In this document: positions 1 through 57,464 of the stretch, piece by piece | Layout of the letters: each line of letters opens with the position of its first letter | How positions within the stretch are numbered: position 1 is the first letter of the stretch | From: a virus | Lineage: Duplodnaviria > Caudoviricetes | Length of the DNA stretch: 57,464 nt | Direction: 5' to 3' (one strand) | IMG/VR virus record: IMGVR_UViG_3300044272_001842 | Location: 1 to 57,464 of that record | Notes under the pieces: model-generated | What the model was told of the DNA's origin: nothing | Databases searched by the model: none | The model's input: the letters and a program-made list of their open reading frames with translations, nothing else | Made by a program: the position numbers and the translations under genes

Positions 1-126
1 GGAGAAGATAGGTTCAACAGGTTCTTTCAGGGAGATTTAGATAATGTAGCTTCTGGTGAATTATTACAATCAGTTGGATCACAATTTGCTATTATGATGG
101 CAGAGGGATTTCCTGGAAATTTAAAT
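1..126. repeat. Terminal overlap, identical to 57337-57462 (circular assembly)
   Basis: 126 nt identical at both ends (GGAGAAGATAGG...GGAAATTTAAAT); falls inside a coding region. Confidence 0.95.
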
Positions 127-618
127 CAATCTGAAGTTGACTTGATTATTAAAGCCGCACCAAATATAGGTGTTACACGTGAAGGTCTAAAAACATTAAA
201 CGCTGTATTTACTGCCGCAAATAAGAGAGCTCAGTTAGAAGCACAATACTCAAGTGAATTTTTAAAAGACCCAGCAAATCAAGGTCTTGGAGCAGAAGCA
301 AAATACGCTAAATATAATGAGGGGTTACGTGAAATACGTGCCGCAAATAAAGTAATCACAGAAGAAATGGTCAGTGCAATAGAAGCAGAAGCAAAAGCAA
401 AACCAGTTCCAGAGGGTGGTATAGGTATTAAAAAACCAGACGGTGGTTTTGATGTATTAACTGCAACCCAAGCACAAGTTTTTGAAGTTGCTAAAAATAA
501 TGACTTAAATGACTTTTTAGCAAAATGGCCAGATCTTACTTCTCAATATCCAGAGTTAGCAGATAATGACGCTACGGCAACTTATCAATTATTAAAAGGT
601 TTTACTAGAGTAAACTAA
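1..618 (+). CDS. C-terminal part of a putative internal virion protein starting at 55561 (wraps the contig join)
   Basis: Frame of 94..618 continues the open frame from 55561 through the terminal overlap; about 797 aa in total. Confidence 0.8.
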   Translation, partial: GEDRFNRFFQGDLDNVASGELLQSVGSQFAIMMAEGFPGNLNQSEVDLIIKAAPNIGVTREGLKTLNAVFTAANKRAQLEAQYSSEFLKDPANQGLGAEAKYAKYNEGLREIRAANKVITEEMVSAIEAEAKAKPVPEGGIGIKKPDGGFDVLTATQAQVFEVAKNNDLNDFLAKWPDLTSQYPELADNDATATYQLLKGFTRVN

Positions 619-3600
619 TGGCTATTACTTTTCCAAAAAAAGGTGGGAGTACAACTCCTCAACAAGGTGGTGGTGTTACTTTTCCAAAAACTCAAAGTGC
701 TACACCTGATATAAAATTTACTCCTGGAGGTGCTAGATTTACACCTTTTGGATTAGGAGAGTTTGTTGATCTACAAGATAACACACTTAGTGAAGCTATG
801 CTAGAACAACAAATAGCCGATGATTTGTTGCAACTTGGTTTACCTGATCCTTCAGTAGGTGACTTTGAACCATTGTCTCCTGATATAACTGCCGCTAGAG
901 ATGCTGAAATTTTAGCTAATTATAATACGTTTAAGAATGCTGAGATTGATAGAATAGATTCAGTATTGACAGAAAAACTTGGTGATAAGTGGCAAGGATC
1001 ACGCACCAAAGGTCCAATAGGATTTACTGTTACTGATGGTTTAGTGCGAAGACAAAATGCTGGTACATTTGAAGATAGGCAATTATATTTTAAAAAACAT
1101 CATCCCGAAGGTAAGTACTCTCGCATACCAACAGGAGGTGGAAAATTTATAGAAGTTTATAGTCTTACACCAGACGGTGATGTTTTTACTGTAGATAATG
1201 TAGGGCTTGGTACATTACCTCAAACAACTGGAGCGATTACCGCTAACGTAGGTAATTTCACAACCGTTGGAAGTTTAGTGGGTACTGTTTTTAAACCTTT
1301 CGTAGGCACTGCTGTTGGAGCTTCATTAGGGAATTTAATTGATCAGGCTATTGCTGATGAAACTTCTTTAGATAATTTTGAACTTTTACAAGGTCTTGAT
1401 AAAGGTGATGCGGCTACAATAGGTATAGTAGATGGTATAATAACAAAATTTCTTCCTGTATTAGGAGGTAAACTAAAACAAGGGATCACAGGTGAAACTG
1501 GAGCTTCCATTTTAGCTAGAAAAACTTCAGGTCCACAGGCATTAAAAGCTCAACAAGCCGCAGAAAGATTAGGGTTGCCTTTATTTGGTGCGGCACAATT
1601 AGCGAGTGATAATAAATTGATTCAAGCCGCATTTACTCAAACCGCTGGAACATCTAGTATTCCTGGACGACTGATAAATAAACAACAACGAGCATTGTTT
1701 GAAAGATTAAAACAAAAAGCGCAAAGTGATTTTGACTCTTTTACAGCAGAAGAATTAAGCACCTATACAAAACTTCAACAAGATGAATTAGCAGAGCAAG
1801 TATACCAACTTGTCGCTAATAAATTTGGTGGTACTTTACCAGAAGGTATGACATTAGAGGGTATTGAGCGTGGTATAAGAGATTCAGCTAGTAAACTACA
1901 AGTATCTCATAATGAGCTTATTGATGAGGCCTATAAAAAAGCTTTTAATACTGCTGGTTCAGATAGAGTTGTATTTGATCTTACACCTTTAAAAAGTATA
2001 GCAAGAGATATACAACTTGGAACACAAATAAGAACAACCCCAAAACGAGTAAACAAAGCTGGTAGGGCTATCGATGCACAAGGGAAGTTAATACCAACAC
2101 CTACAACTCGTGCTGAAGGTGAGTTAAGCGGTGAACTTAAAGAAATTACAAATGCATTAATTAATGTGCTTGACCCAAAAGTTTCCAAGCTCGTTGTAAA
2201 AGATCAAGGTAAGAAAAAAAGTTTTGATGCATTAAGTCAGCTGAAAGGTTTGCGTGATAGAGCAAGTAGATTGATGAATGACCAAAATGATTCTAAATCT
2301 GCAAAACTTATTGTCGACGCTATAGATGAAATTTTAGAGAATCCTGTCGGTGGTAGTAAAGAGTTTTTAAAATTTTATGATGAAGCAAAAACATTAGTTA
2401 AACTTAAATCTGATACTCTTAATGCTTCTAATATTGCAAGTATGTTTTCTCGTAAATCTGATGTAATGCCAAACGAGCTTGCAGAAAAATTTTGGACAGG
2501 TCAATTTACTTCTAAAGATTGGGATTATTTTACTAAAATGGCAAAGGGAGCGGCTGGTAATAAACCAGATGCTAAAATAGCCGCACAACAATTAATAGCA
2601 GATGTGCAAGATGGTTTTATAACATGGTTATATCAAAATCCAGCTAAGACACAAGAACGAATACGGACTATTATGGAAGCAGATAGCGATTTATTTGAAA
2701 AAATAGTTCCTAATGTTGGTGACCGTAAAGCCTTAGCGAATATTTCTCAGAAATCTTCTTGGTTACAATCAGATGGTGTACAAGCCGCTATGAAGCGTGA
2801 TATGACAGTGGGTGAAAGAGCGTTAAAAGCAATTGAATCAATGACCGAAAAAGAAATGATTAACTTTATTAATAAAAATGGTGGTATTGATGGTAAAGCC
2901 GCTACGCAAATGCGAGCGGCTGTTTTTAATAGAATATTAGAGAGAGTTTCAGACCTTGATAAACAAGATCTTAACATAGTAGATGTTAAAAAGTTACGTG
3001 ACCAGTTTAATTACCTTTTAAATTTTAATCAACAAGAAGGGTACGGTAGTTTTAAACCTTTGTTCCAATCAGCTACAGTAAAAAATGATATCCCTACTTA
3101 TGATGGGAAAACTAACGAGTACATCAAAGATTTGATGGACAATAGACTTTATGCATCTTTTCTTGCTGGTTTTCAAGTAGATGCGGGAGGTCAAATACAA
3201 GCGGCCGCATCTATAGCTGGTTTAGCAAAATTAGAGTTTCAGGCATTTAAAACTATTTTTACAAATAATATCATGGCTAATATTTTTGCCAGTCCACCTT
3301 CAGTCTCTCAGTTAAAAAAAATACATGGTGGGGGTGCTACAACGGCGACACGAAGGTTTTGGAATAGACGCAAAGGAAATGTATTCGCTAATATTTTGGG
3401 TCAGTTAGGTGATAAATTTAGTAAAGATGTGGAAACACCTAAAGAAGAAGTTGAACGCACAGGTCAACCTCCACAAATGGGAGATGATTTAAGTGAACCC
3501 ACAGCTAGTGTTTTACCTTCAGTTACACCACAGCCCCCCACCTTACCTACACAAACAGCTGGATTAAACATACCTCCGCTACCTTTGGCATCTACTCCCA

Positions 3601-3698
3601 CTCGATCAGGAACAAATTACGATTCATTGTTCCCACGTGATGATATAGGTAGTGCTATCGCAAATAGAAACAGATCAGGAATAATGGCATTAACATAA
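618..3698 (+). CDS. Large putative internal virion / DNA ejection protein
   Basis: 1026 aa, Ala/Gly/Lys-rich and helical in character; last of a run of large genes after the tail genes; function inferred from position. Confidence 0.5.
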   Translation: MAITFPKKGGSTTPQQGGGVTFPKTQSATPDIKFTPGGARFTPFGLGEFVDLQDNTLSEAMLEQQIADDLLQLGLPDPSVGDFEPLSPDITAARDAEILANYNTFKNAEIDRIDSVLTEKLGDKWQGSRTKGPIGFTVTDGLVRRQNAGTFEDRQLYFKKHHPEGKYSRIPTGGGKFIEVYSLTPDGDVFTVDNVGLGTLPQTTGAITANVGNFTTVGSLVGTVFKPFVGTAVGASLGNLIDQAIADETSLDNFELLQGLDKGDAATIGIVDGIITKFLPVLGGKLKQGITGETGASILARKTSGPQALKAQQAAERLGLPLFGAAQLASDNKLIQAAFTQTAGTSSIPGRLINKQQRALFERLKQKAQSDFDSFTAEELSTYTKLQQDELAEQVYQLVANKFGGTLPEGMTLEGIERGIRDSASKLQVSHNELIDEAYKKAFNTAGSDRVVFDLTPLKSIARDIQLGTQIRTTPKRVNKAGRAIDAQGKLIPTPTTRAEGELSGELKEITNALINVLDPKVSKLVVKDQGKKKSFDALSQLKGLRDRASRLMNDQNDSKSAKLIVDAIDEILENPVGGSKEFLKFYDEAKTLVKLKSDTLNASNIASMFSRKSDVMPNELAEKFWTGQFTSKDWDYFTKMAKGAAGNKPDAKIAAQQLIADVQDGFITWLYQNPAKTQERIRTIMEADSDLFEKIVPNVGDRKALANISQKSSWLQSDGVQAAMKRDMTVGERALKAIESMTEKEMINFINKNGGIDGKAATQMRAAVFNRILERVSDLDKQDLNIVDVKKLRDQFNYLLNFNQQEGYGSFKPLFQSATVKNDIPTYDGKTNEYIKDLMDNRLYASFLAGFQVDAGGQIQAAASIAGLAKLEFQAFKTIFTNNIMANIFASPPSVSQLKKIHGGGATTATRRFWNRRKGNVFANILGQLGDKFSKDVETPKEEVERTGQPPQMGDDLSEPTASVLPSVTPQPPTLPTQTAGLNIPPLPLASTPTRSGTNYDSLFPRDDIGSAIANRNRSGIMALT

Positions 3699-4141
3699 TG
3701 AATATAAAAAAATTACAAGCAGAGCTAGAACTAGACGAGGGTTGCAAGTATGAAATATACTTGGATCATTTGGGTTATCCCACTTTTGGTATTGGTCATC
3801 TTATACGTGATGATGATCAAGAGCATGGACAACCTGTTGGAACAGTGGTCTCAAAAGATAGAGTATCAGAATGCTTCACTCGCGACATCGACGTGGTGCT
3901 CAAAGACTGTGAGGTCATATTCCCCGCTCTTCAAGCATTGCCCGATGAAGTCCAATTAATCATAGCAAATATGATGTTTAATTTAGGAAGACCAAGATTT
4001 AGTAAATTTAAAAAATTTATAGCGGCTATCAATAATCGAAACTGGCAAGAGGCCGCAGATCAAATGGTTGATTCAAGATGGTATAATCAAGTTCCAAACA
4101 GAGCGCAACGTCTTGAACAACGCATGAGAGCAGTTACCTAA
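3698..4141 (+). CDS. Lysozyme / endolysin (T4-lysozyme-like, GH24)
   Basis: DEG-x6-D-x5-T catalytic signature (DEGCKYEIYLDHLGYPTFGIGH), NMMFNLG, SRWYNQVPNRA. Confidence 0.9.
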   Translation: MNIKKLQAELELDEGCKYEIYLDHLGYPTFGIGHLIRDDDQEHGQPVGTVVSKDRVSECFTRDIDVVLKDCEVIFPALQALPDEVQLIIANMMFNLGRPRFSKFKKFIAAINNRNWQEAADQMVDSRWYNQVPNRAQRLEQRMRAVT

Positions 4142-4621
4142 ATGGTTGATCCAGTATCAGCAATGGCGATTGCTGGAGCGGCTTTTTCTGCACTAAAAAA
4201 AGGTGTATCAATAGGTCGTGATATTGAAAGCATGGGTAAGGATTTATCACGGTGGATGTCGGCGGTATCAGATATAGATCGTGCTCACCATGAAGCAAAA
4301 AACCCACCAATATTTAAAAAGATATTTAATGCTAAAAGTGTTGAAGAAGAAGCGATTGAGCTATTTACGCAAAAGAAACAATTAGAAAATCAACGTGATG
4401 AGTTACGTAAATTAATTAGTGCGATGTGTGGTCCAAATGCTTGGCAAGAATTGTTACGCATGGAAGCAGATATTCGTAAACAAAGAAAAGAAACATTATA
4501 CGCTCAACGAGAAGCAAGAAGACATTTTATAGAAATAGTAAGTATAATATTTTTGATACTTACAGTATGTGGGTTTTTCATATTTTTATTCTATCTTTGG
4601 TATAATAGGAGTAAGTTTTAA
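4142..4621 (+). CDS. Hypothetical coiled-coil protein with C-terminal transmembrane helix
   Basis: 159-aa ORF abutting the lysozyme gene; hydrophobic C-terminus. Confidence 0.6.
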   Translation: MVDPVSAMAIAGAAFSALKKGVSIGRDIESMGKDLSRWMSAVSDIDRAHHEAKNPPIFKKIFNAKSVEEEAIELFTQKKQLENQRDELRKLISAMCGPNAWQELLRMEADIRKQRKETLYAQREARRHFIEIVSIIFLILTVCGFFIFLFYLWYNRSKF

Positions 4622-6054
4622 ATAATCCAATCCCTAAAATCTTCCGCTAATACCTGACTTGCTATATTAATCTTATTACGTAGTGCTTTTAATACACGTT
4701 CATCTGTAGTGTTCTCAGCTATAATATCTATATAAGTTACTTTACTAGTTTGACCTATACGATGTGCTCTATCCTCGCTTTGTAATCTAACTTCTAAATC
4801 AAAATTATTGCTATAATATATAACAGTCTTAGCTTGTGTAAGAGTTAAACCATACCCACCTGTTCTTGGTTGTCCAACAAAATAATTTAGTGGACTGTCT
4901 GGGTTTTGGAAAATATTTACGATCTCCTGCCGTTGGTTACTTTCTGTCTCACCATAGTAAGTAGCCACAGTATTTTCACCATACTTATCAGCTATTGCTT
5001 TTTGTATAGAGATAATATCATGTGTAAATGTAGCCCAAATTATTACTTTACCATCTGTCTCTTCTAGTATGGACATAAGCTCAGGTAGTTTTGCTGAATC
5101 AAATATTTTCATAACACCATCGTCAGTTTTTACATGTCCAGAGCAAACTTGTTGCATACGTAACAGTTGAGTAAGTATAGTATCAGTAGTAACATTACCT
5201 TCTTTCATCATGGCAAGTGCAAAACTTTTTAAACTATCATATACAGACCTTTGTTCTTTTGTGAGTTCTACACTACGTTTTACATACACTTTATCTGGTA
5301 AATCCAAACAATCTTCTTTTTTAACTCTGAAACTAAATTTTTCTAATAACGAGTTTAATTTTTGTAAATTCCTGTAGCCTACCACTTGATTAAAACTATG
5401 CGCTCCCATAGTTCTACGTTGTACTACTGCATACTCATGCTGGAAACTAAAGAAACTACTATGACCTAATAACCACGGATCAAGAAACTCACACTGTGAA
5501 TACAAGTCCAGAGGGCTTTTTGTTACTGGAGAGCCTGTAAGTATACGCCTGTACTTAGCGTGTTTTCCTAGAGAAACCACCGTTTTTGTACGTTTTGCAT
5601 CTTTATTTTTTATAGTAGTGCTTTCATCTATAGCCATGAGAGCATCGTGAGCTATCAAAAATTTTTCTGCTATAGTAGCACCTTTTTTAGTGCTCAATGC
5701 TTCTACGTTCATAATAAATATTTTTAAATTATCATCAGGGAAAAATAATTTACGTTGTTCTTCTAGTTGTTTTTTAGTTTGGTTAGGATTCCACAAAACA
5801 ATGTCAGCGATTACATGTTTCGGTAAATGATTTGGTAACTCACCACGTTCCCAGTTTCTATACACACCTTTTGGTGCGACAACTAATGCACCAGTAATTT
5901 CTCCACGGTCATATAATATGCACATGTTATCAATTAATACTTTTGATTTGCCTGTACCCATATCCATAAAGTATGCAAACTCTGATGTATTCCAAGATTT
6001 AGTAAGCGCATCAAGCTGATGCTCATATGGCTTGTGTTTAAATTTATAACGCAT
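4618..6054 (-). CDS. SNF2-family (SF2) helicase
   Basis: MDMGTGKS (motif I), DEST (II), LTGSP (III), GLTLT, QSEDRAHRIGQ (VI); likely start MRYKFK at 6054; the only clear minus-strand gene. Confidence 0.92.
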   Translation of the reverse strand: MRYKFKHKPYEHQLDALTKSWNTSEFAYFMDMGTGKSKVLIDNMCILYDRGEITGALVVAPKGVYRNWERGELPNHLPKHVIADIVLWNPNQTKKQLEEQRKLFFPDDNLKIFIMNVEALSTKKGATIAEKFLIAHDALMAIDESTTIKNKDAKRTKTVVSLGKHAKYRRILTGSPVTKSPLDLYSQCEFLDPWLLGHSSFFSFQHEYAVVQRRTMGAHSFNQVVGYRNLQKLNSLLEKFSFRVKKEDCLDLPDKVYVKRSVELTKEQRSVYDSLKSFALAMMKEGNVTTDTILTQLLRMQQVCSGHVKTDDGVMKIFDSAKLPELMSILEETDGKVIIWATFTHDIISIQKAIADKYGENTVATYYGETESNQRQEIVNIFQNPDSPLNYFVGQPRTGGYGLTLTQAKTVIYYSNNFDLEVRLQSEDRAHRIGQTSKVTYIDIIAENTTDERVLKALRNKINIASQVLAEDFRDWII

Positions 6055-6122
6055 CTCACCACTTTCTGACTGGTTACTTATAATACACCCAAAACAAAAT
6101 ATCACCTAAACTTTTTTAGTCC

Positions 6123-6149
6123 TGTATAATCTCGCGAGGCCAGTCAAAG
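6123..6149 (-). repeat. 27-bp element, inverted copy of 25454-25480
   Basis: Minus strand CTTTGACTGGCCTCGCGAGATTATACA vs CTTTGACTGGCCGCGCGACATTTTACA, 24/27 identical. Confidence 0.85.
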
Positions 6150-6281
6150 ATACTAGATATCGTATATTATAATATCTGATGGATTACTTAGATAACTTTT
6201 TTGTTTTATTACTATATATAAAAGTGCATAATATTTTGGTAGGCAATCCTGCCTACATAGAAAGTAACGGAGTAGAAAGCC

Positions 6282-6602
6282 GTGACAGTCTACATAACAC
6301 AAGAAGTGCGTGGTAGAGATATCACTGATGCAGTTGCCTTTGGCGATTTGCAAATACTTGTTCCTGCAAAAGAGCAAGTAGCATTTAGTACACAACCGAC
6401 AGTGCGTAGGATTGAAAAAGGTTTGCGAAAGTTTAATGACAATGACTTTTTATTATTATCAGGTGATCCTGTATGCATAGGCATAGCCTGTGCTCAGGCG
6501 GCTAAATGTAATAATGGTAAGTTCAAAGTGTTAAAGTGGGACAGGCTGGAAGGCAAGTATTATCCACTAACGGTTGATTTATACCATAGGAGGAGTCTGT
6601 AA
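6282..6602 (+). CDS. Hypothetical phage protein
   Basis: GTG start, first gene of the replication operon, overlaps the next start codon. Confidence 0.7.
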   Translation: MTVYITQEVRGRDITDAVAFGDLQILVPAKEQVAFSTQPTVRRIEKGLRKFNDNDFLLLSGDPVCIGIACAQAAKCNNGKFKVLKWDRLEGKYYPLTVDLYHRRSL

Positions 6603-7150
6603 TGCAGGACTTTGAAAGTGTGGCTAGTGACCTGACTAGCCTAGATAAATCAGGTATAAGCACTATCAGTAACCTATGCAAACAGCAACTTACGTTAGAA
6701 CAACGTATAGCTGACCTTGAACAAGAGCTCAAGGATGCAAAACAAGAGCATCGTAAAGTAGCTGAGGATTTACTTCCTGCCGCTATGGATGAATATGGTG
6801 TTGCTGAACTTAAAATGGATGATGGTTCTAAAATAAACGTATCACCGTTTTATAGTGCGAGTATACCAAAAGCTAAACAGGATGAAGCTTTTAAATGGCT
6901 TACCGAACAGGGGCATGGTTCATTAATAAAAAACCATGTGACTGCGGCTTTTGGTCGTGGCGAGGATAACCTTGCTAAAGACTTGCTTGCCGAGCTTGAT
7001 CAGCGTGGTATGGCAACACAAACAAAGACGTGGGTTGAACCCATGACACTCAAGTCTTTTGTTAAAGAGCAAGTAGAAAAAGGTGAAAACCTACCGTACG
7101 ACTTGCTTGGCATATTCGTGGGGCAGAAAGCTAAAGTAACAAGGAGCTAA
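6602..7150 (+). CDS. Hypothetical replication-module protein with N-terminal coiled coil
   Basis: AGGAGGAG RBS; 182 aa; lies directly before the SSB-like gene. Confidence 0.7.
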   Translation: MQDFESVASDLTSLDKSGISTISNLCKQQLTLEQRIADLEQELKDAKQEHRKVAEDLLPAAMDEYGVAELKMDDGSKINVSPFYSASIPKAKQDEAFKWLTEQGHGSLIKNHVTAAFGRGEDNLAKDLLAELDQRGMATQTKTWVEPMTLKSFVKEQVEKGENLPYDLLGIFVGQKAKVTRS

Positions 7151-7152
7151 AA

Positions 7153-7935
7153 ATGGCAAATGAAGTAACTAAAAAGAGTGCTACAAATGTTGCACTAAAT
7201 AGCTTTGAGGAGTTTGGTTCGCTAGGGTTTGAGGAAACACGTACAGATGATATGGCTGTGCCTTTCCTTAGAATACTTGCACAGCTAAGTCCACAAGTTA
7301 ATAAACGTGAGGGTGCTTACGTTGAAGGAGCAGAGGCAGGAATGGTATTTAATACTGTTTCTAACAAAGTGTATGACGGTGAACAAGGTGTGCTTGTAGT
7401 ACCTTGTTACTATAATCGTAGGTTTGTGGAGTGGGCTCCTAGGGAAAAAGGTGGTGGATATTTTGGTAGCTTCCACCCTGATGACCCCATAACTCAAACT
7501 ACTACTAAAAATGAACGTGGTGAAGATGTGCTACCAAGTGGTAATCTACTCACAAACACGGCTCAGTTTTTTGTAATACTAATTGATGAAGATGGTCCTC
7601 AGCGTTGTTTAATTACAATGAGTAGTACACAATTACGTAAAGCTCGTAAGTGGGTAACGCAAATGAACTCACTTACGTCAGTAGGTAAAAACGGTACTTT
7701 CGTTTTACCTATGATGTCACATAAATACCAACTAACAACAGTAGCAGAATCTAATGATAAAGGTTCTTGGTTTGGTTGGGATATACATAAGGTAGGTATG
7801 CTTGACCTTAGTCAAGAACGTGACCTTTTTGATATGGCAGTAGAGTTTGCAAAGTCTGTAAAAGCTGGAGAAGTAGAGGTAAAAGAAACACCTGAAACTC
7901 CACAAAAACAGGCTGATGACGACTCGCCATTCTAA
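7153..7935 (+). CDS. Putative single-stranded DNA-binding / annealing protein
   Basis: Acidic C-terminal tail ending DDDSPF; NDKGSWFGW; position in the replication module. Confidence 0.55.
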   Translation: MANEVTKKSATNVALNSFEEFGSLGFEETRTDDMAVPFLRILAQLSPQVNKREGAYVEGAEAGMVFNTVSNKVYDGEQGVLVVPCYYNRRFVEWAPREKGGGYFGSFHPDDPITQTTTKNERGEDVLPSGNLLTNTAQFFVILIDEDGPQRCLITMSSTQLRKARKWVTQMNSLTSVGKNGTFVLPMMSHKYQLTTVAESNDKGSWFGWDIHKVGMLDLSQERDLFDMAVEFAKSVKAGEVEVKETPETPQKQADDDSPF

Positions 7936-7966
7936 CAACAGTAGGAGTTGATCGCCTACCGTTGCG

Positions 7967-8002
7967 GAACGGTGTACATTTGCGCTCAAATGTACACCGT
8001 TC
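7967..8002. other. Perfect 16-bp inverted repeat with a 4-nt loop upstream of the primase RBS
   Basis: GAACGGTGTACATTTG-CGCT-CAAATGTACACCGTTC. Confidence 0.9.
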
Positions 8003-8017
8003 TACCTCTTGGAGTTT

Positions 8018-9535
8018 ATGATGGAATTAGCAGAAAATTTTTTAAAATTATTTGAAGGCAACAAACGAGCACATGGGATATTTAATCCTGATGAGCAACG
8101 TGCCGATGGTAAAAAATTAGGTGTCTATAAAATAATTAAACAGCCTCCTACTGTGGAATTATGGCAACAACACTTAGATGGGAAACAGGGTTTAGGTATT
8201 ATACCAATACGTGATGATAATATGTGTACGTGGGGTGCGATAGACATTGATAATTATGAAGTTGACCACCAAGTTTTAGTAAAGAAATTAAAAGGAGCTA
8301 AGATTCCTGGATGGGTTGGTAGGAGTAAATCAGGGGGAGCACATATATACTTTTTCTTTACTGACCCTATAAAAGCAGGATTTGTACAATCTAAACTTAC
8401 AGAGTTAGCGGCTTCATTAGGACATGCAGAGGGGGAAATATTCCCTAAACAATCAACTATTCTTGTAGACAGAGGTGATACAGGTAATGGTTTGAACATG
8501 CCCTATTTTAAAGGTGATTTAAGCACTCGATCTGTTTATAATTTTAGTGGCGAAATTATGACACCAGAGGAGTTTGTGCAACAGGCACATAGGTTTCGTA
8601 TTGGTCCAGATAGTTTTAGAGATTTTACAATATCAAAACCAGAACCAAAGTTAAAAGATGGTCCTCCTTGTTTGAATGCACTTTGTGAGCAAGGTTTTGG
8701 TGAAGGGTCACGTAATAATGCGTTATTTAATCTAGGTGTCTATGCTCGTATGTTTGATGGAGATAATTGGGAAGCTTTAGTTCAACGCTACAATGTAGAT
8801 TATTTACACCCACCTTTGAGTCATAATGAAGTCGGTGCTGTAATAAAACAGTTACAACGAAAAGATTATCACTACAAATGTGAAGATCAACCTGTCAAAC
8901 CTTTTTGTAATAAGGATATATGCATAACTCGTAAGTATGGTGTTGGTCCAGCTGGAGTACAAAATCAGATGTCTAGCTTAACAAAAATAGATGGTGACCC
9001 ACCGATATGGATACTTGATGTTGATGGTCAACGTGTTGAGTTAAGCACTGATGGGTTGATTAGTCAAACACGTTTTCAAAAAGACTGTGTGGCTCAAATC
9101 AATAAACTGCCTATTGCCGTTAGTCAAAGAGCATGGCAGACTAGAATACAACTATTACTGGATAACTTAACTATTGTTGAAGTGCCACCAGATGCTACAA
9201 TAAAAGGAGAGTTTGAAGATTTATTATCACAGTTTTGCACAGACAGAGCAAAGGGTACAGATCGTGAGGATATACTACAAGGAGTTGCTGTTTGGGCAGA
9301 AAGTAAAGTTTATTTTCAGGTAAAGGATATAAAGAAACATTTGTCTGTAAATGACTTTAATCACTACACTTCTAATAAAATAACCTTAAGATTACAGGGA
9401 TTGGAGGCTGAAAAAATGTTTTGGAGAGTAAAAGGTAAAGGCATACATGTATGGTCATTACCACAAGACTACTTTGCAACAAATGATGAGCCTTTAGCTT
9501 TACCTGATATGCCTATGGAGGATAACATACTATGA
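8018..9535 (+). CDS. Archaeo-eukaryotic-type primase with PriCT-like domain
   Basis: AIDID (DxD), RSKSGGAHIY, GEGSRNNALFNLG; GGAG RBS before ATG 8018. Confidence 0.75.
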   Translation: MMELAENFLKLFEGNKRAHGIFNPDEQRADGKKLGVYKIIKQPPTVELWQQHLDGKQGLGIIPIRDDNMCTWGAIDIDNYEVDHQVLVKKLKGAKIPGWVGRSKSGGAHIYFFFTDPIKAGFVQSKLTELAASLGHAEGEIFPKQSTILVDRGDTGNGLNMPYFKGDLSTRSVYNFSGEIMTPEEFVQQAHRFRIGPDSFRDFTISKPEPKLKDGPPCLNALCEQGFGEGSRNNALFNLGVYARMFDGDNWEALVQRYNVDYLHPPLSHNEVGAVIKQLQRKDYHYKCEDQPVKPFCNKDICITRKYGVGPAGVQNQMSSLTKIDGDPPIWILDVDGQRVELSTDGLISQTRFQKDCVAQINKLPIAVSQRAWQTRIQLLLDNLTIVEVPPDATIKGEFEDLLSQFCTDRAKGTDREDILQGVAVWAESKVYFQVKDIKKHLSVNDFNHYTSNKITLRLQGLEAEKMFWRVKGKGIHVWSLPQDYFATNDEPLALPDMPMEDNIL

Positions 9536-9660
9536 TATTTAGAAATTTATTAAGTAAAATATTTCCTTGGATACAACCAAAAGGTTCTGTATCTGTGCAA
9601 GTACAAGGTGCTTCTTCTACCACAGCTAAAAAACCTAGAGGTCGACCTAAGAAAAAATGA
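9532..9660 (+). CDS. 42-aa peptide with C-terminal AT-hook-like motif (not in ORF track)
   Basis: MIFRNLLSKIFPWIQ...KKPRGRPKKK; ATGA overlaps with both neighbouring genes. Confidence 0.65.
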   Translation: MIFRNLLSKIFPWIQPKGSVSVQVQGASSTTAKKPRGRPKKK

Positions 9661-11174
9661 ATATAATAATAGGTCCTCCTGGAACAGGCAAAACTACCTT
9701 TTTGCTAAATAAAGCTGAAGAATATATGCAGAAAGGTGTGCCACCAGATCGTATAGGCTATTTTGGATTTACACGCAGAGCGGCTGAAGAAGCTATGAAT
9801 CGAGCTATTTATAAGTTTAGATTGCACAAGAAAGACTTGCCTTTTTTCCGTACTCTTCACAGTTTAGCTTTTATGCAGATGGGTGTGAATACTTCACAGA
9901 TTATGACATCTGATAAATTTAGTGAAGTAGGTGAGTGGTTAAAGATAGGTGGATTTTTTGGTAATGCGATGAGTGATCAAGGTCCGTATAAAGATTTTGG
10001 ATATGGGGATAAGTTTTTAGAAATTATAAATATAGCACGTATCCAGCAACAACCTTTAAGGTCTGTATATAATGCTTCTACTGTTCCACTTAAAACGGAT
10101 TGGGCTAGGGTTGATTATGTTGATCGTGGTCTAAAAGCATGGAAAGAACACTACAACCTATTTGATTATACAGATATGTTAGAGCAGTTCTGTTATAGAC
10201 AGTTAGCTCCAAAACTAGAGGTTGTTTTTATAGATGAAGCACAAGATTTATCCCCTTTACAATGGTCTATGGTGCATCAATTACAAGCTAATTCCAAGGA
10301 GATGTTTGTAGCTGGAGATGACGACCAAGCCATTTTCCGTTATGCGGGAGCAGATGTAGACTACTTCATAGGGCTCAGTGGTTCCGTTACCGTTCTCGAC
10401 CAAAGTTACAGGATTCCCTCCGATCACCATGCACTTAGTGAGAAAGTTATTCAAAGAGTCGTTAACCGTAGAGCCAAACAATTCAATCCAAGGCAGGATA
10501 AAGGGGGTGTTTTCTGGCATAGACACTCCGAAGAAGTTGATATGTCCCAAAGCGATTGGCTTCTACTGAGTAGAACAACAAGAGGTGCTAGGCAAATAGA
10601 AGAAGAAGTTCGCCGAAGGGGACACCTTTATACTTATAATGGCAGTAAATCTATAGATGGTAAAGTGTTAGAAGCTGTAAGGCTGTGGGAAAATTTACGT
10701 AACGGACAGTCTATGAACGTAGAACAAGTGCGTACTATATATAGCCAGATGCTTATTGGCACTCAAGTAGAGTATGGTCATAAAACTTTTGGTAAAGGGC
10801 AGATTGACCAAAGATATTCGTTACAAGATCTACAAGATTTTCATGGGTTACTTCATAATCTTCCATGGGATGAAGGGTTGGGTAAGATATCTGATAGTGA
10901 TAAAAGGTATATTAAGGCTTGTCTGCGTAAAGGTGAATCACTTACAAAAGAGCCACGTATACGGATATCTACAATACATTCTGCAAAAGGAGCACAGGCA
11001 ACAAATGTTATGATGCTAACAGATACCATGCGTAGATCATACTCTATGTGGCGCAAGTTTGATAACGAGCATTTTGATGAAGCTCGTGTGTTTTATGTTG
11101 GTTTAACGAGAGCATTAGAAAACTTACATCTAATACACCCAATGTTTAGTAGAGGATATCAGATCCCTGCTTAG
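9657..11174 (+). CDS. UvrD/Rep-family SF1 helicase
   Basis: GPPGTGKT, DEAQD, AGDDDQAIF, QSYR, STIHSAKG, YVGLTRA. Confidence 0.92.
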   Translation: MNIIIGPPGTGKTTFLLNKAEEYMQKGVPPDRIGYFGFTRRAAEEAMNRAIYKFRLHKKDLPFFRTLHSLAFMQMGVNTSQIMTSDKFSEVGEWLKIGGFFGNAMSDQGPYKDFGYGDKFLEIINIARIQQQPLRSVYNASTVPLKTDWARVDYVDRGLKAWKEHYNLFDYTDMLEQFCYRQLAPKLEVVFIDEAQDLSPLQWSMVHQLQANSKEMFVAGDDDQAIFRYAGADVDYFIGLSGSVTVLDQSYRIPSDHHALSEKVIQRVVNRRAKQFNPRQDKGGVFWHRHSEEVDMSQSDWLLLSRTTRGARQIEEEVRRRGHLYTYNGSKSIDGKVLEAVRLWENLRNGQSMNVEQVRTIYSQMLIGTQVEYGHKTFGKGQIDQRYSLQDLQDFHGLLHNLPWDEGLGKISDSDKRYIKACLRKGESLTKEPRIRISTIHSAKGAQATNVMMLTDTMRRSYSMWRKFDNEHFDEARVFYVGLTRALENLHLIHPMFSRGYQIPA

Positions 11175-11261
11175 TTGGTCGCTATGAGTATATTTTATTA
11201 TACTTGGTGCGTATCTACAGGCATAATTTAATATAAGTAAATTGCTATAGAAGGAGCACAC

Positions 11262-11531
11262 ATGGAAACAGTAAAATACTTAACAAGAGACTTTATTATA
11301 AAGTTAAACAACAGAGCTATTCAGCGCAATGCTAACCGTACCCTCAAGGCTAGATTTGTTAGTAAACTTCCCGATAATTGTAAATACCCTATTATTGAGC
11401 AGTTATTACACAATGATGTTGAGATGCGTTGCCATATAGCTTACAATGACAAAGGCGATGTTTGTGTACTTGACATACCTTTGTCTGACTATAATAATTT
11501 ACCTACGGTTGACGTAGCTATTAATGCCTAG
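11262..11531 (+). CDS. Hypothetical protein
   Basis: GAAGGAG RBS; 89 aa. Confidence 0.7.
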   Translation: METVKYLTRDFIIKLNNRAIQRNANRTLKARFVSKLPDNCKYPIIEQLLHNDVEMRCHIAYNDKGDVCVLDIPLSDYNNLPTVDVAINA

Positions 11532-11552
11532 TTTTTTAGAAAGGAGAACAAT

Positions 11553-12584
11553 ATGGCACACCAAGTAGAAACAATGGCTTATGCAGGAGAAGTTCCTTGG
11601 CATGGTCTAGGTAAAAAAGTTGAGCACAAACTTACACCAGAGGAGATGCTCAAAGCCGCTGGTCTTGATTGGACAGTTAGCAAACGTCCTGTTTACTATG
11701 CGGACAAACCAAATACATGGGACTTAAATGACCCACGAGGTGAAGCAAAAATGCTTCGTGCTCAAGACGACTACCTTATAGTGCGTGACTCAGATAACCG
11801 TGTGCTATCACATTGTGGCGAAGGTTTTGTACCTTTTCAAAACCATGAGACCATGTCTTTCTTCAAAAAGTTTACCGATGCTGGTCATATGGAGATGGAT
11901 ACTGCTGGTAGCCTTAGTGATGGTGAGCGTGTATGGGGTCTTGCTAAAATTAAAAAAGGTTTTAAGTTAGCAGGAGGCGACGACATTGAAGGTTATTTGT
12001 TAATGGCTAACAGTCACAAGGTTGGCACAGCAATGACCATGATGTTTACACCCATACGAGTTGTATGTAACAACACAATAACTCTAGCTCTGGAGTCAAA
12101 TGGTATTACTGGTAAGTTTAGAGTACTGCACTTACAAATGTTTGATGAGGAAATTATGCAAGCCGCTGAGACTGCACTCGGTATTAGTGGTGAGCAAATG
12201 AAAACATTCCAAGAGCAGTCTGAGTTCCTTGCCAATAAAAGAGCTACTAGAGATCAGGTAGATAATTTTATAGCAGAGTTATTCCAGCCTAAATTACTTA
12301 TCGAGCGTGGCAAAACTAAAGAAGCAGACTTGCCTCCCTTGCATGAGGAGTTTAGTAAAACTTCACAAATGGTATTAGAAGCTATTGAAACATCTCCTGG
12401 ACATAGCAAAGCTTCTGCCAAAGGCACTTGGTGGGGAGCACTCAATGGTGTGACATATGTTATGGATCACCAAAAACGTGCAAAGAGTCGTGACCACGCA
12501 CTTAACTCCGCATGGTTTGGTACAGGTGCTACGACTAAACGTAAGGCTATGACCAAAGCTCTTGAGTTTGCTAAAGTATCATAA
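11553..12584 (+). CDS. DUF932-family phage/plasmid protein
   Basis: MAHQVETMAYAGEVPWHGLG, AGLDWTV, TAGSL, TPIRVVCNNT, GTWWGALNGVT. Confidence 0.85.
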   Translation: MAHQVETMAYAGEVPWHGLGKKVEHKLTPEEMLKAAGLDWTVSKRPVYYADKPNTWDLNDPRGEAKMLRAQDDYLIVRDSDNRVLSHCGEGFVPFQNHETMSFFKKFTDAGHMEMDTAGSLSDGERVWGLAKIKKGFKLAGGDDIEGYLLMANSHKVGTAMTMMFTPIRVVCNNTITLALESNGITGKFRVLHLQMFDEEIMQAAETALGISGEQMKTFQEQSEFLANKRATRDQVDNFIAELFQPKLLIERGKTKEADLPPLHEEFSKTSQMVLEAIETSPGHSKASAKGTWWGALNGVTYVMDHQKRAKSRDHALNSAWFGTGATTKRKAMTKALEFAKVS

Positions 12585-12607
12585 GAGCAAGTAATACTTT
12601 ATAAAGT

Positions 12608-12636
12608 TCCCTACATAGGCTATGCTTATGTAGGGA
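12608..12636 (+). other. Intergenic stem-loop
   Basis: TCCCTACATAGGC-TAT-GCTTATGTAGGGA; no T tract. Confidence 0.6.
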
Positions 12637-12659
12637 GTAGTTCATAGAGAGGAACAATC

Positions 12660-13322
12660 ATGCCACAAAATAAAACATATGTCGTATTAGAAAACGACAA
12701 CACTTCTAGTAGGAATGAAGCTTATAGCTTTTTTAAATTTCCTTCGTTACGTGACACCAAAAAATGCGATGAGATCAATGAGCGTAGTTTAGTGTTTTCT
12801 ACTGTAGAGCAGTTAACAGAACATTATAGTGAAAAAGAGTTAATTTCCATAATGGATGCCACCTATAAAAAAGATGTTAAAGAAGCTTTAGAGCAAGAGT
12901 CATTAAACACTATTCGTAAAATAGGAACACATAGTACGTTCTTTAATTTTGTAGATCTTGTTGCTCGTAATTATAAACCCATCAGTAAGGAGAAACCAAT
13001 GACTGATAAAACTATAGTACATATCGATCAATTTAATAATAAAACGCAAAAACATGAAGCTAGTAAGTCACCTATTAAAAAGTCGCAGTACAATCCTGAT
13101 GCTAAAATACTTGCAGTTAATGGTGAGTCGGGAGTTTATGTAAACCCCTATCGGTCAGGTAGTAATAGATGGCATAACTTTGAAGCCCTTATAAATTCTG
13201 GCACAGTTGGTGAAGCACTAGTGGCTATGAAAAAACTAGTTCCAGGAGGTAATAGTGTAGACATTAAGTTAGCACTACAACGTGGAGCTATAGAGTTGGA
13301 GGAGCCTAGTAATGGAAAATAA
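12660..13322 (+). CDS. Hypothetical protein
   Basis: 220-aa ORF with AGAGGA RBS. Confidence 0.7.
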   Translation: MPQNKTYVVLENDNTSSRNEAYSFFKFPSLRDTKKCDEINERSLVFSTVEQLTEHYSEKELISIMDATYKKDVKEALEQESLNTIRKIGTHSTFFNFVDLVARNYKPISKEKPMTDKTIVHIDQFNNKTQKHEASKSPIKKSQYNPDAKILAVNGESGVYVNPYRSGSNRWHNFEALINSGTVGEALVAMKKLVPGGNSVDIKLALQRGAIELEEPSNGK

Positions 13323-13512
13323 AACAGAAAGTAAAATCAAAGATTGCGTTATATGTGGTGATAAGATAGAGCCACACGTAGATAAATACGGTAATCCATA
13401 TTGGTATGATGGGCATAATGCAGAGCCTGTAGCAGAAGGGAGATGTTGTAATACTTGTAATGAGTATGATGTAATCCCAGCTCGTATAATGGCTATGATA
13501 GGACATCATTAA
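13312..13512 (+). CDS. Small Cys-rich (zinc-binding) protein
   Basis: CVIC...GHNAEPV..GRCCNTCN; GGAGGAG RBS. Confidence 0.7.
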   Translation: MENKTESKIKDCVICGDKIEPHVDKYGNPYWYDGHNAEPVAEGRCCNTCNEYDVIPARIMAMIGHH

Positions 13513-13513
13513 A

Positions 13514-14407
13514 ATGTTAGTAGAAAGTTTTTATAGCTGGATAAACGAACGGCATAATATATATTTACAAAGAGTGGAGGGGCTACCAGCACCGTGGACT
13601 GATGATCCTATATTAAAAGAGTATAAGTTTACTAATCCTTTCCGTGAAAACGATAGGGTAACTGTTTGGATGCGTAAAAATTGGACTGATGTACATAATA
13701 ATGCTCCTCATGGTGAAATTATATTTAATTGTTGTTTATTCCGCATGACTGGCACAAGCGAGTTTGCTGAAGAGCATGGTTGGGTATATGAAAATGAAGG
13801 CTGGGATGCTGAGCGCACTAAAGAAATAATAGAGCGTCGGTTAGCAAAAGGTTTACGAACTTTTACGGGAGCATATATAATTACTAATCAAGGTGTAAAA
13901 GCAAGAAAATCTGAGGTTGTAGTTGATAATTTTCTTAAGCCGATCTGGGAAAATAAGGACAAGGTGGCGGAAGTTGCTTGCCAAACCAATTCGCTCAAAA
14001 AAACCCACGAGGAGATGGCTAGGTATCGAGGGTGGGGAGGAGGAGGTTTTATGTCTTACGAAGTCGTTTCCGACCTCAACTACACACCTGTACTGGACAA
14101 GGCAGAAGACCGTTTTAGTTGGGCAAATGCAGGTCCAGGAGCAAAACGAGGATTAAATAGGATACATGGTAGAGACCTTAAAAAAGTTTTGCCGCAAGAT
14201 CAAGCAAACTTAGAGATGCATCATTTACTTAAATTAGCACCTCAACATATAGCAGACCATGTACCGCTCAAACAAGTAGATATGCGATGCATAGAGCATA
14301 GCTTATGTGAGTGGGATAAATACCAACGAGTATTTCTTAAGCAAGGTAGACCTAGAAGTAGGTTTACATTTACAGAAATTGTAGTGCCAGAAGGGAGAGT
14401 AATATAA
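13514..14407 (+). CDS. aGPT-Pplase1-type (HMUDK helical domain family) DNA base-modification enzyme
   Basis: ERHNIY...PWTDDPILKEYKFTNPFRENDRVT, FTGAYII, HhH-like GWGGGGFMSYEVVSDL, GPGAKRGL, IEHSLCEWDKY. Confidence 0.75.
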   Translation: MLVESFYSWINERHNIYLQRVEGLPAPWTDDPILKEYKFTNPFRENDRVTVWMRKNWTDVHNNAPHGEIIFNCCLFRMTGTSEFAEEHGWVYENEGWDAERTKEIIERRLAKGLRTFTGAYIITNQGVKARKSEVVVDNFLKPIWENKDKVAEVACQTNSLKKTHEEMARYRGWGGGGFMSYEVVSDLNYTPVLDKAEDRFSWANAGPGAKRGLNRIHGRDLKKVLPQDQANLEMHHLLKLAPQHIADHVPLKQVDMRCIEHSLCEWDKYQRVFLKQGRPRSRFTFTEIVVPEGRVI

Positions 14408-15192
14408 TGATACCTATTTATATACCTACTAGGGGAAGAATAAACAAACAAACCACATGGGAAAGTATAGGCTCAAAAGCTAGATCAATGGCTGTGTTAG
14501 TTTGCCCAGATAATGAAGTATCTACACATGAAAGTTATGGCAGGAAGACATTGAGCCGAGGTGATATAACAGGTATAAATAATGCACGACAGTTTATACT
14601 AAAACATGCGTTGGAGAACGAACATGATAAAATTATTATTTTGGATGACGATCTTATATTTGGTCGTCGCATATCTGACGTAGCACCTAGTCTACGTAAA
14701 ACCAAACCAGAAGAAATGCATGAGCTATTTGATATTATGAGTGAACGTTTAGATTCATATGTGCATGTTGGTGTAAGCCCAAGACAAATGAATGATAAAC
14801 ATTTTCCTGCTCGTTGGAAGGAATGTATGAGGCAAAATGCTGTTCATGGTATTCAACCAAAAGTATTAAAAAAGGAACATCTACGTTATGACACAGTAGA
14901 CCTCATGGAAGATTATTATATGACACTCAGTTTATTTAAACTAGGCTATCCTAATATTATGATTACTGACTGGACGTGGGATCAACGTGGTACATCAGGT
15001 GCTGTAGGAGGCTGTAGTTCGTACCGTAATGCTGAACTACAAGAACGTGCAAGTAAACAACTTGAAGCTATGTTTCCAGAACATGTGAAGGCTGTTAAAA
15101 AAGAAACTAAAACAGGTTGGGATAATATGAAAGTACGTTGGGATGTACGTGTACAATGGCGAAAGGCGGCAATGGATGGAAACTGTATCTAA
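14407..15192 (+). CDS. GT-A glycosyltransferase (TET-associated / base J glucosyltransferase-like family)
   Basis: IYIPTRGR N-terminus, IIILDDDL (DxD), MEDYYMTL, GGCS. Confidence 0.75.
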   Translation: MIPIYIPTRGRINKQTTWESIGSKARSMAVLVCPDNEVSTHESYGRKTLSRGDITGINNARQFILKHALENEHDKIIILDDDLIFGRRISDVAPSLRKTKPEEMHELFDIMSERLDSYVHVGVSPRQMNDKHFPARWKECMRQNAVHGIQPKVLKKEHLRYDTVDLMEDYYMTLSLFKLGYPNIMITDWTWDQRGTSGAVGGCSSYRNAELQERASKQLEAMFPEHVKAVKKETKTGWDNMKVRWDVRVQWRKAAMDGNCI

Positions 15193-16177
15193 TAACTATC
15201 AAGACCCACCTAACTCTATACAAGTAGAATTTGTTGAGGGCTGTAATTTAGCTTGTTCTTTTTGTGGTATACAGGCGATACGTGATAATGGTGCTGATGG
15301 TCCGAACGATATACACGGTAAAAAGTCTGGTCCATATAAAAACCTGACTATACAAACAGCCGAAGCTATTTGTGACCAAATCAGGGAGGCTAACTGGAAT
15401 CCTCGTATTGAGTTTGCCATGCACGGTGAGCCAACTATGCACCCTTTCTTCGTTGAGATGGTAGGCTTGTTTAGAAAAAAGTTACCAAAAACCTCTCTTA
15501 TGATGACGAGTAATGGAGGAGGGTTGTTAAAAGATACTGAGGAAACAGTCAATAAACTAATGGACGCAGGAATCAATGTTTTGTTTTTAGATAATTATGA
15601 ACGTATAAAAATAGTTGATAAAATTAAAGAACGGTACAATGGTCCGCACCCTGTTTACGAATACCCTAGTGATCGCCAAGCTAACCCACACCGTAGAAGA
15701 AGACATGATGATCATGATATAGTAGTTGGTATGGATCTTACACTCGCAACAAATGGCACTCATGCACAAGTAAGCAATCATGCTGGATCTGCTTTCCCAC
15801 TAAATTATAACCAATCAGGTAAACGATGTGCAAAACCTTTCCGTGAGTTAAGTATACGTTGGGATGGTAGTGTGGCTGTATGTTGTAACGATTGGATTGG
15901 ATGGTATAAGTGTGGTAATTTACATCAAACAAATTTATCGGATATATGGCAAGGTGATGCTTTCCATGCCGCACGTCAAAAATTGTATCACGGACAACGC
16001 AACTTCGGTCCGTGTAACGGTTGTGACAATGTAACACTTCGTAACGGTTTGTTACCAGACCGTATGGGTAGACAAAGTTTACCTGAGCCAGATGCACAAA
16101 CAGAAGAACATATACAAAAAGCTCTTGGCAATGGCACGTATACACCCAAAGTCAAAAAGCATTTTGACTTTATTTAA
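15176..16177 (+). CDS. Radical SAM enzyme with C-terminal SPASM/twitch domain
   Basis: CNLACSFC (CX3CX2C), HGEPTMHP, TSNG, CAKPF...DGSVAVCCND...GNL...PCNGC; likely start METVSN at 15176. Confidence 0.9.
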   Translation: METVSNNYQDPPNSIQVEFVEGCNLACSFCGIQAIRDNGADGPNDIHGKKSGPYKNLTIQTAEAICDQIREANWNPRIEFAMHGEPTMHPFFVEMVGLFRKKLPKTSLMMTSNGGGLLKDTEETVNKLMDAGINVLFLDNYERIKIVDKIKERYNGPHPVYEYPSDRQANPHRRRRHDDHDIVVGMDLTLATNGTHAQVSNHAGSAFPLNYNQSGKRCAKPFRELSIRWDGSVAVCCNDWIGWYKCGNLHQTNLSDIWQGDAFHAARQKLYHGQRNFGPCNGCDNVTLRNGLLPDRMGRQSLPEPDAQTEEHIQKALGNGTYTPKVKKHFDFI

Positions 16178-16234
16178 ACACCATACAGCCACTAGACGCT
16201 TGCTTTTAGTAGTTGTACACGTAATAATAAACTC

Positions 16235-16250
16235 AGCCGCTCGAGCGGCT
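16235..16250. promoter_or_regulatory. Perfect 16-bp palindrome just downstream of a sigma70-like promoter
   Basis: AGCCGCTCGAGCGGCT; TTGCTT at 16200 and an AT-rich -10-like box upstream. Confidence 0.55.
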
Positions 16251-16278
16251 TTAAAACCACATAGAAAGGCGGTAAAAA

Positions 16279-17283
16279 ATGGCAACATTTAATAGCACTA
16301 TTGTGAGGGGTGCTCATACTATCACAGCTAGAAATGTCAGTGATGCTCTCTGGCTTGCAAAACAAAAATTAGAAAATAGTGGTACAAAGGTTGAAACAAG
16401 AAATGGTAGGGCTATTGAGTTAAGAGAGCCTATAGCTATTGTATATAATCAACCTATGGAGCGAGTATTATTCTACCCTGAACGTGATGCTAACCCTATT
16501 TTCCATTTTATGGAAAGCTTATGGATGTTAGCAGGACGGCATGATGTTGAGTGGATTGCTAAGTTCAACAAACGTATGGCAGAGTATAGTGATAACGGTA
16601 AACAACTTCAAGGTGCGTATGGCTATAGATGGCGCAAATACTTTCATACCGATCAGTTAGTAAAAGTAATTTATAGGCTACGCACATACGAAAATGATAG
16701 ACGAACTGTTTTAACAATGTGGGATGCTGAGGAAGATTTGCGGTTGGATAATGATTGTAAAGATCATCCTTGTAACACTCATATATATTTTAGTATCCGT
16801 GATAGAACATTAGATATGACAGTATGCAATCGTAGTAATGATATGATATGGGGAGCGATGGGTGCTAATGCTGTGCATATGTCAATCTTACAAGAGTATG
16901 TAGCCGCTAGAGTCAATGCCAAAGTAGGTATCTATACTCAGTTTAGTAATAATCTACATGCCTATTTAGACACCCTCAAAACTTTAAAAAATATGCAACC
17001 TGATTATAATTCTTATGGGTCACGTGGTATTTATCCTTCACGCATCGTAACTAGAGCAACTTCCTTTATAGAAGAGCTAGAGTTGTTTATGGAAGACCCC
17101 ATGAAAAAACATCCATATAGCAATAAAATATTTCCAGAGTTAGCTCAACCTATGTGTAGAGTTTGGGAAGCTTGGAAACAAAAAGAAATATTTTTAGCAT
17201 TAGATTTATGTAAAGAAATAGTTCCTGATGATTGGCATATAGCTGTACATGAGTGGTTAGAAAGAAGAGTGAACAATGGATAA
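16279..17283 (+). CDS. Thymidylate-synthase-fold enzyme, probable dUMP hydroxymethylase
   Basis: RDANPIFHFMESLWMLAG, GAYGYRWR, catalytic PCN, RSNDMIWGAMGAN (Asn at the uracil-specificity position), NNLHAY. Confidence 0.82.
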   Translation: MATFNSTIVRGAHTITARNVSDALWLAKQKLENSGTKVETRNGRAIELREPIAIVYNQPMERVLFYPERDANPIFHFMESLWMLAGRHDVEWIAKFNKRMAEYSDNGKQLQGAYGYRWRKYFHTDQLVKVIYRLRTYENDRRTVLTMWDAEEDLRLDNDCKDHPCNTHIYFSIRDRTLDMTVCNRSNDMIWGAMGANAVHMSILQEYVAARVNAKVGIYTQFSNNLHAYLDTLKTLKNMQPDYNSYGSRGIYPSRIVTRATSFIEELELFMEDPMKKHPYSNKIFPELAQPMCRVWEAWKQKEIFLALDLCKEIVPDDWHIAVHEWLERRVNNG

Positions 17284-17581
17284 AAAGTATAGTGATATTA
17301 TAGAAAAGGTAAAACAATTATCGTATGAGGATGTGTTTGGTTTAGATGAAGCTGAAAAAAGTTATGGTGATAGTTGGAAGCAACGTGGCGGTGTAGGTGC
17401 ATTTATGATGTTAGCACGTAAATGGGATCGCCTTGAAAAACAAGTAGAACAACAAAACTATGATGTTTTTAAAGCGGCTGAACTAGACATGCGGGATGAG
17501 GGTATCCTTGATGATTTAAAGGATTTACGTAGGTATTTATTTTTAGTAGAGGCTGAGATACGTATGCGTAATGGAAAGTAA
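17276..17581 (+). CDS. Nmad1/DUF1599-like all-alpha nucleotide-modification-associated protein
   Basis: YGDSWK...RKWDRLE...ILDDLKDLRRY pattern; adjacent to the TS-fold gene. Confidence 0.65.
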   Translation: MDKKYSDIIEKVKQLSYEDVFGLDEAEKSYGDSWKQRGGVGAFMMLARKWDRLEKQVEQQNYDVFKAAELDMRDEGILDDLKDLRRYLFLVEAEIRMRNGK

Positions 17582-17741
17582 ACTTGATAAAACTGTCGTA
17601 GCACAATGCGAATGTTTAAGAGATAAAAAAGTATTGACATTTAGGCAACTCAAAAATAAGTGGCCGATCTGTCGTTACTGTAATCAACCAATGAAAGTAA
17701 AGGCAGATGATGCAGTTCCCCTTGTTCACACCACCGACTGA
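17571..17741 (+). CDS. 56-aa putative zinc-ribbon protein (not in ORF track)
   Basis: MESKLDK...CEC...WPICRYC; fills the gap between Nmad1 and polA, overlapping both. Confidence 0.55.
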   Translation: MESKLDKTVVAQCECLRDKKVLTFRQLKNKWPICRYCNQPMKVKADDAVPLVHTTD

Positions 17742-19629
17742 GTGGGTAATGCCAGATGGCTACCCTGATATATCGGAAGCACGTGAAGTAGCCATAGACC
17801 TTGAAACAAGAGACCCTAACCTTAAATCTCTAGGGAGTGGGTGGGCTAGGAAAGATGGTCACGTGATTGGTATAGCTGTAGCAGTAGAAGGTAGTTCATG
17901 GTACTTCCCCATACGACATGAAAACGGCAGTAATTTAGATGCAAAGCAAACACTTCGGTGGCTTGCTTCTGTCTGTTCTGTAGAACGAGATTACATAATG
18001 CACAATGCAATGTACGACCTCGGATGGTTATGGGCAGAAAACATAGAAGTAAAAGGTCGTGTTGTTGATACTATGATTGTTGGTGCATTGCTTGATGAAA
18101 ACAGATTTAGTTACGCATTGAATGCACTTGGTAAAGATTATTTAAATGAACGTAAGAGTGAAAAAGAGTTATATGAAGCCGCAGAATCATTTGGGGTAAA
18201 TGCTAAGTCAGAAATGTGGAAGCTCCCTGCACATTTTGTCGGTCAATATGCTGAGCAAGATGCGGCATTGACACTTAGATTATGGAATAATTTCAAAGGC
18301 TTAATCGTTAAAGAAGATATAGCTAACATATTTGATTTAGAAATAAATGTTCTTAAAGTGGTTTTTGAAATGCGTAAGAAAGGAGTGCGTGTAGATATAG
18401 CTAAAGCTGAGGAACTAAAAGAACAATTAGAAAAACAAGAGCAAGAAGTATTGTCCGCTGTTGGTGGTGGTGATATAGATATATGGGCGGCATCAAGTAT
18501 AGCTAAAGCATTTGATAAACAGGGGTTACGATATCCAAAAACAGAAAAAACTAAAGCTCCTAGTTTTACTAAAAACTTTCTGGCTAATCATGAACATGCT
18601 CTTCCAAAAGCAGTAGTAAGAGCTCGTGAACTTAATAAAGCACGTACGACTTTTATAGATACTATACTAAAACACAATCATAATGGGCGCATACATGCTG
18701 AAGCACATAGCCTCCGTAGTGATGAAGGTGGCACAGTCACAGGTCGTTTTAGTTATAGTAACCCGAACTTACAGCAAGTTCCCGCTCGTAATGCTGAAAT
18801 AGGTCCAATGATTCGCGGATTGTTTTTACCAGAACAAGGTGAGTTGTGGGGTGCATTTGATTACAGTAGCCAAGAACCACGACTTGTTGTTCATTATGCG
18901 AGTTTGTTAAAGTTAGATGGCGCACAAGCTTTTGCTGATCAATATAATATAGATGCTAACACAGACTTTCATCAGATGGCGGCTGATATAGTGGGTGTAC
19001 CTCGTAAACAAGCTAAAGATATAAACTTAGGATTATTCTATGGCATGGGTAAGAACAAACTCGCAGAGCAGTTAGGTTTAGATTATGAAGATGCTAAAGA
19101 ACTATTTGCAGAGTATCATGGAAAAGTACCCTTTGTCCAACAACTCTCTGAGTATGTAGTAAATCGTGCTTCTAAAAAAGGAGCTATACGCACTCTGTTA
19201 GGTAGGCGATGTAGGTTTGATAAGTGGGAACCAAATGCTTATGGAACTTATAAACCCATGAGTCATGCTGATGCACTAGCAGAACATGGTCCAGCTATCA
19301 AACGTGCTTTCACTTATAAAGCTTTGAATAGATTAATACAGGGTAGTGCGGCTGATCAAACAAAAGCCGCTATGGTCGCATTGTATAAGGAAGGCATTAC
19401 ACCACTGATACAAGTTCATGATGAGTTAGATATATCTGTGGCTGAGCCAGAGCTGGGTAAGAAAATACAAGAAATTATGGAAACGTGTGTGGATATGCAG
19501 ATACCTAGTATTGTTGATGCAGAGTTTGGTCCAAGCTGGGGTGAAGCAAAAAAGACATTTAGTGATAAACCTTGGAGTAGAGGAGTAAAAGATGGCAGAA
19601 CAAAAATGCAAGACAACACCAAACATTAA
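17707..19629 (+). CDS. polA: Family A DNA polymerase with 3'-5' exonuclease
   Basis: Exo motifs DLET, HNAMYD, YAEQD; TGRFS, PNLQQ, DYSSQEPR (A), RKQAKDINLGLFYG (B, Leu at the 762-equivalent), QVHDEL (C). Confidence 0.96.
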   Translation: MMQFPLFTPPTEWVMPDGYPDISEAREVAIDLETRDPNLKSLGSGWARKDGHVIGIAVAVEGSSWYFPIRHENGSNLDAKQTLRWLASVCSVERDYIMHNAMYDLGWLWAENIEVKGRVVDTMIVGALLDENRFSYALNALGKDYLNERKSEKELYEAAESFGVNAKSEMWKLPAHFVGQYAEQDAALTLRLWNNFKGLIVKEDIANIFDLEINVLKVVFEMRKKGVRVDIAKAEELKEQLEKQEQEVLSAVGGGDIDIWAASSIAKAFDKQGLRYPKTEKTKAPSFTKNFLANHEHALPKAVVRARELNKARTTFIDTILKHNHNGRIHAEAHSLRSDEGGTVTGRFSYSNPNLQQVPARNAEIGPMIRGLFLPEQGELWGAFDYSSQEPRLVVHYASLLKLDGAQAFADQYNIDANTDFHQMAADIVGVPRKQAKDINLGLFYGMGKNKLAEQLGLDYEDAKELFAEYHGKVPFVQQLSEYVVNRASKKGAIRTLLGRRCRFDKWEPNAYGTYKPMSHADALAEHGPAIKRAFTYKALNRLIQGSAADQTKAAMVALYKEGITPLIQVHDELDISVAEPELGKKIQEIMETCVDMQIPSIVDAEFGPSWGEAKKTFSDKPWSRGVKDGRTKMQDNTKH

Positions 19630-20113
19630 AACTTTAATGACAGCATGGGACGCACAGTTCTTAATTAGATATCATACTGTTCCATTACAAACAGAGAGGC
19701 AAACCGTGGGAGCTCATTCATATGCAGTAAGTGTTCTATTAAATCAACTTTGGCCTGATAGTAGTAAACAACTCATTTTATCAGCACTTTACCACGATGT
19801 AGCTGAAGTCATATTAGGTGATATCCCTGCTACTGCTAAATGGGGATACCCAGAGTTAAGAAAAGCTTTTGAAAAAGCTGAAACACAAGTAATGAAAAGT
19901 TTAGAGTTAGATTTTGTTTTAACTAAAAAAGAAAAAGACCGATTGAAAATGGCTGACATGTTAGAGTTGGTGATGTATTGTAATCGGCACTCTTCGTTGC
20001 CACAAATGAAAATGATACGAGATGCTGGAAACGACTACTTATTAGAAAATTTTATTAATAATAAAGACTTTGAACCTGTAGCTAGTTTGCTAAGACATTT
20101 AGGTTTGGATTAA
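19592..20113 (+). CDS. HD-domain deoxynucleotidase (YfbR-like)
   Basis: RYH...TVGAHS...ALYHDVAEVILGDIP...KMADMLE. Confidence 0.85.
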   Translation: MAEQKCKTTPNIKTLMTAWDAQFLIRYHTVPLQTERQTVGAHSYAVSVLLNQLWPDSSKQLILSALYHDVAEVILGDIPATAKWGYPELRKAFEKAETQVMKSLELDFVLTKKEKDRLKMADMLELVMYCNRHSSLPQMKMIRDAGNDYLLENFINNKDFEPVASLLRHLGLD

Positions 20114-20204
20114 AAAGATAATAAAAATGGGGTCGTAAGGGTAATAATTGCCAATAGGTATGTTATATTATATATAGGTATTGCATTATAGAAAGGATGT
20201 ACCT

Positions 20205-20447
20205 ATGGATTGGCAACAGTATGAAGACTATATGCTTAGTTATGCTAAGTCTTACACTATAACAGAGTTCCTTGGTCGGGCTACATATAATACATACCAT
20301 TATGATACTATTGTTTCATGTGCAAAAGCATATCATGATATGCGTAAAAACTCACCTAACCGTAGGGTTCTTGTGTATGCTGTGTGTCAGCCACCTAATC
20401 GTAAGCTAAGTGTTAGCTTACCTATAGCACCCGAGTTACTACCATGA
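20205..20447 (+). CDS. Hypothetical protein
   Basis: AGAAAGGA RBS before ATG 20205. Confidence 0.65.
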   Translation: MDWQQYEDYMLSYAKSYTITEFLGRATYNTYHYDTIVSCAKAYHDMRKNSPNRRVLVYAVCQPPNRKLSVSLPIAPELLP

Positions 20448-20926
20448 ATTTATTTTGGTTATCACTAGACCCCGAGCGGTGTGCTCAAATGCATTGCGAT
20501 AAGCATGTCGTTAAGATGCCATTAGAAACAGTACAGATGTTATGTACTGCTCACTGGATACATGGTAATGATGCACCTTATTTACCTGTGCATCACAAAC
20601 ACCCTTGTACTCTGTGGGTAGCACAAACGATAGAAAACTACCGCCTCGCTTGGTGGTTAGGATATTATTTATTTAAAGAGTTTACATACCGATATAACAA
20701 TGTTCACCAATCAGAGTCGGTATTGTATTCGGTGCGTTGTCACCCTCCTGCTATGACTGCCCGAGGTTACACTAAGTTCCCTCAAGCCATGCCAGAAGAG
20801 TACAAGCACCATGATGTAATGGTCGCATATCGTGACTATTATGTTGGTGAGAAAAAAGGTTTTGCTAAGTGGACTGGCAGACCTGTTCCAAACTTTATGC
20901 AGAAAGATAAACACTATGGAAACTAA
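20444..20926 (+). CDS. Pyrimidine-dimer DNA glycosylase (DenV-like family)
   Basis: MNLFWL..DP..CAQMHCDKHVVKM.LE..QML..AH, HPCTLW, FPQAMP, AYRDYY. Confidence 0.7.
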   Translation: MNLFWLSLDPERCAQMHCDKHVVKMPLETVQMLCTAHWIHGNDAPYLPVHHKHPCTLWVAQTIENYRLAWWLGYYLFKEFTYRYNNVHQSESVLYSVRCHPPAMTARGYTKFPQAMPEEYKHHDVMVAYRDYYVGEKKGFAKWTGRPVPNFMQKDKHYGN

Positions 20927-21371
20927 AGATATAAAAATTGATATTGAGACTTACAATGTTCTTCGTCAAGCGGCAGATGCTGAGTGCCGTTCTATACCAA
21001 TGCAGATCCGTTGGTTAGTTAAAAACTCTAATAGTGGTTCTGTTCCACGTGTGGTGCAAACTCAAATACCTACTATGAGGGTTTGTAAAACTAAACCTAA
21101 AAGAGTTAAGGCTCAAGCGAATGCTCAGATAACTAATCCAGATACTAACTTGAATAAAGTTTTAATAATATTTGATAGTGGATTGACTTTATGTAGTAAA
21201 GACTTTAGGCATGTAGTCCATGCTTGGGGGGAAGTAGATGCGTCACGTGAGCTAAATGCGCTAGAGAGACGTGGCGATGTGGTTAAGATTGGTAATACCA
21301 AACCATATCACTATTGTCTTTCTCCGCTAGGACGTGAGCGTATAAATATAATCAAAAGGAGTAAGCTATGA
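20916..21371 (+). CDS. Putative DNA-binding protein (N-terminal ribbon-helix-helix-like)
   Basis: IKIDIETYNVLRQAADAECRSIPMQIRWLV resembles Arc/MetJ-type RHH. Confidence 0.5.
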   Translation: METKDIKIDIETYNVLRQAADAECRSIPMQIRWLVKNSNSGSVPRVVQTQIPTMRVCKTKPKRVKAQANAQITNPDTNLNKVLIIFDSGLTLCSKDFRHVVHAWGEVDASRELNALERRGDVVKIGNTKPYHYCLSPLGRERINIIKRSKL

Positions 21372-21613
21372 AACCTTTGTGGGAAATCTATAAGGTAAAA
21401 ACTACCACTAACGAAGTTCACTGGATATTAGATGGACAACTCGTTAAATCACCCATCGTATTTTATGGGTTAGAAAATTTACATATCTTCATGGAATCAT
21501 TTCATGAGATTAATAAAGTGCATACTCCGACTAAAGTCCGGTCGGGGGATGCATCAACACCAAAGCACCCATATGATAGGGATGATCAATATTGGGAGGA
21601 GACACAATCATGA
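21368..21613 (+). CDS. Hypothetical protein
   Basis: AAGGAG RBS; ATGA overlaps at both ends. Confidence 0.65.
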   Translation: MKPLWEIYKVKTTTNEVHWILDGQLVKSPIVFYGLENLHIFMESFHEINKVHTPTKVRSGDASTPKHPYDRDDQYWEETQS

Positions 21614-21939
21614 TGGATGGACACAAAAGATTAATGCTTGAAAAACAAAAACTTGATGAGCTTGCCGCTGAGTCTACAAGTATGAAAGACTTCGCTAGTA
21701 AGTTAGGTTTCACATATATAACTGCTAGGAATATTGCTGAGTTATACGGTGTGACCGTTCCGGATGGTAGAGTAGGTGTAACTAAAAGCAATCAAGTTGC
21801 CCGAAACGCAGATATTTATAATCTTAGACAAATTCATGGTTTGAGTTATTCTGCTATCGGTAAAAAATATGGTATTACCAGACAGCGAGCGCATGGTATT
21901 TATAAAGCAGAGCACAAAAAACTTGCACTCACCATGTAA
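21610..21939 (+). CDS. HTH DNA-binding protein (sigma70 region-4-like)
   Basis: GLSYSAIGKKYGITRQRAHGI. Confidence 0.7.
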   Translation: MMDGHKRLMLEKQKLDELAAESTSMKDFASKLGFTYITARNIAELYGVTVPDGRVGVTKSNQVARNADIYNLRQIHGLSYSAIGKKYGITRQRAHGIYKAEHKKLALTM

Positions 21940-21984
21940 ATAGGTATTATTAAATATGGTTTTGTTTACAGAAAGGAGCTAACC

Positions 21985-22203
21985 ATGACACAAGAAACTA
22001 TACTAAAAAACCTTGATACTTTTAAAAGCTGTGCTCATGATGCACATAATTTATCTATGGGTATTACAGACCTTGCAGAAGTTTATGCAGAGACAGCTAT
22101 GCTTATTGAGTATATAAAAGCTAAGTATCCTCAAGCTTATCAAGAAGCTATGTTGTTTGTTGAAAAGCATAATCAAGAAAAAAGGGAGGCTAATAGTGGT
22201 TGA
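21985..22203 (+). CDS. Hypothetical protein
   Basis: AGAAAGGAG RBS; promoter-like TTGCAC...TATTAT upstream. Confidence 0.7.
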   Translation: MTQETILKNLDTFKSCAHDAHNLSMGITDLAEVYAETAMLIEYIKAKYPQAYQEAMLFVEKHNQEKREANSG

Positions 22204-22483
22204 TTATTTTATTGATGATGGGTGGTTGCGTGTATGCGACTTACCCCCTCACGGCTCTCCAGCCGATCGTGGTAGTGCTGACCGTTATTACGGTCGGCCT
22301 TGCCGACCACATTATTATCCGGATGGCACATATAAGGGACAACGGATTGAGTTACCCTTTATGACACAGCAACAAGTGGAGGAATACACAGATGCTTGGG
22401 AAAAAGAAGAAAGTCGCAAAGACTACATCGGAGCTTATACGTCTACACATATTGAGTGCGACACAACCACGGAGGAATATTAA
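22196..22483 (+). CDS. Hypothetical phage protein
   Basis: GGGAGG RBS, GTG start; HGSPADRGSADRYYGR..PHYYP motif. Confidence 0.65.
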   Translation: MVDYFIDDGWLRVCDLPPHGSPADRGSADRYYGRPCRPHYYPDGTYKGQRIELPFMTQQQVEEYTDAWEKEESRKDYIGAYTSTHIECDTTTEEY

Positions 22484-22765
22484 ATGGACAGAAAAATTAC
22501 TGAGACTCCTCTTCCAACGGACTTAGAGTATATTTGTTGTTTTGATTGGGCTGAGCCTACTAAGTTTGAAAGAGAGGTATTTAAAATTCACCCAGATAAT
22601 ACCAACGCTCGTATTAGTTTTCGTAATAACGGTAGCCAAGTTTGGGTTATTGAGTGGAATAATTTACGTATTTATGAGTGCGAACAAGATTATTACCATG
22701 ATAAACAAACAGAGGTTCAATCTTCTTACTTACGAGTTAAACATAAAAAATGGAATAGGGGTTGA
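22484..22765 (+). CDS. Hypothetical protein
   Basis: GGAGG RBS; 93 aa. Confidence 0.65.
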   Translation: MDRKITETPLPTDLEYICCFDWAEPTKFEREVFKIHPDNTNARISFRNNGSQVWVIEWNNLRIYECEQDYYHDKQTEVQSSYLRVKHKKWNRG

Positions 22766-23001
22766 CAGTCACCTCCCATTCGGTGCGAGCACTAAGTTTG
22801 TCGTTTCCTTAATGCTGTAGATGCCAGAACTATCACTTCCCCCATTGTATTCTCATACTCTGGTGATAGGAAGGTAAAGCAATGACTGTCGTAATTAATT
22901 AGTTGTAAATCTACAGAACACTTAGACATTATTTAGTTTGTTTATAATGGGTCACACTTTAAAATATATATATAACTTTAACTTCGCAGAAAGGAAGATT
23001 G

Positions 23002-23190
23002 ATGTCAGATACTAAACGTAAAACATGGGCTTATGTCTATGGCGATGAGTGTGATTTTTTATGGGAGCATTTTGGTATGCCAGACAGGGATCCACTAGAC
23101 CGTATAAAAATAAAACTTATTGGTTATCAAACGAGTGAGGAAGTTGAAGAGGAGCTCGGAATTAGACGACCGAGGATTAACAGATGTTAG
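23002..23190 (+). CDS. Hypothetical protein
   Basis: AGAAAGGA RBS. Confidence 0.6.
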   Translation: MSDTKRKTWAYVYGDECDFLWEHFGMPDRDPLDRIKIKLIGYQTSEEVEEELGIRRPRINRC

Positions 23191-23606
23191 CTGAAGCTGT
23201 TACATGTCTTGCCATGAATATTTATTTTGAAGCAAGAAACCAATCTACTATCGGGCAGATCGCTGTTGCACAAGTAACAATGAACAGGGTGCGTGATGGA
23301 CGTTTCCCCGATACTGTGTGTGATGTAGTAAAACAAGGTCCAACATATACATGGAAACCTACTTATCCAATCAAACACAAATGTCAGTTCAGTTGGTGGT
23401 GTGATGGTAAAGCGGATAAGCCAACAGATACAACTGCTTATGAGAAAGCTCGTCTTATTGCCTTAGGAGTTTACCGAGGTGACTTAGATGATTTTGTAGA
23501 TGGTGCAACGCACTATCATGCGACGTATGTTCTACCAGAGTGGTCAGAGAGCAAACAATATGTCGTACGGATTGATGACCATATTTTCTACAGATGGGAG
23601 TACTAA
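23184..23606 (+). CDS. Cell-wall hydrolase, SleB/Hydrolase_2 family
   Basis: CLAMNIYFEARNQ, AVAQVTMNRV, FPDTVCDVV, CQFSW, GATHYHA, HIFY. Confidence 0.9.
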   Translation: MLAEAVTCLAMNIYFEARNQSTIGQIAVAQVTMNRVRDGRFPDTVCDVVKQGPTYTWKPTYPIKHKCQFSWWCDGKADKPTDTTAYEKARLIALGVYRGDLDDFVDGATHYHATYVLPEWSESKQYVVRIDDHIFYRWEY

Positions 23607-23607
23607 C

Positions 23608-23808
23608 ATGGGTAGAGTAAAAGCATGGGCGATGGAACAACAAGAAGATATCCAAGCTCAATTTATTGAGGGCAAAATAAACTCTAAAGATTGTACTATC
23701 TTATTAGAATCTACAGGTATGGATATTGAGGAGATAGAAGTTTTTATAGATGAGAACATGGCAGAGAATGCGAAAGCGATGACGTATAATGTGCTCGCGC
23801 GACAGTAA
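23608..23808 (+). CDS. Hypothetical acidic protein
   Basis: GGGAG RBS before MGRVKAWAME. Confidence 0.6.
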   Translation: MGRVKAWAMEQQEDIQAQFIEGKINSKDCTILLESTGMDIEEIEVFIDENMAENAKAMTYNVLARQ

Positions 23809-23869
23809 ACTGCTAGTTTGGTGTACATCTTACCTTATAATATACATATAACTAACTAAGGAGATTATT

Positions 23870-24145
23870 ATGAAAGAAAATACATATCATCAAAAACATT
23901 ATACCTTTGGTGAGTGGGTAACACACATGGGTCGGGAGTCTTGGCTACCTGAGTGTCCAACAATACTTCCCGCAGACTTAGCAGATAGTCGCGACTGGTC
24001 GCTAATTGGTTGGTCAAAAGTATGCCCCGAACTTAGCATTTATGAGGCTAAGTTAAATGGCTATCACTATATTATCAAACAATTTAACGGTGGTGATTGT
24101 ACATGGGATGTCACACGTATGCCACTTATGGATTCGGAGGTTTAA
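23870..24145 (+). CDS. Hypothetical protein
   Basis: AAGGAG RBS; TATAAT upstream. Confidence 0.65.
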   Translation: MKENTYHQKHYTFGEWVTHMGRESWLPECPTILPADLADSRDWSLIGWSKVCPELSIYEAKLNGYHYIIKQFNGGDCTWDVTRMPLMDSEV

Positions 24146-24146
24146 A

Positions 24147-24515
24147 ATGAAAGAAAATATTATTGAAACATTTGCCGATGTATGTGCAACGTATGAGTTT
24201 ATGGGCAACCCTCCACTCGTTACTGAGCATACCTATCATCAAGAGATATTAGGGTACAGTCATAACTGGACACATGAGCTTACCCTTGTAAGGATTGAAA
24301 AACCTATAGATGATGTAGCACGACACCCTAAAACAGAGTTGTACTTATTGATGCACCACATGATTCACAATGTCACACGTGCCCTCTCCCATCAACATTC
24401 TATACGGATTGAGTGTACGGATAGTGCAGATGCAGATGATTTATTTCTATATGTACATGAGTTTGCTAACGACTTCCCATATACTCATCACTCAGCTGTG
24501 GAGTTTGCAGAATGA
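24147..24515 (+). CDS. Hypothetical His-rich protein
   Basis: GGAGG RBS before MKENIIE. Confidence 0.6.
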   Translation: MKENIIETFADVCATYEFMGNPPLVTEHTYHQEILGYSHNWTHELTLVRIEKPIDDVARHPKTELYLLMHHMIHNVTRALSHQHSIRIECTDSADADDLFLYVHEFANDFPYTHHSAVEFAE

Positions 24516-24654
24516 TAGTGTTTGCAATCATAGGTGTACTTGTCATGCTCTGCTTTATAATGTTGTCAAGATGAACAAGTAAGACACCCTTATTACACAT
24601 CTTACTATATATTATACTTAGGCAATACTGCCACAAATCTAAATGGAGGTCTAA

Positions 24655-24891
24655 ATGGGTAACATAATCAACTACCACTTAACAATCGCTAAAGAGTTAC
24701 GCTTAAATGAGTGGACTAAAAAACTCGGGCAACAACATTTCAGTGTTCCTAACACTCCCACAACAATATGTGGGATGCCAATGCTCGGTAATAATTATGC
24801 TTCAGTTTACGGTCAAGAAGATAAAACACCTTGTCCTGAGTGTGAAGAAAATATGGCTTTTCGGCTTGATTGCTTAAACCAAGATATTTAG
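24655..24891 (+). CDS. Hypothetical protein
   Basis: GGAGGT RBS; H...CG...CxxC pattern. Confidence 0.65.
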   Translation: MGNIINYHLTIAKELRLNEWTKKLGQQHFSVPNTPTTICGMPMLGNNYASVYGQEDKTPCPECEENMAFRLDCLNQDI

Positions 24892-24900
24892 GAGGTTAAC

Positions 24901-25305
24901 ATGGGTTTAGATCAAAATGCTTTTATAGGCGTAATAACAGAAAAACGTACCGATCCAGAAACAGGACAAGAGTATGATAAAAAAATTATACAGGAAAGTT
25001 TCTATTGGCGCAAACATGCTCGCCTCCAAGAGTTTATGGAAGATCGGTGGGTGCAAAAAACAGGTAGGACAGCCGTAGAGTTAAACTGTGAAGATATGCG
25101 ACTTACCGAGGAAGATATTAACTTGCTAGAAAAAGCCATACTTGACGGCTACACCGAACATGTTAGTGAGGGTGGTATGTTCTATGGTCACCAATTCCAA
25201 GAGGAGTCGGTAAAAGAATATCGTGAGTATGATTTACAGTTTGTGGAAAGAGCTCGTACGGCAATCGCCGATGGTACACACGTCATATATCACTGTTGGT
25301 GGTAA
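24901..25305 (+). CDS. Conserved-type hypothetical phage protein
   Basis: MGLDQ...YWRKH..LQ...YHCWW pattern; AGGAGGT RBS. Confidence 0.75.
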   Translation: MGLDQNAFIGVITEKRTDPETGQEYDKKIIQESFYWRKHARLQEFMEDRWVQKTGRTAVELNCEDMRLTEEDINLLEKAILDGYTEHVSEGGMFYGHQFQEESVKEYREYDLQFVERARTAIADGTHVIYHCWW

Positions 25306-25320
25306 TCAGTTAAACCCCAA

Positions 25321-25354
25321 AGAGTCATGGTCTACGGATCATGGCTCTCTTTTT
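25321..25354 (+). terminator. Intrinsic terminator ending the early/replication block
   Basis: AGAGTCATGGTC-TACG-GATCATGGCTCT followed by a T run; cUACGg tetraloop. Confidence 0.8.
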
Positions 25355-25453
25355 AGTTTTATATATAGAGTAAGAATGAAATATTGAGTGAAGTGAAACA
25401 AAAGATATTACAATATCTGATATCTAATATCTGAGTATTCAAATATTTCAATA

Positions 25454-25480
25454 CTTTGACTGGCCGCGCGACATTTTACA
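25454..25480 (+). repeat. 27-bp element, inverted copy of 6123-6149, preceded by AATATCTGA repeats
   Basis: 24/27 identity; AATATCTGA at 25412 and 25426 (also at 6171). Confidence 0.85.
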
Positions 25481-25542
25481 CTCTTACTTTGTAATGAGTC
25501 GATTTTTGTTGTAGACTCTATTATAGAAAAGTAGAGTAAATT

Positions 25543-26073
25543 ATGCCGAAAGCAAAAGTCACACATAAAAACTCTTTGGAAGTCGTAGCAAACCCTCGTG
25601 TGGAAACAGGGCTAACTCCTAAACAGGAAAAGTTTGCTATGATTTATGCTACAGAAGACCTAACCCAAACTGAAGCCGCATTACGAGCAGGATACGCTGA
25701 AAGTAATGCCCATGCGATAGCAAGCCGAATGTTAAATGGACGGGACTACCCACAGGTATTAGAAAGAATACGTGTCATTAAAACAGAGTTACAACAAAAG
25801 TTTGAAGTTACTTTTGATGGGCATGTACGGAAACTTGCAGAGATAAGAGACCAAGCTATGCAGAACGGTAACTACTCAGCGGCAGTCACAGCTGAAAAAA
25901 GTAGAGGGCAAGCGGCAGGACTCTACATAGACCGTAAAGAAATACTTACAGGTAAGATAGACCAGATGTCCCGTGAAGAAGTTTTGGTAGAAATAAAACG
26001 TATACAAGAAGAGTTCCCACAGTTACGTGAAGCACTAAGCCCAGCGATTGAAGGCCATGTCAACGAAACCTGA
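25543..26073 (+). CDS. terS: Terminase small subunit
   Basis: LTPKQEKFA..Y......TEAALRAGY..S.A...ASRML HTH; AAVTAE..RG...GLYIDR. Confidence 0.85.
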   Translation: MPKAKVTHKNSLEVVANPRVETGLTPKQEKFAMIYATEDLTQTEAALRAGYAESNAHAIASRMLNGRDYPQVLERIRVIKTELQQKFEVTFDGHVRKLAEIRDQAMQNGNYSAAVTAEKSRGQAAGLYIDRKEILTGKIDQMSREEVLVEIKRIQEEFPQLREALSPAIEGHVNET

Positions 26074-26482
26074 AACTGATTTGTGGCATTCTATCAGGGA
26101 TGGGACAGCCTGTTTTGACGTGCATTGGACACGTGTAGAAGCATGGTCACTTCCTGGAGTACCTGATTTAAACGGATGTATGCAAGGATTGGACTTTTGG
26201 GTTGAACTTAAAGTTCTTACGACAAAGAGCGACAAGAAGTATCCTAAGTGGCGTCCTCACCAAATTGCTTGGCAGAGCTCAAGAACATCGGTTGGTGGAG
26301 TAGTTTGGAACTTGGTTCATCATCTTTCCTCCCACAGACTATTATTTTTGGATGGTCGGAACCTAGCAAAGAGATTGATGGAGGGAGATGAGGGAGTCTA
26401 CGATGGATGGATGGATTACCCGATGGATTATGATGGATGGCGAGCTGTACTAGAACAGGTGACATCACGGCCGAAGTCATAA
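26057..26482 (+). CDS. PD-(D/E)XK nuclease (VRR-NUC / Holliday junction resolvase-like)
   Basis: RVE....GVPDL.......FWVELK....RPHQIAW. Confidence 0.8.
   Translation: MSTKPETDLWHSIRDGTACFDVHWTRVEAWSLPGVPDLNGCMQGLDFWVELKVLTTKSDKKYPKWRPHQIAWQSSRTSVGGVVWNLVHHLSSHRLLFLDGRNLAKRLMEGDEGVYDGWMDYPMDYDGWRAVLEQVTSRPKS
26402..26417 (+). repeat. GATGGATGGATGGATT tract, copy 1
   Basis: Identical 16-mer at 27126-27141. Confidence 0.9.
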
Positions 26483-26544
26483 GACTTCTGGCACGAGGTC
26501 ATATGAAGTCAGCAAACAAAGTTATCATTATGACAACTTAGGTG

Positions 26545-26574
26545 TTTACATTGATATGGTAACTGTGGTATCGT
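26545..26574 (+). promoter_or_regulatory. Sigma70-like promoter of paralog A
   Basis: TTTACA-18-TATCGT with extended TG, followed by the GTGGCA-TG-TGCCAC hairpin. Confidence 0.55.
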
Positions 26575-26628
26575 TAAGTGTGGCATGTGCCACGTTAATC
26601 AACCAACGCTCGTAGAAAGGAGCTCATC

Positions 26629-27084
26629 ATGGCTAAATCAGCTGTTAAAAAAATCGCTACTACCGAAGTTACTTTTCAAGGTATTAAAGATATACCTGAG
26701 GATCGTAAAAAGTTGGGTGTCACTGTTGCTGACATCTTTAAGTTCGTGCAGGAAAATGCTGGTGGTAATCCCAATAATGTTGGTATACGTCCAGTCGCTA
26801 AACTGGTTGACCTTAAACAGGAGCTACCATTTCCTTTTGAAAGTAAGCGTACACTATATGAAGAAGACGGTGCTAAAAAAGCTAGGCTCCGTGGTCTTGT
26901 GGTGTGGCAGTTAATCAACTCTGGTACTAAGCCTATCACCCTTACTGATGTTGACAATGCACATAAGAAAATCAAAGCAAAGAAATATCACGCTTTGTTA
27001 GATGCTCTTAACGGTGGGCAGTCGCCATCAGCCAAAGCAACATGGGGAAATAATTATGTTGAGTTATACGTAATCCCAGCTTAA
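26629..27084 (+). CDS. Hypothetical protein, paralog A
   Basis: AGAAAGGAG RBS; own promoter and terminator; shares collinear motifs with 27454..27978. Confidence 0.85.
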   Translation: MAKSAVKKIATTEVTFQGIKDIPEDRKKLGVTVADIFKFVQENAGGNPNNVGIRPVAKLVDLKQELPFPFESKRTLYEEDGAKKARLRGLVVWQLINSGTKPITLTDVDNAHKKIKAKKYHALLDALNGGQSPSAKATWGNNYVELYVIPA

Positions 27085-27093
27085 CAATCACAA

Positions 27094-27125
27094 GGTGGGT
27101 GGCCGATGGTCACCCATTCTTTTTT
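27094..27125 (+). terminator. Intrinsic terminator after paralog A
   Basis: GGTGGGTGGCC-GAT-GGTCACCCATT followed by T6. Confidence 0.8.
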
Positions 27126-27160
27126 GATGGATGGATGGATTGATGATGAAAGATGATGAT
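27126..27160 (+). repeat. GA-dense GATG/GAT tract, copy 2
   Basis: GATGGATGGATGGATTGATGATGAAAGATGATGAT (10 GA in 35 nt). Confidence 0.9.
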
Positions 27161-27301
27161 TCATATATATGGGCATAGTCACATATATAGTCACCAAATA
27201 AAATCTTTTCTAATGAACTCAAAAGAACTCATACCTATATACAATTTAATATCCGGTGCTATGGTGGTTTTATAACTTAACTATTAACAAGGGAGTTAAT
27301 T

Positions 27302-27364
27302 ATGCTTATGAGCTTTTATTTGTTTAGTGTGATAGTAACAATATTTTTTATTACACTTTTTTAA
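27302..27364 (+). CDS. 20-aa hydrophobic peptide (not in ORF track)
   Basis: MLMSFYLFSVIVTIFFITLF with AAGGGAG RBS. Confidence 0.45.
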   Translation: MLMSFYLFSVIVTIFFITLF

Positions 27365-27372
27365 TTTAGGGG

Positions 27373-27403
27373 TTTACATTAATGTAAATATGTTTATTAT
27401 AAT
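27373..27403 (+). promoter_or_regulatory. Sigma70-like promoter of paralog B with a 16-bp palindrome over the -35 box
   Basis: TTTACATTAATGTAAA palindrome (27373-27388); TATTATAAT -10 region; TGTAGC/GCTACA hairpin at 27407-27424. Confidence 0.65.
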
Positions 27404-27453
27404 AAGTGTAGCAATACCGCTACATTCAACTTTAACCAAAATGGGGTTTAATT

Positions 27454-27978
27454 ATGGTTAATACTTCTAAAAAAGCCGCACTTGCTTTCCAAGGTGCAAA
27501 TGGTATCAAACAGCCTGTAGCCGCTCAAGCTATGGTTGCATTTATCAATGCTAACGGTGGTCAAGCTAACTTAGCTTTATTGCTCAACGCTAATGCCGTT
27601 AAAAACGGTGTTCTGTTTGGTGGTGGCAAGCTATGGTCAGCTATGCAAGTTAGTTCTAAAACTAACGCTATCAGCGCACGTGGTCAAATACTTTGGGCAT
27701 GTGTTAACGGCTTGCCTACAGGTCAAGCGGTCACTAAAGCTAACATTGGTAAGCTTATTAATACTAATGTTCCAACAAGCTTTAAACCTATACCGCTAAC
27801 ACAAATACAGCAAGCTCACGCTGTGTATGGTGCTGGTATTACACATAATACTAGCGTTTCCGCTGGCGGTACAGCTAACCAAAATGCTTTACTTGCTATA
27901 CTTAATGGCGGTTTTGGTATTAGTAACCAAACTGTTAGCACGTATGGTAACGCATACGGCACTATTGTGGCGGTATAA
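27454..27978 (+). CDS. Hypothetical protein, paralog B; no Asp or Glu, gene free of the GA dinucleotide
   Basis: 174-aa ORF with promoter, GGGGT RBS and terminator; similar to 26629..27084. Confidence 0.85.
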   Translation: MVNTSKKAALAFQGANGIKQPVAAQAMVAFINANGGQANLALLLNANAVKNGVLFGGGKLWSAMQVSSKTNAISARGQILWACVNGLPTGQAVTKANIGKLINTNVPTSFKPIPLTQIQQAHAVYGAGITHNTSVSAGGTANQNALLAILNGGFGISNQTVSTYGNAYGTIVAV

Positions 27979-27986
27979 CCCCAACA

Positions 27987-28023
27987 GTTAGCCAAGTGCC
28001 AAAAAGGTACTTGGCTAACCTTT
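27987..28023 (+). terminator. Stem-loop / probable terminator after paralog B
   Basis: GTTAGCCAAGTGCC-AAAAA-GGTACTTGGCTAAC, short T run. Confidence 0.7.
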
Positions 28024-28215
28024 AAAACGCTAGTACGGCTGTAAAAAATGGCAACCCCCCCTCAAATGCGACGAACATGTACAAGCACAGCGCAGTACAC
28101 GGTTTTCCAGAAATCGTTACCACTCAGATAATTTTTGGACATACCCACCCCCCTTTTTTGAAATATGAGTCATAGGTTCATTGCCCTTTGAAAATTTTTA
28201 TATTATTCTGATACT

Positions 28216-28401
28216 ATGAAGGATGATTTAGTTAATTTTGGTGTAAGCCGTTCGAGTAATGGCGAAGTATCTTTATCATTTTATTATACGAATGGTGCAG
28301 AGCGACATTTTGTTTTAGGTGATGATGATATTATATCTTTAATAGCGGCTTTATTAGCGGCACGTAATGAAGAGATGGGTGAATGGCAGACGTACCATTA
28401 A
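28216..28401 (+). CDS. Hypothetical protein
   Basis: 61-aa ORF overlapping the terL start. Confidence 0.5.
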   Translation: MKDDLVNFGVSRSSNGEVSLSFYYTNGAERHFVLGDDDIISLIAALLAARNEEMGEWQTYH

Positions 28402-29852
28402 ACATTCCCGAAGATGTGTTGCGCCAATATGCAATGTTATTAGAGAAGCAGAAAAAACTTATCTCGAGTGATCGCGCACGAGCAGACTTTATGTCGTATA
28501 CTAAAAGTGTATGGCCTGAGTTTATTGAGGGTAAGCACCATAAAATTATGGGCGAGAAGTTTAATGCCTTGTCAAAAGGCAAAATTAAACGGTTGATTGT
28601 GAATATGCCGCCCAGACATACAAAGTCAGAGTTTGCCAGTTATTTATTACCCAGTTGGTTGATGGGACTTAATCCAAAGTTAAAGATAATACAGGCTACG
28701 CATACAGGTGAGTTAGCCGTGCGTTTTGGACGTAAGGTACGTAATTTGATGAACAATGCCGATTACTCTCAGATCTTTCCAGAAGTAAAATTACGGCAAG
28801 ATAGTAGTGCGGCAGGAAGATGGGAGACCCACGCAGGAGGAGAATATTTTGCGGCTGGTGTGGGCGGAGCAATAACAGGACGTGGTGCAGACCTTATGAT
28901 AATTGACGACCCACATTCTGAACAAGATGCATTATCTCCAGCGGCATTAGAAAATGCGTATGAGTGGTATACTAGTGGTCCACGGCAACGACTCCAACCT
29001 GGAGGTGCGATTGTTATTGTGATGACACGTTGGTCAGAAATAGATCTAACGGGAAAATTATTAAAACAGCAATCACGTGATTTGTTAGCAGATCAGTGGG
29101 AAGTAGTTGAGTTTCCAGCTTTAATAGATGATGATAAAGTATTATGGCCGGAGTTTTGGCAGAAAGAAGAATTATTAAAAGTGAAAGCTTCTTTGTCGGT
29201 AGGCAAGTGGGAAGCACAATGGCAACAAAACCCTACATCAGAAACGAGTGCTATACTTAAACGTGATTGGTGGCGGCAGTGGGAAAAAGAAGATATACCA
29301 CCTTTACAGTATGTCATGCAAAGTTATGATACAGCATTTAGTAAACAGACAAATGCTGATTATAGTGCGATAACAACATGGGGTGTTTTTTACCCAGAAG
29401 AAGGTGGTCCACCAAATATTATTTTAGTTGATGCACGACGTGGACGGTGGGACTTTCCAGAACTACGACGTATTGCGTTAGAAGAATATGAGTATTGGGA
29501 TCCAGAATGTGTCCTGATTGAGGCAAAAGCGAGTGGTATGCCCCTTACCCAAGAACTAAGAAGTATGGGTATACCTGTGCAAAATTATAGCCCAAGTAGA
29601 GGTAATGATAAATTTACTCGTGTGAACTCCATTGCGCCATTACTAGAAAGTGGGTTAGTATGGGCTCCAGATACTCGGTGGGCAGAAGAAGTTATTGAAG
29701 AGTGTGCCGCTTTTCCAAGTGGTGAGAATGATGACTTTGTAGATACATGCACACAGGCTCTAAGAAGATTTCGCGAAGGCGGTTTTATACAACACCCAGA
29801 GGATTATGATGACCATGTTGATGCACCCCCAAGACAAGCAGTATATTACTAA
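28383..29852 (+). CDS. terL: Terminase large subunit
   Basis: MPPRHTKS (Walker A), GRGADLMIIDDP (Walker B), VMTRW, SYDTAF, IEAKASG, NDDFVD nuclease motif. Confidence 0.95.
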   Translation: MADVPLNIPEDVLRQYAMLLEKQKKLISSDRARADFMSYTKSVWPEFIEGKHHKIMGEKFNALSKGKIKRLIVNMPPRHTKSEFASYLLPSWLMGLNPKLKIIQATHTGELAVRFGRKVRNLMNNADYSQIFPEVKLRQDSSAAGRWETHAGGEYFAAGVGGAITGRGADLMIIDDPHSEQDALSPAALENAYEWYTSGPRQRLQPGGAIVIVMTRWSEIDLTGKLLKQQSRDLLADQWEVVEFPALIDDDKVLWPEFWQKEELLKVKASLSVGKWEAQWQQNPTSETSAILKRDWWRQWEKEDIPPLQYVMQSYDTAFSKQTNADYSAITTWGVFYPEEGGPPNIILVDARRGRWDFPELRRIALEEYEYWDPECVLIEAKASGMPLTQELRSMGIPVQNYSPSRGNDKFTRVNSIAPLLESGLVWAPDTRWAEEVIEECAAFPSGENDDFVDTCTQALRRFREGGFIQHPEDYDDHVDAPPRQAVYY

Positions 29853-29950
29853 TTTTTTTGCTATGTTAGATACCAAGTTGAAAATGGCAAAAAAAGAATT
29901 ATACCCTGACCAAAAACCAAAATTCCGTGTGATACAAGGGGGTAAACAAA

Positions 29951-32347
29951 ATGGCTAGAAAACCTAATCCATTTAACAATATAGAGCGTGAATTTACATT
30001 AGTCGGGCAGAAGTTGCCCGATGATCCGTTGGAGGTTGAATTACCTACTGAAGAAGAGCAAATGGCTTTTGAAGGTATGGAAATGACACGTAATGAAGAT
30101 GGCTCAGTGGAGTTTGGGGAATCAGAAGATGATGTAAAACCCGACGTAGGGTTTATGGGTAATTTAGCTGATAGTATAGATGATGATGAATTAGCCGCTA
30201 TAGGTTCTATGATATTAGAAAAAGTAGAGGAAGATAAATCTTCAAGACGCGAATGGGTAGATACATATACAAAAGGGTTGAACTTACTTGGGGTACGGTA
30301 TGAAAATCGTACAGAACCTTTTAATGGTGCTACAGGTGTAACACATCCTATGTTGAACGAAGCAGTGAGCCAGTTCCAAAGCCAAGCATATAAAGAATTA
30401 TTACCTCCAAACGGACCTGTACGTACACAAGTGATCGGTGATACTACCCCCGAACTGGAAAAACAGGCAGATCGTATTAAAGATTTTATGAATTACCAAA
30501 TAGTTCACGAGATGGATGAGTACGATTATGAGTTTGACCAAATGTTATACTACTTAGGACTATGTGGTAGTGCATTTAAAAAAGTTTATAATGATCCACA
30601 GCTAGGTAGACCAGTCAGTAAGTTTGTTATGGCTGAAGATATACTTGTGCCTTTTACTGCAACGGACTTACAAAGTGCAGATCGGGTAACACATATCATA
30701 AAATACAATAAAAATGAGTTACGCAAGTTACAAGTAAGTGGTTTTTACCGTGATGTTGAGGTTATGGCTGGTGAAGGCGATACAAGTGAGCTAGAACAAA
30801 CAAAAGAAGAACTATCTGGTATTGAAAAAGCGGGAGCGAATGAACAAATTACACTTTTTGAGTGCCATTGTTACTTAGATTTGGAAAATTTCCCTGATTT
30901 AGGCGCAAATAACGAGCCTACAGGTATACAACTACCCTATATTGTGACTGTTGCCGAAGAAACAGGCGAGATTTTGTCAATTTACCGTAATTTTGATGAA
31001 AATGATCCTTTAAAACGTAAAAAACCTTACTTTGTACACTACCCATTTACTCCTGGATTAGGGTTTTATGGTAATGGTTTGATACATTTATTAGGTAATT
31101 TGTCAAGAACGGCTACTGCAAACTTACGACAGCTCATTGATGCAGGAACATTATCTAATATGCCAGCGGGATTTAAAGCTCGTGGCTTGCGTATCCGTGA
31201 TGATGACCAACCGCTACAACCAGGAGAATGGAGAGATGTAGATGTGGTAGGAGCTGAATTACGAAGCTCACTTATGCCTCTGCCGTATAAAGAACCTAGT
31301 GGTACGTTATTCCAATTATTAGGTTTTGTTGTCAATGCGGCACAAAAGTTTGTTGGCACGACAGATATCGGTACAGGTAATATACAAAATACTGAGATGC
31401 CAGTTGGTACAACGGTAGCTCTTATGGAACGTGGTAGTAGGATAATGTCTGCGGTGCATAAACGATTGTACAATGGATTAAAACAAGAGTTTAAGTTATT
31501 AGCAAATCTTTTTGCCATGGATCCAAGTGATTATCCATATAATGTCTCAGGCAATCAGCCAGGATTAAAAGCTAAAGATTTTGACGGTCGTATTGATATT
31601 ATACCAGTAGCTAATCCTAATATATTTAGTATGTCACAACGTGTGACACTCGCACAGGAACAACTTAAATTAGCACAAGCTAATCCACAAATGCATAATC
31701 AGTATGAAACTTTGCGTAGAATGTATACAGCACTTGGGGTTGATAATATTGAACAAATATTACCACCACCACAGCAAGCGATGCCGATGCCACCAGTGCG
31801 TGAAAACGGTATGTTGCAATTAGCTGTGATTGGTAAACAACAGTTAAAAGCTTTTCCAGAACAAAATCATGATGCACACATATCTACACATTTAAGTTAT
31901 ATGACGAGTATGATTGTGAAAGCAAATCCTGCGGCATTACAAATTTTGCAAACGCATATATTTGAACATATTAGTTTAAAAGCACAAGCTATAATACAGC
32001 AAGAGTTGATGAGAACAGGAGAACAGGGGCAACAATTACCTCCGCAACTTGTTGAAAGCCGTATGGCAGAAATAGAAAGCCAACTAATATCAGACTATTT
32101 ACAAAAAGAAAACGAAGTGTTGGGTATGCAAAATAAAGACCCACTGGTTGACCTTAAAGCAAAAGAGCTACAATTACGTGAACAGGAGCAAATGCAAAAT
32201 GCGATGCAAGATCAAATGGAGTTACAGTTTGATAAACAGAAAGCCGCAGAGCAAGCCGCTATACAACGGGAACGTATTGGTAGCACAGAGGATATTGCAC
32301 AAATGCGAGCACGTATAGCGTTAGAAAGAACTAGAGGCAGAGGCTAA
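29951..32347 (+). CDS. Portal protein
   Basis: 798 aa directly after terL; HPMLNEAV.QFQ, GSAFKKVY, GFYGNGL; Gln-rich coiled-coil C-terminus as in P22-type portals. Confidence 0.85.
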   Translation: MARKPNPFNNIEREFTLVGQKLPDDPLEVELPTEEEQMAFEGMEMTRNEDGSVEFGESEDDVKPDVGFMGNLADSIDDDELAAIGSMILEKVEEDKSSRREWVDTYTKGLNLLGVRYENRTEPFNGATGVTHPMLNEAVSQFQSQAYKELLPPNGPVRTQVIGDTTPELEKQADRIKDFMNYQIVHEMDEYDYEFDQMLYYLGLCGSAFKKVYNDPQLGRPVSKFVMAEDILVPFTATDLQSADRVTHIIKYNKNELRKLQVSGFYRDVEVMAGEGDTSELEQTKEELSGIEKAGANEQITLFECHCYLDLENFPDLGANNEPTGIQLPYIVTVAEETGEILSIYRNFDENDPLKRKKPYFVHYPFTPGLGFYGNGLIHLLGNLSRTATANLRQLIDAGTLSNMPAGFKARGLRIRDDDQPLQPGEWRDVDVVGAELRSSLMPLPYKEPSGTLFQLLGFVVNAAQKFVGTTDIGTGNIQNTEMPVGTTVALMERGSRIMSAVHKRLYNGLKQEFKLLANLFAMDPSDYPYNVSGNQPGLKAKDFDGRIDIIPVANPNIFSMSQRVTLAQEQLKLAQANPQMHNQYETLRRMYTALGVDNIEQILPPPQQAMPMPPVRENGMLQLAVIGKQQLKAFPEQNHDAHISTHLSYMTSMIVKANPAALQILQTHIFEHISLKAQAIIQQELMRTGEQGQQLPPQLVESRMAEIESQLISDYLQKENEVLGMQNKDPLVDLKAKELQLREQEQMQNAMQDQMELQFDKQKAAEQAAIQRERIGSTEDIAQMRARIALERTRGRG

Positions 32348-32358
32348 AGGAGATAAAA

Positions 32359-32625
32359 ATGGCTAACAGGTTATCACAATTAATAGATTTATTAGAAGAA
32401 GCTAAAGAAGCTGGTGATGAGGATAAAATACAAGAGATAGAAACAGATATGTTTCGTGAGTTTGGGTATGATGCAGAAACTGGTGTAGTAAGTAAATCTA
32501 TGGGTGGTGAAGCTAAAGATATTCCAGCTATGATGGATGCCACCAGTAATAGAGTTACTAAGGGGATGATATCAAGAGGCGGTCGTAAAGCTTTACGTGG
32601 GACTAAATTTAGAGGTGTCAGGTAA
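32359..32625 (+). CDS. Hypothetical protein
   Basis: AAGGAG RBS; acidic N-terminus, basic RGG...GTKFRGV C-terminus. Confidence 0.7.
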   Translation: MANRLSQLIDLLEEAKEAGDEDKIQEIETDMFREFGYDAETGVVSKSMGGEAKDIPAMMDATSNRVTKGMISRGGRKALRGTKFRGVR

Positions 32626-32968
32626 ATTGATACAAAAAAAGTTGCAAAAAGGTTCTAATTATAACAAATACGATCTTGACGGAGATGGTATTGTGGATGA
32701 TGACGAACTTTTAGCGGCTGAAAAATTACATGAAATAGAAGCCGCTGAAAAACAAGAAGCGGCAGAATTACGTAAAATGACAGCGCAAAGACGTATGGCT
32801 ACGGCTGTTTTGTGTTTCATGGCTTTGTATACGTTATTAATGTTTATGCCTTTTGTGTCAGATGAAAGAGTAAAACTGCTGACAGATCTAAGTAATCTAC
32901 TCTATATTACAGGTGGTGGAATTGTTGGAGCCTATATGGCAGTTTCTGTTTGGCCGAAAAAGAATTAG
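32597..32968 (+). CDS. Membrane protein with EF-hand-like loop (start uncertain)
   Basis: DLDGDGIVDDDE plus two hydrophobic segments. Confidence 0.65.
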   Translation: MGLNLEVSGKLIQKKLQKGSNYNKYDLDGDGIVDDDELLAAEKLHEIEAAEKQEAAELRKMTAQRRMATAVLCFMALYTLLMFMPFVSDERVKLLTDLSNLLYITGGGIVGAYMAVSVWPKKN

Positions 32969-32976
32969 GGAATATA

Positions 32977-33372
32977 ATGTTACAAACACTTATTGGACCA
33001 GTCACAGGATTATTAGATAAATTTGTTGAAGACAAAGATCAAAAAAATGCTCTCGCGCATGAGATCGCCACAATGGCAGAAAGACATGCACAAGAGACAA
33101 AAATGGCTCAAATCGCAGTCAACCAAGAGGAAGCGAAGCACAGATCAACCTTTGTTGCTGGATGGCGTCCGTTTATCGGATGGACGTGTGGCTTCGCGCT
33201 TGCGTGGCACTTTATCATTACTCCCATTGTTTTGTTCACAACTGCGATCGCTGGTTTCCAAGTTCCTGAGTTACCTACGTTTGATATGGACTCGTTGATG
33301 ACAGTATTACTAGGTATGCTCGGTTTGGGTGGTTTACGTACTTATGAAAAAGCTAAAGGATTGACAAAATGA
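32977..33372 (+). CDS. Putative holin (3TM / GTA-holin-like)
   Basis: FVAGWRPFIGW, hydrophobic segments, LGMLGLGGLRTYEK. Confidence 0.7.
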   Translation: MLQTLIGPVTGLLDKFVEDKDQKNALAHEIATMAERHAQETKMAQIAVNQEEAKHRSTFVAGWRPFIGWTCGFALAWHFIITPIVLFTTAIAGFQVPELPTFDMDSLMTVLLGMLGLGGLRTYEKAKGLTK

Positions 33373-33509
33373 GTTTATATGCAAATATACATAAGCGTAG
33401 AAAAAGCGGTAAAAAGATGCGTAAGGCAGGAGATAAAGGTGCTCCTAGTGCATCTGATTTTAAAAATGCGGCAAAAACTGCTAGGAAAAAGAAAATAAAA
33501 CGTGTCTGA
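33369..33509 (+). CDS. 46-aa basic protein (not in ORF track)
   Basis: MSLYANIHKRRKSGKKMRKAGDKGAPSASDFKNAAKTARKKKIKRV; overlaps both neighbours. Confidence 0.7.
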   Translation: MSLYANIHKRRKSGKKMRKAGDKGAPSASDFKNAAKTARKKKIKRV

Positions 33510-33693
33510 CCTTTACATTCACGAAAAACTCCGTAATATTATAAAAGAGCGGATAGATCTAATAGACACACAACTAACAGAAGGTGTTGTAGAAGATTTT
33601 TCCATATACAAGATTCTACGTGCAAAACGGGAAGAACTTGCAAACATCGAACAGGAACTTGATGTCCTGCTAAAAAAGGTAAACTATGACTAA
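33502..33693 (+). CDS. Hypothetical protein
   Basis: 63-aa helical ORF preceding GroES. Confidence 0.65.
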   Translation: MSDLYIHEKLRNIIKERIDLIDTQLTEGVVEDFSIYKILRAKREELANIEQELDVLLKKVNYD

Positions 33694-34114
33694 AACACTT
33701 TATGTGCCAAAGCACGTTATACAATCCAAAAAAGAAAAACCACAAAAACCCGAAACACCAGCATTACATAAACTTCCTGAACCGACAGGTTGGCGGATTT
33801 TAATATTACCTTACAAGGGTAAAAAGAAAACTGAGTCTGGTGTTTACTTACCCGATCAAGTAGTAGAACGTGAAGCACTTGCCACTGTATGTGGTTATGT
33901 TTTGAAACTTGGACCATTGGCTTACCAAGATCCGGAAAAATTTGGCACTACAGCAAATGGTCAAACAGGAGTATGGTGTAAAAAAGGTGATTGGGTGATT
34001 TTCGGCAGATATGCTGGAAGTCGTTTTAAAATAGAAGGCGGTGAAGTGCGATTATTAAATGATGATGAGATACTCGCTACAATTAAAAATCCAGAAGACA
34101 TTCTGCATACATAA
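33686..34114 (+). CDS. groES: Co-chaperonin GroES
   Basis: PTGWRILI, KTESGVYLP, VLKLGP, GDWVIFGRYAG, LLNDDEILA. Confidence 0.9.
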   Translation: MTKTLYVPKHVIQSKKEKPQKPETPALHKLPEPTGWRILILPYKGKKKTESGVYLPDQVVEREALATVCGYVLKLGPLAYQDPEKFGTTANGQTGVWCKKGDWVIFGRYAGSRFKIEGGEVRLLNDDEILATIKNPEDILHT

Positions 34115-34125
34115 CGGAGAGGGTT

Positions 34126-35019
34126 ATGCCTGAAACAAAAGAAGAACAAATTGAAGTAGAAATTGAAGAAGAAAATGCAGAACAGTCTGAGGCTGTATCT
34201 GCAAAAGAAGAACAAGACGATACTGTAACTGAAGAAGCACAAGCCGCTGACTCTGAGGCGAGTGAAGAAGATCTTGAGCAATATGGTGATAAAGTCAAGA
34301 AGCGTATTGAAAAATTAACTTATAAAATGCGTGAAGCCGAAAGGCGAGAAAAAGCGGCTACTGAATATGCACAGTCAGTTAAAAAACAAATGGAAGATTT
34401 GGAAAAGCGTAGCCAAAAAATAGACCAATCTTATATTACTGAATATGATTCTAGAGTAAGTAATGAAGAAGAAAACGTAAAAGCAAGACTGACTAATGCT
34501 ATAAATAGTGGTGATGTCAATGCTCAAATGGAAGCGCAAAAAGAATTAGCAAGGTTAGCATTGGAGACAGAGCGTTTAAAAATTGCTAAAGAAGAATTAG
34601 AACAACGGCAAAAAGCAGAGCCTCAAGCACAACCACAGCAACAACCAAAGGCAGAGCCCGACCCTAAAGCTAAAAGGTGGGCGGCTAAAAATACATGGTT
34701 TGGAGCTGATGAGCCTATGACATTAACGGCTTTTTCTATACATAAAAAATTAGTGGAACAAGAATACTACGATCCTAACAGTGATGAGTATTATACAGAA
34801 CTAGACAAGCGTTTACGTATTGAATTTCCTCATAAATTTGAGGAAGAAGAGACGACACAAGCACGTACGACGCGAAGTCCAGTAGCTCCTGCATCAAGAG
34901 CAAATGGCAAAACTTCTGGAAAAAAAGTAAAATTAACTCCATCACAGGTTGCCATAGCTGACAAACTTGGTGTAACCTATGAACAATATGCGAAGCAACT
35001 TGCTCGCTTAACATCGTGA
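34126..35019 (+). CDS. Putative scaffolding protein
   Basis: Acidic N-terminus, long coiled coil, upstream of the capsid genes. Confidence 0.6.
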   Translation: MPETKEEQIEVEIEEENAEQSEAVSAKEEQDDTVTEEAQAADSEASEEDLEQYGDKVKKRIEKLTYKMREAERREKAATEYAQSVKKQMEDLEKRSQKIDQSYITEYDSRVSNEEENVKARLTNAINSGDVNAQMEAQKELARLALETERLKIAKEELEQRQKAEPQAQPQQQPKAEPDPKAKRWAAKNTWFGADEPMTLTAFSIHKKLVEQEYYDPNSDEYYTELDKRLRIEFPHKFEEEETTQARTTRSPVAPASRANGKTSGKKVKLTPSQVAIADKLGVTYEQYAKQLARLTS

Positions 35020-35030
35020 AGGAATAGATC

Positions 35031-35483
35031 ATGGATCGCACCCCACGCACAAAAACCACTCGTGAGACAAGCTCACGCCGACGTCCTTGGCAACCTCCAT
35101 CCACATTGGATGCACCACCACCGCCTGAAGGTTATATACATCGCTGGATTCGTGAATCAATCATGGGTACAGATGATAAGAAAAATCTTTCGGCTCGCTT
35201 ACGCGAAGGCTTTGATTTAGTTCGCGCAGATGAGTTCCCTGACTTTGAAGCTCCTACCATCCAAGACGGTAAACATGCAGGAGTAATAGGAGTAGGAGGA
35301 CTTTTATTAGCTCGTTTCCCAATAGAGTCAAAACAAGAGCGAGATGCGTATTATAGGGGTAAAACCCAAGATCAAATGACCGCTGTTGATAATGACCTAA
35401 TGAGAGAAAGCAATAGTACAATGCCTATTATTAAACCTGATAGGCAATCTCGTGTAACCTTCGGTAAAAATAATGCCGAATAA
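35031..35483 (+). CDS. Hypothetical head-module protein
   Basis: 150-aa ORF between the scaffold and capsid genes. Confidence 0.7.
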   Translation: MDRTPRTKTTRETSSRRRPWQPPSTLDAPPPPEGYIHRWIRESIMGTDDKKNLSARLREGFDLVRADEFPDFEAPTIQDGKHAGVIGVGGLLLARFPIESKQERDAYYRGKTQDQMTAVDNDLMRESNSTMPIIKPDRQSRVTFGKNNAE

Positions 35484-35504
35484 TTTTGTTAGGAGACAAA
35501 AATC

Positions 35505-36116
35505 ATGGCAAATATAGATGCCCCTTTTGGTTTGCGTCCACATAACAAATTAGGTTCCAACGTGAACTCAGGAGGTTTGACGCCATACAAAGTGCAAATT
35601 CCAGGAGTGGCAGGATCATCAAGTAGCATATTTCAGGGCGACTTGGTGATACCTTTAACAAATGGGCTTGTGGACATTAGTGCGGCAGACGGTGGTTCAG
35701 TTGCGATCTTAGGAGTTATGGCTGGCTGTCAATATACAGCCTTAGATGGAACGCCAACTTTTGCAAATAATTATCCAGGAACTTCTTCCCTAAAGTCTGG
35801 GACAGAAGCAACTGTATTCTTATATGACGATCCAGCTCAAGTGTACGAAGTACAAGCAGATGCTAGTTTGACAAATCTAGCTACAGCAACTGCATTGATA
35901 CATTCAAATGCTGAAGGCACAGGATTTGGAACAGAACATGCAAATGGTATTTCTGCGGGAGAGGTTTCCGTGGCGAGTGCTGGAGCAACTACAGCTACTG
36001 ATAATTTTAGGATTGTTGGTATTAAAGATGTTCCAGGAATAGATTACACCTCAGCTGGTGTGGTTCTACTCGTTAAGTTAAACTTACCATTCCACTTAGC
36101 AACATCTGGCATATAA
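35505..36116 (+). CDS. Putative capsid decoration / minor head protein
   Basis: MANIDAPFGLRP; Gly/Ala/Thr-rich; immediately before the major capsid gene. Confidence 0.55.
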   Translation: MANIDAPFGLRPHNKLGSNVNSGGLTPYKVQIPGVAGSSSSIFQGDLVIPLTNGLVDISAADGGSVAILGVMAGCQYTALDGTPTFANNYPGTSSLKSGTEATVFLYDDPAQVYEVQADASLTNLATATALIHSNAEGTGFGTEHANGISAGEVSVASAGATTATDNFRIVGIKDVPGIDYTSAGVVLLVKLNLPFHLATSGI

Positions 36117-36128
36117 GGAGTAAATGAT

Positions 36129-37037
36129 ATGGCTATTGCAAGATCCCAACTCCTTAAAGAGCTAGAGCCAGGATTAAATGCCTTGTTTGGACTAGAGTAC
36201 GATCGTTATGAAAACGAACATGCTGAAATTTTTGAAACAGAAAATTCAGATCGTGCTTTTGAAGAAGAGGTCATGTTGGCTGGTTTTGGTCAAGCACCTA
36301 CTAAAGGTGAAGGAGCGGCTGTTAGTTTTGACTTAGCGAATGAGTCATTCACAGCTAGATATACACATGAAACTATCGCATTGGCTTTTGCGATTACAGA
36401 AGAAGCAGTTGAAGATAATTTATATGATAGACTATCTTCACGTTACACTCGTGCGTTAGCTCGCTCAATGGCTAACACAAAACAAGTGAAAGCGGCATCT
36501 GTACTCAATAATGCCTTTGATAGCACTTTTGCTATCGGTGACGGTAAAGAGTTGTGTGCAACAGATCACCCTACTTCGGGTGGTGGTAATTTCAGAAATG
36601 AATTAACAGTTGCGGCTGACCTTAATGAAACATCATTAGAGCAGTCATTAATTGATATTTCTGGTTTTATTGATGAGCGTGGTTTAAAAATTGCACTACG
36701 TGGTATGAAGTTAATTATTCCAACAAACTTACAGTTTATTGCTGAACGTTTGATGGCTACTAACTTACGTCCAGGAACTGCAGATAACGACGTAAACGCA
36801 GTACGTAACATGGGTATGTTACCTGATGGTTATGTGGTTAATCACTTTTTAACTGATACAGATGCGTTTTTCATCAAAACTGATGCACCTAATGGTTTCA
36901 AACATTTTGTTCGTACACCCATTCAAAATAGCATGGAAGGTGATTTCGACACAGGTAATGTTCGCTATAAAGCACGTGAACGTTACAGCTTTGGGGTATC
37001 AGACCCACGATGTGTGTTTGGTAGTCCAGGAGCTTAA
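36129..37037 (+). CDS. Major capsid protein
   Basis: MAIARSQLLKELEPGLNALFGLEY...ARERYSFG; strong RBS; followed by a terminator. Confidence 0.85.
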   Translation: MAIARSQLLKELEPGLNALFGLEYDRYENEHAEIFETENSDRAFEEEVMLAGFGQAPTKGEGAAVSFDLANESFTARYTHETIALAFAITEEAVEDNLYDRLSSRYTRALARSMANTKQVKAASVLNNAFDSTFAIGDGKELCATDHPTSGGGNFRNELTVAADLNETSLEQSLIDISGFIDERGLKIALRGMKLIIPTNLQFIAERLMATNLRPGTADNDVNAVRNMGMLPDGYVVNHFLTDTDAFFIKTDAPNGFKHFVRTPIQNSMEGDFDTGNVRYKARERYSFGVSDPRCVFGSPGA

Positions 37038-37058
37038 TTTTTCTCCATTAAAACTTTT

Positions 37059-37088
37059 AAAGGGCGGCTTTTCAGTCGCCCTTTTTTT
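37059..37088 (+). terminator. Intrinsic terminator after the major capsid gene
   Basis: AAAGGGCGGCT-TTTC-AGTCGCCCTTTTTTT. Confidence 0.88.
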
Positions 37089-37149
37089 ATGTATAGTAAT
37101 ATTACCTTGACAGCATTATGCTGACATTTGCCAAGACAAGGAGATAAAA

Positions 37150-37605
37150 ATGGCTACAACAACTTTTCAGGGCATAGTACGCTCTTACGGTGGTGGAATA
37201 AAAGGAACACATACTCCAACACCTGTTACACAAAGTGTTCAAATTTCTTTTGACCCTACAGCATCATCTGCTACTAATGTAAGAATCGGAACTTCAGCAA
37301 CTGCTGGAGAAACTCTGACCTTACCAGCAGGAGCTTTACCTATTTCGTTTATGACAATAGGTGGTTCAGCTGGTGGTACTAATCCTACAATTGATATTGG
37401 CTCATCAGGTGATCCAGATGGTTTATTCAACGAAGTGGATTGTGATACCAAAGGCTCATTAAAAGGTGCAGATGGAGCACTTGCGGTTGCTGGTGGATTA
37501 GCCGCCAGTATTACAGTTACGGCTAGTGTGGGCTCTTCTGCCGCGACGAGTGGAACTGTTACTGGTGTTCTTACTTATGCGATGGCTAATAACAGCGTAG
37601 AATAA
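37150..37605 (+). CDS. Putative virion structural protein
   Basis: MATTTFQGIVRS; Gly/Thr/Ala-rich. Confidence 0.6.
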   Translation: MATTTFQGIVRSYGGGIKGTHTPTPVTQSVQISFDPTASSATNVRIGTSATAGETLTLPAGALPISFMTIGGSAGGTNPTIDIGSSGDPDGLFNEVDCDTKGSLKGADGALAVAGGLAASITVTASVGSSAATSGTVTGVLTYAMANNSVE

Positions 37606-37617
37606 TAGGAGGCTACA

Positions 37618-37893
37618 ATGGCAAGTCCTATTACTGCAAAGACAGTAACTAGCACAGGCACTTTTAATGCTGGAAGAACTAGATTAAAATCTTTTGTCGT
37701 TAGAAGTTCTGGTAGTGGTAGTCCAGCGGCTGTATTTAGAAATAGTGATGGTTCTGGTGCGACTTTGTTAACCATGACATTTGTCACATCTGACGATACA
37801 CAAATAACAATACCTGATAATGGTATGATATTTCCAGATGGGTGTCATGTGACACTTACAGCTATAGATTCTATTACAGGGTTTTTTGGATAG
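37618..37893 (+). CDS. Putative small virion protein
   Basis: AGGAGG RBS; beta-strand-rich 91 aa. Confidence 0.6.
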   Translation: MASPITAKTVTSTGTFNAGRTRLKSFVVRSSGSGSPAAVFRNSDGSGATLLTMTFVTSDDTQITIPDNGMIFPDGCHVTLTAIDSITGFFG

Positions 37894-37895
37894 TT

Positions 37896-38180
37896 ATGGC
37901 TACGACAAAAAATGTTAAACGTACTCCCTCTGGTAAATTACAATATCGGGGGGAAACATTTTCAGGTTATAATAAACCTAAAAAAACTCCTGGAGCTAAA
38001 CGTAAGTCTGCTGTTTTAGCTAAAAAAGGTGACCAAGTCAAAATTGTTAGATTTGGTGACCCCAACATGTCTATTAAAAAAGATGTTCCAGCAAGGCGCA
38101 AATCGTTTCGTGCGAGACATAAATGTGCTACTGCTAAGGATAAGTTTTCAGCAAGATATTGGTCATGTAAGGCATGGTAA
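37896..38180 (+). CDS. Small basic protein (DUF6321-like)
   Basis: VRFGDPNMSIKK..PARRKSFRARHKC...SARYWSCKAW. Confidence 0.65.
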   Translation: MATTKNVKRTPSGKLQYRGETFSGYNKPKKTPGAKRKSAVLAKKGDQVKIVRFGDPNMSIKKDVPARRKSFRARHKCATAKDKFSARYWSCKAW

Positions 38181-38181
38181 A

Positions 38182-38340
38182 ATGAAAGCGGACGAAGTTT
38201 TAAAGTTATTAGAAAAGCATGAAGAAGAGTGTAATCGTAGATATGATTACATACAAAAACAGCTAGATAAGTTAGATATACGATTATGGGGTATAGCCGC
38301 TCTAATTATTGCGACGGCTTTAGCTAATAGGTTTATATAA
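38182..38340 (+). CDS. Small coiled-coil plus transmembrane protein (XhlA-like architecture)
   Basis: HEEECNRRY...LDIRLWGIAALIIATALA. Confidence 0.6.
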   Translation: MKADEVLKLLEKHEEECNRRYDYIQKQLDKLDIRLWGIAALIIATALANRFI

Positions 38341-38633
38341 TGGCTATGTCTAGAAGTAATATGCCAAAACAAATTAGCAAAGCACCTTCTAGCAAAAAGA
38401 AGAAATCTAAAAAACGCAATATACCGCAAAAGTATTTAGCTGGTCTTAGTGCGTCTGAACGTGCTAAACGTAAAAAAGAAATAGAGAGAAATGCAAAAAA
38501 ATCTGCAAAGGATCCTTCAGCATATGTTTTCCCTAGTGATTATAAGAGTACTGGAGTGCGGAGAAAAACCAAAGAATCCGTTCATACTAAAAAATTTCGT
38601 AAAATGTTTGGTGGAAAGGGCAAGAATAAATGA
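38340..38633 (+). CDS. Small basic protein
   Basis: 97 aa, Lys-rich. Confidence 0.7.
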   Translation: MAMSRSNMPKQISKAPSSKKKKSKKRNIPQKYLAGLSASERAKRKKEIERNAKKSAKDPSAYVFPSDYKSTGVRRKTKESVHTKKFRKMFGGKGKNK

Positions 38634-38764
38634 AAAAATTATCTGCAAAGCAAAAAAAGTTAGCGGCTTTTGCCGCTCCTCGCAACAAGATCACACGTGC
38701 GGATATCATTACTGCGGCTAAGAAAAAAGCTAAAAAGAATAATGGCAAAAAGAAAAGACCCTAA
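38630..38764 (+). CDS. 44-aa basic protein (not in ORF track)
   Basis: MKKLSAKQKKLAAFAAPRNKITRADIITAAKKK... Confidence 0.6.
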   Translation: MKKLSAKQKKLAAFAAPRNKITRADIITAAKKKAKKNNGKKKRP

Positions 38765-39035
38765 AGTAGGCACAGGCAAAAAACCTAAAGGTTCAGGCAG
38801 AAGGTTATATACCGATGAGAACCCTAAAGATACTGTCCCCATCAAGTTTGCAACACCAACTGATGCTAGAAAAACTGTCGCACGTGTTAAAAAAGTTAAA
38901 AAACCGTTTGCAAGAAAAATACAAATACTGACTGTAGGAGAGCAAAGAGCAAAGGTTATGGGTAAAAAAGAGGTTGCTAATATTTTCCGTAAAGGTAAAG
39001 ATAGTATACGTAGACAGGAGGGCAAAATAAAATGA
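38742..39035 (+). CDS. Small basic protein
   Basis: MAKRKDPKVGTGKKPKGSGRRLYTDENPKDTV. Confidence 0.7.
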   Translation: MAKRKDPKVGTGKKPKGSGRRLYTDENPKDTVPIKFATPTDARKTVARVKKVKKPFARKIQILTVGEQRAKVMGKKEVANIFRKGKDSIRRQEGKIK

Positions 39036-39301
39036 CTTTATCAGCCGCGACGAAAAAGTCTCTATCTAAAAAAGCAGAGGCCGCTAGAAAAAAAGGTAAA
39101 AAAGTTACCGCAGGACAATTAGCACGAGTTTACAAAAAAGGATTAGCCGCTTATCGGACAGGACATCGTCCAGGAGCAAGTCCAAGTCAGTGGGCTATGG
39201 CTAGAGTAAATAGCGTACTGACTGGAGGTAAAGCCGCAAAAGTTGATGCACACATATTTGGTAAAGGTAAAAAGAAGAAAGCAGAAACAAAGAAAAAATG
39301 A
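39032..39301 (+). CDS. Small basic protein (DUF5824-like)
   Basis: VYKKGLAAYRTGHRPGASPSQWAMARVNS. Confidence 0.65.
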   Translation: MTLSAATKKSLSKKAEAARKKGKKVTAGQLARVYKKGLAAYRTGHRPGASPSQWAMARVNSVLTGGKAAKVDAHIFGKGKKKKAETKKK

Positions 39302-39975
39302 GTTATTTGATAAGCAACATCCCGCATTTTAAATGTTGGGTACGCAAAGAATTTACTCATAACCACAGTGATTATCATGGAGAGTATATACACGCAATGG
39401 CTATAGCAGTTAATACTATACCCGATAGATGTTTGAGTTTCCAAGTGGTGTTTACTGGTTATGAAGCAGATGAAGAAGGTGTGGAAAATATTCATGGCGG
39501 TGCGATGTGGGCTAGATTACCCATCACAGCTTTAGTAGCAGATGTGCCATTAGAAGATTGGCCGGAACGTATGGTAACACACCATGCACAACCTTGGGAT
39601 TGTAGTTCTCACTATCATTCTGTCGTAAAACTTGATAGAGTAAGTTCTAGTCCTTGGATTTGTAAAATAGATGGTGAATTTTATACGGCAAAATATATGT
39701 TTACAGTAGATTACACAGAAACAGATATAGCGGATGATCCTGCACAACATAAACAAAGTCATGTTTTAGAGTTGACTAATGCAGGAGAATGGACAGGTAA
39801 TATTGTTGCATTACCTAATAACAGGGTGAGGGCTACTTCTCCTGCACTTTGGGAAACTGGGGAGGGTGCTCCAGATTTTCTACCTAGTCAATGGATACAT
39901 AATGCTGAAAGTGATGAAAGTTATATGGATCCAAGTATTACTTTTGATAACTTATATGCTAAAAAGGAGAAATAG
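39298..39975 (+). CDS. Hypothetical phage protein
   Basis: 225-aa ORF; GGAMWARLPI, QPWDCSS, ALPNNR. Confidence 0.75.
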   Translation: MSYLISNIPHFKCWVRKEFTHNHSDYHGEYIHAMAIAVNTIPDRCLSFQVVFTGYEADEEGVENIHGGAMWARLPITALVADVPLEDWPERMVTHHAQPWDCSSHYHSVVKLDRVSSSPWICKIDGEFYTAKYMFTVDYTETDIADDPAQHKQSHVLELTNAGEWTGNIVALPNNRVRATSPALWETGEGAPDFLPSQWIHNAESDESYMDPSITFDNLYAKKEK

Positions 39976-39976
39976 T

Positions 39977-40201
39977 ATGGCTATGCATAATAAAAAAGGG
40001 AAGGCAAATGGAGGTCGCAAAAAAATGATGGGTGGCGGCAACATGAAGAAAAAAGGAATGGCTAAAGGCGGTAGAGCTAAAATGATGGGTGGCGGTAATA
40101 TGAAGAAGAAAGGTCGCTCTAAAATGATGGGTGGTGGTAGCATGAATATGCGTAAAAAAGGTATGTCAAAAGGTGGTGCAGTAAGAGGTCCAAATAGTTA
40201 A
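39977..40201 (+). CDS. Low-complexity Lys/Gly/Met protein with KMMGGG repeats
   Basis: Three KMMGGG units; AAGGAG RBS; no acidic residues. Confidence 0.7.
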   Translation: MAMHNKKGKANGGRKKMMGGGNMKKKGMAKGGRAKMMGGGNMKKKGRSKMMGGGSMNMRKKGMSKGGAVRGPNS

Positions 40202-40881
40202 TGACAACTTCTGGTTCAACAAATTTTGAGCTTGATGTAGCTGACTATATCGAGGAAGCTTTTGAGCGTTGCGGTTTAGAGGTACGTACAGGTTATGACC
40301 TCAAAACCGCTAAACGTTCTTTAAATTTGTTGTTTGCTGATTGGGCTAATAGAGGTTTGAATAGATGGACAATAAGTCAGAACACTATATCAATAACACA
40401 AGGTACTGCAGAGTACACATTAGATGCAGATACTATTGACATATTAAGTGCTGTCATTAGAGAAAATGCTGGTACAAGCACACAATCAGATGTTCAAATC
40501 ACTAGGATAGGCAGAGATACATTCTTAAATATTCCCAGTAAAAGAACACAAGCTCGACCCACGCAATATTATGTAGACAGGCAAGTTACACCTGTTTTAA
40601 AAATCTGGCCTACACCTGATAAAGCTTATACTTTTGTTTTTGATAGACTTACAAGAATAGAAGATGCGGATACTTTTGTTAATACTGTTGAAGTGCCATT
40701 TAGATTTTATCCGTGTTTAGCGGCTGGATTAGCTTATTATTTATCTATCAAAAGAGCACCAGATAGAGTTACTCTATTGAAAGCTATGTATGAAGAAGAA
40801 TTTAATAGAGCGGCTTTTGAAGATATAGACAGGGCTAATTTAAGTCTTACACCTCGCAGAGATTTTTATGGGTTTAGTTGA
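40201..40881 (+). CDS. Putative head-tail adaptor
   Basis: IEEAFERCG, WANRGLN, RPTQYYVDR, IWPTPD; position. Confidence 0.6.
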   Translation: MTTSGSTNFELDVADYIEEAFERCGLEVRTGYDLKTAKRSLNLLFADWANRGLNRWTISQNTISITQGTAEYTLDADTIDILSAVIRENAGTSTQSDVQITRIGRDTFLNIPSKRTQARPTQYYVDRQVTPVLKIWPTPDKAYTFVFDRLTRIEDADTFVNTVEVPFRFYPCLAAGLAYYLSIKRAPDRVTLLKAMYEEEFNRAAFEDIDRANLSLTPRRDFYGFS

Positions 40882-41600
40882 TGGCGTATGCGGTCGGTAT
40901 ATATTCCAAAGCTATATGTGATAGATGCGGTTTTAGATACGATTATTTAGACTTGCGCGAAGAGTGGAATGGCTTAAAAGTATGCCCAGAGTGTTATGAA
41001 ACCAAACACCCACAGCTTGAGCCAATAAGTAAACCTAATGATCCGCAAGCACTTTTTCAGCCAAGAGTAGATGTCACTGATGATAATAATCCTTTTTTAG
41101 TTTTTACAACTACAGGTAAAGATATTATACCATCCACTATATCTGATTTGGATGCTTTAACAGGTAGTGTAGGTACGGTCACTGTTACAGGAAGTATTGC
41201 TACAAATGTAACTGCTTCTGTTACAGCAGTCACAGGTACAAGTTCTTTGGGAACTTCTGCATATACAGGTCAAATATTTGCAGTTACAGTAGCCGAATAT
41301 CTTGGTGCTAATAAATATTTTATAGATGGCACTAGACAAGCTACCGTTAATTTGACAGAGGGTCAAACTTATAGATTTGATCAAAGTGATAGTACAAATA
41401 ACGGTCATCCATTGAGGTTTTCTCTTACTTCTGATGGGACGCATGGTGGCGGTAGTGAATATACTACTGGAGTAACTACTTCTGGGACTCCTGGATACTC
41501 AGGAGCTTATACAGAAATAACAGTTGCGGCGAGTGTTGCAACCTTATATTACTATTGTACGAACCACAGCGGCATGGGCGGTCAGGCGAATACACCATGA
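40878..41600 (+). CDS. Virion protein: N-terminal CxxC...CxxC region plus C-terminal cupredoxin-like domain
   Basis: CDRC...CPEC; GHPLRFS...YYYCTNHSGMG. Confidence 0.6.
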   Translation: MMAYAVGIYSKAICDRCGFRYDYLDLREEWNGLKVCPECYETKHPQLEPISKPNDPQALFQPRVDVTDDNNPFLVFTTTGKDIIPSTISDLDALTGSVGTVTVTGSIATNVTASVTAVTGTSSLGTSAYTGQIFAVTVAEYLGANKYFIDGTRQATVNLTEGQTYRFDQSDSTNNGHPLRFSLTSDGTHGGGSEYTTGVTTSGTPGYSGAYTEITVAASVATLYYYCTNHSGMGGQANTP

Positions 41601-42241
41601 GTTACACTAATACAACACTTACACAAGCTATTAAAGATTATACAGAAAACTCTGAAACAACCTTTGTCAGTAATATTCCTAATTTTATTAAAAATGCAGA
41701 AGAACGCATACTTAAATTAGTGGAGTTAGAATACTTTAGGAAAAATGTTACAGGTACACTAAGCAATGGAAATAAATTTTTAGCCGTACCAGATGATTAT
41801 TTAGGGTCGATATCTTTATCTATTATAAACTCTAGTAGCCACGAGTTTTTACTTTTCAAAGATGTAAACTATGTGCAAGAGTTTAATCCTAATCCTGCCA
41901 CTACTGGTGTACCAAGATTTTATGCATACTTTGATGTAGACAACTTTATAGTAAGTCCTACCCCAAATGCAAATTACTCAGCTGAGTTACATTATTATTA
42001 TAGACCACAATCAATAACAGCGACTAGTGATGGCACTTCTTGGTTAGGTACAAATGCCCCTGATACCTTATTGTTTGGTAGTTTGTATGAAGCATATATT
42101 TTTATGAAAGGCGAGCAAGAGATACTTACTTTGTATAATAGTCGTTTTGTAGAAGCTATGTCCAGACTTAAAAATTATGGTGAAGCAACTGAAAACACAG
42201 ATGCGTTTAGAACTGGTATTAAGGTTTCTCGTAAAACATGA
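41597..42241 (+). CDS. Putative adaptor / tail tubular protein
   Basis: FIKNAEERI, GVPRFYA, PTPN..Y..EL.Y, PD.LL.GSL.EA. Confidence 0.6.
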   Translation: MSYTNTTLTQAIKDYTENSETTFVSNIPNFIKNAEERILKLVELEYFRKNVTGTLSNGNKFLAVPDDYLGSISLSIINSSSHEFLLFKDVNYVQEFNPNPATTGVPRFYAYFDVDNFIVSPTPNANYSAELHYYYRPQSITATSDGTSWLGTNAPDTLLFGSLYEAYIFMKGEQEILTLYNSRFVEAMSRLKNYGEATENTDAFRTGIKVSRKT

Positions 42242-42981
42242 CCACGTTAGAAAATAAAGAAGTAGCGATTGTCGCTTTAGGTGGTTCTTTTTCTGAATAT
42301 GTTTTAACTAGAATAAACTCTGTACGATATGATGAGGTATGGGGAATAAATTGTATTGGTGCTATTTTACATGTAGATCGCACTTTTATGATGGATCCAG
42401 CTTCTAGGTTTTTAGATGATACAAAAGCAGGAAAACAAACAGGTGTCGCAAACGAGTTTTTATTAGAAACTAAAAATAAGGGTGTTATATACTCTTGTTG
42501 CATAGATGAACGTGTACCAGAAATAGTGGAATACCCATTAGAAGATGTTATTAATACAGTCAAAGTAGCGTATTTTAATAATACAGTCGCTTATGCAATC
42601 GCATTTGCTATTTATGCAAAAGTAAAAAAAGTGCATCTTTTTGGCATAGATTTTTCATATAAAGAAAACATACATTTTGCTGAAGCTGGTAGAGCTTGTG
42701 TTGAGTTTTGGTGTGCTATGGCAATACAAAATAACGTAGCTATAGAAGTAGCAAGAACATCACCTTTATTAGATGTAAACGTGCCTGATGAAGAAAAACT
42801 GTACGGCTATCATAGATTAGATAATCCTTTAATACAGTCTGTTGTTGATGGTAAGTTGAAAATAACTAAAAAAGATAGCATGTCACCACCCGAGGCAGAG
42901 GACGCAAAAAAAGTTAAACCTGTTTTAATAGGTAGACATGATATACCAAATGTTACTTATATGGAAAAAGGTAAAAAATGA
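42238..42981 (+). CDS. Putative Maf/GT42-like (DUF115-type) transferase
   Basis: VAIVALGGS, VWGIN, NTVAYAIAFAI...VHLFGIDF. Confidence 0.45.
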   Translation: MTTLENKEVAIVALGGSFSEYVLTRINSVRYDEVWGINCIGAILHVDRTFMMDPASRFLDDTKAGKQTGVANEFLLETKNKGVIYSCCIDERVPEIVEYPLEDVINTVKVAYFNNTVAYAIAFAIYAKVKKVHLFGIDFSYKENIHFAEAGRACVEFWCAMAIQNNVAIEVARTSPLLDVNVPDEEKLYGYHRLDNPLIQSVVDGKLKITKKDSMSPPEAEDAKKVKPVLIGRHDIPNVTYMEKGKK

Positions 42982-43268
42982 TTAGTGTATCTAGCGATAT
43001 TAATGTTAATTCTGTGAATGTAATGACCTCAGCAGAGGGTGGTTTAAGCTCTGAACAGTTAACAGAATTAGCTATGGATAAGGTGATGCGAGTGTCCGAC
43101 ACAGCACCTCCTGTAATTAAAGAACAAGCGGAAGTATTTAGGGGTAGTTTGCAAAAAGTTCTGTATCATTATATAGAATTGGCAAGACGAGAAGAACGTG
43201 CTACTATTGCACATAAGATGTCCAAAGCTGGACAAACAGAAATGGCTGATCTTGTAAGGAGAATTTAA
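42978..43268 (+). CDS. Hypothetical protein
   Basis: 96-aa ORF coupled to its neighbours. Confidence 0.7.
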   Translation: MISVSSDINVNSVNVMTSAEGGLSSEQLTELAMDKVMRVSDTAPPVIKEQAEVFRGSLQKVLYHYIELARREERATIAHKMSKAGQTEMADLVRRI

Positions 43269-43724
43269 ATGGCTATAGCACAAGCAATGTGTAGTTCCTT
43301 CAAAAAAGAACTATTAGAGGGTGTACACAATTTTAAAAACTCAGGTGGTGATACTTTTAAACTCGCTTTGTATGCAGAAGGTGGCGGTGGTAAATCTAGC
43401 ACTACAGCTACTTTAGGAGCAACGACCACAGCTTTTACCACAACAGGTGAAGTTGCTAATAGTGGTTCATATACTTCGGGCGGTGGTACATTAACTAGGG
43501 TAGACCCTTCACTTTCCGGTACTACAGCAATTACTGATTTTGCGGATCTTAGTTTTACAACAGCTACGATTACAGCAATGGGAGCTTTGATTTATAATAG
43601 CAGTGATTCTAATAAAGCTGTTGCAGTGCTTGATTTTAGTACCAATAAAACATCTACTTCTGGTACTTTTACTATACAGTTCCCAACAGCAGATGCGAGT
43701 AACGCCATCATTCGTATTGCATAG
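43269..43724 (+). CDS. Putative tail structural protein
   Basis: SFKKELL..HNF....DTFKLALY; Thr/Gly-rich. Confidence 0.6.
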   Translation: MAIAQAMCSSFKKELLEGVHNFKNSGGDTFKLALYAEGGGGKSSTTATLGATTTAFTTTGEVANSGSYTSGGGTLTRVDPSLSGTTAITDFADLSFTTATITAMGALIYNSSDSNKAVAVLDFSTNKTSTSGTFTIQFPTADASNAIIRIA

Positions 43725-43732
43725 GTGACGCT

Positions 43733-44755
43733 GTGGCACTCGTACTTGCCGATAGGGTCAAAGAAACCTCGACCACAACGGGAACTGGCACTTATACTCT
43801 TGCTGGTGCTGTCACTGGGTTTGAGTCTTTTGGTTCAATCGGTAATGGCAATACTACTTATTACGCTTGCACTCTTGGTTCTGATTTTGAGGTGGGTATA
43901 GGCACTTATACCTCCTCTGGCACTACGTTAGCTCGAACTACAATACTACAGTCTAGTAACTCTGATAACGCTGTTAATTGGGGTGCTGGTACAAAAACTC
44001 TGTTTTGCACTCAGCCAGCAGAAAAAGCGGTGTTTAGGGATGCTAGTGGTAATGTAAGCGTTAGTGGCACTATAACTGGTACGGGAACTTCTGTATTTAC
44101 TAATTTAGATATCTCTGGAGATGTGGACGTAGATGGCACATTAGAAGCTGATGCTATGACGCTCAACGGTACATCAATTACATCAACTGCTACTTTGTCT
44201 ACAGGAATATCAAATAATAATGTGCCTAAGTTTACAAGCGGTGTAGCTGATAATGACTTTTTACGAGTAGATGGCACAGCAATCGAAGGTCGTTCTGCTT
44301 CTGAAGTATTGTCTGATATAGGCGCACAAGCAAGTCTCACCTTTGGTATATCTAACACAAACGCAGTCAAGATAGATAGTAGTTCTGTAGCGGATAATGA
44401 ATTTGCAAGATTTACAGCTAATGGCTTGGAAAGCAGAAGTACAAGTGAAGTCTTGTCAGATATAGGTGCTATCACAGCTAGTTCTACAGACACTTTAACT
44501 AATAAAACAATAAATGCCTCTCAGCTATCAGGTACAATCGCTGATGCAAGACTTTCTTCTGCTGTATTGACAACATCAAATTCAGATGCTCCCTCTACCA
44601 CAACATCAAGCAGTGATGCAGACTTTGTTCTTATAGATGATGGTGGTACAATGAAAAAAATAACACCAGCTAATTTAGGTGTTCCTGCGAATAAAGATTT
44701 TGGTTTAGTAACAGGTTCTGTAACAGGAACCGAAGATTTTGGATCGGTTGCATAA
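43733..44755 (+). CDS. Tail fibre-like protein with internal repeats
   Basis: MALVLADRVKETSTTTGTG N-terminus; two GISN...VADN.F....RS.SEVLSDIGA repeats. Confidence 0.65.
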   Translation: MALVLADRVKETSTTTGTGTYTLAGAVTGFESFGSIGNGNTTYYACTLGSDFEVGIGTYTSSGTTLARTTILQSSNSDNAVNWGAGTKTLFCTQPAEKAVFRDASGNVSVSGTITGTGTSVFTNLDISGDVDVDGTLEADAMTLNGTSITSTATLSTGISNNNVPKFTSGVADNDFLRVDGTAIEGRSASEVLSDIGAQASLTFGISNTNAVKIDSSSVADNEFARFTANGLESRSTSEVLSDIGAITASSTDTLTNKTINASQLSGTIADARLSSAVLTTSNSDAPSTTTSSSDADFVLIDDGGTMKKITPANLGVPANKDFGLVTGSVTGTEDFGSVA

Positions 44756-45249
44756 TGGCTACACAAGTACAGTTTAGAAGAGGCACAACATCAGAAACAG
44801 GTTCTTTTACTGGGGCTGTTGGAGAAGTTACGGTTGACACAGATAAAGATACTGTTGTTGTTCATGACGGGTCACAAGCTGGAGGGTTTGCAGTAGCAAA
44901 CCTTAAAACAGCACAAGAGTTCACAGCCACACAAAATTTTAATGCCACGACATTATCAGATGCTTCTACAGTATCATGGGATGCAAGTGCTAACCAAGTA
45001 ACAAGTGTAACGCTTGGAGGTAACAGAACATTAGGAGCGGCATCTAATCAAATAGATGGTGGGGTGTATGTTATATCGATTATACAAGATGGCACTGGGT
45101 CTAGAACTTTATCTTTCAATAGTAACTACAAATTTGTTAAAGGAACAGCACCTACATTAACTACAACCGCTAGTGCCAGAGATGTATTAGTTTTTGTAAG
45201 TAATGGAACAAATATGTTTGAAATTGGTAGGGCATTAAATGTATCATGA
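44755..45249 (+). CDS. Tail fibre-associated protein with Mtd-like N-terminus
   Basis: VQFRRGTT....FTGAVGEVTVDTDK.TVVVHDG...GG. Confidence 0.7.
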   Translation: MATQVQFRRGTTSETGSFTGAVGEVTVDTDKDTVVVHDGSQAGGFAVANLKTAQEFTATQNFNATTLSDASTVSWDASANQVTSVTLGGNRTLGAASNQIDGGVYVISIIQDGTGSRTLSFNSNYKFVKGTAPTLTTTASARDVLVFVSNGTNMFEIGRALNVS

Positions 45250-47648
45250 GTAGTTTATTTAATATAGCGGCAGGAGGCGAAACAGGATTTTATCCGTTTA
45301 AGATAGACAACTCTTTACGGTTTGATGATGGTAGTACAACATATTTAACTCAAACATTTTCAGCAGGAGACAGAGATTTATACACAATAAGTTTCTGGGT
45401 TAAAAGATGTTTATTAGGATCTACTCAATATGTATTTGGAGCTCATAGTGGAGCCGCTATTGATGGCGGTGTTGTTTTTACTTCAAGTGACACTTTAGGT
45501 TTTTCTTTAAATGGAAATGTGTACAATAAATACACAAGTGCTGTGTTTAGGGACACAAGTGCGTGGTATAATTTTGTAATTATATATGACAGTGCTCAAT
45601 CAACTGCGGCAGACAGAATAAAAATTTATGCAAATAGTGTCGAGCAAACAGACTATACCACATCAAATAGTGGATTGCCACCATCGAGTTATGACTCATT
45701 ATATCTTAACAATAATAAAGTTCACACTATTGGGAAACTTAGTGGGTACAGTCAGAACTATTTTGATGGATATCTTGCTGATTTTAACTTTATAGATGGG
45801 CAAGCATTAGCTCCTTCTAATTTTGGTGAAACAAAATCAGGCGTTTGGGTTCCTAAAGATACATCTGGCTTAACGTTTGGAACAAATGGTTTCAGATTAG
45901 AGTTTAAAAATAGCTCTGACATAGGCAATGATACAAGCGGTCAGGATAACGATTGGAGTACAAATAATTTCGTAACCGCAGATGTAGTGTCAGATAGTCC
46001 CACTAATAATTTTGCTACTATGAATCCTTTAGATGGTCCTACTTTTTCTACTGCTTTTGGTAATTTGCGAGTTAATGGTAGTTCTAGTACCGCAGGAAGT
46101 ATAGGGTCTACCTTTTTTCCAACAACAGGTAAATGGTACGTTGAAATGGTTGCTGAAGATATGGGCAACGGAATGTCTGTTGGTATTAAGAGTGATACTG
46201 AAGGCACTTTTTGGAAGCCAACTAGAGGTAAAAGTGTAATTTACCAATCTGATGGTCATAAGATTATTGATGGTGGGAGTGCTGTTGACTATGGTGCTAC
46301 TTATACTGTTGGAGATATAATAGGTCTTAAAATAAATTTAGATGATGGCGAGATAGAGTTTTTAAAAAACAATGCTTCACAAGGTAACGCATCAACCGCT
46401 TTAACTTCTGGTGTTGCTTTTGGTGTTTTCTTTCTAGATACGTCTTCAGCAGATAACGCTAGGTCGCAATTTAATTTTGGACAAGATAGCTCATTTCGGA
46501 ATACTGTAACCTCTGGTTCAGCTAACGCTTCAGACGCTAATGGACACGGTGATTTTTATTATTCAGTTCCTTCTGGATATTTAGCACTAGTTGCAGAAAA
46601 TTTGCCTGAACCATCCATCTCACCTTTAAATGATGAGCCTCCAGAAGATCACTTCGACACACAAATATGGACAGGAACTGGTTCGAGTAACAGTATATCG
46701 AGTTATCAGTTTGCACCAGATTGGGTTTGGATAAAACAACGAAACGCAACACAAGACCATACTGTGCAAGATAGTGTTCGTGGTGTTGGTAAATATTTAT
46801 CAACAAATGATACTGACTCTGAAAGTACAAGTTCAACACAAATAACATCATTTGATTCAAATGGTTTTACGTTAGGAACAGCAATATCAACAAATGACAA
46901 TAACGATACCTATGTTGGTTGGGCTTGGCTTGCAGGGGGTTCAGCATCTAGCAACACAGACGGAAGCATCACTAGCTCTGTATCAGCTAATACAAAAGCA
47001 GGATTTAGTATCGTAGGCTTTACAAGTGCTTCTTCTGGTAACTTTACAGTAGGACATGGACTTGGCGTTACACCAGAAGTAATTATTCAAAAGGAACGTG
47101 GGTCAACTGGAAGTTGGCACGTTTGGCATGAATCAGTTACTACCAATACTTCTCAGTATCTCAAACTTGAAACTACAGGCGGAGTAGCAAGTGTTAGTAA
47201 TGTATGGGGTGCTAGTGTTCCTAATTCGACCACTTTTGGATTAGGTGTAGGAGTGAGTGTCGATGCAAACAATACTCAAATCGCCTATTGTTTTCACTCG
47301 GTCAGGGGCTATTCCAAGTTTGGAAGTTACACAGGAACCGGAAGCACTGATGGTGTGTTTGTGTTTACAGGGTTCAGACCAGCTCTGCTTATTGTCAAAC
47401 AAACAGATGCTTCTAACAGATGGATTATATTTGATAATAAAAGAGGTGATATAAACCCGCTTGAAGAAAAGTTGGAATTAAACCCTAATGATGATACAGC
47501 AGAAAGTTCAAGCGGCACAGATTGTTTTGATTTTCTGTCAAATGGTTTTAAATTAAGAAGAAGTGGTGATGTGTACAATGGTTCTGGTCATGACTACATC
47601 TTCATGGCATTTGCTGAGATGCCTTTCAAATATGCAAATGCGAGATAG
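45246..47648 (+). CDS. Receptor-binding protein with LamG/concanavalin-like and SPRY-like domains
   Basis: TISFWVKR, FRDTSAWY, FDGYLADFNFIDGQAL, GKWYVE, PDWVWIK, YIFMAFAE. Confidence 0.7.
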   Translation: MSSLFNIAAGGETGFYPFKIDNSLRFDDGSTTYLTQTFSAGDRDLYTISFWVKRCLLGSTQYVFGAHSGAAIDGGVVFTSSDTLGFSLNGNVYNKYTSAVFRDTSAWYNFVIIYDSAQSTAADRIKIYANSVEQTDYTTSNSGLPPSSYDSLYLNNNKVHTIGKLSGYSQNYFDGYLADFNFIDGQALAPSNFGETKSGVWVPKDTSGLTFGTNGFRLEFKNSSDIGNDTSGQDNDWSTNNFVTADVVSDSPTNNFATMNPLDGPTFSTAFGNLRVNGSSSTAGSIGSTFFPTTGKWYVEMVAEDMGNGMSVGIKSDTEGTFWKPTRGKSVIYQSDGHKIIDGGSAVDYGATYTVGDIIGLKINLDDGEIEFLKNNASQGNASTALTSGVAFGVFFLDTSSADNARSQFNFGQDSSFRNTVTSGSANASDANGHGDFYYSVPSGYLALVAENLPEPSISPLNDEPPEDHFDTQIWTGTGSSNSISSYQFAPDWVWIKQRNATQDHTVQDSVRGVGKYLSTNDTDSESTSSTQITSFDSNGFTLGTAISTNDNNDTYVGWAWLAGGSASSNTDGSITSSVSANTKAGFSIVGFTSASSGNFTVGHGLGVTPEVIIQKERGSTGSWHVWHESVTTNTSQYLKLETTGGVASVSNVWGASVPNSTTFGLGVGVSVDANNTQIAYCFHSVRGYSKFGSYTGTGSTDGVFVFTGFRPALLIVKQTDASNRWIIFDNKRGDINPLEEKLELNPNDDTAESSSGTDCFDFLSNGFKLRRSGDVYNGSGHDYIFMAFAEMPFKYANAR

Positions 47649-47657
47649 GAGTGATAA

Positions 47658-48212
47658 ATGTGGAAATATAACAACAAAGTAATTAAGTCAGGTAGAGGTT
47701 GGTCAGACGATGACGGCAACCAATATCCAAGCAACTGGTTAGCACTCACAACCGATGCAGAAAAGAAAGCGGTAGGCTTGGTTTGGGAAGATGAACCTAA
47801 ATGGTATGACCAACGGTTTTACTGGTCTGCTGATAAACCAAAAGCATTAGATGATGTTAAAGAAGTAGATGAGGATGGTAAAGCTGTATTAGATGTTGAT
47901 GGCAATCAACTAATAACACTTGGTCTTAAAAGTCAATACAAAGCACAGACAAAAGCTACAGCTAAATCATTACTTGAATCAACTGATTGGTATGTTGTTC
48001 GTAAAGCAGAAGATAGCACAACCACTATTCCAACCGATGTTGCTACCTATAGGGCGGCTGTTAGGACTGCTTCAGGCACGATTGAGACAGCGATAACAAA
48101 TGCATCTGACCATGCGGCTTTTATAGCCTTATGGGATATACCAGTGGATAGCGATGGTAATCCTACAGGCAACGCACCGATAAATGACTGGCCGGAGCCA
48201 CTTATAGGATAA
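47658..48212 (+). CDS. Putative tail fibre assembly protein
   Basis: LLESTDWYVVR...YRAAVR...WP pattern; follows the fibre gene. Confidence 0.55.
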   Translation: MWKYNNKVIKSGRGWSDDDGNQYPSNWLALTTDAEKKAVGLVWEDEPKWYDQRFYWSADKPKALDDVKEVDEDGKAVLDVDGNQLITLGLKSQYKAQTKATAKSLLESTDWYVVRKAEDSTTTIPTDVATYRAAVRTASGTIETAITNASDHAAFIALWDIPVDSDGNPTGNAPINDWPEPLIG

Positions 48213-48215
48213 AGT

Positions 48216-49925
48216 ATGTTTTCAACCCTACCCTTTGCTGGAGGTGCATTTGCTGATTCGGGGTCTGAAAGCGTAAGTTTCAGTGTTAGCGGTGTTGCGG
48301 CAACATCTGCTTTAGGTAATGAAACAGTATCTACCACTGAAAATGTAACTGTTGCAGTTACAGGTTCAGCAGGAACCTCAGCTTTAGGCAATGAAACAGT
48401 ATCCACTACTGAAAATATAGCTTTTAGTGTTACTGGGGTATCTTCAACCTCTGCTTTAGGTAACGAAACTGTTACAGGCACAGCTATTTTTAGTGTAGGC
48501 AACACGACTGAATTAGTCGGTGGTCTAGGTAATGAGCAAATTGGTGCTGGAGTAGGAGTATCCGCAACAGGGGTGTCTGCTACTTCTGCTTTAGGTAATG
48601 AAACTGCCATAACCTCTGTATCCATATCTGTTACAGGAGTTGCATCTACAAGCGCATTAGGTAATGAAACTGTAACAGGCACAGCAAAGACAATACCTAC
48701 AGGAGCAGAAGGCACATCAACGGCTGGCTCTGCAAACTTAACAGGAGCGGCAGTTGTAGGTGTTAGTGCTTCTGGTGGTGTCGCCAGTCTCGGTGAAGAG
48801 TCTGTTAGGTGTGGAGCTAATCTATCTGTAACTGGTGTAAGTTCTACGGGACAGGTAGGAACGGTACAAGTATCGAACACTAGAGATGAAATTGTTAGTG
48901 TTTCGGGTGTTGCTGGTACTTCTGCTGTTGGTGATCCAACAATTATTGGTAGTTGCATATTTAGTATTTCTGGTGTTTCTTCTACAGGTTCAGTAGGTGA
49001 TACTACTTTTGTCGGCTCGGTTAGCTTAAGTGTAACTGGGCAAACTGCTACTTCTGCTGTCGGTAGTAATTTTATAGTAAGGGGTAACTCGGATGTTGAT
49101 GTTACATTAGGAGCGGCAACAAGTAGTCTGGGTAATACTACTGAAGTCGGTAGTTGTTTGGTTGTTCCTACAGGTGCGAGTGCGACTACGACTGTTGGTT
49201 CTGTTTCGATAGAATTAATTACAGCATTTTCTGTTACAGGAGTAGAAGCTACAGGTGCAGTCAACACTCCTGATATATTAGCTGGAGCTACTTTTGCTGT
49301 AACAGGTGTAACTGCTACGAGTGCATTAGGAAACACAACAGAGTTAACTCAAACAGTCGTGAGCCCAACCGCTGTAACAGGAACAACAAGTATTGGTTCT
49401 GCATCAGTTGTTGGTGATGCTGTGTCCGGGGTTAGTGGACAGGCTACAACAAGTGGATTAGGTGAAGAGTCTGTAACAGGTGATGCTAATTTAGATGCAA
49501 TAGGAAATATAGGTAATAGTGCCGTAGGTGATGTAACTGTTTCACTTTCTTCAGTAGTCAGTGTTACAGGTGTATCAGGCACAACTTCTGTAGGCACGGT
49601 AGTAATAGATACTGCAAGTATTATTATCCCCACAGGTGTATCAGCCACCTCTGCTATAGGATCGGTAAGTATTGATTTATTACAGACCGTATCTGTAACT
49701 GGAGTTAGTAGTAACTCTACTGCTGGTGATATTACCTTTATTGGTAATGCTGTTGTAGCAGTCACAGGATTGTCAATCCAAGGAAATATTGGTATTGTTG
49801 CAATATGGGGATTAGTTGTACCTGATCAAAATCCTGTTTGGTCTGAAGAAACGGCAAGTCAAACACCTTCTTGGAGTGAGACGACACCATCACAAAATCC
49901 TAATTGGACAGAGGAAGCGGCATAA
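48216..49925 (+). CDS. Repetitive Ser/Thr/Gly/Val-rich virion protein
   Basis: Many approximately 23-aa units of type SVTGVS(A/S)TSALGNETV. Confidence 0.75.
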   Translation: MFSTLPFAGGAFADSGSESVSFSVSGVAATSALGNETVSTTENVTVAVTGSAGTSALGNETVSTTENIAFSVTGVSSTSALGNETVTGTAIFSVGNTTELVGGLGNEQIGAGVGVSATGVSATSALGNETAITSVSISVTGVASTSALGNETVTGTAKTIPTGAEGTSTAGSANLTGAAVVGVSASGGVASLGEESVRCGANLSVTGVSSTGQVGTVQVSNTRDEIVSVSGVAGTSAVGDPTIIGSCIFSISGVSSTGSVGDTTFVGSVSLSVTGQTATSAVGSNFIVRGNSDVDVTLGAATSSLGNTTEVGSCLVVPTGASATTTVGSVSIELITAFSVTGVEATGAVNTPDILAGATFAVTGVTATSALGNTTELTQTVVSPTAVTGTTSIGSASVVGDAVSGVSGQATTSGLGEESVTGDANLDAIGNIGNSAVGDVTVSLSSVVSVTGVSGTTSVGTVVIDTASIIIPTGVSATSAIGSVSIDLLQTVSVTGVSSNSTAGDITFIGNAVVAVTGLSIQGNIGIVAIWGLVVPDQNPVWSEETASQTPSWSETTPSQNPNWTEEAA

Positions 49926-50911
49926 TGGCAAGTTCATACACATCAAACACAGGAATAGAAAAACCAGCTACAGGTGAACAAGCTGGAACTTGGGGTACAA
50001 CAACAAACACTAATTTTGACATAATTGATCGTGCATTGAATGGTGTTGGCGCAGTCTCTTTATCTGGCACTACACATACTTTAACTACTAGTGATGGAAG
50101 TTTATCAGATGGTATGTTTAAAGTATTAGTTTTAGGTGGTTCTCCAAGTGGTACTAATACTATAACTATATCACCTAACACCGCAGATAAATTATATTTT
50201 GTGTATAATAACTCAGGACAAACAGCTACTTTTAGTCAAGGCTCAGGAGCTAATGTCAGCATCACTACAGGATCTGCAAAAATTATATATGCAGATGGTG
50301 CAGGATCAGGAGCCGCAGTAAACGATTTTACAAATTTACTAAGCATCGGTTTAGGTGGTACAGCAATAACTTCTACTGCCGCAGAACTTAATTTATTAGA
50401 TGGTGTTACAGCAACCACATCAGAGTTAAATTATGTAGATACTACGGCAGGAACAGTTGCCGCTTCTAAAGCCGTTGTTGTAGACTCAAACAAAGATACA
50501 AGTGGCATACGCAACTTAACTATTACTGGGACGTTAAATAGTGGCACTCCAGCTTTATTAGCTACAGCGCAAGAGTTTACGGCTACACAAAATTTCAACG
50601 AAACTACTTTAACAGATGCAAGCACCATTGCTTGGGATGCAAGTGCTAATCAAGTTACTAAAGTTACCCTAACCGCAAATAGAACATTAGGTGCGGCAAC
50701 TAACCAAGTGCAAGGGGGAGTTTATGTGCTGACTATAATACAAGACGGCACAGGAAGTCGCACAGTCACCTTTAATAGCACTTACAAATTTACAAGTAAT
50801 GTTCCTACTTTATCAACTTCAGCAAGTGCTAGAGATATTTTAGTATTTTTAAGTGATGGTACTAATATGTATGAGATAGGTCGCTCTTTGAACCCTAGTC
50901 AAACGAGTTAA
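49925..50911 (+). CDS. Tail protein
   Basis: GEQAGTWGTTTNTNF N-terminus; C-terminal domain shared with 44755..45249. Confidence 0.65.
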   Translation: MASSYTSNTGIEKPATGEQAGTWGTTTNTNFDIIDRALNGVGAVSLSGTTHTLTTSDGSLSDGMFKVLVLGGSPSGTNTITISPNTADKLYFVYNNSGQTATFSQGSGANVSITTGSAKIIYADGAGSGAAVNDFTNLLSIGLGGTAITSTAAELNLLDGVTATTSELNYVDTTAGTVAASKAVVVDSNKDTSGIRNLTITGTLNSGTPALLATAQEFTATQNFNETTLTDASTIAWDASANQVTKVTLTANRTLGAATNQVQGGVYVLTIIQDGTGSRTVTFNSTYKFTSNVPTLSTSASARDILVFLSDGTNMYEIGRSLNPSQTS

Positions 50912-50914
50912 AAA

Positions 50915-51382
50915 ATGCCATTAGCTAAATTACAGTTTCGTCCAGGAATCAATAAAGAAATTACTGCATACAGTAATGAGGGTGGTTGGAATGATTGTGA
51001 TAAAGTTAGATTTAGATTTGGCTACCCCGAAAAAATAGGTGGTTGGGAAAAATTATCTAATAATACCTATTTAGGATTTCCAAGAACATTACATGCATGG
51101 ACTAATTTATCTAATGATAAATTTTTAGCATTAGGTACAGATCGTAAATATTACATAGAATCAGGTGGTGGTTACAATGATATTACCCCAATACGTTTAA
51201 GTGTCAAAAAATCTGTTGATGTTTCTATATCGGTTACTGGTGTTGGAGCTACCTCTTTACTAAATAGTGTCACATTAGATCCTGAAGTGGTTGAAAGAAA
51301 GATTAGTGTGGCTATGGTAGCACAACTTGGAACAGTAGAAGTTTCTATAAAACCGGGAGTTTTAGTTCCTGTAGGAGATTAA
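50915..51382 (+). CDS. Putative tail nozzle / stabilisation protein, N-terminal part
   Basis: FRPGINKE, CDKVRFR.G.PEKIGGW, DITPIR. Confidence 0.55.
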   Translation: MPLAKLQFRPGINKEITAYSNEGGWNDCDKVRFRFGYPEKIGGWEKLSNNTYLGFPRTLHAWTNLSNDKFLALGTDRKYYIESGGGYNDITPIRLSVKKSVDVSISVTGVGATSLLNSVTLDPEVVERKISVAMVAQLGTVEVSIKPGVLVPVGD

Positions 51383-52990
51383 ATGAGTAATGTAACTGTT
51401 GAACCAAACGCTGTCACAGCCACCGCAAGTGTTGGAACAGTATCTGCTTTGATAAATACCGCTCCTATTAGCGGAGCAGTTATTACTTTTAGTTCAGTCA
51501 AAGATAGTACCACTTGTACTATTAATCACACAGGGCATGGCGCACTTACTGGTGATTTTGTTACGTTTACTAATGTCGATTTAGTTGCTGAGCTAAGTTC
51601 TATTGTAACACTTCTAGAAAAAGAACATGAAATAACAGTAACAAGTGCCAATGATTATACAATTACTTTAACATCTAACCCATTATCTACTCTTACTAAT
51701 TCTGGTTTAATAGAAGCTGAATATCAATTAAATAGAGGTTCTACCACGCAACTTCTAGGTTCTGGTTGGGGCGCAGGAACATGGGGTGCAGACGGTTGGG
51801 GGTCAGCCTCGTCTGAAACAATTTCTACTACGACAGGGTTACGAATTTACACACAGGATAATTTTGGTGAGGATTTAATATTATGCCCAAGAGAGGGTGA
51901 GTTATTTTTCTGGCGTGAAAACGATGGCTTGTCTACACGAGCTTTTGCTATTAGTGATTTGAGTGACACTGTACCCTTAAAAAATAGACAAGTCATGGTA
52001 ACAAGTGATAGACATGTTGTGGTATTTGGCACAACTGCTGTTGGGTCAACAGAGTTAGACAGGTTACTTATACGGTTTAGTGACCAAGAAAATGCTTTTG
52101 ACTGGTTGCCTACTGCTACTAATACAGCTGGAGATTTACGAGTTGAAGATGGCTCTACCATTATGCAAGCTGTTAAAACACGTAGAGAGATTATCGTTTT
52201 GACAGATACATCTGTGCATACCATGCAATTTATAGGTCAGCCTTTTACATTTGGTATTAGTAGAATATCTTCTAATACAAGTGCTATATCACCTATGGGT
52301 GCAGTAGCAGTAGAAGATGCTGTGTTTTGGATGGGTAAAAATAGATTTTATGTGTATGAAGGTCGTGTACAACCTATACCTTGTACAGTAAGAGACCATG
52401 TGTTTAACAATTTAAATGAGTCAGCGGTTGAAAAAATAGTAGCAGGAGTAAACTCAGAGTTTGGTGAAGTGTTTTGGTTTTATCCATCTGGTAGCTCTAC
52501 AGAAAATGATAAGTATGTAGTGTATAATTATGAGCAAAAAATATGGTATGTTGGAGCGTTTGGTCGTACTGCATGGTTAGATAAAGGTATTTATGAATAC
52601 CCAATGGCATCTGTAGAAACATTAATATATAATCACGAAAAAACAAATGATGATGATGGAACTGCTATGTCCGCTTTTATAGAGTCCAGTCCTATGGATA
52701 TGGGCGATGGCGATAATTTTACTTTTATACAAAAACTTATACCTGATATTAGTTTTGCTAAATCTGATGCTAGTGCTACTAATCAAGCTACTTTTACACT
52801 CAAAGGGCAAAGGTTTCCTGGAACTGGATTTGAAACAAGTAAAGCAATTACAGTAGGCGATGATGCTACTCAAAATTATGTACGTGTAAGGGGTCGTTCT
52901 TTTGGTTTACGTGTTGAGTCGAGTAATGTGCAAATGAACTGGCGGTTAGGCTCGCCACGGGTAGATATTAAAAATGATGGTAAACGATGA
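51383..52990 (+). CDS. Putative tail nozzle / stabilisation protein, C-terminal part
   Basis: GWGAGTWG, DNFGEDL, IRFSDQE, TNTAG, RTAWLD, WRLGSPR; beta-propeller-like. Confidence 0.6.
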   Translation: MSNVTVEPNAVTATASVGTVSALINTAPISGAVITFSSVKDSTTCTINHTGHGALTGDFVTFTNVDLVAELSSIVTLLEKEHEITVTSANDYTITLTSNPLSTLTNSGLIEAEYQLNRGSTTQLLGSGWGAGTWGADGWGSASSETISTTTGLRIYTQDNFGEDLILCPREGELFFWRENDGLSTRAFAISDLSDTVPLKNRQVMVTSDRHVVVFGTTAVGSTELDRLLIRFSDQENAFDWLPTATNTAGDLRVEDGSTIMQAVKTRREIIVLTDTSVHTMQFIGQPFTFGISRISSNTSAISPMGAVAVEDAVFWMGKNRFYVYEGRVQPIPCTVRDHVFNNLNESAVEKIVAGVNSEFGEVFWFYPSGSSTENDKYVVYNYEQKIWYVGAFGRTAWLDKGIYEYPMASVETLIYNHEKTNDDDGTAMSAFIESSPMDMGDGDNFTFIQKLIPDISFAKSDASATNQATFTLKGQRFPGTGFETSKAITVGDDATQNYVRVRGRSFGLRVESSNVQMNWRLGSPRVDIKNDGKR

Positions 52991-53217
52991 CAGTTAATAA
53001 AGCACCATTACCCACTTTTCCGTTGCCACCAGAAAACTACGATCGTATGTATTTTGATGAGTTAGTTCGTACTCTTACACAGACATTTACATTAGTAAAT
53101 AATCCTGGAGAGCTTAGAGGTACAAAAATTACACTTACTGATTTACCTACTTCTTCTGAAGGTTTAGAAACAGGTGCTTTGTTTAATGATAACGGTACAG
53201 TTAAAATTGTGACTTGA
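52987..53217 (+). CDS. Hypothetical protein
   Basis: 76-aa ORF with ATGA overlap. Confidence 0.65.
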   Translation: MTVNKAPLPTFPLPPENYDRMYFDELVRTLTQTFTLVNNPGELRGTKITLTDLPTSSEGLETGALFNDNGTVKIVT

Positions 53218-53303
53218 CTTGCAGTTTAACTATTTTTTGAGTATGATGAGTTTAGCTCATTACAGGTTTAGCTATCCTGCATCATACATTATGTAAAGGG
53301 AAC

Positions 53304-54740
53304 GTGATGCAAGGTATAGCCAGTTTAGATTATACGGTACAAGAACAACCGCTCATTCCACAAGGTGGGTTACAAAAATTTCAAGATGCCGCAGATATGT
53401 TGGCAGACTTTGGTCGTGAGGGTGATACCTACATTGTACATGCGGCTGAAGGTGAAACTGTTATACCAGTAGAAGTACTTGATGCTAACCCACGCATGAA
53501 GGCTATGCTTTTTAAACAAATGGAAGACATGGGGTTAGAACCAGAACGTTATGTTGTTGGTAATGAATTAAATAGTATAAACCCTGTAACTGGTCAGCCT
53601 GAGTTTTTTCTAAAAAAATTATTTAGTGGTATTAAAAAAGCTGTCAAAGCAATAGCTCCTATAGCATTGCCTGTATTAGCACCGTTTTTACTGCCGACAT
53701 TACCACTCGCATTAAGTTCTGGTTTAGGTGGTTTCGCCGCTTCCAAACTTAGGGGTGCTTCAACTGGTGATGCTTTGAAAAGTGCTTTGATATCTGGCGG
53801 TTTAGCTGGTTTAGGTAGTTTTGCAAAAGGTAAAGGCTTTTTAGGAACAGGTAGGGATGTTGGTATACGTGGTATATTTGATAGAACACCAAAATCTCCA
53901 GTAAATGTTAGTCCAGCTACTAATCAAATAGATCAATTAGCTGGTCAAGCGGAGATTATAGCAAAAGGCTTTCCACAACCAGAACTTGCGGCTTCAAATC
54001 TTCCTGTGCAAGCACAACCAGCTACAGGTTTAGAAGGTTTAGAAACAGCTAATCCTATAACAGAAGCATTTAAAAAGTATGTATATGACCCAGCACCTAA
54101 TGTAATGGATGCTAGTGGGCAAACTTCTGGTGAATCATTCTTAGAAAGTTATTTAAGCCCATCACGTACTTCATTAAGCCCAGAAGCGGCAACAGTTGAA
54201 GCCGCACAGGGCGCACAACAATCAATTGATGTAGCAAATTTAGCTTTAAAAAATCAGGGTTTACCAGCTTTAAGTCCAGATAAAGAAACAGACATGATAA
54301 CAAAAGCTATTACTAGTGCTACTACTAAATACGAAGAGCCTAGCACACTTAAAAAGTTTGCTCCATTAGCTGTCGCAGGAGTCGGAGCACTTACCGCCTA
54401 CGACTCATTACGTCCACCAGTAGATGAAGATGGTGATAATATAGATGATATTACAGGGCAAATGATTTTAAATCGAGATATAGAACAGGGTATATACCAA
54501 TATGGGTTTGACCCTAATACTTTCTATGGTGACAACCCATTTTATCAAAGAATACAGGCGGCTGATGGTGGTGAAATCGTTGGTCCTGGAACAGGAACCA
54601 GTGATTCAATACCAGCTTTGTTAAGTGATGGTGAGTTTGTTATGACAGCAAATGCTGTAAAAGGAGCTGGTGGGGGAGACAGAACTAAGGGTGCAAAACG
54701 TATGTACCAAATGATGAAACAGTATGAGGGCAGAGCATAA
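53304..54740 (+). CDS. Putative internal virion / ejection protein
   Basis: GREGDT..VH, INPVTGQPEFF, Gly/Ala hydrophobic stretches, GPGTGTSDSIPALLSDGEFV. Confidence 0.55.
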   Translation: MMQGIASLDYTVQEQPLIPQGGLQKFQDAADMLADFGREGDTYIVHAAEGETVIPVEVLDANPRMKAMLFKQMEDMGLEPERYVVGNELNSINPVTGQPEFFLKKLFSGIKKAVKAIAPIALPVLAPFLLPTLPLALSSGLGGFAASKLRGASTGDALKSALISGGLAGLGSFAKGKGFLGTGRDVGIRGIFDRTPKSPVNVSPATNQIDQLAGQAEIIAKGFPQPELAASNLPVQAQPATGLEGLETANPITEAFKKYVYDPAPNVMDASGQTSGESFLESYLSPSRTSLSPEAATVEAAQGAQQSIDVANLALKNQGLPALSPDKETDMITKAITSATTKYEEPSTLKKFAPLAVAGVGALTAYDSLRPPVDEDGDNIDDITGQMILNRDIEQGIYQYGFDPNTFYGDNPFYQRIQAADGGEIVGPGTGTSDSIPALLSDGEFVMTANAVKGAGGGDRTKGAKRMYQMMKQYEGRA

Positions 54741-55561
54741 TGGCAATTGATACTATTATTCAAAGAGAAGCCCCTGAAATAGAAGCTTATAAATTAGGAT
54801 TACTCGAACAAGCAAAAGATTTAACTTCTGCACCTCCTGTTGGCGGTTTACCAGCAGTACAAGCGCAAGGTGCTACTGATTTACAACAACAAGCTTTTGC
54901 TGATGCCTCAAAATTAGGTGTTGGTGCATACCAAAATTTTATAAACCCAGCATCTCTTATGATACAAGCTGGAGGATTAGCCCCCTCACAGACCATGATA
55001 GACCAATATATGAACCCTTACCAACAAGCGGTACAAGATGAAATTAATAGAGCGTATGACATACAACAGAATCAAGCGGCAGATCGTGCGATTGGCGCAA
55101 AAGCTTTTGGCGGAAGTAGAGCAGAGATTTTATCACGTGAAGTTGATCGTAATAGAGCTTCAGCGTTGGCTCAATCACAAGCTCAAAATTTTTTACAAGC
55201 GCAACAAGCCGCCCAAAACCAACTCCAAAGACAAATAGAAGCAGGAACACGGCTAGGTGGTTTAGGCGAGTTAGCGCAAAGAATGGATGTGTCAGGGTTA
55301 GGTGTTATGTCACAGCTTGGTGAACAAGAACGTGCTTTACTACAAGCACAGTTAGAAGCACAAAGACAAACAGATTTACAGAATGTAATGGAGCCTAGGC
55401 AACGTCTAGGTTTTTACAGTGATATTTTAACAGGAGCACCCACTACACAAATGCAAACACAAATAAGCTCTACCCCTCAACCAAGTCTCTTAAATCAATT
55501 ATTGGGTGCAGGGATAGGTGGTTTAAGTTTATACGGTGGATTTAATAGGGCATTTGGCTAA
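54740..55561 (+). CDS. Putative internal virion / ejection protein
   Basis: Gln/Ala-rich; YMNPYQQAV, AFGGSR. Confidence 0.55.
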   Translation: MAIDTIIQREAPEIEAYKLGLLEQAKDLTSAPPVGGLPAVQAQGATDLQQQAFADASKLGVGAYQNFINPASLMIQAGGLAPSQTMIDQYMNPYQQAVQDEINRAYDIQQNQAADRAIGAKAFGGSRAEILSREVDRNRASALAQSQAQNFLQAQQAAQNQLQRQIEAGTRLGGLGELAQRMDVSGLGVMSQLGEQERALLQAQLEAQRQTDLQNVMEPRQRLGFYSDILTGAPTTQMQTQISSTPQPSLLNQLLGAGIGGLSLYGGFNRAFG

Positions 55562-57464
55562 TGAATAATATGAAAGATCAAGCTTTAGCAAGACCAATGT
55601 TTGCACAAATGGCACAGTCTATAGATAATTTAGAACAGCAAATTGATAATGCTGAAGATTACGCAGGAATTATGAATGCTATACGTGGTGATGAAGCTAC
55701 TGTGGCTGAACGTCGTCAAGAACTTGGTGGGTTAGTTGGTAAAAAAGATGCTAATAAAACACCTGAGTCTGTACTAACTTTAATACAACCTACTCTTGGT
55801 ATTATGGAAACAGTGCAAGAAGGTGGTATATCAGCTGATGGTGTAGGTATTACTAGTGGTTTGACTGAACAAGCTCCAGGACAAGCAGAAGCTAAAGCAC
55901 GTATTGCTATGGGTGAACAACCTGTGAGGCGAGCAAGTGGTTCTACAGATGCAGAAGATATCACAACAAAATTATCTGGTTTGACTTCTCTTATACCTGA
56001 ACCTCAAGGATACGAATCTTATCTCAAACAATATCAAGATGTGCTTGGTGATACACCTACAGGTTATGAATTTAATCCAGTAATATCAGGATTAAATCTC
56101 GCCTCCGCAATAGCTAATGCACCCCGAGGAGAATTATTATCAACGATTTTGAGTAAAGAAACTATAAAAGATGTTGGTGATCCTATATTACAAATGGCAC
56201 AAGCTAAAAGTAAACAAGATCAAGAATTAAAACTTAAAGCATTAGATGCGGAAACTGCCGCTAAAACGAGTGCCGCAGAACAAAAATCTGACTTATTAAA
56301 AACAGCACTACCTAAATTATTAGAAGCTGATGATATTACTGTTCAAACAGATGGTACAGGGCAACCTTTTATTGTCAATAAAACCTCAGGTGAAACTACT
56401 CCATTTGGAAAACCCACTCCAACTGAGTATACAACATTCACAACTACTGATGGCACAGTATATAATTTTAATAAACAAACAGGTGAATATAAAGCGACAG
56501 ATGTTGCTAATGCTCCTGCTCGTAGTGCGATTAAATTAGAAGATGGTCGTACTGCTTTAATAGATCTTACAGCTGATGATCCTACAAAAAATATACAGTA
56601 TTTAGGCACAGAAAAAGTTGATGATAAATATGAATTTAAAACCGTAGGCGGTGGAGTGCTTGTTAGTAATAAACAAACTGGTTCAACTGAATTCAAAACA
56701 GTTGAGGGTATGCCTATTGATTTTGAGGTTTATGGTAGTGCTGAAAGTGGTTTTTTCAAAGTAGATAAAAACGGCACTGTTTCACCACTTACAGCTGATG
56801 AAACAGGTGTGACAATACCAGATACCGATTTTCAAAGAGAAATAAAACAATTTAAAGAGGTGCAAGCTAAGTTGTTGGGCATGGATCCAACAGATGAAAA
56901 TTACGCTGAAACATTGCTTGAGTTTCAGGCGTTTTCAGAAAAATACACACCAGTTAAAGATTCTGAGTTTGAAAGAATAGCAAACGCTAATGCTGAAAGA
57001 ATTTACAAAAACACAGAGGGTACAGAGCAAGATAAGCAAGCGGCTAAAAATGAGTATTTAGCTAAAACATATAACGACTTTGTCGTAGCAAAATCAACAG
57101 TCCAACAAAATTATAACCCTAATGAAGCACTTGATAAAGAGTTTGCAACTATATTTGGTAAACAAGTAGCAGAAATAGCAAAGGCGTCAGAAAATAGTCA
57201 ACAACTTGCTCAGTTATCGCAGTTAGCTCTTCAAGCGTCAGAAAATTATAATACTGGAGCTTTTGCTGAAGCTCGTTTAAATATTACCAAAATGGCTAAA
57301 TCTCTTGGTATAGTAGATACGATGCGATCTGCACTAGGAGAAGATAGGTTCAACAGGTTCTTTCAGGGAGATTTAGATAATGTAGCTTCTGGTGAATTAT
57401 TACAATCAGTTGGATCACAATTTGCTATTATGATGGCAGAGGGATTTCCTGGAAATTTAAATTC
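55561..57464 (+). CDS. N-terminal part of a putative internal virion protein continuing at position 1 (missing from ORF track)
   Basis: ATG at 55561 overlaps the previous stop; frame reads through to the contig end and matches the frame of 94..618. Confidence 0.8.
   Translation, partial: MNNMKDQALARPMFAQMAQSIDNLEQQIDNAEDYAGIMNAIRGDEATVAERRQELGGLVGKKDANKTPESVLTLIQPTLGIMETVQEGGISADGVGITSGLTEQAPGQAEAKARIAMGEQPVRRASGSTDAEDITTKLSGLTSLIPEPQGYESYLKQYQDVLGDTPTGYEFNPVISGLNLASAIANAPRGELLSTILSKETIKDVGDPILQMAQAKSKQDQELKLKALDAETAAKTSAAEQKSDLLKTALPKLLEADDITVQTDGTGQPFIVNKTSGETTPFGKPTPTEYTTFTTTDGTVYNFNKQTGEYKATDVANAPARSAIKLEDGRTALIDLTADDPTKNIQYLGTEKVDDKYEFKTVGGGVLVSNKQTGSTEFKTVEGMPIDFEVYGSAESGFFKVDKNGTVSPLTADETGVTIPDTDFQREIKQFKEVQAKLLGMDPTDENYAETLLEFQAFSEKYTPVKDSEFERIANANAERIYKNTEGTEQDKQAAKNEYLAKTYNDFVVAKSTVQQNYNPNEALDKEFATIFGKQVAEIAKASENSQQLAQLSQLALQASENYNTGAFAEARLNITKMAKSLGIVDTMRSALGEDRFNRFFQGDLDNVASGELLQSVGSQFAIMMAEGFPGNLN
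57337..57462. repeat. Terminal overlap, identical to 1-126
   Basis: Direct comparison. Confidence 0.95.

What the first reader, a model, noticed from the sequence alone, without database searches (positions are those of the whole stretch)
13514..20113. Thymidine hypermodification cluster with an unusual enzyme combination
Seen: contiguous genes for an aGPT-Pplase1-type enzyme, a GT-A glycosyltransferase, a radical SAM/SPASM enzyme, a TS-fold enzyme with Asn specificity, Nmad1, PolA and an HD nucleotidase. Established: dUMP hydroxymethylases replace T with 5-hmdU in phages such as SP10, PhiW-14, ViI and M6; aGPT-Pplase family enzymes act in further substitution of hmdU in DNA; and JGT-type glycosyltransferases make base J (glucosyl-hmU). 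Inference: this phage may make a sugar-substituted hmU that is further tailored by radical chemistry, a base I cannot match to a characterised pathway.
Basis: partly seen in the sequence, partly recalled or inferred. Interest (0 to 1): 0.85.

Follow-up and report, generated by a model that had tools for sequence, protein, structure and literature searches.

The report
Sugar-type thymine modification gene cluster
An uncultured ocean phage carries genes that most likely replace thymine with hydroxymethyluracil, attach a sugar to it and rework that sugar with a radical enzyme, giving a DNA base that nobody has yet measured.

Summary
The gene row is real. Six of the seven named genes pass Pfam cut-offs. 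The seventh ("Nmad1") is supported only by language-model and structure look-alikes. The window is a 98%-complete HTVC023P-type marine podophage. The thymidylate-synthase-fold (TS) enzyme carries the published dUMP-hydroxymethylase signature (Asp162, Cys165, Asp188, Asn197), so it is not a plain thymidylate synthase. No 5-hmdU DNA kinase, clade-2 amino-acid transferase or TET/JBP is found in the genome.

The glycosyltransferase has the R...DDD...EDY motif of phage and base-J DNA glycosyltransferases. The radical SAM enzyme is BtrN-like (Twitch). In other viruses it is fused to this GT-A type (2 proteins) or to a GT-B fold (1).

In 131 related non-redundant loci the slot between the aGPT-Pplase1-type gene and the TS gene holds swappable glycosyltransferase cassettes (88 loci) or a kinase (11). 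The Pplase1-type protein is structurally closest to PaMx11 PUGT and keeps a Glu/Cys motif like PUGT's catalytic pair.

Best reading: a kinase-free, sugar-type hmU hypermodification with radical tailoring. The chemistry is unmeasured.

A 2022 pelagiphage paper noted part of the gene set but not the radical SAM enzyme. This scan has flagged similar modules on other DNA. Verdict: a new variant of a known kind.

The parts
11553..12584 (+). DUF932 protein (343 aa). It belongs to the island inserted between helicase and PolA. It travels with the module in relatives, but its position varies. Role unknown.
   Evidence: PF06067 at 6e-46. Absent between helicase and PolA in 023Pt_psg01, DSL-LC04 and HTVC027P. 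Present in most related loci and downstream of PolA in L029 and L179-L186.
12660..13322 (+). Conserved 220-aa ORF of unknown function. It sits where M6/YuA-type phages have the 5-hmdU DNA kinase, but it is not a kinase.
   Evidence: No Pfam, PHROG or NCBIfam hit. No P-loop in the translation. No similarity to YuA gp13 or the Sonora kinase. 43-95% identical in relatives. Atlas score 0.80, which is chance level.
13312..13512 (+). 66-aa Cys-rich (CxxC...CCxxC) zinc-ribbon-like ORF directly upstream of the Pplase1-type gene.
   Evidence: Translation. 89% identical copy in L023. Most relatives instead carry an NrdR-like Zn ribbon (PF22811, 2.8e-11) between the Pplase1-type gene and the GT.
13514..14407 (+). 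aGPT-Pplase clade-1 / HMUDK_hel protein ('Pp1', 297 aa). It is a homolog of YuA gp14 / M6 gp55, has a PUGT-like all-helical fold, and carries an invariant EHxLCE motif (E261, C265).
   Evidence: PF18723 at 1.7e-50. 34% identical to YuA gp14. Invariant columns listed. Model pLDDT 91.4. Best structural match is 8z2m_A PUGT, Z 11.1, rmsd 4.1, 223 residues aligned. The motif aligns with E243/C247 of the clade-2 enzyme, but only weakly (hhalign E 0.065).
14407..15192 (+). TAGT/JGT-like GT-A glycosyltransferase (261 aa) with R9/R11...D80-D82...E168-D169-Y170.
   Evidence: PF20691 at 4.5e-18; phrog_842 at 5.4e-47. The motif residues are invariant in 12 of 12 aligned relatives. Motif positions. Published motif.
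15143..16177 (+). Radical SAM enzyme with a BtrN-like Twitch/SPASM auxiliary-cluster domain (344 aa). CX3CX2C at C34/C38/C41; auxiliary Cys at C229, C247, C291 and C294.
   Evidence: Pfam hits. BtrN 4m7s/4m7t at E 4.7e-9, with the Cys residues aligned. C34, C41 and the four auxiliary Cys are invariant in 38 of 38 aligned homologs; C38 is conserved in 90% or more. Fusions to GTs.
16279..17283 (+). TS-fold enzyme (334 aa) with the dUMP hydroxymethylase signature D162/C165/D188/N197.
   Evidence: 45% identical to the TS homologs of M6-like phages. Below all NCBIfam ThyA cut-offs.
17276..17581 (+). 101-aa acidic protein, possibly a distant Nmad1/DUF1599 relative. It always follows the TS gene.
   Evidence: No Pfam hit. 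Atlas look-alikes. Conserved at 60-97% identity in relatives.
17707..19629 (+). Family A DNA polymerase with 3'-5' exonuclease (640 aa).
   Evidence: 50-55% identical to the polymerases of HTVC023P-type pelagiphages.
19592..20113 (+). HD-domain, YfbR-like 5'-deoxynucleotidase (173 aa). Homolog of YuA gp18.
   Evidence: tblastn of YuA gp18 gives 2.8e-20.

Best explanation
This is a kinase-free, sugar-type thymidine hypermodification module of an HTVC023P-type marine podophage.

Step 1 (inferred from active-site signature and homology): the TS-fold enzyme makes 5-hydroxymethyl-dUMP from dUMP. Host kinases raise it to the triphosphate. The HD nucleotidase, and perhaps the small Nmad1-like protein, deplete thymidine nucleotides. 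The phage PolA then builds hmU-containing DNA.

Step 2 (inferred from family, motif and gene context): the TAGT/JGT-like GT-A transfers a sugar from a host nucleotide-sugar onto the 5-CH2OH of hmU in DNA, giving a base-J-like O-glycoside.

Step 3 (inferred from the BtrN likeness, the gene overlap and natural GT::rSAM fusions): the Twitch radical SAM enzyme abstracts a hydrogen from a sugar carbon. It thereby oxidises, epimerises or dehydrates the sugar. It could act on the DNA-bound sugar or on the donor just before transfer.

Step 4 (role open): the Pplase1-type protein is a PUGT-fold protein with a conserved Glu/Cys pair. It is found in every variant of the module, so it acts on hmU-DNA independently of which decoration is added.

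What is shown: gene identities, motifs, fusions and cassette variation. What is not shown: any chemistry.
For: TS-fold enzyme. It has Asp162 at the L143-equivalent position, Cys165, Asp188 at the D169-equivalent and Asn197 at the N177-equivalent. The mapping uses the MilA and T4 TS alignments. The same four residues occur in 167 of 167 related loci whose TS match covers these positions. PMC13326640 gives L143D/E as the hydroxymethylase mark, D169N as the 5-hydroxylase mark and N177 as the dUMP mark. The enzyme is 45% identical to the TS homologs of M6-like phages, whose modification derives from hmdU (PMC8989533).

GT. It passes the Pfam TAGT cut-off. [quoted passage not shown] Full-length homologs sit beside pyrimidine hydroxymethylase genes in unrelated phages.

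rSAM. The best solved relative is BtrN, with four auxiliary Cys aligned.
- P0256 and P0253 are TAGT::rSAM fusions.
- P0125 is a GT-B::rSAM fusion; its partner family models as GT-B (pLDDT 89.5; HepE at E 5e-10, TMq 0.65).
- Among 131 non-redundant loci with the slot fully visible, the rSAM occurs in 33: 31 beside a recognised GT, 2 beside an unknown 323-aa ORF, and 0 in a locus where a kinase was detected.

Slot variation. The same slot holds GT-A+rSAM (25), GT-A alone (9), GT-B type B (11), GT-B type B + rSAM (6), GT-B type C (37), a kinase (11), rSAM with an unknown ORF (2) or nothing recognised (30). Sister cassettes add an FkbM methyltransferase, a nucleotidyltransferase/mannose-6-P-isomerase or an NAD epimerase/dehydratase. 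That mix is the pattern expected of sugar tailoring.

The block is an insertion between helicase and PolA relative to 3 of 3 inspected relatives without it.
Against: No product has been measured, and no cultured phage with this rSAM exists in the phage collection. Only 4 of 50,697 records match, all at 24.6% identity or less.

The genome lacks a dNMP or thymidylate kinase, a dCMP deaminase and a dUTPase. It has no recognisable nucleotide-sugar gene in the parts I scanned. ORFs after 29852 were not scanned with Pfam. Full replacement of T and the sugar supply therefore depend on the host.

The rSAM is below every NCBIfam cut-off (N_Twi_rSAM 57.6 vs 170), and I made no structural model of it.

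The parts are separable. Nine non-redundant loci have the GT-A without the rSAM. Twenty-nine loci have the Pplase1-type gene abutting TS with no GT or kinase within 6 kb.

The loci were gathered by similarity to this window, so the counts are not independent events.
Confidence: 0.55

Rival explanations
1. The glycosyl group is only an activating or leaving group that takes the place of phosphate. The GT glycosylates hmU. The Pplase1-type enzyme then attacks C6 with Cys265, expels the sugar and installs another nucleophile or a hydride. The final base would then not be a glycoside.
For: GT cassettes and the kinase occupy the same place next to the Pplase1-type gene, and they nearly exclude each other: 88 loci with a GT against 11 with a kinase of 131, with one locus holding both (L176). 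The Pplase1-type protein keeps E261/C265 in the same motif as PUGT E243/C247 (PMC11472151). PUGT is its best structural match. PMC8989533 states that hmdU is converted either to a hypermodified base or to thymine, and I found no enzyme for the thymine branch named in the passages I read.
Against: A sugar alkoxide is a poor leaving group compared with phosphate. Sugar-tailoring genes in sister cassettes (FkbM methyltransferase, epimerase/dehydratase, the rSAM itself) would be pointless if the sugar were discarded. No clade-2 transferase or donor-forming enzyme is present. The motif alignment is statistically weak (hhalign probability 0.85%).
Confidence: 0.12
2. The radical SAM enzyme acts on the base, not on the sugar. 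For example it could oxidise the 5-CH2OH of hmU in the way of an anSME/BtrN-type dehydrogenase, or form a C-C bond at the 5-methylene. The GT would act before or after it.
For: BtrN-type enzymes oxidise alcohols (BtrN is the best hit; the chemistry is recalled knowledge). The only rSAM proven in thymidine hypermodification, M6 gp53, acts on the base substituent (PMC8989533).
Against: The rSAM is unrelated to M6 gp53 at BLAST level (YuA gp12 against the window, best E 1.3). It is never seen without a neighbouring gene in the slot, and that gene is a recognised GT in 31 of 33 loci. It is fused to GTs of two different folds. That ties it to glycosyl transfer rather than to hmU as such. The 29 loci that have TS and Pplase1 but no GT also lack it.
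Confidence: 0.12
3. The module does not decorate DNA. The TS-fold enzyme serves nucleotide supply, and the GT and rSAM modify another target, such as a host glycan, a protein or a free nucleoside as in nucleoside-antibiotic pathways.
For: No chemistry is known. The best solved relative of the TS-fold enzyme is MilA, from a nucleoside-antibiotic pathway. GT-A and SPASM enzymes have many non-DNA substrates (general knowledge).
Against: The genes sit inside the replication block between helicase and PolA, and they are flanked by two proteins known only from hmU-DNA systems. The GT belongs to the DNA-GT family and has its motif. The TS signature is hydroxymethylase-type in 167 of 167 relatives.
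Confidence: 0.05

Closest known systems
Thymidine hypermodification clusters of Pseudomonas phages M6/YuA and PaMx11 (also ViI, PhiW-14, SP10): dUMP hydroxymethylase, 5-hmdU DNA kinase, clade-2 aGPT-Pplase (AADT/PUGT), and PLP, rSAM, FAD or acetyltransferase tailoring
   Same: A TS homolog of the same clade (45% identity). A clade-1 Pplase homolog directly upstream (34% identity). PolA and an HD protein downstream (YuA gp18 and gp21). Post-replicative decoration of hmU is the shared logic (PMC8989533).
   Different: No 5-HMUDK (PF18748: nothing at E<=10; tblastn). No clade-2 transferase, PLP enzyme or M6-type rSAM. A glycosyltransferase and a Twitch rSAM stand in their place.
Base J pathway of kinetoplastids (JBP1/2 thymine hydroxylase plus JGT glucosyltransferase)
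   Same: A GT-A of the TAGT/JGT-like kind with R...DDD...EDY, predicted to glycosylate hmU in DNA.
   Different: hmU is made before replication by a TS-fold hydroxymethylase, not by a dioxygenase (no Tet_JBP in the record). A radical SAM partner and a Pplase1-type protein are present. The setting is a phage.
Phage 5hmC / 5hoC glycosylation systems (T-even glucosyl-hmC; TET-linked GT-A and GT-B pathways; RB69/DLP3 arabinosyl-5-hydroxycytosine)
   Same: A TS-fold enzyme creates a hydroxyl handle and phage GT-A or GT-B enzymes decorate it. phrog_842 is named after the T-even beta-glucosyl-HMC-alpha-glucosyltransferase. The cassettes are glycodiverse.
   Different: The specificity residue is Asn (uracil), not Asp. 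D169 is retained, so this is not a 5-hydroxylase. 'Radical SAM' has 0 occurrences in the GT preprint I searched.
BtrN (2-deoxy-scyllo-inosamine dehydrogenase), a Twitch-domain radical SAM enzyme of butirosin biosynthesis
   Same: Best solved sequence relative (E 4.7e-9). CX3CX2C is present, and the four auxiliary-cluster Cys align.
   Different: Only local similarity. The phage enzyme is about 75 residues longer. The substrate would be a DNA-linked or nucleotide-linked sugar. It is below the NCBIfam N_Twi_rSAM cut-off.
PaMx11 gp46 PUGT (PDB 8z2m), the 5-PmdU glycinyltransferase
   Same: Best structural match of the Pplase1-type model (Z 11.1, rmsd 4.1 A, 223 residues). A Glu-x-x-x-Cys motif lies at the same place near the C-terminus.
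   Different: 11% identity. No phmmer hit to any PDB chain at E<=10. Different Pfam family. No phosphorylated substrate is available in this phage. The homologous M6 gp55 was not needed for glycine transfer (PMC8989533).

Membership tests
dUMP hydroxymethylase (TS superfamily) | Catalytic Cys (E. coli C146) | tested here: met
   C165 in 'HPCN' aligns with the TS and MilA catalytic Cys.
dUMP hydroxymethylase (TS superfamily) | Asn at the N177 position (dUMP rather than dCMP) | tested here: met
   N197 aligns with the Asn of T4 TS and with the Asp of MilA. Same residue in 167 of 167 relatives.
dUMP hydroxymethylase (TS superfamily) | Acidic residue instead of Leu at L143, which admits water (PMC13326640, section 24) | tested here: met
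   D162 lies at Cys-3, the same offset as the MilA Asp.
dUMP hydroxymethylase (TS superfamily) | Product is 5-hmdUMP | not testable with these tools
   Needs an enzyme assay or LC-MS.
5-hydroxy-pyrimidine (5hodCMP-type) synthase | D169N substitution | tested here: not met
   D188 in 'RSND' is Asp.
Canonical thymidylate synthase ThyA | Score above the NCBIfam equivalog cut-offs, and Leu at L143 | tested here: not met
   The best bacterial ThyA (PRK01827-type) model scores 63.9 bits against a cut-off of 327. The highest-scoring TS model overall, TIGR03283 (methanogen-type), scores 93.9 against 174.55. The L143-equivalent residue is Asp.
TAGT / JGT-like DNA GT-A glycosyltransferase | Pfam PF20691 above the gathering score | tested here: met
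   66.4 bits against 27.5, covering profile positions 1-205 of 205.
TAGT / JGT-like DNA GT-A glycosyltransferase | R...DDD...EDY/F active-site motifs (preprint 10.1101/2023.12.21.572611) | tested here: met
   R9/R11, D80-D82 and E168-D169-Y170 are invariant in 12 of 12 sequences.
TAGT / JGT-like DNA GT-A glycosyltransferase | Transfers sugar to a hydroxymethyl base in DNA | not testable with these tools
   Needs an assay on hmU-DNA.
Twitch/SPASM radical SAM enzymes (BtrN-like) | CX3CX2C cluster motif plus a C-terminal auxiliary 4Fe-4S Cys set | tested here: met
   C34/C38/C41, and C229/C247/C291/C294 aligned to the BtrN Twitch region.
NCBIfam NF033640 N_Twi_rSAM subfamily | Score above the curated cut-off | tested here: not met
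   57.6 bits against 170.
M6 gp53-type rSAM glycinyl-thymine isomerase | Sequence similarity to M6 gp53 / YuA gp12 | tested here: not met
   tblastn of YuA gp12 against the window gives a best E of 1.3.
Kinase-dependent thymidine hypermodification pathway (Lee et al. 2018, 2021) | 5-hmdU DNA kinase (PF18748) | tested here: not met
   No match at E<=10 in the 98%-complete record. tblastn with two kinases gives a best E of 0.98.
Kinase-dependent thymidine hypermodification pathway (Lee et al. 2018, 2021) | Clade-2 aGPT-Pplase (amino acid:DNA transferase) | tested here: not met
   tblastn with YuA gp10 and Sonora 039 gives best E values of 2.6 and 0.078. No profile search was run for this family.
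aGPT-Pplase clade 1 / HMUDK_hel | Pfam PF18723 above the cut-off | tested here: met
   172.4 bits against 25; 172.3 bits in the six-frame search.
aGPT-Pplase clade 1 / HMUDK_hel | Catalytic Glu/Cys equivalent to PUGT E243/C247 | tested here: inconclusive
   E261 and C265 are invariant in 33 of 33 sequences. The motifs align, but hhalign gives E 0.065 and probability 0.85%. The fold match to PUGT is Z 11.1, below the tool's caution line of about 13 for helical folds. No residue-level superposition was available.
Nmad1 / DUF1599 | Pfam PF07659 match | tested here: not met
   No hit at E<=1 on the protein and none at E<=10 in six frames. Atlas look-alikes only.
Base J pathway | TET/JBP thymine dioxygenase | tested here: not met
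   PF12851 finds nothing at E<=1 in the record.

The most novel reading that the evidence does not exclude
Abundant ocean pelagiphages carry a DNA 'glyco-type' locus with a constant core and a swappable cassette.

- The constant core is the dUMP hydroxymethylase plus a PUGT-fold Glu/Cys enzyme. That enzyme would work on unphosphorylated hmU in DNA. For instance, it could be the enzyme, not named in the passages I read, that turns left-over hmU into thymine.
- The swappable cassette holds GT-A, GT-B, a methyltransferase, an epimerase or the Twitch rSAM, and it sets which sugar the DNA wears.

In this phage the GT and rSAM pair would make a radical-tailored (keto, deoxy or epimerised) glycosyl-hmU. 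That would be a new DNA base, and the first radical SAM enzyme acting on a DNA-linked sugar.
Probability: 0.3. Interest if true: 0.85.

Novelty: new variant of a known kind. Interest (0 to 1): 0.66.

Why it matters
HTVC023P-type phages infect SAR11, the most abundant bacteria of the surface ocean (PMC9599517, abstract). A bulky, variable sugar on their thymines would have several consequences:
- It would shape restriction evasion and phage-host matching.
- It could bias virome sequencing.
- It would add a third route to thymidine hypermodification, direct glycosylation with radical tailoring, beside the amino-acid and polyamine routes.

The enzymes could also be useful tools. These include an hmU-specific DNA glycosyltransferase set with different sugars, a radical SAM enzyme that may edit sugars on DNA, and a kinase-independent relative of PUGT.

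The kinase-free design also gives a clean setting in which to find what the conserved clade-1 Pplase protein does. I found no function assigned to it in the M6 and ViI papers I read (passages only).

Tried and rejected
Complex prediction of GT (alignment A3) with rSAM (alignment A4): the verdict was 'no answer' (score 0.02, mark 0.32). It counts neither for nor against binding.

Foldseek of the Pplase1-type model against the PDB gave no match at E<=0.001. The top hit was the HhH glycosylase 3knt at E 0.26. The wide VIA search was needed to find PUGT. phmmer of the Pplase1-type protein and of the GT against PDB sequences gave nothing meaningful.

Megablast of the cluster against 50,697 phage records gave no match.

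The 220-aa ORF at the kinase's syntenic place is not a kinase. I rejected the idea that it is a divergent 5-HMUDK.

I also considered that the Pplase1-type protein is a docking adaptor for the neighbouring enzyme (kinase or GT). I rate this unlikely for two reasons. Three unrelated GT types swap next to a conserved Pplase1 gene. In addition, 29 loci have it abutting TS with neither partner.

The 323-aa ORF upstream of the rSAM in L169, L171 and L172 has no Pfam hit and no profile similarity to the GT-B family (hhalign E 0.32). It remains unidentified. The N-terminal part of P0272 is only weakly like the GT-B family (E 4e-4 over 79 residues), so I do not count it as a fusion to a GT. The C-terminal 240 residues of P0322 have no Pfam family.

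The promoter and terminator scan of 9000-21500 showed no excess over shuffles (40 vs 39.7 promoter-like sites; 4 vs 7.1 terminator-like sites).

ORFs after 29852 were not scanned with Pfam.

Three sets may bear on the novelty claim:
- Fig. S15 of PMC8989533.
- Figs S4 and S5 of PMC9599517.
- Tables S4-S5 and Fig. S10 of the GT preprint, which list co-occurring domains and could mention radical SAM.

Full report
WHAT THE WINDOW IS. The window is a whole IMG/VR virus record of 57,464 bp, linear, estimated 98% complete by CheckV. Its family A polymerase is 50-55% identical to those of phage 023Pt_psg01, phage DSL-LC04 and Pelagibacter phages HTVC027P and HTVC023P. It therefore belongs with the HTVC023P-type marine podophages. 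In 023Pt_psg01, DSL-LC04 and HTVC027P the helicase gene is followed by PolA directly or after 2-3 small ORFs. In the window the two genes are separated by a block at 11262-17581, and an HD gene follows PolA. The finding lies inside this inserted island.

THE OBSERVATION. Pfam places six of the seven above the gathering scores: HMUDK_hel (the aGPT-Pplase1-type family), TAGT, Radical_SAM + SPASM, Thymidylat_synt, DNA_pol_A + exonuclease, and YfbR-like/HD. The 101-aa ORF called Nmad1 has no Pfam hit at E<=1, and DUF1599 finds nothing in six frames. Only ESM Atlas look-alikes point that way. The genes overlap or nearly abut. The order is kept in all 21 IMG/VR loci found with the rSAM protein, which are 74-90% identical to it.

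THE TS-FOLD ENZYME. A 2026 paper (PMC13326640; I read sections 24 and 28 as passages and a section) gives three diagnostic positions in E. coli ThyA numbering:
- N177: Asn for dUMP, Asp for dCMP.
- L143: Leu excludes water, Asp or Glu marks hydroxymethylases.
- D169: Asn marks 5-hydroxy-dCMP synthases.

The paper also says that MilA has Asp at both the L143 and N177 positions. In the phmmer alignments to MilA and to T4 thymidylate synthase, the window protein has Asp162 at Cys-3 (as MilA does), Cys165, Asp188 in 'RSND' and Asn197. The same four residues occur in 167 of 167 related loci whose match covers these positions. The protein is far below every NCBIfam thymidylate synthase cut-off. Its closest named relatives, at 45% identity, are the TS homologs of M6-like Pseudomonas phages, whose DNA modification starts from hmdU (PMC8989533, passages). 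I therefore read it as a dUMP hydroxymethylase.

WHAT IS MISSING. The whole record has no 5-hmdU DNA kinase (PF18748 at E<=10; tblastn with the YuA and Sonora kinases). tblastn also finds no clade-2 Pplase, PLP enzyme or M6-type rSAM. There is no Tet_JBP and no dCMP deaminase, dUTPase or thymidylate kinase. The ORF at the kinase's syntenic place (12660-13322) is not a kinase. The canonical phosphate-activated route is therefore not available.

THE GLYCOSYLTRANSFERASE. It passes the TAGT cut-off and matches phrog_842, which is named after the T-even beta-glucosyl-HMC-alpha-glucosyltransferase. A preprint on phage DNA glycosyltransferases (10.1101/2023.12.21.572611, passages) reports R...DDD...EDY/F as the shared active-site motifs of phage GT-A DNA glycosyltransferases and T. 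cruzi JGT. The window protein has R9/R11, D80-D82 and E168-D169-Y170, all invariant in 12 of 12 aligned relatives. Full-length homologs lie next to pyrimidine hydroxymethylase genes in an unrelated spring-water myovirus genome and in Brevibacterium phage LuckyBarnes.

THE RADICAL SAM ENZYME. It has CX3CX2C at C34/C38/C41. Its best solved relative is BtrN (E 4.7e-9), whose Twitch-domain Cys residues align with C229, C247, C291 and C294. C34, C41 and these four auxiliary Cys are invariant in 38 of 38 diverse homologs, and C38 is conserved in 90% or more. It is not related to the M6 isomerase.

The family is large. There are 1214 clusters at 90% identity with E<=1e-5. Among 50%-identity representatives, 154 reach E<=1e-30.

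Natural fusions exist:
- P0256 (579 aa) is TAGT::rSAM. Its GT part is 41% identical to the window's GT (E 2e-53), and Pfam finds TAGT at 69 bits.
- P0253 (588 aa) is a second TAGT::rSAM (TAGT 32.9 bits against a cut-off of 27.5).
- P0125 (704 aa) joins the rSAM to a 346-aa domain without a Pfam family. I modelled the stand-alone family of that domain (1587 hits): pLDDT 89.5. It is a GT-B fold, with HepE 4xsp at E 5e-10 and TMq 0.65, followed by many GT4 enzymes.

The same rSAM family is thus welded to glycosyltransferases of two unrelated folds. That ties it to glycosyl transfer.

A SWAPPABLE CASSETTE. Searching IMG/VR with the Pplase1-type protein and with a 38%-identical cousin gave 160 more loci.

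In 73 close relatives with the slot visible, the space between the Pplase1-type gene and TS holds one of the following:
- GT-A + rSAM: 26 loci, and the GT-A is never without the rSAM in this group.
- A GT-B of the P0125-partner type: 13 loci.
- A 418-450-aa ORF: 33 loci.
- Nothing: 1 locus.

Of 8 such large ORFs tested, 6 hit the GT4/GT1 Pfam families and 3 of those are above the cut-off.

After removing duplicates, 131 loci have both flanking genes:
- 37 GT-B type C
- 30 nothing recognised
- 25 GT-A + rSAM
- 11 GT-B type B
- 11 kinase
- 9 GT-A alone
- 6 GT-B type B + rSAM
- 2 rSAM with an unknown ORF

The rSAM never occurs in a locus where a kinase was detected. Sister cassettes also carry FkbM-type methyltransferases, a nucleotidyltransferase/mannose-6-phosphate-isomerase protein and an NAD epimerase/dehydratase. 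This is the look of sugar tailoring. These loci were collected by similarity and share ancestry, so the counts describe a pattern, not independent events.

THE Pplase1-TYPE PROTEIN. It is the homolog of YuA gp14 and M6 gp55. M6 gp55 was not needed for glycine transfer in vitro (PMC8989533). It accompanies the TS gene in every variant: kinase type, GT types, and 29 loci where it abuts TS with nothing else nearby. Its motif (I/V)EH(S/T/C)LCE(F/W/Y)DKYER is invariant.

In PaMx11 PUGT, the clade-2 enzyme, Glu243 binds the metal at O4 and Cys247 attacks C6 (PMC11472151, passages). A profile alignment places the window's E261 and C265 on the E-T-x-x-C of the YuA clade-2 protein, but the statistics are weak (E 0.065). 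My model (pLDDT 91.4) has PUGT 8z2m as its best match among 48,161 chains: Z 11.1, rmsd 4.1 A, 223 residues. HhH glycosylases and DUF2419 follow at Z 9.3. The tool warns that Z under about 13 can be a common arrangement for helical proteins.

I conclude that it is probably a catalytically competent relative of PUGT. Its role is open. PMC8989533 says that hmdU is turned into either the hypermodified base or thymine. The thymine branch is one candidate job for it, and that is my inference.

LITERATURE. PMC9599517 (passages) already reported TS plus aG/PT-PPlase1 as partner genes in HTVC023P-type clades. [quoted passage not shown] 'Radical SAM' occurs 0 times in it. A full-text search for radical SAM + glycosyltransferase + DNA hypermodification + phage found 0 papers. 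The other searches gave no description of this chemistry. Oligosaccharide-modified thymidines are known in SP-15, YerA41 and Carin-5, but on a pentyl linker and with other genes (PMC12686479). Supplements were closed.

EARLIER NOTES OF THIS SCAN. The scan has flagged similar kinase-free GT + rSAM modules in other genomes. I tested their main claims here independently.

VERDICT. The system is a new variant of thymidine hypermodification. The chemistry is still to be measured.

Noticed in passing
If hmU decoration is sequence-specific, as it is in M6 and ViI, this could be connected. I did not examine it.
   Followed up: no
window 13312-13512; L032:6855-7211: A 66-aa Cys-rich zinc-ribbon ORF lies just upstream of the Pplase1-type gene. 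Most relatives instead have an NrdR-like Zn ribbon (PF22811) between the Pplase1-type gene and the GT. A small zinc-binding protein seems to belong to the GT-A + rSAM cassette.
   Followed up: partly
window 11553-12584: A DUF932 gene travels with the modification module in many loci but changes position (upstream of Pplase1 here, downstream of PolA in L029 and L179-L186). It is absent from that stretch in 023Pt_psg01, DSL-LC04 and HTVC027P, which lack the module there.
   Followed up: partly
L116-L149 and L166 (29 loci): The Pplase1-type gene abuts the TS gene (gap 6-21 bp), with no glycosyltransferase or kinase within 6 kb. This is a minimal hmU core, which suggests the Pplase1-type protein has a job of its own.
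   Followed up: partly
L176: One locus carries both a 5-hmdU-kinase-like gene and a GT-A between the Pplase1-type gene and TS. It is a possible hybrid of the two routes.
   Followed up: no
P0126, P0264: Two rSAM homologs are interrupted by inteins with HNH/HINT domains, inserted in the radical SAM core or the SPASM domain.
   Followed up: partly
L182:7946-9400: A second HMUDK_hel protein (484 aa) with a 160-residue N-terminal extension lies in the same cassette as the ordinary Pplase1-type gene.
   Followed up: no
L111:6837-7700, L114:6485-7459: In the GT-B + rSAM lineage the cassette starts with a nucleotidyltransferase fused to a mannose-6-phosphate-isomerase/cupin domain. This hints that the sugar there is mannose-derived and made by the phage.
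   Followed up: partly
window 4618-9535: The early region holds an SNF2-type helicase on the minus strand, three Pam3 gp32-34-like proteins and an AEP-type primase with a PriCT domain.
   Followed up: no

Follow-up and report, generated by a model that had tools for sequence, protein, structure and literature searches.

Base J (glucosyl-hydroxymethyluracil) marks the transcription-termination regions and the telomeric repeats of kinetoplastids. The pac site of phage P1 is composed of clustered GATC-containing hexamers, at which cleavage is gated by Dam methylation, and phage T7 carries short repeat arrays, the SRL and SRR heptamers, beside its terminal repeats. T4-type phages possess promoter/stem-loop cassette boundaries (PeSLs), lambdoid phages possess boundary sequences, and Haemophilus and Neisseria possess tetranucleotide contingency repeats.

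Thymidine-hypermodifying phages that use the 5-hmdU pathway include M6, ViI, phiW-14 and SP10. With regard to thymidine hypermodification in phages, the motifs were stated as unknown in Lee 2018. Passages of later work infer TG/TC from restriction patterns, this restriction mapping placing the hypermodification at TG or TC (PMC6449724; PMC13458397). Modification genes have been reported in HTVC023P-type clades V, VIII and IX (PMC9599517), in a paper in which, supplements apart, the words 'tandem', 'microsatellite' and 'dinucleotide' are all absent.

The window, i.e. the whole stretch of 57,464 nt of phage DNA analysed here, belongs to a clade related to HTVC023P-type pelagiphages, marine and abundant. 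It contains short GATG arrays and an island without GA. No account of such arrays or of such an island was found in the literature on dinucleotide-, GA- or TC-free stretches and on pelagiphage hypermodification.

Results

Two GA-dense tracts of different kinds

The 16-mer GATGGATGGATGGATT, which the initial annotation had placed upstream of each of two paralog units, occurs on the + strand at 26402-26417 and 27126-27141 and nowhere else in the window on either strand. When up to two mismatches are allowed, three matches are found, the third of which overlaps the second; the mean in dinucleotide-preserving shuffles (n=100) was 0.03 matches, and three were reached in 0/100. The extreme GA enrichment noted at these sites was recovered as well. 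The richest 35-nt window of the 57 kb starts at 27126 and contains 10 GA, the second-best starts at 26373 with 9 and the next contains 8 (mean over the whole stretch 2.22, sd 1.33), and the richest 74-nt window, at 26369, contains 17 GA (runner-up 13, mean 4.7, sd 2.05). The heptamers described after the tracts are also present, namely GAAGTCA at 26473-26479 and 26505-26511 and GAGGTCA at 26495-26501 after tract 1, and GAACTCA at 27215-27221 and 27225-27231 after tract 2. GA is absent across 27331-28070, the next-longest GA-free run of the window being 113 nt, and the two GA-densest spots of the window adjoin this 739-nt stretch. Tract 1 and tract 2 are, however, different kinds of thing.

Tract 1 (26371-26445, + strand, 17 GA in 74 nt) contains the first copy of the 16-mer and consists of codons for the Asp/Gly/Trp/Met-rich C-terminal tail of a small nuclease-like protein. 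The gene of the terminase small subunit, terS, lies at 25543-26073 on the + strand (PHROG 51, E 1.8e-17; Pfam Terminase_2, E 4.7e-11), and the nuclease-like ORF of 144 aa lies at 26048-26482 on the same strand (PHROG 2165, E 4.9e-20, residues 7-103 only). A Pfam search with this ORF gave no match; by our own reading, it may carry a PD...ELK nuclease motif. Its translation ends in ...KRLMEGDEGVYDGWMDYPMDYDGWRAVLEQVTSRPKS, and the 16-mer is in frame, being read as Y-D-G-W-M-D-Y (GAT GGA TGG ATG GAT TAC for DGWMDY), with the last 27 codons of the ORF lying beyond it. The codons GAT-GGA-TGG-ATG-GAT account for both the GA density and the (GATG)3 run of tract 1. In many relatives the homologous tail is YDHRMEWPMDKDGW and lacks the (GATG)3 run. 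The stop codon of the ORF is covered by a hairpin with arms GAAGTC/GACTTC (26468-26495, + strand, -15.3 kcal/mol, z -2.6).

The next gene, paralog 1 (26629-27084, + strand, 151 aa), has a normal composition and is preceded by a promoter-like site, TTTACA-18-TATCGT, with a 5' stem-loop (26545-26599, + strand). By a direct repeat, its promoter matches that of paralog 2 (AACTTAGGTGTTTACATTGAT and AATTTAGGGGTTTACATTAAT, respectively). The 16-mer, the promoter and the GATTGATG.. stretch, which are shared by the two units, are 724, 828 and 765 nt apart, respectively, and their order is not kept. The two 16-mers were considered as relics of one collinear tandem duplication, and this was rejected because the shared pieces differ in spacing and order.

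Tract 2 is a non-coding (GATG)n tetranucleotide microsatellite directly 3' of an intrinsic terminator. This terminator, the last one of the terS-side genes, comprises a hairpin at 27094-27118 followed by CTTTTTT (27094-27125 in all, + strand, -17.6 kcal/mol, z -3.1), and the 16-mer begins at the first base after the T-run. Tract 2 itself (27126-27160, + strand, 10 GA in 35 nt) reads (GATG)3-GATT-GATG and then GATGAAAGATGATGA, which TRF describes as period 4 with 5.0 copies. Throughout (GATG)n, every T of the template strand is in a TC context and every T of the coding strand in a TG context.

Tract 2 opens a conserved module, in which the array is followed by a palindrome and by TGAnTCA-type repeats, ahead of a GA-free transcription unit. 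The 26-bp palindrome TATATATGGG-CATAGT-CACATATATA (27164-27189) has 10-nt arms with one mismatch and a 6-nt loop, and occurs once in the window. Relatives retain a palindrome with other arm sequences (e.g. CATGTATGTAC-GTCA-GTACATACATG in locus L015), and an inverted repeat with arms of at least 10 nt was found within 95 nt of the array at 14 of 28 distinct array sites, compared with 71 of 1500 control windows. The two GAACTCA repeats (27215-27231, + strand) are spaced 10 nt, and at their position relatives carry TGAGTCA, TGATTCA or TGACTCA repeats, or a GACTTC..GAAGTCA hairpin. Tract 2 thus sits between terminator and palindrome, 227 nt 5' of the next predicted -35 hexamer.

The arrays in relatives

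Lack of conservation had been named in the initial annotation as grounds for abandoning its reading of the tracts. Tract 2 is kept in relatives, and this objection therefore falls away. Place and strand of the array are retained in relatives whose terL is 82-100% identical, with lengths of 12-35 nt, and tract 2 is found at the same place in the close relatives L005-L007. Exact arrays of at least three GATG units number 27 in 23 of 77 related loci. All 27 have the orientation first described in the window, with GA on the coding + strand and TC on the template strand, and the CATC orientation was found 0 times. A search for GATG arrays relative to terS and terL, as the initial annotation had suggested, returned 0-2 per genome in six near-complete genomes, each on the + strand and, with a single exception, within the terS-terL interval. 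The arrays follow five different terminator hairpin sequences, either directly or at most ~12 nt from the T-run; the array of L040 and that of the L005 insert overlap or follow a stop codon. When the whole viral collection was searched for at least five GATG units, only 56 stretches were found, of which about 15 came from the present clade, judged by their flanks, and 12 had a GA-free run of 400 nt or more within the following 2 kb.

These data can be read in a different manner, the array being a slippage-prone microsatellite at the cassette junctions of a hypervariable terS-terL gap and hence a by-product, at most a microhomology for cassette shuffling, with the identical 16-mer reflecting only the shared repeat unit. 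Copy number indeed ranges from 3 to 9 among relatives. In L005, an extra gene cassette of ~480 nt, flanked by leader repeats AACTATTAACA..GG.G, ends in a third array, and the arrays of the window bracket the paralog 1 cassette, which in L040 sits elsewhere, upstream of the nuclease-like gene and with one array. Many other repeat units, including CCCAAA, CTCGGTT, TCTCG, GATCATTGCC and GTCCCCAT, occur upstream of the island, where strong tandem repeats are ~8-fold enriched and lie within 600 nt at 27 of 49 loci. HTVC027P and 023Pt_psg01, which lack the island and also PF18723 (the only modification marker family searched for in relatives of this type), have tandem repeats in the terS-terL gap too, those of HTVC027P being the heptamer arrays TGAAGCT x10 and AAGCTTG x5 and x3. 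On the other hand, the arrays are uninterrupted and remain in place while the flanking genes and terminators differ, their orientation is constant (27/27), they start tight against the T-run, and their linkage to the palindrome is constant. Array 1 of the window and the array of L040 are not positionally homologous, so that no simple array-to-array exchange is demonstrated. We regard the by-product reading as rather doubtful.

The module also recalls a pac/cos or replication-origin site, at which terminase or replication proteins would act on array, palindrome and TGAnTCA repeats. The repeats would serve for binding or phasing and might sense the state of modification, much as Dam methylation is sensed at P1 pac. 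The genome contains a single such module, placed between terS and terL near the terminase genes. Its symmetric element stays symmetric although the arm sequences change, and there are repeats on both sides of it. Distant relatives carry dense GATC clusters at this position (over 800 nt, L063, L064 and L067 have 16-17 GATC and six other loci have 7-10, where about 1-3 are expected, or 4.6 in L049), and some contigs begin at the tracts, that of L042 right after the palindrome and that of L083 inside a microsatellite. Against this, contig starts are scattered across relatives, and a DNA contig of run X1 passes unbroken through 24000-28093 with no pile-up of contig ends, contigs being the only material here. 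The site lies ~1.05 kb 3' of terS rather than in or beside it, a repeat period of 4 bp does not match helical phasing, and a pac site is not expected directly after terminators. A packaging signal, which the initial annotation had offered as an alternative, or an origin function is possible but unlikely in our view. Among the matches listed, the contigs of run X1 showed no indel at 26402-26417 or 27126-27145, although contigs drop rare variants.

Another function that the module may suggest is that of a binding platform, with the array as an operator or activator array through which a phage or host regulator would control the downstream promoters. The palindrome and the 10-nt-spaced heptamer repeats would suit such a regulatory hub, and the phage encodes a small protein (21592-21939) with a weak match to sigma-70 region 4 / HTH (E 4e-4, below the curated cut-off). 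A 3-fold variation in copy number, an array-to-island distance of about 100 to 570 nt and the unrelated repeat units of more distant relatives speak against it, as does the failure to identify a binding protein, and we consider it very unlikely.

The GA-free island

The GA-free island (27331-28070, a 739-nt run) extends from ~40 nt 5' of the -35 hexamer to ~50 nt beyond the terminator hairpin. A tiny hydrophobic ORF of 20 aa, MLMSFYLFSVIVTIFFITLF (27302-27364, + strand), reaches into it and is kept in L005-L007. The promoter-like site of paralog 2, TTTACA-16-TATTAT (27373-27426, + strand), may alternatively be TTTACA-18-TATAAT by our own reading, and is accompanied by a 5' stem-loop (-9.4 kcal/mol, z -4.9). 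Paralog 2 (27454-27978, + strand, 174 aa) contains no Asp or Glu, as do 25 of 29 aligned homologues, its ribosome-binding site is GGGG instead of GGAG, and a strong hairpin follows it (27987-28019, + strand, -24.1 kcal/mol, z -6.3). Its likeness to paralog 1 is weak and confined to the C-terminal 64 aa (33% identity, E 7e-5).

Neither paralog has a Pfam or PHROG match, and neither resembles HTVC027P gp33. The AlphaFold model of paralog 2 (mean pLDDT 75.8) gave no Foldseek hit at E <= 0.001 in PDB and BFVD, and the best Z in a wide VIA-align search was 3.8; no usable match to paralog 1 was found in the ESM Atlas. Searches of the phage collection by megablast with 25500-29000 and by tblastn with paralog 2 gave no match.

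The GA-free runs of relatives measure 600-1200 nt and mostly lack TC too. Among the island-gene homologues at 34 loci, GA is zero in 28 and TC is zero in 25. In lineages that loosen the rule, TC rises to 8-30 while GA stays at 0-2, and the reverse was never seen. GA is thus the stricter of the two, and therefore the template strand matters most.

The rule is at its strictest in barring GA from the coding strand, as would also be expected if (GAUG)n in read-through RNA were a target cluster of a GA-recognising ribonuclease or RNA-binding protein, to which the GA-free downstream mRNA would be immune. Zero tolerance fits cleavage, and the GGGG ribosome-binding site would fit as well. Moreover, a relative's metatranscriptome contig of 1131 nt, spanning 27141-28274, begins at the end of the 16-mer and has a depth of 12.5, compared with 3-6 for other phage pieces of that run; this is a weak hint, since contigs alone give neither transcript ends nor strand nor expression level, and regions lacking RNA coverage carry no weight as evidence. 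However, TC is missing as well from the island gene at 25 of the 34 loci, and whole islands are free of both dinucleotides, which points to duplex DNA. The GA-free run also reaches beyond both promoter and terminator hairpin, the region 25400-28500 has no Rfam match at E <= 1, and no candidate RNase was identified. An RNA target is accordingly improbable in our judgement. CsrA-type GGA sponges and RegB-type GGAG/GGAU targets were rejected, as GA in any context, and not GGA alone, is missing from the island.

Several controls count against selection for GA density itself. On average, the flanks upstream of the island show no GA/TC enrichment (10.5 compared with 10.9 per 100 nt, 53 sequences). 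The density-peak test asked whether the densest 60-nt window falls within 800 nt upstream of the island; of 49 loci, this was so in 20 for GA/TC, but also in 18 for CA/TG, 22 for GG/CC, 26 for AT and 22 for TA, and the test is thus not specific to GA/TC. The tandem repeats in the terS-terL gaps of PF18723-less relatives count in the same direction. A clade-wide coupling of GA/TC density as such to the island is unsupported by these two controls and was rejected. The dense tract before the island is TC-rich on the coding strand, i.e. in the opposite orientation, in L050, L051, L055 and L056. The feature common to the clade is low complexity, not GA.

Modification genes

The phage encodes a pyrimidine-hypermodification set comprising a thymidylate-synthase homologue, a PF18723 protein, a TAGT glycosyltransferase and a radical-SAM enzyme. 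The first two are traits that it shares with the thymidine-hypermodifying phages of the 5-hmdU pathway. The thymidylate-synthase homologue (ORF 16279-17283; PHROG 5131, E 1.9e-103; Pfam Thymidylat_synt, E 4.6e-22) could make hydroxymethyl-dUMP, dUMP and dCMP as substrates not being separable by sequence. The PF18723 protein (aGPT-Pplase1 / 'HMUDK_hel'; ORF 13514-14407, E 1.7e-50) is 32.5% identical to phi_M6 ORF 38429-39400, and the family was found in 9 of 10 related records searched, the one lacking it being rated 45% complete. The TAGT glycosyltransferase, a candidate for acting on a hydroxymethyl pyrimidine, matches its Pfam family with E 4.5e-18 and 66.4 bits (cut-off 27.5). A tblastn search for a P-loop 5-hmdU DNA kinase of the M6 gp54 type with the phi_M6 P-loop ORF (L088:7854-8417) gave a best E of 1.2 and would miss a divergent kinase; the sole Walker A motif in a plausible gene of the window is that of the helicase at 9672. 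Genome-wide, the observed/expected ratio of TC/GA is 0.83-0.90, compared with 0.97-1.02 in two PF18723-less relatives. This ratio and the TC/GA-free island would be indirect signs of a modified base at TG/TC.

The presence of PF18723 does not predict an island in all cases. In phi_M6 there is no outlying dinucleotide-free run, and L053 and L056 carry PF18723 together with a decayed island. A 7-deazaguanine GA motif, reportedly described in work on CAjan, was rejected, no DpdA-like match being present among the 26 ORFs scanned.

The idea that the template strand may be densely modified is coherent, because modification genes are present, TG/TC is the published context, and the island is TC-free on both strands in most relatives. 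The initial annotation had proposed that, if template TC is modified, the tracts would be densely modified roadblocks or insulators, analogous to base J. For tract 2 the conservation of the array, its constant strand, its position after five different hairpins and the modification genes lend this partial support, whereas tract 1, as acidic-tail codons, drops out. We tentatively propose that tract 2 may be a strand-oriented DNA barrier backing up the terminator, a reading that is possible though short of probable. Were TC modified in this phage, the template strand of the array would bear a bulky base every 4 nt, directly ahead of a stretch that has none, and the barrier would insulate the downstream unit, with its own promoter, from upstream transcription. 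The metatranscriptome contig that begins at the end of the 16-mer is a weak hint in the same direction.

Several observations weigh against a barrier. An intrinsic terminator is already at the site, and, if TC in the template blocked RNA polymerase, transcription of the other genes, at about 64 GA per kb, would be difficult on modified DNA. The search with the phi_M6 P-loop ORF brought up no kinase homologue, the upstream flanks lack GA/TC enrichment on average, the density peaks are not specific to GA/TC, the dense tract has the opposite orientation in L050, L051, L055 and L056, and tandem repeats also occupy the terS-terL gaps of the PF18723-less HTVC027P and 023Pt_psg01.

It is also conceivable, but quite unlikely, that the clade writes a base-modification map into its sequence, in which a modification-dense stop is followed by a modification-free 'pioneer' gene. 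The hypermodification would then be specific to TC, and the modified base might be a glycosylated hydroxymethyl pyrimidine resembling base J. On the template strand it would occur once per 4 nt in the (GATG)n arrays, which would close off the upstream operon, and the next 0.6-1.2 kb would be entirely free of it, on both strands in most relatives. This stretch would form a self-contained promoter-gene-terminator unit encoding the acid-free paralogue of the neighbouring gene, and the host polymerase could read the pioneer gene from fully modified incoming DNA.

Discussion

The arrays bear on a question for this phage class, namely what singles out the thymidines that are hypermodified from those that are not. 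An array in which every T is in TG or TC, together with a stretch of 0.6-1.2 kb that avoids TC and GA, is a natural test object, and the pair could reveal whether the modification pattern is dictated by sequence context and whether expression or packaging depends on this pattern. If the array is only a slippage-prone junction, it still marks cassette exchange in the terS-terL gap.

Among the known systems, contingency repeats resemble tract 2, which has a perfect 4-nt unit and is present in different copy numbers in close relatives. In a contingency repeat, however, copy number shifts a reading frame or promoter spacing, whereas tract 2 lies in neither a reading frame nor a promoter spacer, and no variation within the population was seen among the contigs listed. 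The likeness to T7 SRL/SRR resides in very short tandem arrays in a non-coding junction of a podovirus-like genome, and the relative HTVC027P has heptamer arrays in its terS-terL gap. SRL and SRR flank known terminal repeats, whereas all records seen from the present clade are classed by IMG/VR as linear without end repeats.

As with PeSLs and lambdoid boundary sequences, repeated short regulatory sequences flank small variable cassettes at insertion or rearrangement junctions, as illustrated by the L005 insert and the position of paralog 1, but the repeated element is here a microsatellite and not a promoter-hairpin unit. P1 pac likewise exhibits a cluster of short repeats, each with a modifiable motif, at a unique site near the terminase genes, and the distant relatives have real GATC clusters at the same position. 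The repeats of the window differ in being tandem tetramers, on one side only and outside the terS gene.

With regard to base J, the window phage differs in lacking a JBP-type hydroxylase, as the nucleotide pool would supply the hydroxymethyl group, and in relying on a bacterial polymerase; an ordinary intrinsic terminator is also present at the site. Passages of one report describe phage GT-A enzymes encoded beside C5-methyltransferase/5mYOX (TET-type) genes as structural relatives of the base-J glucosyltransferase (bioRxiv 2023.12.21.572611). The window encodes a TAGT glycosyltransferase, likened to the GT-A class by its Pfam family name only, beside the thymidylate-synthase homologue. As in kinetoplastids, a stop mark would be formed by a hypermodified pyrimidine concentrated in short tandem repeats where transcription units end.

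GA-dense tracts in the terS-terL interval

Our analysis confirmed every item of the initial annotation's observation, which had placed GA-dense tracts with an identical 16-mer upstream of two paralogous genes. The 16-mer is present at 26402 and 27126 and nowhere else in the window; with up to two mismatches allowed, three matches were found, where shuffled sequences average 0.03. Both sites show extreme GA density, with 10 and 9 GA in the top two 35-nt windows (mean 2.2), and among 74-nt windows the one at 26369 comes first with 17 GA, the next having 13. The flanking heptamers GAAGTCA, GAGGTCA and GAACTCA all lie where they had been placed, and the nearby absence of GA corresponds to a 739-nt GA-free run (27331-28070), the second longest in the window being 113 nt.

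The linear IMG/VR phage record is near-complete (CheckV 98%; 57,464 bp; 38.5% G+C), and its + strand carries almost all genes. The region of interest comprises terS (25543-26073), a small nuclease-like ORF (26048-26482), paralog 1 (26629-27084), a tiny hydrophobic ORF (27302-27364) separated from paralog 1 by a terminator, paralog 2 (27454-27978), terL (28383-29852) and the portal gene (29951-32347). The nearest named relatives by terL, at 58-64% identity, are the Pelagibacter phages HTVC027P and HTVC023P and two uncultured marine phages. Elsewhere in the window, the ORF at 618-3698 (1026 aa) has no PHROG match and no Pfam match above the cut-off, and longer tandem repeats occur in structural-region ORFs at 39992-40113 and 48300-48469 (57 nt x 2.1; 72 nt x 2.4).

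The first tract is coding sequence

The tract at 26371-26445 (+ strand), read in the initial annotation as a possible roadblock or insulator, proved to be ordinary coding sequence of an acidic tail. Its copy of the 16-mer is in frame (GAT GGA TGG ATG GAT T(AC), encoding DGWMDY) within the tail of the nuclease-like ORF, ...KRLMEGDEGVYDGWMDYPMDYDGWRAVLEQVTSRPKS. As the PHROG match spans residues 7-103 of this ORF, the tail is an extension, and its richness in Asp, Glu, Gly, Trp and Met accounts for the GA density. Many relatives exhibit a homologous tail, ...RLMDGDPTYDHRMEWPMDKDGW..., which is also rich in GATGG strings yet lacks (GATG)3 at that position; an exact array is found there only in the window and in the related loci L008 (with L006 and L007) and L017. 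The 82% group (L040) has paralog 1 between terS and the nuclease gene, and the nuclease C-terminus there, ...SGQDGWMD*, comes from reading into the array that precedes a palindrome. This suggests a common history of nuclease tail and array.

The second tract is a conserved, oriented array

The tract at 27126-27160 (+ strand) is a real, conserved and oriented microsatellite and belongs to a composite junction module. It starts at the first base 3' of the T-run of a good predicted intrinsic terminator. About 18 nt past it lies a 26-bp palindrome of alternating purines and pyrimidines (27164-27189), unique in the window, after which come two GAACTCA repeats. In relatives, the palindrome following the arrays keeps its symmetry, and the arm sequences vary from lineage to lineage. 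Arms of 10 nt or more were found near 14 of 28 distinct array sites versus 71 of 1500 control windows. The palindrome may serve as an operator or a cleavage site, or form a cruciform.

The position of GATG arrays relative to terS and terL, which the initial annotation had named as a check, proved consistent among relatives: the array is conserved, lies between the two genes and keeps its strand. From 481 terL relatives, 80 were kept and 77 examined for exact arrays; runs of at least three GATG units occur in 23 of these loci, giving 27 arrays of 12-35 nt, all on the coding strand and none in the opposite orientation. The stretch is conserved whole in L005-L007. Five different terminator hairpin sequences directly or closely precede arrays in relatives, and the arrays of L040 and of the extra cassette of L005 overlap or come after a stop codon. 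The six near-complete clade genomes have 0-2 arrays each, all but one in the terS-terL interval. In the whole viral collection, 56 stretches contain at least five units, of which about 15 belong to this clade as judged by their flanks; 12 precede a GA-free run of 400 nt or more. Since the arrays vary in length and neighbours yet retain their position, strand and purity, the element appears to be under selection or, at least, strong slippage maintenance.

The close relative L005 contains an extra gene of about 480 nt between junction module and island (~1010-1490 of alignment A1, at window position 27250); the same leader sequence is repeated on the flanks of this insert, which ends in a third GATG array and a hairpin. 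That the array is a slippage-prone junction marking sites of cassette exchange is rather unlikely, although this third array at the end of the extra gene speaks for it, as do the arrays on both sides of the paralog 1 cassette and the different position of that cassette in L040.

Dense clusters of GATC occur within the 800 nt preceding the island in L063-L070, L075, L077, L080 and L081, with up to 16-17 per 800 nt; L065 and L070 reach 7 in about 70 nt. The reality of such clusters at this place in distant relatives, the uniqueness of the site between terS and terL, and its symmetric core with flanking repeats would all fit a pac/cos or origin site of which the array is a part, which we nevertheless consider unlikely.

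A GA-free and often TC-free island precedes terL

The TC/GA-free island is more remarkable than the second tract. In the window, GA alone is missing from it (0); CA and TG occur at normal levels, whereas TC, found 19 times, is at 0.73 of its level in the rest of the window. Almost every relative for which enough sequence was available (terL 72-100% identical) has a GA-free run of about 600-1200 nt immediately 5' of terL. Most of these islands also lack TC, so that the TC/GA step is missing from both strands over 600-1180 nt. GA-free runs of 400 nt or more are present in 64 sequences, and TC is absent from 16 of these, occurs at most twice in 36 and at least 10 times in 9; in five complete relatives, GA-free and TC-free runs coincide. 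The island gene, compared at 34 loci, has no GA in 28, no TC in 25 and neither in 25. In relaxed lineages it has 8-30 TC and just 1-2 GA, the reverse never being seen at the 34 loci, and the window also follows the relaxed pattern.

The paralog 2 family comprises proteins of about 170-200 aa with 42-93% identity to paralog 2, and 25 of 29 members have no Asp or Glu. Paralog 1 is of normal composition and shares only the C-terminal ~64 aa with paralog 2; neither could be assigned to a known fold or family. The tiny ORF just 5' of the paralog 2 promoter encodes 20 aa, all hydrophobic (MLMSFYLFSVIVTIFFITLF), and has its own ribosome-binding site; relatives have 1-3 small membrane-type ORFs at this position, often within the GA/TC-free run.

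The ribosome-binding site of paralog 2 is GGGG, and the GA-free run reaches from about 40 nt 5' of the -35 hexamer to beyond the terminator. Since a dinucleotide and its reverse complement are both avoided from promoter to past the terminator, the avoidance indicates duplex DNA, not mRNA, as the relevant level; its greater strictness for the coding strand (no template TC) suggests that transcription is involved.

Modification genes and a possible transcriptional barrier

By PHROG and Pfam matches, the replication module contains a pyrimidine-hypermodification gene set: a PF18723 protein (13514-14407), a TAGT glycosyltransferase (14407-15192), a radical-SAM/SPASM enzyme (15143-16177), a thymidylate-synthase homologue (16279-17283) and an HD 5'-deoxynucleotidase-like protein (19592-20113). 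If the modification is TC-specific, the island would be a modification-free zone. The link between island and modification is circumstantial. PF18723 is present in 9 of 10 related records searched, and two relatives lacking it have no island; phi_M6 has PF18723 and no island, and in L053 and L056 PF18723 accompanies a decayed island. Strand-symmetric TC/GA observed/expected ratios are 0.83-0.90 in all six clade genomes, 0.97-1.02 in 11-kb pieces of two PF18723-less relatives and 1.21 in phi_M6.

In (GATG)n, C follows every template-strand T and G every coding-strand T, which makes it the densest possible TG/TC run at 50% A+T. Lying right behind the predicted terminator and just before the zone without template TC, the array has one template-strand TC every 4 nt and could thereby act as a modification-dense, strand-oriented barrier reinforcing the terminator. 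Its TC density and location make this roadblock, proposed in the initial annotation, the best single reading, albeit one that we hold only tentatively. It is partly supported, being coherent with gene content, literature and the conservation of the second tract, and is weakened by the ordinary coding nature of the first and by several controls.

GA+TC is not enriched 150-600 nt upstream of the island (10.5 vs 10.9 per 100 nt, n = 53), and the densest window lies upstream in 20 of 49 cases for GA/TC versus 18-26 of 49 for CA/TG, GG/CC, AT and TA. The general feature upstream of the island is low complexity; strong tandem repeats with many different units show an enrichment of about 8-fold there. 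HTVC027P, which has neither PF18723 nor an island, contains heptamer arrays (TGAAGCT, AAGCTTG) in its terS-terL gap (L001 996-1129, 1888-1924 and 2211-2231), where the genes gp30, gp33 and gp34 reportedly fall into separate temporal expression clusters (PMC12753301). A (GCTC)5.8 array occupies the gap of 023Pt_psg01 (L002 2400-2422), which lacks PF18723 too. L050, L051, L055 and L056 have a dense tract before the island whose coding strand is rich in TC. Taken together, these controls count against GA density as a selected property.

RNA evidence for the array/island unit is thin: a metatranscriptome contig of a relative spans 27141-28274 at a depth of 12.5 (3-6 for other phage pieces in the run), and a second, short one includes the array, these contigs being silent on ends, strand and expression level. 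An RNA-level target cluster is quite improbable as the role of the array, and a regulator-binding platform about equally so.

Such modification genes have already been reported for uncultivated HTVC023P-type pelagiphages (PMC9599517). The PF18723 family takes its Pfam name from 5-hmdU DNA kinase; the window protein matches the phi_M6 ORF adjoining the P-loop kinase, not the kinase itself. As no homologue of the P-loop 5-hmdU kinase was found in the window, this phage may use another chemistry than M6 and ViI, and the product is possibly a glycosylated hydroxymethyl pyrimidine. Lee 2018 states the exact hypermodification motifs as unknown. Restriction mapping has placed thymidine hypermodification at TG or TC in M6, ViI and phiW-14 (PMC6449724), and in phage 15599 it is reported chiefly at TG and less at TC (PMC13458397).

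Follow-up and report, generated by a model that had tools for sequence, protein, structure and literature searches.

A GA-free island spanning one of two paralogous genes in a phage genome that carries thymine hypermodification genes

The window analyzed here, a stretch of 57,464 nucleotides from the virus record IMGVR_UViG_3300044272_001842 (Duplodnaviria; Caudoviricetes), contains two related genes on the plus strand, A and B, the second of which encodes neither aspartate nor glutamate (Table 1). The phage is marine; in 18 seawater runs, a fraction of 0.95 to 0.99 of the words sampled from the window is present. A first-pass annotation had placed both open reading frames at these coordinates and described B as acid free, and both points are borne out. 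Each copy is also self-contained, as had been proposed, with its own sigma-70-like site (TTTACA at 26545 and 27373), leader hairpin, and 3' hairpin. Terminators had been claimed for both copies; a hairpin follows each gene, with a T run in A and no canonical one in B. The promoter of A contains GA and TC, a point in which the promoter of B differs. The 49-nt leader of A is predicted to fold at -14.8 kcal/mol (z -2.3), and relatives have leader hairpins equivalent to that of B, built from other sequences. Ribosome sites of the GGGG type are found in most of the relatives' cassettes shown, with GGAG or AGGT in some. ORF A carries 19 GA dinucleotides, just 3 of them out of frame, and its product has 16 acidic and 24 basic residues. 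As for a known RNA family, the lone match, at 22.9 bits, fell short of the gathering score (60) and was rejected.

Table 1. Features of the A and B units, the GA-free island, and the modification module
Feature	Position	Strand	Details
HMUDK (5-hmdU DNA kinase)	13514..14407	+	PF18723, 1.7e-50, at 13514-14404
TAGT-like glycosyltransferase	14407..15192	+	PF20691, 4.5e-18
Radical SAM/SPASM enzyme	15143..16177	+	PF04055/PF13186
ThyA-like (thymidylate-synthase-like) enzyme	16279..17283	+	PF00303, 4.6e-22; phrog_5131, 1.9e-103
Thymine hypermodification module	13514..17283	+	Pfam/PHROGs; proposed source of the constraint
Promoter of A, sigma-70-like	26545..26574	+	TTTACA, 18 nt, TATCGT; TG before -10
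5' leader hairpin of A	26580..26593	+	GUGGC....GCCAC
ORF A	26629..27084	+	151 aa; 8 Asp, 8 Glu; AGGAG ribosome site
Intrinsic terminator of A	27094..27128	+	11-bp stem, T run; hairpin 27094-27118
Hydrophobic mini-ORF	27302..27364	+	20 codons, MLMSFYLFSVIVTIFFITLF; partly within island
GA-free island	27332..28070	+	739 nt without GA on the + strand, any frame
Promoter of B, sigma-70-like	27373..27400	+	TTTACA, 16 nt, TATTAT; matches 10/12
5' leader hairpin of B	27406..27425	+	GUGUAGC......GCUACAU
Ribosome-binding site of B	27443..27446	+	GGGG; Shine-Dalgarno spelled without GA
ORF B	27454..27978	+	174 aa; 0 Asp, 0 Glu; 0 GA, 17 TC
3' hairpin of B	27987..28019	+	14-bp stem, -24.1 kcal/mol, z -6.5; no canonical T run
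CAACCCCCCCT motif	28052..28062	+	3' edge marker of island

ORF B lacks acidic residues because the whole island around it is without GA in any frame; all four Asp and Glu codons start with GA, which makes the loss of both residues a by-product. The island takes in the promoter, 5' hairpin, ribosome site, reading frame, and 3' hairpin of B, and its untranslated parts are equally GA free. The second-longest GA-free run in the 57-kb genome measures 113 nt, and 46.9 GA would be expected in the island where none is seen. Genome-wide avoidance of GA was not found, as the dinucleotide occupies 6.35% of positions (per-gene mean, 6.6 per 100 nt) and has an observed/expected ratio of 0.99 in the flanks of 16 relatives. 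Out of frame, ORF B has no GA against about 12 expected from its own amino acid sequence and the genome's codon usage, the lowest value in 5000 resamplings being 2. Chance and base composition are ruled out as causes of the island by the length of the next run, the expected count, and the flank frequencies. The constraint is nucleotide level, on the dinucleotide GA, and not amino acid level. The earlier idea that one copy was recoded under a constraint is thus retained, whereas its placement of that constraint on acidic residues is not, as GA, and in most relatives also TC, is missing in all frames and from untranslated DNA.

The purge is deep and conserved among relatives. Pooled over 16 islands (12,361 nt), neither GA nor TC occurs, compared with 7.2% GA and 4.0% TC in the flanks, and other di- and trinucleotides are not depleted. 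Avoidance of a longer restriction site is ruled out, as only trinucleotides containing GA or TC are depleted. Both words are absent from the B gene in 41 of 60 related loci, so that what is missing is the duplex step GA/TC. In one relative, L001, the flanks match the window at ~95% identity, yet between them every TC is gone through synonymous and codon-junction choices. The CAACCCCCCCT motif also marks the 3' edge of most of the relatives' islands shown (it is missing from L005 and L027), and in L001, as in other relatives, the GA/TC-free island takes in the MLMSFYLFSVIVTIFFITLF mini-ORF. Selection on B is purifying (dN/dS of 0.07 to 0.21 in nine of nine pairs), with dS values of 0.65 to 4, and selection for the purge has been long-lasting and active.

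Could selection for an acid-free protein, for reasons of charge, protease resistance, or escape from Asp/Glu modification, have come first, with the nucleotide pattern following? Down to the detection limit, full-length B-family proteins all have at most one Asp or Glu, and protein B is strongly basic (9 Lys and 1 Arg), both of which would suit such selection. However, the purge also covers out-of-frame GA, GA in the untranslated leader, ribosome site, and 3' hairpin, and TC whatever its frame. Moreover, in four relatives (G016, G017, G022, and G023) the few residual GA are exactly the retained Asp and Glu codons; the protein therefore resists the purge and does not drive it. Protein-level selection is highly improbable, and an amino-acid-level cause is contradicted by the out-of-frame and pooled-island counts.

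The paralogy of A and B, which the first-pass annotation proposed from collinear blocks, is significant in pairwise and profile comparisons. BLASTP aligns the two with 21 identities in 64 positions (E of 7e-5 in a single comparison), and profile-profile alignment with hhalign, using 15 homologs of A and 24 of B, gives 127 collinear columns (probability 65%, E of 6e-5). A bridging sequence, P0061, is matched by the B profile with an E of 6.5e-5 in a search of 1.84 billion representatives and by the A profile with a probability of 96.6% (E of 5e-10); searches of viral_contigs and metagenome_contigs did not find it. An alignment of closer members, used as a query, brought back mostly contigs that were already in the set. 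The A profile also matches the recoded copies in G016 to G025 (HMM E of 1e-7 to 1e-15). These sequence comparisons make A and B true paralogs, with P0061 as the link between them. A tree of 30 twin proteins leaves their branching unresolved, and the recoding of the twin copy may have had a single origin. Homologs of ORF A are found in 47 of the 60 loci, the remaining 13 containing at most 1155 nt upstream of B. The tandem arrangement described earlier holds in the window but not always, as g26048 sits between A and B in one group of relatives and A lies on the opposite strand in L058. In relatives bearing the 5-hmdU DNA kinase, a normal and a recoded copy directly upstream of terL form a recurrent layout.

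The modification genes that had been suspected are present (Table 1), and their co-occurrence with the island is evident. HMUDK is 33 to 36% identical to its homologs in YuA and Sonora; the ThyA-like match fits both a dUMP hydroxymethylase, which would supply 5-hmdUTP, and a methylase, two activities that domain searches do not separate. All five long contigs bearing the island have HMUDK, the module is present in nine of nine contigs tested, and the island adjoins terL in 13 of 15 near-complete HMUDK genomes. In the kinase-less sister clade, neither the island nor an A/B gene was found at 80 loci, and neither HMUDK nor a ThyA-like gene was found in five long contigs. The island is associated with kinase-bearing genomes, and essentially one phylogenetic contrast lies behind this association. 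Among 80 HMUDK-anchored loci, a sample drawn solely from the same marine lineage, no second island lies within 10 kb of the kinase (maximum GA-free run, 242 nt). Modification of G in a GA context, through 7-deazaguanine, is suggested for Pa5oct in excerpts of PMC12191111; in the window, no Pfam domain of the DpdA, QueC, QueD, or QueE type was detected among 75 scanned ORFs of at least 70 aa.

The explanation that we prefer, and to which we give slightly less than an even chance, is that avoidance of TC, the presumed context of the phage's own thymine hypermodification, keeps the cassette as ordinary DNA on which host RNA polymerase can work at the start of infection. Phage DNA would be made with 5-hydroxymethyl-dU, a subset of which would be hypermodified after replication via the 5-hmdU DNA kinase, and from the purge we infer that the subset modified in this lineage is T followed by C. 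B would be a recoded twin of A whose entire expression cassette has a template strand without 5'-TC-3', with neither strand carrying it in most relatives; lacking the TC step, the cassette would be plain DNA amid a decorated genome. On the incoming, fully modified chromosome, host polymerase could initiate on this "pioneer" unit, with its near-consensus promoter, stabilizing 5' hairpin, and 3' hairpin, and read through it. The normal twin A would be used later, once new, not-yet-hypermodified DNA exists. No ORF was identified as a phage RNA polymerase in Pfam and PHROGs scans, so transcription must rely on the host enzyme. Assembled contigs from two metatranscriptome runs are short and fall in terS, terL, and the A-B spacer, leaving B uncovered; such contigs cannot rank expression.

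Precedents exist for the components of this explanation. M6 and YuA (Pseudomonas), ViI (Salmonella), phiW-14 (Delftia), and Pbunavirus F8/14-1 resemble the present genome in combining a 5-hmdU DNA kinase and a thymidylate-synthase-like enzyme with downstream enzymes, while the combination of TAGT with a radical SAM/SPASM enzyme belongs to this genome and sets it apart from M6 and ViI. In excerpts of the papers on such phages (PMC6449724, PMC12191111, and PMC8989533), thymines are modified solely in TG or TC context; here, modification is predicted from the genes. More specifically, the excerpts report that 5-hmdU is converted "in sequence-specific contexts" (PMC8989533), that restriction-resistant sites in M6, ViI, and phiW-14 share TG/TC, with the kinase credited (PMC6449724), and that sugar-type thymine hypermodification in Pbunavirus occurs at TG (PMC12191111). 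A phage T-dioxygenase with an NTC preference is described in part of PMC13229309, and in part of PMC4838386 bacterial RNA polymerase is blocked by bulky major-groove groups, probably at initiation. A gene-sized context-free stretch is not described in the excerpts of the three 5-hmdU hypermodification papers, and a full-text literature search of one library's papers found none describing such word-free islands.

Several observations count against the TC-context explanation. GA density is normal in every other gene, early-needed replication genes among them, so modification of the template cannot be a complete barrier. Two kinase-bearing relatives lack the island, and their second copies are ordinary: that of G011 has 12 acidic residues, 17 GA, and 24 TC, and that of G019 has 8 acidic residues, 11 GA, and 23 TC. 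A scan of two cultured kinase phages, covering all of YuA and the first 50 kb of Sonora, turned up no island free of any di- or trinucleotide, and a sub-clade without TAGT and the radical SAM enzyme still has islands. By comparison, HTVC027P (first 50 kb), in which a kinase is not annotated, has no word-free island either.

The grading of the purge by strand bears on what reads the word. Each of the 60 loci has just 0 to 2 GA on the coding strand, equivalent to TC on the template strand. At 13 loci, and in the window, the constraint on coding-strand TC is fully lifted, with 8 to 27 instances in tolerant loci. Such grading fits an effect on the strand that polymerase reads. In the TC-tolerant loci, leaders contain 8 TC in 770 nt compared with 106 in 3651 nt of ORF, a weak hint of additional purging of promoter DNA from lineages that are not independent; gene content of the modification module shows no difference between TC-tolerant and TC-free relatives.

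The same grading can be turned around, as the universal constraint sits on the mRNA-sense strand. An mRNA without GA, and mostly also without UC, might escape a dinucleotide-specific endoribonuclease, be it a host toxin, a HEPN-type abortive-infection nuclease, or a phage shut-off RNase, so that the cassette product would still be made while other mRNAs are destroyed. GA and UC are among the dinucleotides preferred by some HEPN RNases. The ribosome site too avoids GA, the 5'-terminal hairpin and strong 3' hairpin look built for mRNA stability, and the TC-free part begins at approximately the transcription start in three lineages, whose last TC falls within the promoter spacer immediately ahead of the -10 element. 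The patchy loss of the purge, in G011, G019, and the TC-tolerant loci, would fit a host-dependent agent. We nevertheless consider RNA-level immunity fairly unlikely. It leaves unexplained why the second purged word is the exact reverse complement of the first, it makes a coincidence of the link to thymine modification genes, and the phage's other mRNAs are all rich in GA. To our knowledge, no RNase cuts at every GA, and none emerged from this analysis.

Purging of both strands in most lineages is what evasion of a host factor that senses the duplex word would predict. The island might be unmodified and thus unseen or uncut by modification-dependent nucleases or sensors while it expresses an inhibitor, or a host nuclease, nickase, or TC-specific deaminase might read TC itself. 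Excerpts of PMC12191111 describe early attack on hypermodified phage DNA by nucleases, together with phage-encoded inhibitors that plaquing requires. Being self-contained, the cassette would still work if it survived as a fragment, the purge is patchy among relatives that share the kinase, and five IMG/VR contigs stop 20 to 40 nt past the island, a hint of a boundary there, either physical or arising from assembly. Still, loci with 8 to 27 coding-strand TC would keep a mark on one strand, visible to a duplex sensor, and cuts elsewhere in the genome would end the infection anyway, except where the island is first to enter. If a deaminase worked on DNA exposed by transcription, coding-strand TC should be purged first, the opposite of what the window shows. 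PADLOC models match neither A nor B. DNA-level evasion seems quite unlikely. Exhaustive TC-to-TT hypermutation of transcription-exposed DNA is ruled out, as the strand order is wrong and the protein is under purifying selection.

An extension of the TC-context explanation, possible but doubtful in our estimation, is that phages that decorate TC keep a plain-DNA pioneer cassette whose A/B product licenses use of the modified genome. The hypermodified incoming chromosome would be a poor template, or a target, until that product is made, and the protein might adapt host RNA polymerase to modified DNA or disarm a modification-sensing defense, the duplicated gene having been recoded at the price of two amino acids. 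If so, the purge exposes the modification's sequence context straight from the genome sequence. The proposed role of B would resemble that of the END nuclease inhibitors, which in excerpts of PMC12191111 represent an early-made protein that hypermodified phages need against a defense that senses modified DNA; a motif-free state of the inhibitor genes is not reported there.

Two further comparisons place the cassette among known phage strategies. The T7 gene 0.3 (ocr) behind host promoters and the first-step-transfer region of T5 are first-entering early regions with anti-defense genes. The B cassette is like them in being small and self-contained, with a strong host-type promoter, and in apparently being meant to work before the rest; they are special by early entry, whereas it is special by one missing dinucleotide. 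T7 Ocr is an acidic DNA mimic and the B product is the opposite, a basic protein; an Ocr-like acidic surface was found in neither twin, judging from the composition of A and B. Restriction-site avoidance in phage genomes is likewise selection against a short DNA word. There the sites are 4 to 8 nt, whereas the island word is 2 nt, and the island purge differs in being absolute but local (~0.7 to 1 kb, with the rest of the genome at normal frequency), in costing the protein two amino acids, and in being graded by strand.

If the TC-context explanation is true, the island represents a new way for DNA chemistry to shape coding sequence, with one two-letter step forbidden across a gene unit and a protein adapted to the absence of two of the 20 amino acids. 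It would permit sequence-only prediction of hypermodification context in uncultured phages, would make the handling of hypermodified DNA by the host and its polymerase a testable question, and would mark a small protein family, together with a mini membrane peptide, as the phage's first needs in the cell.

What the A/B protein might do is addressed by models and distant matches. Pfam and PHROGs gave no usable match for the function of either protein, and the fold search suggested at first pass did not deliver, with no usable match for A/B in PDB, BFVD, ESM Atlas, or VIA-align. Specifically, the A profile had no usable match among PDB sequences, and Foldseek with A against PDB and BFVD returned nothing at E of 0.001 or below. 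AF2 models have pLDDT values of 84 (A) and 76.5 (B), and helices and strands follow one another in the same order in both. A wide VIA-align search with B reached a weak best Z of 3.6, and the weak matches at Z of 2 to 3 include several winged-helix-type domains (MCM C terminus, Fur family, and RRE). Together with the basic charge, these winged-helix-like matches suggest that the A/B protein possibly binds nucleic acid.

ORF B, the acid-free twin of ORF A, lies within a 739-nt stretch of the window (27332-28070, + strand) that holds no GA in any frame, takes in the promoter, leader hairpin, ribosome site, the ORF itself and the 3' hairpin, and would be expected to contain ~47 GA. The genome-wide GA frequency of the window is 6.35%, and its second-longest GA-free run is 113 nt. 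The ribosome site inside this island is GGGG, with AGGAG preceding A. When the synonymous codons of B were resampled according to window codon usage with the amino acid sequence held fixed (5000 trials), out-of-frame GA averaged 11.9 and never fell below 2; none is observed. As all codons for Asp and Glu begin with GA, B lacks these residues because it lacks the word, and not the reverse. TC in the window's B is near its neutral expectation (17 versus 18.1). Elsewhere in the window, a 111-codon GTG-start ORF (39866-40201), which overlaps its neighbors and is probably not a gene, has no Asp or Glu yet carries GA at 6.8 per 100 nt, exclusively out of frame, which shows that a frame can be acid free without being GA free. 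Out-of-frame GA is also scarce in ORF A (3 versus 10.4 expected, P 0.002; 2 to 7 in the A homologs of 14 relatives), where TC is abundant (22 versus 14.7 expected), and the capsid gene has a milder GA deficit (15 versus 24.3 expected). The deficits of A and the capsid gene may reflect codon bias linked to high expression or a weaker version of the island pressure.

Positions of the twin genes and of associated features (window coordinates unless a locus or genome is named)
Feature	Position	Remarks
HMUDK (5-hmdU DNA kinase)	13514-14407	thymine-modification module
TAGT-like glycosyltransferase	14407-15192	thymine-modification module
Radical SAM/SPASM	15143-16177	thymine-modification module
Thymidylate-synthase-like gene	16279-17283	thymine-modification module
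terS	25543-26073	
ORF A	26629-27084	151 aa, 8 Asp + 8 Glu
Mini-ORF, window version	27302-27364	MLMSFYLFSVIVTIFFITLF; has gained GA
ORF B	27454-27978	174 aa, 0 Asp, 0 Glu
terL	28383-29852	
Mini-ORF, related locus L006	3690-3990	
Mini-ORF, kinase-bearing genome G016	about 37340-37400	

The first-pass annotation had read A and B as tandem paralogs, and their similarity is borne out by BLASTP (E 7e-5) and by profile-profile comparison (127 collinear columns, E 6e-5). The two are bridged by a protein, P0061, that the B profile picked out of 1.84 billion representatives and that scored 96.6% (E 5e-10) against the A profile. Each twin also has, as claimed, its own promoter-like site (TTTACA-type), a hairpin at the 5' end of the predicted RNA and a 3' hairpin. 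Both proteins are basic, and confident AF2 models (pLDDT 84 for A and 76.5 for B) place secondary-structure elements in the same order; the only fold matches from structure searches are weak and winged-helix-like. Recoded copies outside the window's sub-clade are A-like by HMM, which makes A and B the ends of one continuum, and a tree of 30 twins does not resolve the number of recoding origins. B is a genuine protein-coding gene, with dN/dS of 0.07 to 0.21 in 9/9 pairs at dS of 0.65 to 4, so the purge has been kept up through saturating synonymous change.

Relatives of B share this composition. A word-indexed search yielded 40 homologs, with identity down to 42%, of which 32 have no Asp or Glu and 8 have 1 to 6, and no more than 24 representative clusters came out of an exhaustive profile search; leaving aside P0062, a spurious repeat-protein hit, every full-length one has 0 to 1 such residue. 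Over the gene part matching B, GA is absent from 48 of 60 related IMG/VR loci and occurs once or twice in 12, while TC is absent from 41 loci, every one of them also GA free, and occurs 1 to 3 times in 6 and 8 to 27 times in 13. Loci lacking both words have a GA+TC-free stretch of 620 to 970 nt, versus a longest stretch of 36 to 120 nt elsewhere in the same loci. Sixteen such islands, pooled to 12,361 nt, contain 0 GA and 0 TC, with 7.2% GA and 4.0% TC in the flanks and no depletion of any other di- or trinucleotide. Selection at the protein level for an acid-free B is contradicted by these pooled islands together with the purged out-of-frame GA of B. Full-text literature searches of main articles gave no description of such word-free islands. 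In one related locus, L001, the flanks are ~95% identical to those of the window and the gene has 0 TC versus 17, with differences that are either synonymous or alternatives at codon junctions (for example ATC/ATT, GGT-CAA/GGG-CAA and GTT-CTG/GTT-TTA). Across 27240-28110, B dS between the two is 0.76 despite this flank identity and 100% identical TerL proteins, which suggests that the island either evolves faster or was exchanged between lineages.

We also examined the whole sequences of 15 genomes, near complete and from the window's broad lineage, that were picked solely for carrying the kinase; an island's score is the number of word occurrences expected in a run as long as the island. A GA- and/or TC-free stretch lies directly upstream of terL in 13 of them, clear (score at least 30) in nine (G012-14 and G020-25) and weaker in four (G015-18; score 20 to 27), where it is near the top background runs but coincides with the recoded gene; G011 and G019 have no island there. 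In G016, G017, G022 and G023, the leftover GA are exactly the kept Asp/Glu codons.

Acidic residues and word counts in the twin copies
Copy	D+E	GA	TC
Normal, 17 ORFs including G011 second copy	11-18	17-29	13-32
Recoded, 12 genomes (G012-G014, G016-G018, G020-G025)	0-3	0-3	0-6
Recoded, window	0	0	17
Second copy, G019	8	11	23
Second copy, G011	12	17	24

The kinase is found in 5/5 long contigs with an island and the four-gene modification module in 9/9 contigs tested; TAGT and radical SAM genes are limited to the window's sub-clade, and islands exist without these genes. By tblastn, G011 and G015-G025 lack TAGT/radical SAM homologs and have ~1.4 kb of other genes between the HMUDK and ThyA-like genes; the thymine adduct made through the shared kinase in this sub-clade is probably a different one. 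In the sister clade, closest by terL to Pelagibacter phage HTVC027P, neither an island nor an A/B gene occurs in any of 80 loci (longest GA-free run, 184 nt), and 0/5 long contigs have the kinase or ThyA-like gene. In essence, the association amounts to a single phylogenetic contrast, and the kinase clade itself holds two exceptions. No word-free island is present in the cultured kinase phages YuA and Sonora (first 50 kb of the latter).

That a word and its reverse complement are both purged points to duplex DNA. Passages in the literature describe a dinucleotide context, T then G or C, for 5-hmdU-kinase-dependent hypermodification (PMC6449724), a TG context in Pbunavirus (PMC12191111), 5-hmdU conversion in "sequence-specific contexts" (PMC8989533) and a preference for NTC by a phage T-dioxygenase (PMC13229309). 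Given the both-strand purge and the published T-then-G/C context, the island is best read as DNA that escapes a putative TC-context thymine modification. Against this reading, G011 and G019 lack the purge, and GA density is normal in every other gene, early replication genes included. An alternative is that a GA-cutting RNase cannot attack the cassette mRNA, as the sense-strand bias of the purge, the stabilizing hairpins and the patchy distribution would favor, but this leaves unexplained both the complementary second word and the link with modification genes. Evasion of defense, in which unmodified DNA goes unseen by nucleases that depend on modification (for instance the END nucleases of PMC12191111), is attractive, but lineages with TC retained on one strand are difficult to reconcile with it unless the island is first to enter the cell.

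Under escape from modification, the grading of the purge by strand fits an effect on the strand read by the polymerase: template-strand TC is tolerated at most at 2 sites, or at 3 retained acidic codons, and coding-strand TC is tolerated freely in some lineages. Bacterial RNAP is described in PMC4838386 as blocked in vitro by bulky major-groove groups, probably at initiation, and PMC11550810 reports that uracil modifications are mildly positive for T7 RNAP if on the non-template strand, and vary in effect if on the template strand. The near-consensus promoter and RNA end hairpins suggest that the cassette would be a unit for strong expression from the infecting chromosome, with the normal twin A perhaps serving later. 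Pfam and PHROGs scans named no phage RNA polymerase among the window ORFs. A 115-aa protein (21592-21939) that weakly resembles sigma-70 region 4/late transcriptional activators (PHROG 836 E 1.2e-3; Pfam E 3.9e-4, short of the cut-off) is a candidate late-gene regulator.

The window, a complete 57,464-nt phage contig, has structural genes of podophage type (Pam3-like proteins and an SU10-like portal and adaptor), and HTVC027P is its closest named phage, linked only via terL at 66% nucleotide identity. Its ends repeat over ~126 nt (1-126 and 57337-57462), the pattern expected from assembly of a genome that is circular or terminally redundant. Seawater metagenomes contain its sequence; run X5, not flagged as the source, has a contig that spans 25000-28093 with zero differences.

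Upstream of B, islands of relatives encode small hydrophobic peptides in one or two ORFs; these mini-ORFs, of ~19 to 60 residues with GGGG- or AAGGG-type ribosome sites, precede the recoded gene in several sub-clades. Most relatives' islands shown stop just past a CCCCCC(T) motif (window 28052-62). Between island and terL lies a conserved array (window 28052-28170; L006, L011, L030, L044 and L056; G016-G025) comprising, in order, the CCCCCC(T) run, GAGA or ACGA, an inverted repeat, a TTTTGGACA box and another run of C. The repeat arms co-vary (TGTAC..GTACA in the window, TGTATA..TATACA in L011), and the array may act in packaging or as a late promoter or operator. Five IMG/VR contigs (L017, L018, L019, L054 and L055; two of 21.9 and 35.7 kb) stop 20 to 40 nt past the island 3' edge, and at 28064-28093 a run X5 Logan contig is interrupted, where run X1 reads through; such ends could reflect either the physical terminus of the genome or an assembly that broke off at the C run.

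What the first reader, a model, noticed from the sequence alone, without database searches (positions are those of the whole stretch)
27332..28070. A whole transcription unit with no GA dinucleotide on the coding strand
Seen: between the GA at 27331-27332 and the GA at 28070-28071 I find no GA on the + strand in 739 nt. GA is very common elsewhere on this strand, so several tens would be expected. The gap covers the promoter, leader, the entire 27454..27978 ORF in all three frames, and the terminator. As a result the 174-aa protein has no Asp or Glu, and the RBS reads GGGGT where other genes use GGAGG or AGAAAGGAG. TC is frequent on the + strand, so the avoidance is strand-specific: no GA in the mRNA, or equivalently no TC on the template strand. 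Inference: selection acts on the nucleic acid strongly enough to remodel the protein. Main hypothesis: the phage's bulky thymidine hypermodification is placed at TC sites and blocks host RNA polymerase on the template strand, so this is a pioneer gene readable from fully modified virion DNA. Alternatives are escape from a GA-cleaving endoribonuclease or from a TC-targeting DNA toxin (DarT-type).
Basis: partly seen in the sequence, partly recalled or inferred. Interest (0 to 1): 0.95.

Follow-up and report, generated by a model that had tools for sequence, protein, structure and literature searches.

The report
Gene island purged of GA dinucleotides
In a family of uncultured marine phages, one small self-contained gene has been stripped of every GA dinucleotide, usually on both DNA strands, so its protein has no acidic residues; this points to a strong sequence-specific agent acting on that gene's DNA or RNA, most likely the phage's own DNA modification.

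Summary
GA is absent from 27332..28070 (739 nt). The next-largest GA gap in the 57.5-kb genome is 113 nt. Synonymous resampling of the 174-aa ORF expects 11.9 GA, and none of 20,000 samples reached 0. The 214 nt of non-coding flanks expect 13.4 GA.

Across 57 related metagenomic loci, the homologous gene has 0 GA in 45 and at most 2 in the rest. In 40 of 57 it also has 0 TC, so the usual and probably ancestral state is no GA on either strand over 0.6-1 kb. This window belongs to a minority that regained TC on the coding strand.

The island is a complete unit: a conserved sigma-70-type promoter, a 5' hairpin, a GGGG ribosome-binding site, the ORF and a 3' hairpin. It is a tandem paralog of a compositionally normal upstream unit.

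All 5 long relatives tested carry the same thymidine-modification cluster.

My best reading (about 45%) is that TC is the hypermodification context and the island stays an unmodified template for host RNA polymerase. This is untested, and two cultured hypermodifying phages lack such islands. The protein's function is unknown.

The parts
27332..28070 (+). Span with no GA on the + strand (the island as seen in this window)
   Evidence: 739-nt gap, next-largest 113; 0 GA against 46.9 expected.
27454..27978 (+). ORF B: a 174-aa protein with no Asp or Glu, of unknown fold and function
   Evidence: 40 homologous clusters, 32 of them with 0 D+E. AlphaFold model pLDDT 79, pTM 0.78. No fold match. No Pfam or PHROG family.
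27373..27403 (+). Sigma-70-type promoter: TTTACA preceded by GGGG, then a TATTAT/TATAAT -10 region
   Evidence: 10 of 12 consensus positions, the best in 25-29 kb. Conserved in relatives. Homologous to the promoter of unit A.
27405..27426 (+). 5'-UTR hairpin at the predicted start of the transcript
   Evidence: -11.2 kcal/mol, z -2.0. A hairpin sits at the same place in relatives and in unit A.
27443..27446 (+). Ribosome-binding site GGGG, where other genes use GGAG-type sites
27987..28019 (+). 3' hairpin with a 14-bp perfect stem (terminator or mRNA stabiliser); the U-tract is weak here and canonical in one relative clade
   Evidence: -24.1 kcal/mol, z -6.0; family-wide hairpins, followed by a T-run in the L039-L058 clade.
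27302..27364 (+). Mini-ORF for a 20-aa hydrophobic peptide just upstream of the promoter. It lies inside the GA/TC-free island in relatives; here it holds 2 GA.
   Evidence: a crude detector found it in 20 of 43 loci with enough upstream sequence; it is absent from the L039-L061 clade.
27253..27426 (+). TC-free stretch over the mini-ORF, promoter and 5' UTR (third-largest TC gap in the genome)
27860..28062 (+). TC-free stretch over the ORF's 3' end and the terminator region (largest TC gap in the genome)
26629..27084 (+). ORF A: 151-aa paralog of B with ordinary composition (10.5% D+E, 19 GA, 22 TC)
   Evidence: BLASTP E 8e-5. hhalign probability 75.8%, E 2.3e-5 over 123 columns. Found upstream of B in 45 of 49 loci with more than 900 nt upstream. 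GA 19 against 26.5 expected, within the range of other genes.
26543..26574 (+). Promoter-like site of unit A, homologous to the promoter of unit B
27094..27118 (+). Intrinsic terminator after ORF A, which insulates unit B from upstream transcription
   Evidence: z -3.6.
13514..17283 (+). Putative thymidine-modification cluster: PF18723 (helical domain of 5-hmdU kinases / aGPT-Pplase type) protein, GT-A-like ORF 14407-15192, radical SAM/SPASM enzyme, and a thymidylate-synthase-fold enzyme
   Evidence: Conserved in 5 of 5 long relatives. No homolog of the YuA gp13 P-loop kinase.

Best explanation
The island is a self-contained transcription unit driven by host RNA polymerase. It consists of a sigma-70-type promoter, a 5' hairpin, a GGGG ribosome-binding site, ORF B and a 3' hairpin. 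In most relatives it also includes a small hydrophobic mini-ORF.

This unit has been purged of the duplex dinucleotide 5'-TC-3'/5'-GA-3'. I infer that TC is the sequence context at which this phage group's post-replicative thymidine modification is placed. On that reading the island is the one stretch of the genome that stays free of bulky adducts.

Bulky or charged 5-substituents on the template strand hinder bacterial RNA polymerase. A TC-free template strand (a GA-free mRNA strand) would therefore keep gene B fully transcribable from modified DNA, for example from the incoming virion genome.

The template-strand constraint is kept in every lineage. The constraint on the non-template strand is kept in most lineages but has been lost repeatedly, as it has in this window.

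ORF B is a tandem duplicate, promoter included, of the ordinary unit A. The pair may therefore be a modification-sensitive copy and a modification-proof copy of one function.

Shown: the anatomy, the statistics, the conservation, the paralogy and the co-occurrence with the cluster. Inferred: that TC is the modified context, that the adduct impedes RNA polymerase in vivo, the timing of expression, and any function of the protein.
For: 1. The avoided pair consists of exact reverse complements, and only those two of the 16 dinucleotides are missing. In pooled islands GA and TC are 0, while the other 14 are at 0.69-1.95 times the flank frequency. This is expected for a duplex DNA motif. If two RNA motifs were avoided independently, the second would be the complement of the first about 1 time in 15.

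2. The trait is constant across the whole family, which suggests an agent inherited with the phage. GA is at most 2 in 57 of 57 loci, and both GA and TC are 0 in 40 of 57. A distant branch, L071, also lacks both. The PF18723 protein, the GT-A-like ORF and the radical SAM enzyme are present in 5 of 5 long relatives.

3. Published work shows thymidine hypermodification placed by dinucleotide context: TG, then TC.

4. In vitro, 5hmU templates are transcribed at about 350% of normal. Treatment with 5-HMUDK cuts this to about 10% of the 5hmU level, and bulky major-groove groups block E. coli RNA polymerase.

5. The asymmetry follows the direction of transcription. All 9 of the 41 distinct sequences that are relaxed kept GA low (0-2) while regaining TC (3-27). 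None did the reverse. This arose at least 4-5 times.

6. The island coincides with one promoter-to-terminator unit and is unique in the genome.

7. The six most strongly avoided 6-bp palindromes (each 0-2 observed against 7-14 expected) all lack TC. Four of them contain TG, which argues that TG is not the protected context here (weak).
Against: - There is no direct evidence that this phage modifies T at TC, or modifies it at all. No P-loop 5-hmdU DNA kinase was found: tblastn with YuA gp13 gave no hit, and Walker A motifs occur at only three places in the + strand frames.
- Palindromes that contain TC are not spared. The observed/expected ratio is 0.80 against 0.77 for 6-mers, and TCGA is at 0.46.
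- Two cultured hypermodifying phages have no gene-sized dinucleotide gap: YuA and SH-Ab 15599, whose TG context is mapped. Phage 15599 also runs an ordinary temporal transcription programme from modified DNA. Hypermodification as such therefore does not demand an island.
- About 70 other genes of this phage are GA-rich on the coding strand and must still be transcribed.
- The model does not by itself explain why most lineages also purge the non-template strand.
- The public runs available were assembled contigs only. They gave no information on modification or expression.
Confidence: 0.45

Rival explanations
1. Escape from an RNase. The B mRNA lacks the cleavage dinucleotides (GA, and in most lineages UC) of a phage- or host-encoded endoribonuclease. 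Its message therefore survives when other mRNAs, including A's, are degraded.
For: The island matches a transcription unit, and the strand always kept clean is the mRNA strand. The transcript has a 5' hairpin and a strong 3' hairpin, which are typical features of stable mRNAs. The ribosome-binding site avoids GGAG. Cas13 orthologs have distinct dinucleotide preferences in their collateral cleavage (review passage). That two Cas13b enzymes prefer GA and UC is recalled from the SHERLOCKv2 work and was not seen in any call.
Against: It is an unexplained coincidence that the two avoided RNA dinucleotides are reverse complements. No RNase was recognised in the genome. A host defence is unlikely to be constant across a family this diverged. 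The island commonly extends 50-290 nt upstream of the conserved -35 element, though that DNA is AT-rich and may be transcribed together with the mini-ORF. The Shine-Dalgarno usage and sigma-70-type promoter argue against a Bacteroidota host, where Cas13b is typical (the taxonomic point is recalled).
Confidence: 0.2
2. Escape from DNA damage directed at TC. An enzyme that attacks TC sites cannot damage this one template. Candidates are a TC-specific cytosine deaminase, a DarT-like ADP-ribosyltransferase, a glycosylase or modification-dependent nuclease acting at the modified T, or a TC-specific phage nuclease.
For: It explains avoidance on both strands. It also explains the stricter constraint on the template strand, because lesions there stop RNA polymerase. 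A TC-cutting single-strand endonuclease exists in phage T4 (endonuclease IV; recalled, not seen in a call).
Against: Damage elsewhere would still kill the genome, so protecting one 0.7-kb gene helps only if B is an early countermeasure, and that is unsupported. A host defence is not expected to be universal across the family. No such enzyme was recognised in the phage.
Confidence: 0.15
3. An unmodified DNA platform for a DNA-binding step. For example, terminase might recognise the region between terS and terL, and the coding content would be incidental.
For: The island lies between terS and terL. A strongly conserved non-coding element abuts its right edge. Several metagenomic contigs end near the island.
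Against: The boundaries follow the gene unit. The relaxation is strand-asymmetric with respect to transcription, which a duplex-binding role does not predict. In this window's lineage the ORF body has normal TC. Record ends of long relatives fall at different places relative to the gene order.
Confidence: 0.05
4. A constraint on the protein only. The function requires a protein without acidic residues, and the loss of GA is a by-product.
For: Acid-free composition holds across the family.
Against: GA is also absent from the two other reading frames, from codon junctions and from 214 nt of non-coding flanks. TC is absent too in 40 of 57 loci. Asp and Glu do appear in relaxed lineages.
Confidence: 0.02

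Closest known systems
Target-site avoidance in phage genomes (restriction-site or GATC avoidance, e.g. phiX174 with no GATC)
   Same: Both escape a sequence-specific agent by deleting its recognition sequence. The phiX174 abstract was seen in the listing.
   Different: Here the motif is only 2 nt. It is removed completely but only within one 0.6-1 kb transcription unit, while staying abundant in the rest of the genome. The cost is a protein with no Asp or Glu.
ACA-less mRNAs that escape the MazF endoribonuclease (recalled; not seen in any call)
   Same: A single message made immune to a short-motif nuclease through synonymous and amino-acid choices.
   Different: No RNase is known here. The complementary dinucleotide is also removed in most relatives, which points to DNA rather than RNA.
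Dinucleotide-context thymidine hypermodification in phages M6, ViI, phiW-14 and SH-Ab 15599
   Same: The gene families are shared: a thymidylate-synthase-fold enzyme and a PF18723 protein 33-35% identical to Yua-like and Sonora homologs. In those phages the modification is placed by T-then-G or T-then-C context.
   Different: The context inferred here is TC only. No P-loop kinase was found. The cluster adds a GT-A-like ORF and a radical SAM/SPASM enzyme. YuA and 15599 have no motif-free island.
In vitro switching of bacterial transcription by 5hmU phosphorylation or bulky major-groove groups (PMC6457204)
   Same: It gives the proposed mechanism: 5hmU DNA is a good template, and adducts on it are inhibitory.
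   Different: That is an artificial, fully substituted template with E. coli RNA polymerase. It provides no natural example and no strand-resolved data.
Morons: autonomous promoter-gene-terminator cassettes inserted between conserved phage genes (recalled concept)
   Same: It has its own promoter and terminator and sits between terS and terL.
   Different: It is conserved throughout the family rather than sporadic. It is duplicated in tandem with its paralog and carries the dinucleotide purge.

Membership tests
5-hmdU-derived thymidine hypermodification system | dUMP hydroxymethylase (thymidylate-synthase fold) | tested here: inconclusive
   ORF 16279-17283 hits PF00303 at E 4.6e-22. Whether its substrate chemistry is hydroxymethylation or methylation was not tested.
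5-hmdU-derived thymidine hypermodification system | P-loop 5-hmdU DNA kinase that activates 5hmU in DNA | tested here: not met
   tblastn with YuA gp13 against the window gave no significant hit. Walker A motifs were found only at 9672, 34891 and 43374. A divergent kinase is not excluded.
5-hmdU-derived thymidine hypermodification system | Protein with the PF18723 helical domain (aGPT-Pplase / HMUDK type) | tested here: met
   ORF 13514-14407 hits PF18723 at E 1.7e-50. It is homologous to YuA gp14 at E 1e-46. Present in 5 of 5 long relatives.
5-hmdU-derived thymidine hypermodification system | A modified thymidine present in virion DNA, in a defined sequence context | not testable with these tools
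   Only assembled contigs of public runs were available. The indirect palindrome test was inconclusive.
Sigma-70 promoter / intrinsic terminator transcription unit | -35 and -10 hexamers at 16-18 nt spacing, conserved among relatives | tested here: met
   10 of 12 consensus positions. Conserved across clades. These are consensus matches only; no transcript start has been mapped.
Sigma-70 promoter / intrinsic terminator transcription unit | G+C-rich hairpin followed by a U-tract after the stop codon | tested here: inconclusive
   The hairpin is strong (z -6.0) but the U-tract is weak in this window. One relative clade has a canonical hairpin plus T-run.
Winged-helix / RRE-like fold (for proteins A and B) | Significant structural match to a solved winged-helix domain | tested here: inconclusive
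   The best VIA-align Z scores were 3.7 for B and 4.3 for A. Weak winged-helix or RRE-type rows recur for both. Foldseek found nothing at E below 1.
Nuclease-site-free mRNA (MazF-escape type) | A cognate endoribonuclease whose motif is the one avoided | not testable with these tools
   No RNase family was recognised among the ORFs scanned. The host is unknown: no match in 185,579 species genomes.

The most novel reading that the evidence does not exclude
These phages use their own dinucleotide-specific DNA hypermodification as a built-in layer of transcriptional control. DNA carrying TC becomes a poor template for host RNA polymerase once modified, and a TC-free island is an always-on gene. 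The tandem pair A (with TC) and B (without TC), which share one promoter design, would then be a modification-gated copy and a modification-proof copy of the same function, giving expression from both parental (modified) and nascent (unmodified) DNA. If true, this would be the first natural case of a gene's dinucleotide content, and hence its protein's amino-acid alphabet, being set by a virus's own epigenetic chemistry.
Probability: 0.3. Interest if true: 0.92.

Novelty: new variant of a known kind. Interest (0 to 1): 0.86.

Why it matters
Avoiding a motif to escape a sequence-specific agent is familiar. This case differs in four ways: complete removal of a dinucleotide, usually on both strands; confinement to one transcription unit; maintenance across a deeply diverged phage family; and a constraint strong enough to remove two amino acids from a folded protein. 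I found no description of anything similar in two full-text searches.

The island gives a precise, testable prediction for the sequence context of an uncharacterised thymidine modification, namely TC and not TG. It offers a natural matched pair, units A and B, for measuring how hypermodified DNA is read by RNA polymerase. It also marks protein B, and its family of at least 40 clusters, as something these phages go to great lengths to keep expressed.

If the agent is instead an RNase or a DNA-damaging defence, the island reveals that agent's specificity.

Tried and rejected
Function of the protein:
- Pfam and PHROGs gave nothing for A or B.
- Foldseek against the PDB and BFVD gave nothing at E below 1.
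- VIA-align across the PDB representatives gave best Z scores of 3.7 (B) and 4.3 (A), which is below any useful threshold.
- The ESM Atlas gave no usable hit for either protein.

Cultured relatives and host:
- tblastn of B against 50,697 phage records found no match.
- Megablast of 26-30 kb found no match.
- A pattern scan of one genome for each of 185,579 bacterial and archaeal species found none. The host is therefore unknown.

Generality:
- YuA and SH-Ab 15599 have no gene-sized dinucleotide gap. I therefore dropped the idea that every T-hypermodifying phage carries a motif-free gene. That is n = 2; ViI, M6, phiW-14 and SP10 were not scanned.

Public reads:
- All 23 runs listed were Logan contigs, not raw reads.
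- The four runs I laid gave no miscall, depth or expression information for the island.
- The one RNA run covered 28073-28241 and parts of terL and the portal gene, but not the island. That is no evidence about its expression.

Other negative or inconclusive tests:
- Palindrome avoidance as a proxy for a protected context was inconclusive.
- GA-dense tracts flanking the island are strong only in the window's clade: 8-10 GA in the densest 40-nt window upstream of the island in the window, L003 and L007. They are not family-wide: in 25 loci the mean of that maximum was 4.2 on the left and 5.2 on the right, against a background of 5.4.
- The window has no second stretch free of both GA and TC. 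The next longest is 58 nt, against a chance maximum of about 87 nt.
- The state of TC in the island shows no link to the presence of the GT-A-like or radical SAM genes, which are present in all 5 long relatives whatever their state.
- The conserved element at 28045-28215 matched no Rfam family above threshold and shows no excess folding energy (z 0.01).
- A is only mildly GA-poor (z -2.7), within the range of other genes (lowest z -3.5).

Not consulted: supplementary tables of PMC6449724 and PMC13458397, which list the restriction enzymes tested one by one. They could sharpen the TG-versus-TC evidence.
Full report
**Observation.** The window is a near-complete (98%) 57,464-bp virus record. GA occurs 3650 times on the + strand. 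Its largest gap is 739 nt (27331 to 28070) and the next-largest is 113 nt. No other dinucleotide shows anything comparable. The span has ordinary base composition (39.8% G+C) yet holds 0 GA against about 47 expected.

Within ORF 27454..27978 there is no Asp or Glu. None of its 21 Gly codons is GGA, although GGA makes up 25% of Gly codons elsewhere. None of its 18 G-ending codons precedes an A-starting codon. Resampling synonymous codons expects 11.9 GA, and 0 of 20,000 samples reached zero. Even shuffling the ORF's own codons gives zero GA only 0.07% of the time. The 214 nt of non-coding flanks expect 13.4 GA.

**Anatomy.** terS (25543-26073), terL (28383-29852) and the portal gene flank the region. 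The island is a complete unit:
- a sigma-70-type promoter at 27373-27403, the best consensus match in 25-29 kb;
- a hairpin at the predicted 5' end of the transcript;
- a GGGG ribosome-binding site, whereas 33 of 67 crudely called ORFs use GA-containing sites;
- ORF B;
- a 14-bp perfect hairpin after the stop codon (z -6).

An intrinsic terminator at 27094-27118 closes the upstream unit. That upstream unit encodes ORF A (26629-27084), a paralog of B. BLASTP gives E 8e-5. A profile-profile comparison gives 75.8% probability and E 2.3e-5 over 123 columns. The promoter and 5' hairpin of A are visibly homologous to those of B. A has ordinary composition: 10.5% Asp+Glu, with 19 GA against 26.5 expected, inside the range of other genes. 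A 20-codon hydrophobic mini-ORF (27302-27364) sits just upstream of B's promoter.

**The family.** B has 40 homologous clusters at 42-93% identity, and 32 of them have no Asp or Glu. A full profile search of 1.84 billion cluster representatives finds only 23 clusters. The distant full-length members also have 0-1 acidic residues.

DNA for 57 related loci from viral contigs shows the following:
- GA in the homolog is 0 in 45 loci, 1 in 10 and 2 in 2.
- TC is 0 in 40 loci, 1 in 5 and 3 or more in 12.
- Both GA and TC are 0 in 40.
- In the 24 both-free loci whose GA and TC gaps are both bounded within the fetched DNA, the stretch is 621-973 nt. It runs from 8-371 nt upstream of the start codon to 36-98 nt past the stop.
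- Of the 16 dinucleotides only GA and TC are missing.
- The second-largest GA gaps in those loci are 66-344 nt.
- A still more distant branch (L071) has an 845-nt GA gap and an 886-nt TC gap.
- There is no second such island in the window or in the 20-kb flanks of seven relatives.
- A lies upstream of B in 45 of 49 loci with enough sequence.
- The promoter, with GGGG before TTTACA, together with the 5' hairpin and the GGGG ribosome-binding site, recurs across clades. One clade keeps a GGAG site.

**Direction of the constraint.** A maximum-likelihood tree of 41 distinct B proteins was built after dropping two truncated loci (L008, L042) and identical duplicates. It puts the both-free state (31 rows) in all major clades. 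The GA-only state (9 rows, this window among them) sits at tips nested inside them. It needs 5 changes, and well-supported branches force at least 4. No lineage shows the reverse pattern.

The 12 loci with any GA all have TC too, and 11 of them have 8 or more. Of the 13 GA listed among distinct sequences, 12 are Asp or Glu codons. In this window TC has returned to the expected level inside the ORF (17 against 18.5). It is still missing over the promoter and 5' UTR and over the 3' end, which hold the third-largest and largest TC gaps of the genome. So the ancestral rule is 'no GA on either strand'. The part that is never given up is the template strand of the gene.

**Link to modification.** The genome encodes the following:
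- a thymidylate-synthase-fold enzyme;
- a PF18723 protein (the helical domain of 5-hmdU DNA kinases / aGPT-Pplase type);
- a GT-A-like ORF;
- a radical SAM/SPASM enzyme;
- family A DNA polymerase.

The PF18723 protein, the GT-A-like ORF and the radical SAM enzyme are present in all 5 long relatives tested.

From the literature I read the following:
- Abstract and two sections of PMC6449724. Restriction sites that resist cutting in M6, ViI and phiW-14 are enriched for TG/TC.
- One section of PMC13458397. The modification in phage 15599 sits mainly at TG and to a lesser extent at TC.
- Passages of PMC6457204. 5hmU templates are transcribed better than normal DNA by E. coli RNA polymerase. Treatment with 5-HMUDK or bulky groups suppresses transcription.

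A modification specific to a dinucleotide context, and inhibitory to RNA polymerase, is therefore a documented possibility.

**Evidence against, and what remains open.**
- Nothing here shows what base this phage makes or where it places it.
- The palindrome test does not show that TC-containing sites are spared.
- YuA and SH-Ab 15599 have no analogous island.
- Phage 15599 transcribes normally from modified DNA.
- The rest of this genome is GA-rich on the coding strand.
- Public runs were contigs only and uninformative.
- The structure models of B (pLDDT 79) and A (pLDDT 69) match nothing convincingly. The protein's function is unknown.

**Weighing the explanations.** Three points favour an agent that acts on DNA and is inherited with the phage, read through transcription:
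- the two missing dinucleotides are reverse complements;
- the trait is constant across a deeply diverged family;
- the asymmetry follows the direction of transcription.

I put the 'unmodified template for host RNA polymerase' model at about 0.45. Escape from an RNase gets about 0.2, escape from TC-directed DNA damage about 0.15, a DNA-binding platform about 0.05 and a protein-only constraint about 0.02. The rest is unassigned.

**Novelty.** The principle of target-site avoidance is known. Its form here is a whole transcription unit cleared of a dinucleotide on both strands, with an acid-free protein as the result, paired with a normal paralog. I found no description of this in two full-text searches.

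Noticed in passing
window 28045-28215: A non-coding element directly upstream of terL is 100% identical among the window, L003 and L004, although the neighbouring coding DNA differs. Its core (a C-run, GAnGA, a hairpin, then TC-rich boxes) is recognisable across the whole family and marks the island's right edge. One metatranscriptome contig covers 28073-28241 exactly. There is no Rfam match above threshold and no excess folding energy. It may be a packaging site or a late regulatory site.
   Followed up: partly
window 27120-27160: A GA-dense (GATG)n-like tract with 10 GA in about 35 nt lies just after the terminator of unit A, immediately before the GA-free span. It is conserved in L003, L004 and L007 but not across the family.
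   Followed up: partly
window 39977-40201: A small ORF of about 75 aa consists of Lys/Gly/Met-rich repeats. It causes the large TT, CC and AC gaps seen. My crude gene caller missed it. It may be a basic internal or DNA-binding protein.
   Followed up: no
window 618-3698: A 1026-aa ORF, the largest in the early region, has no Pfam or PHROG match.
   Followed up: no
window, whole genome: Several 6-bp palindromes are absent or nearly absent against 7-14 expected: GTGCAC, TGCGCA, GGTACC, GCTAGC, GCATGC and CCATGG. CCGG and GGCC are at 0.22-0.28 of expectation. This suggests restriction pressure at sites that do not contain TC.
   Followed up: partly
window 12660-14407: The PF18723 protein is homologous to YuA gp14, but no counterpart of the adjacent YuA P-loop kinase gp13 was found. 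The ORF in that position (12660-13322, 220 aa) has no family match.
   Followed up: partly
L022 and L023 (ends), L025, L035, L061 (starts): Several metagenomic contigs from different samples begin or end within about 150 nt of the island's edges. L022 and L023 end at the same position. This could reflect assembly breaks at a variable junction or a physical DNA end.
   Followed up: no
window 6602-7935: Two ORFs match the Pam3 gp33-like and gp34-like families (PF23984, PF23977), which are named after a cyanophage.
   Followed up: no
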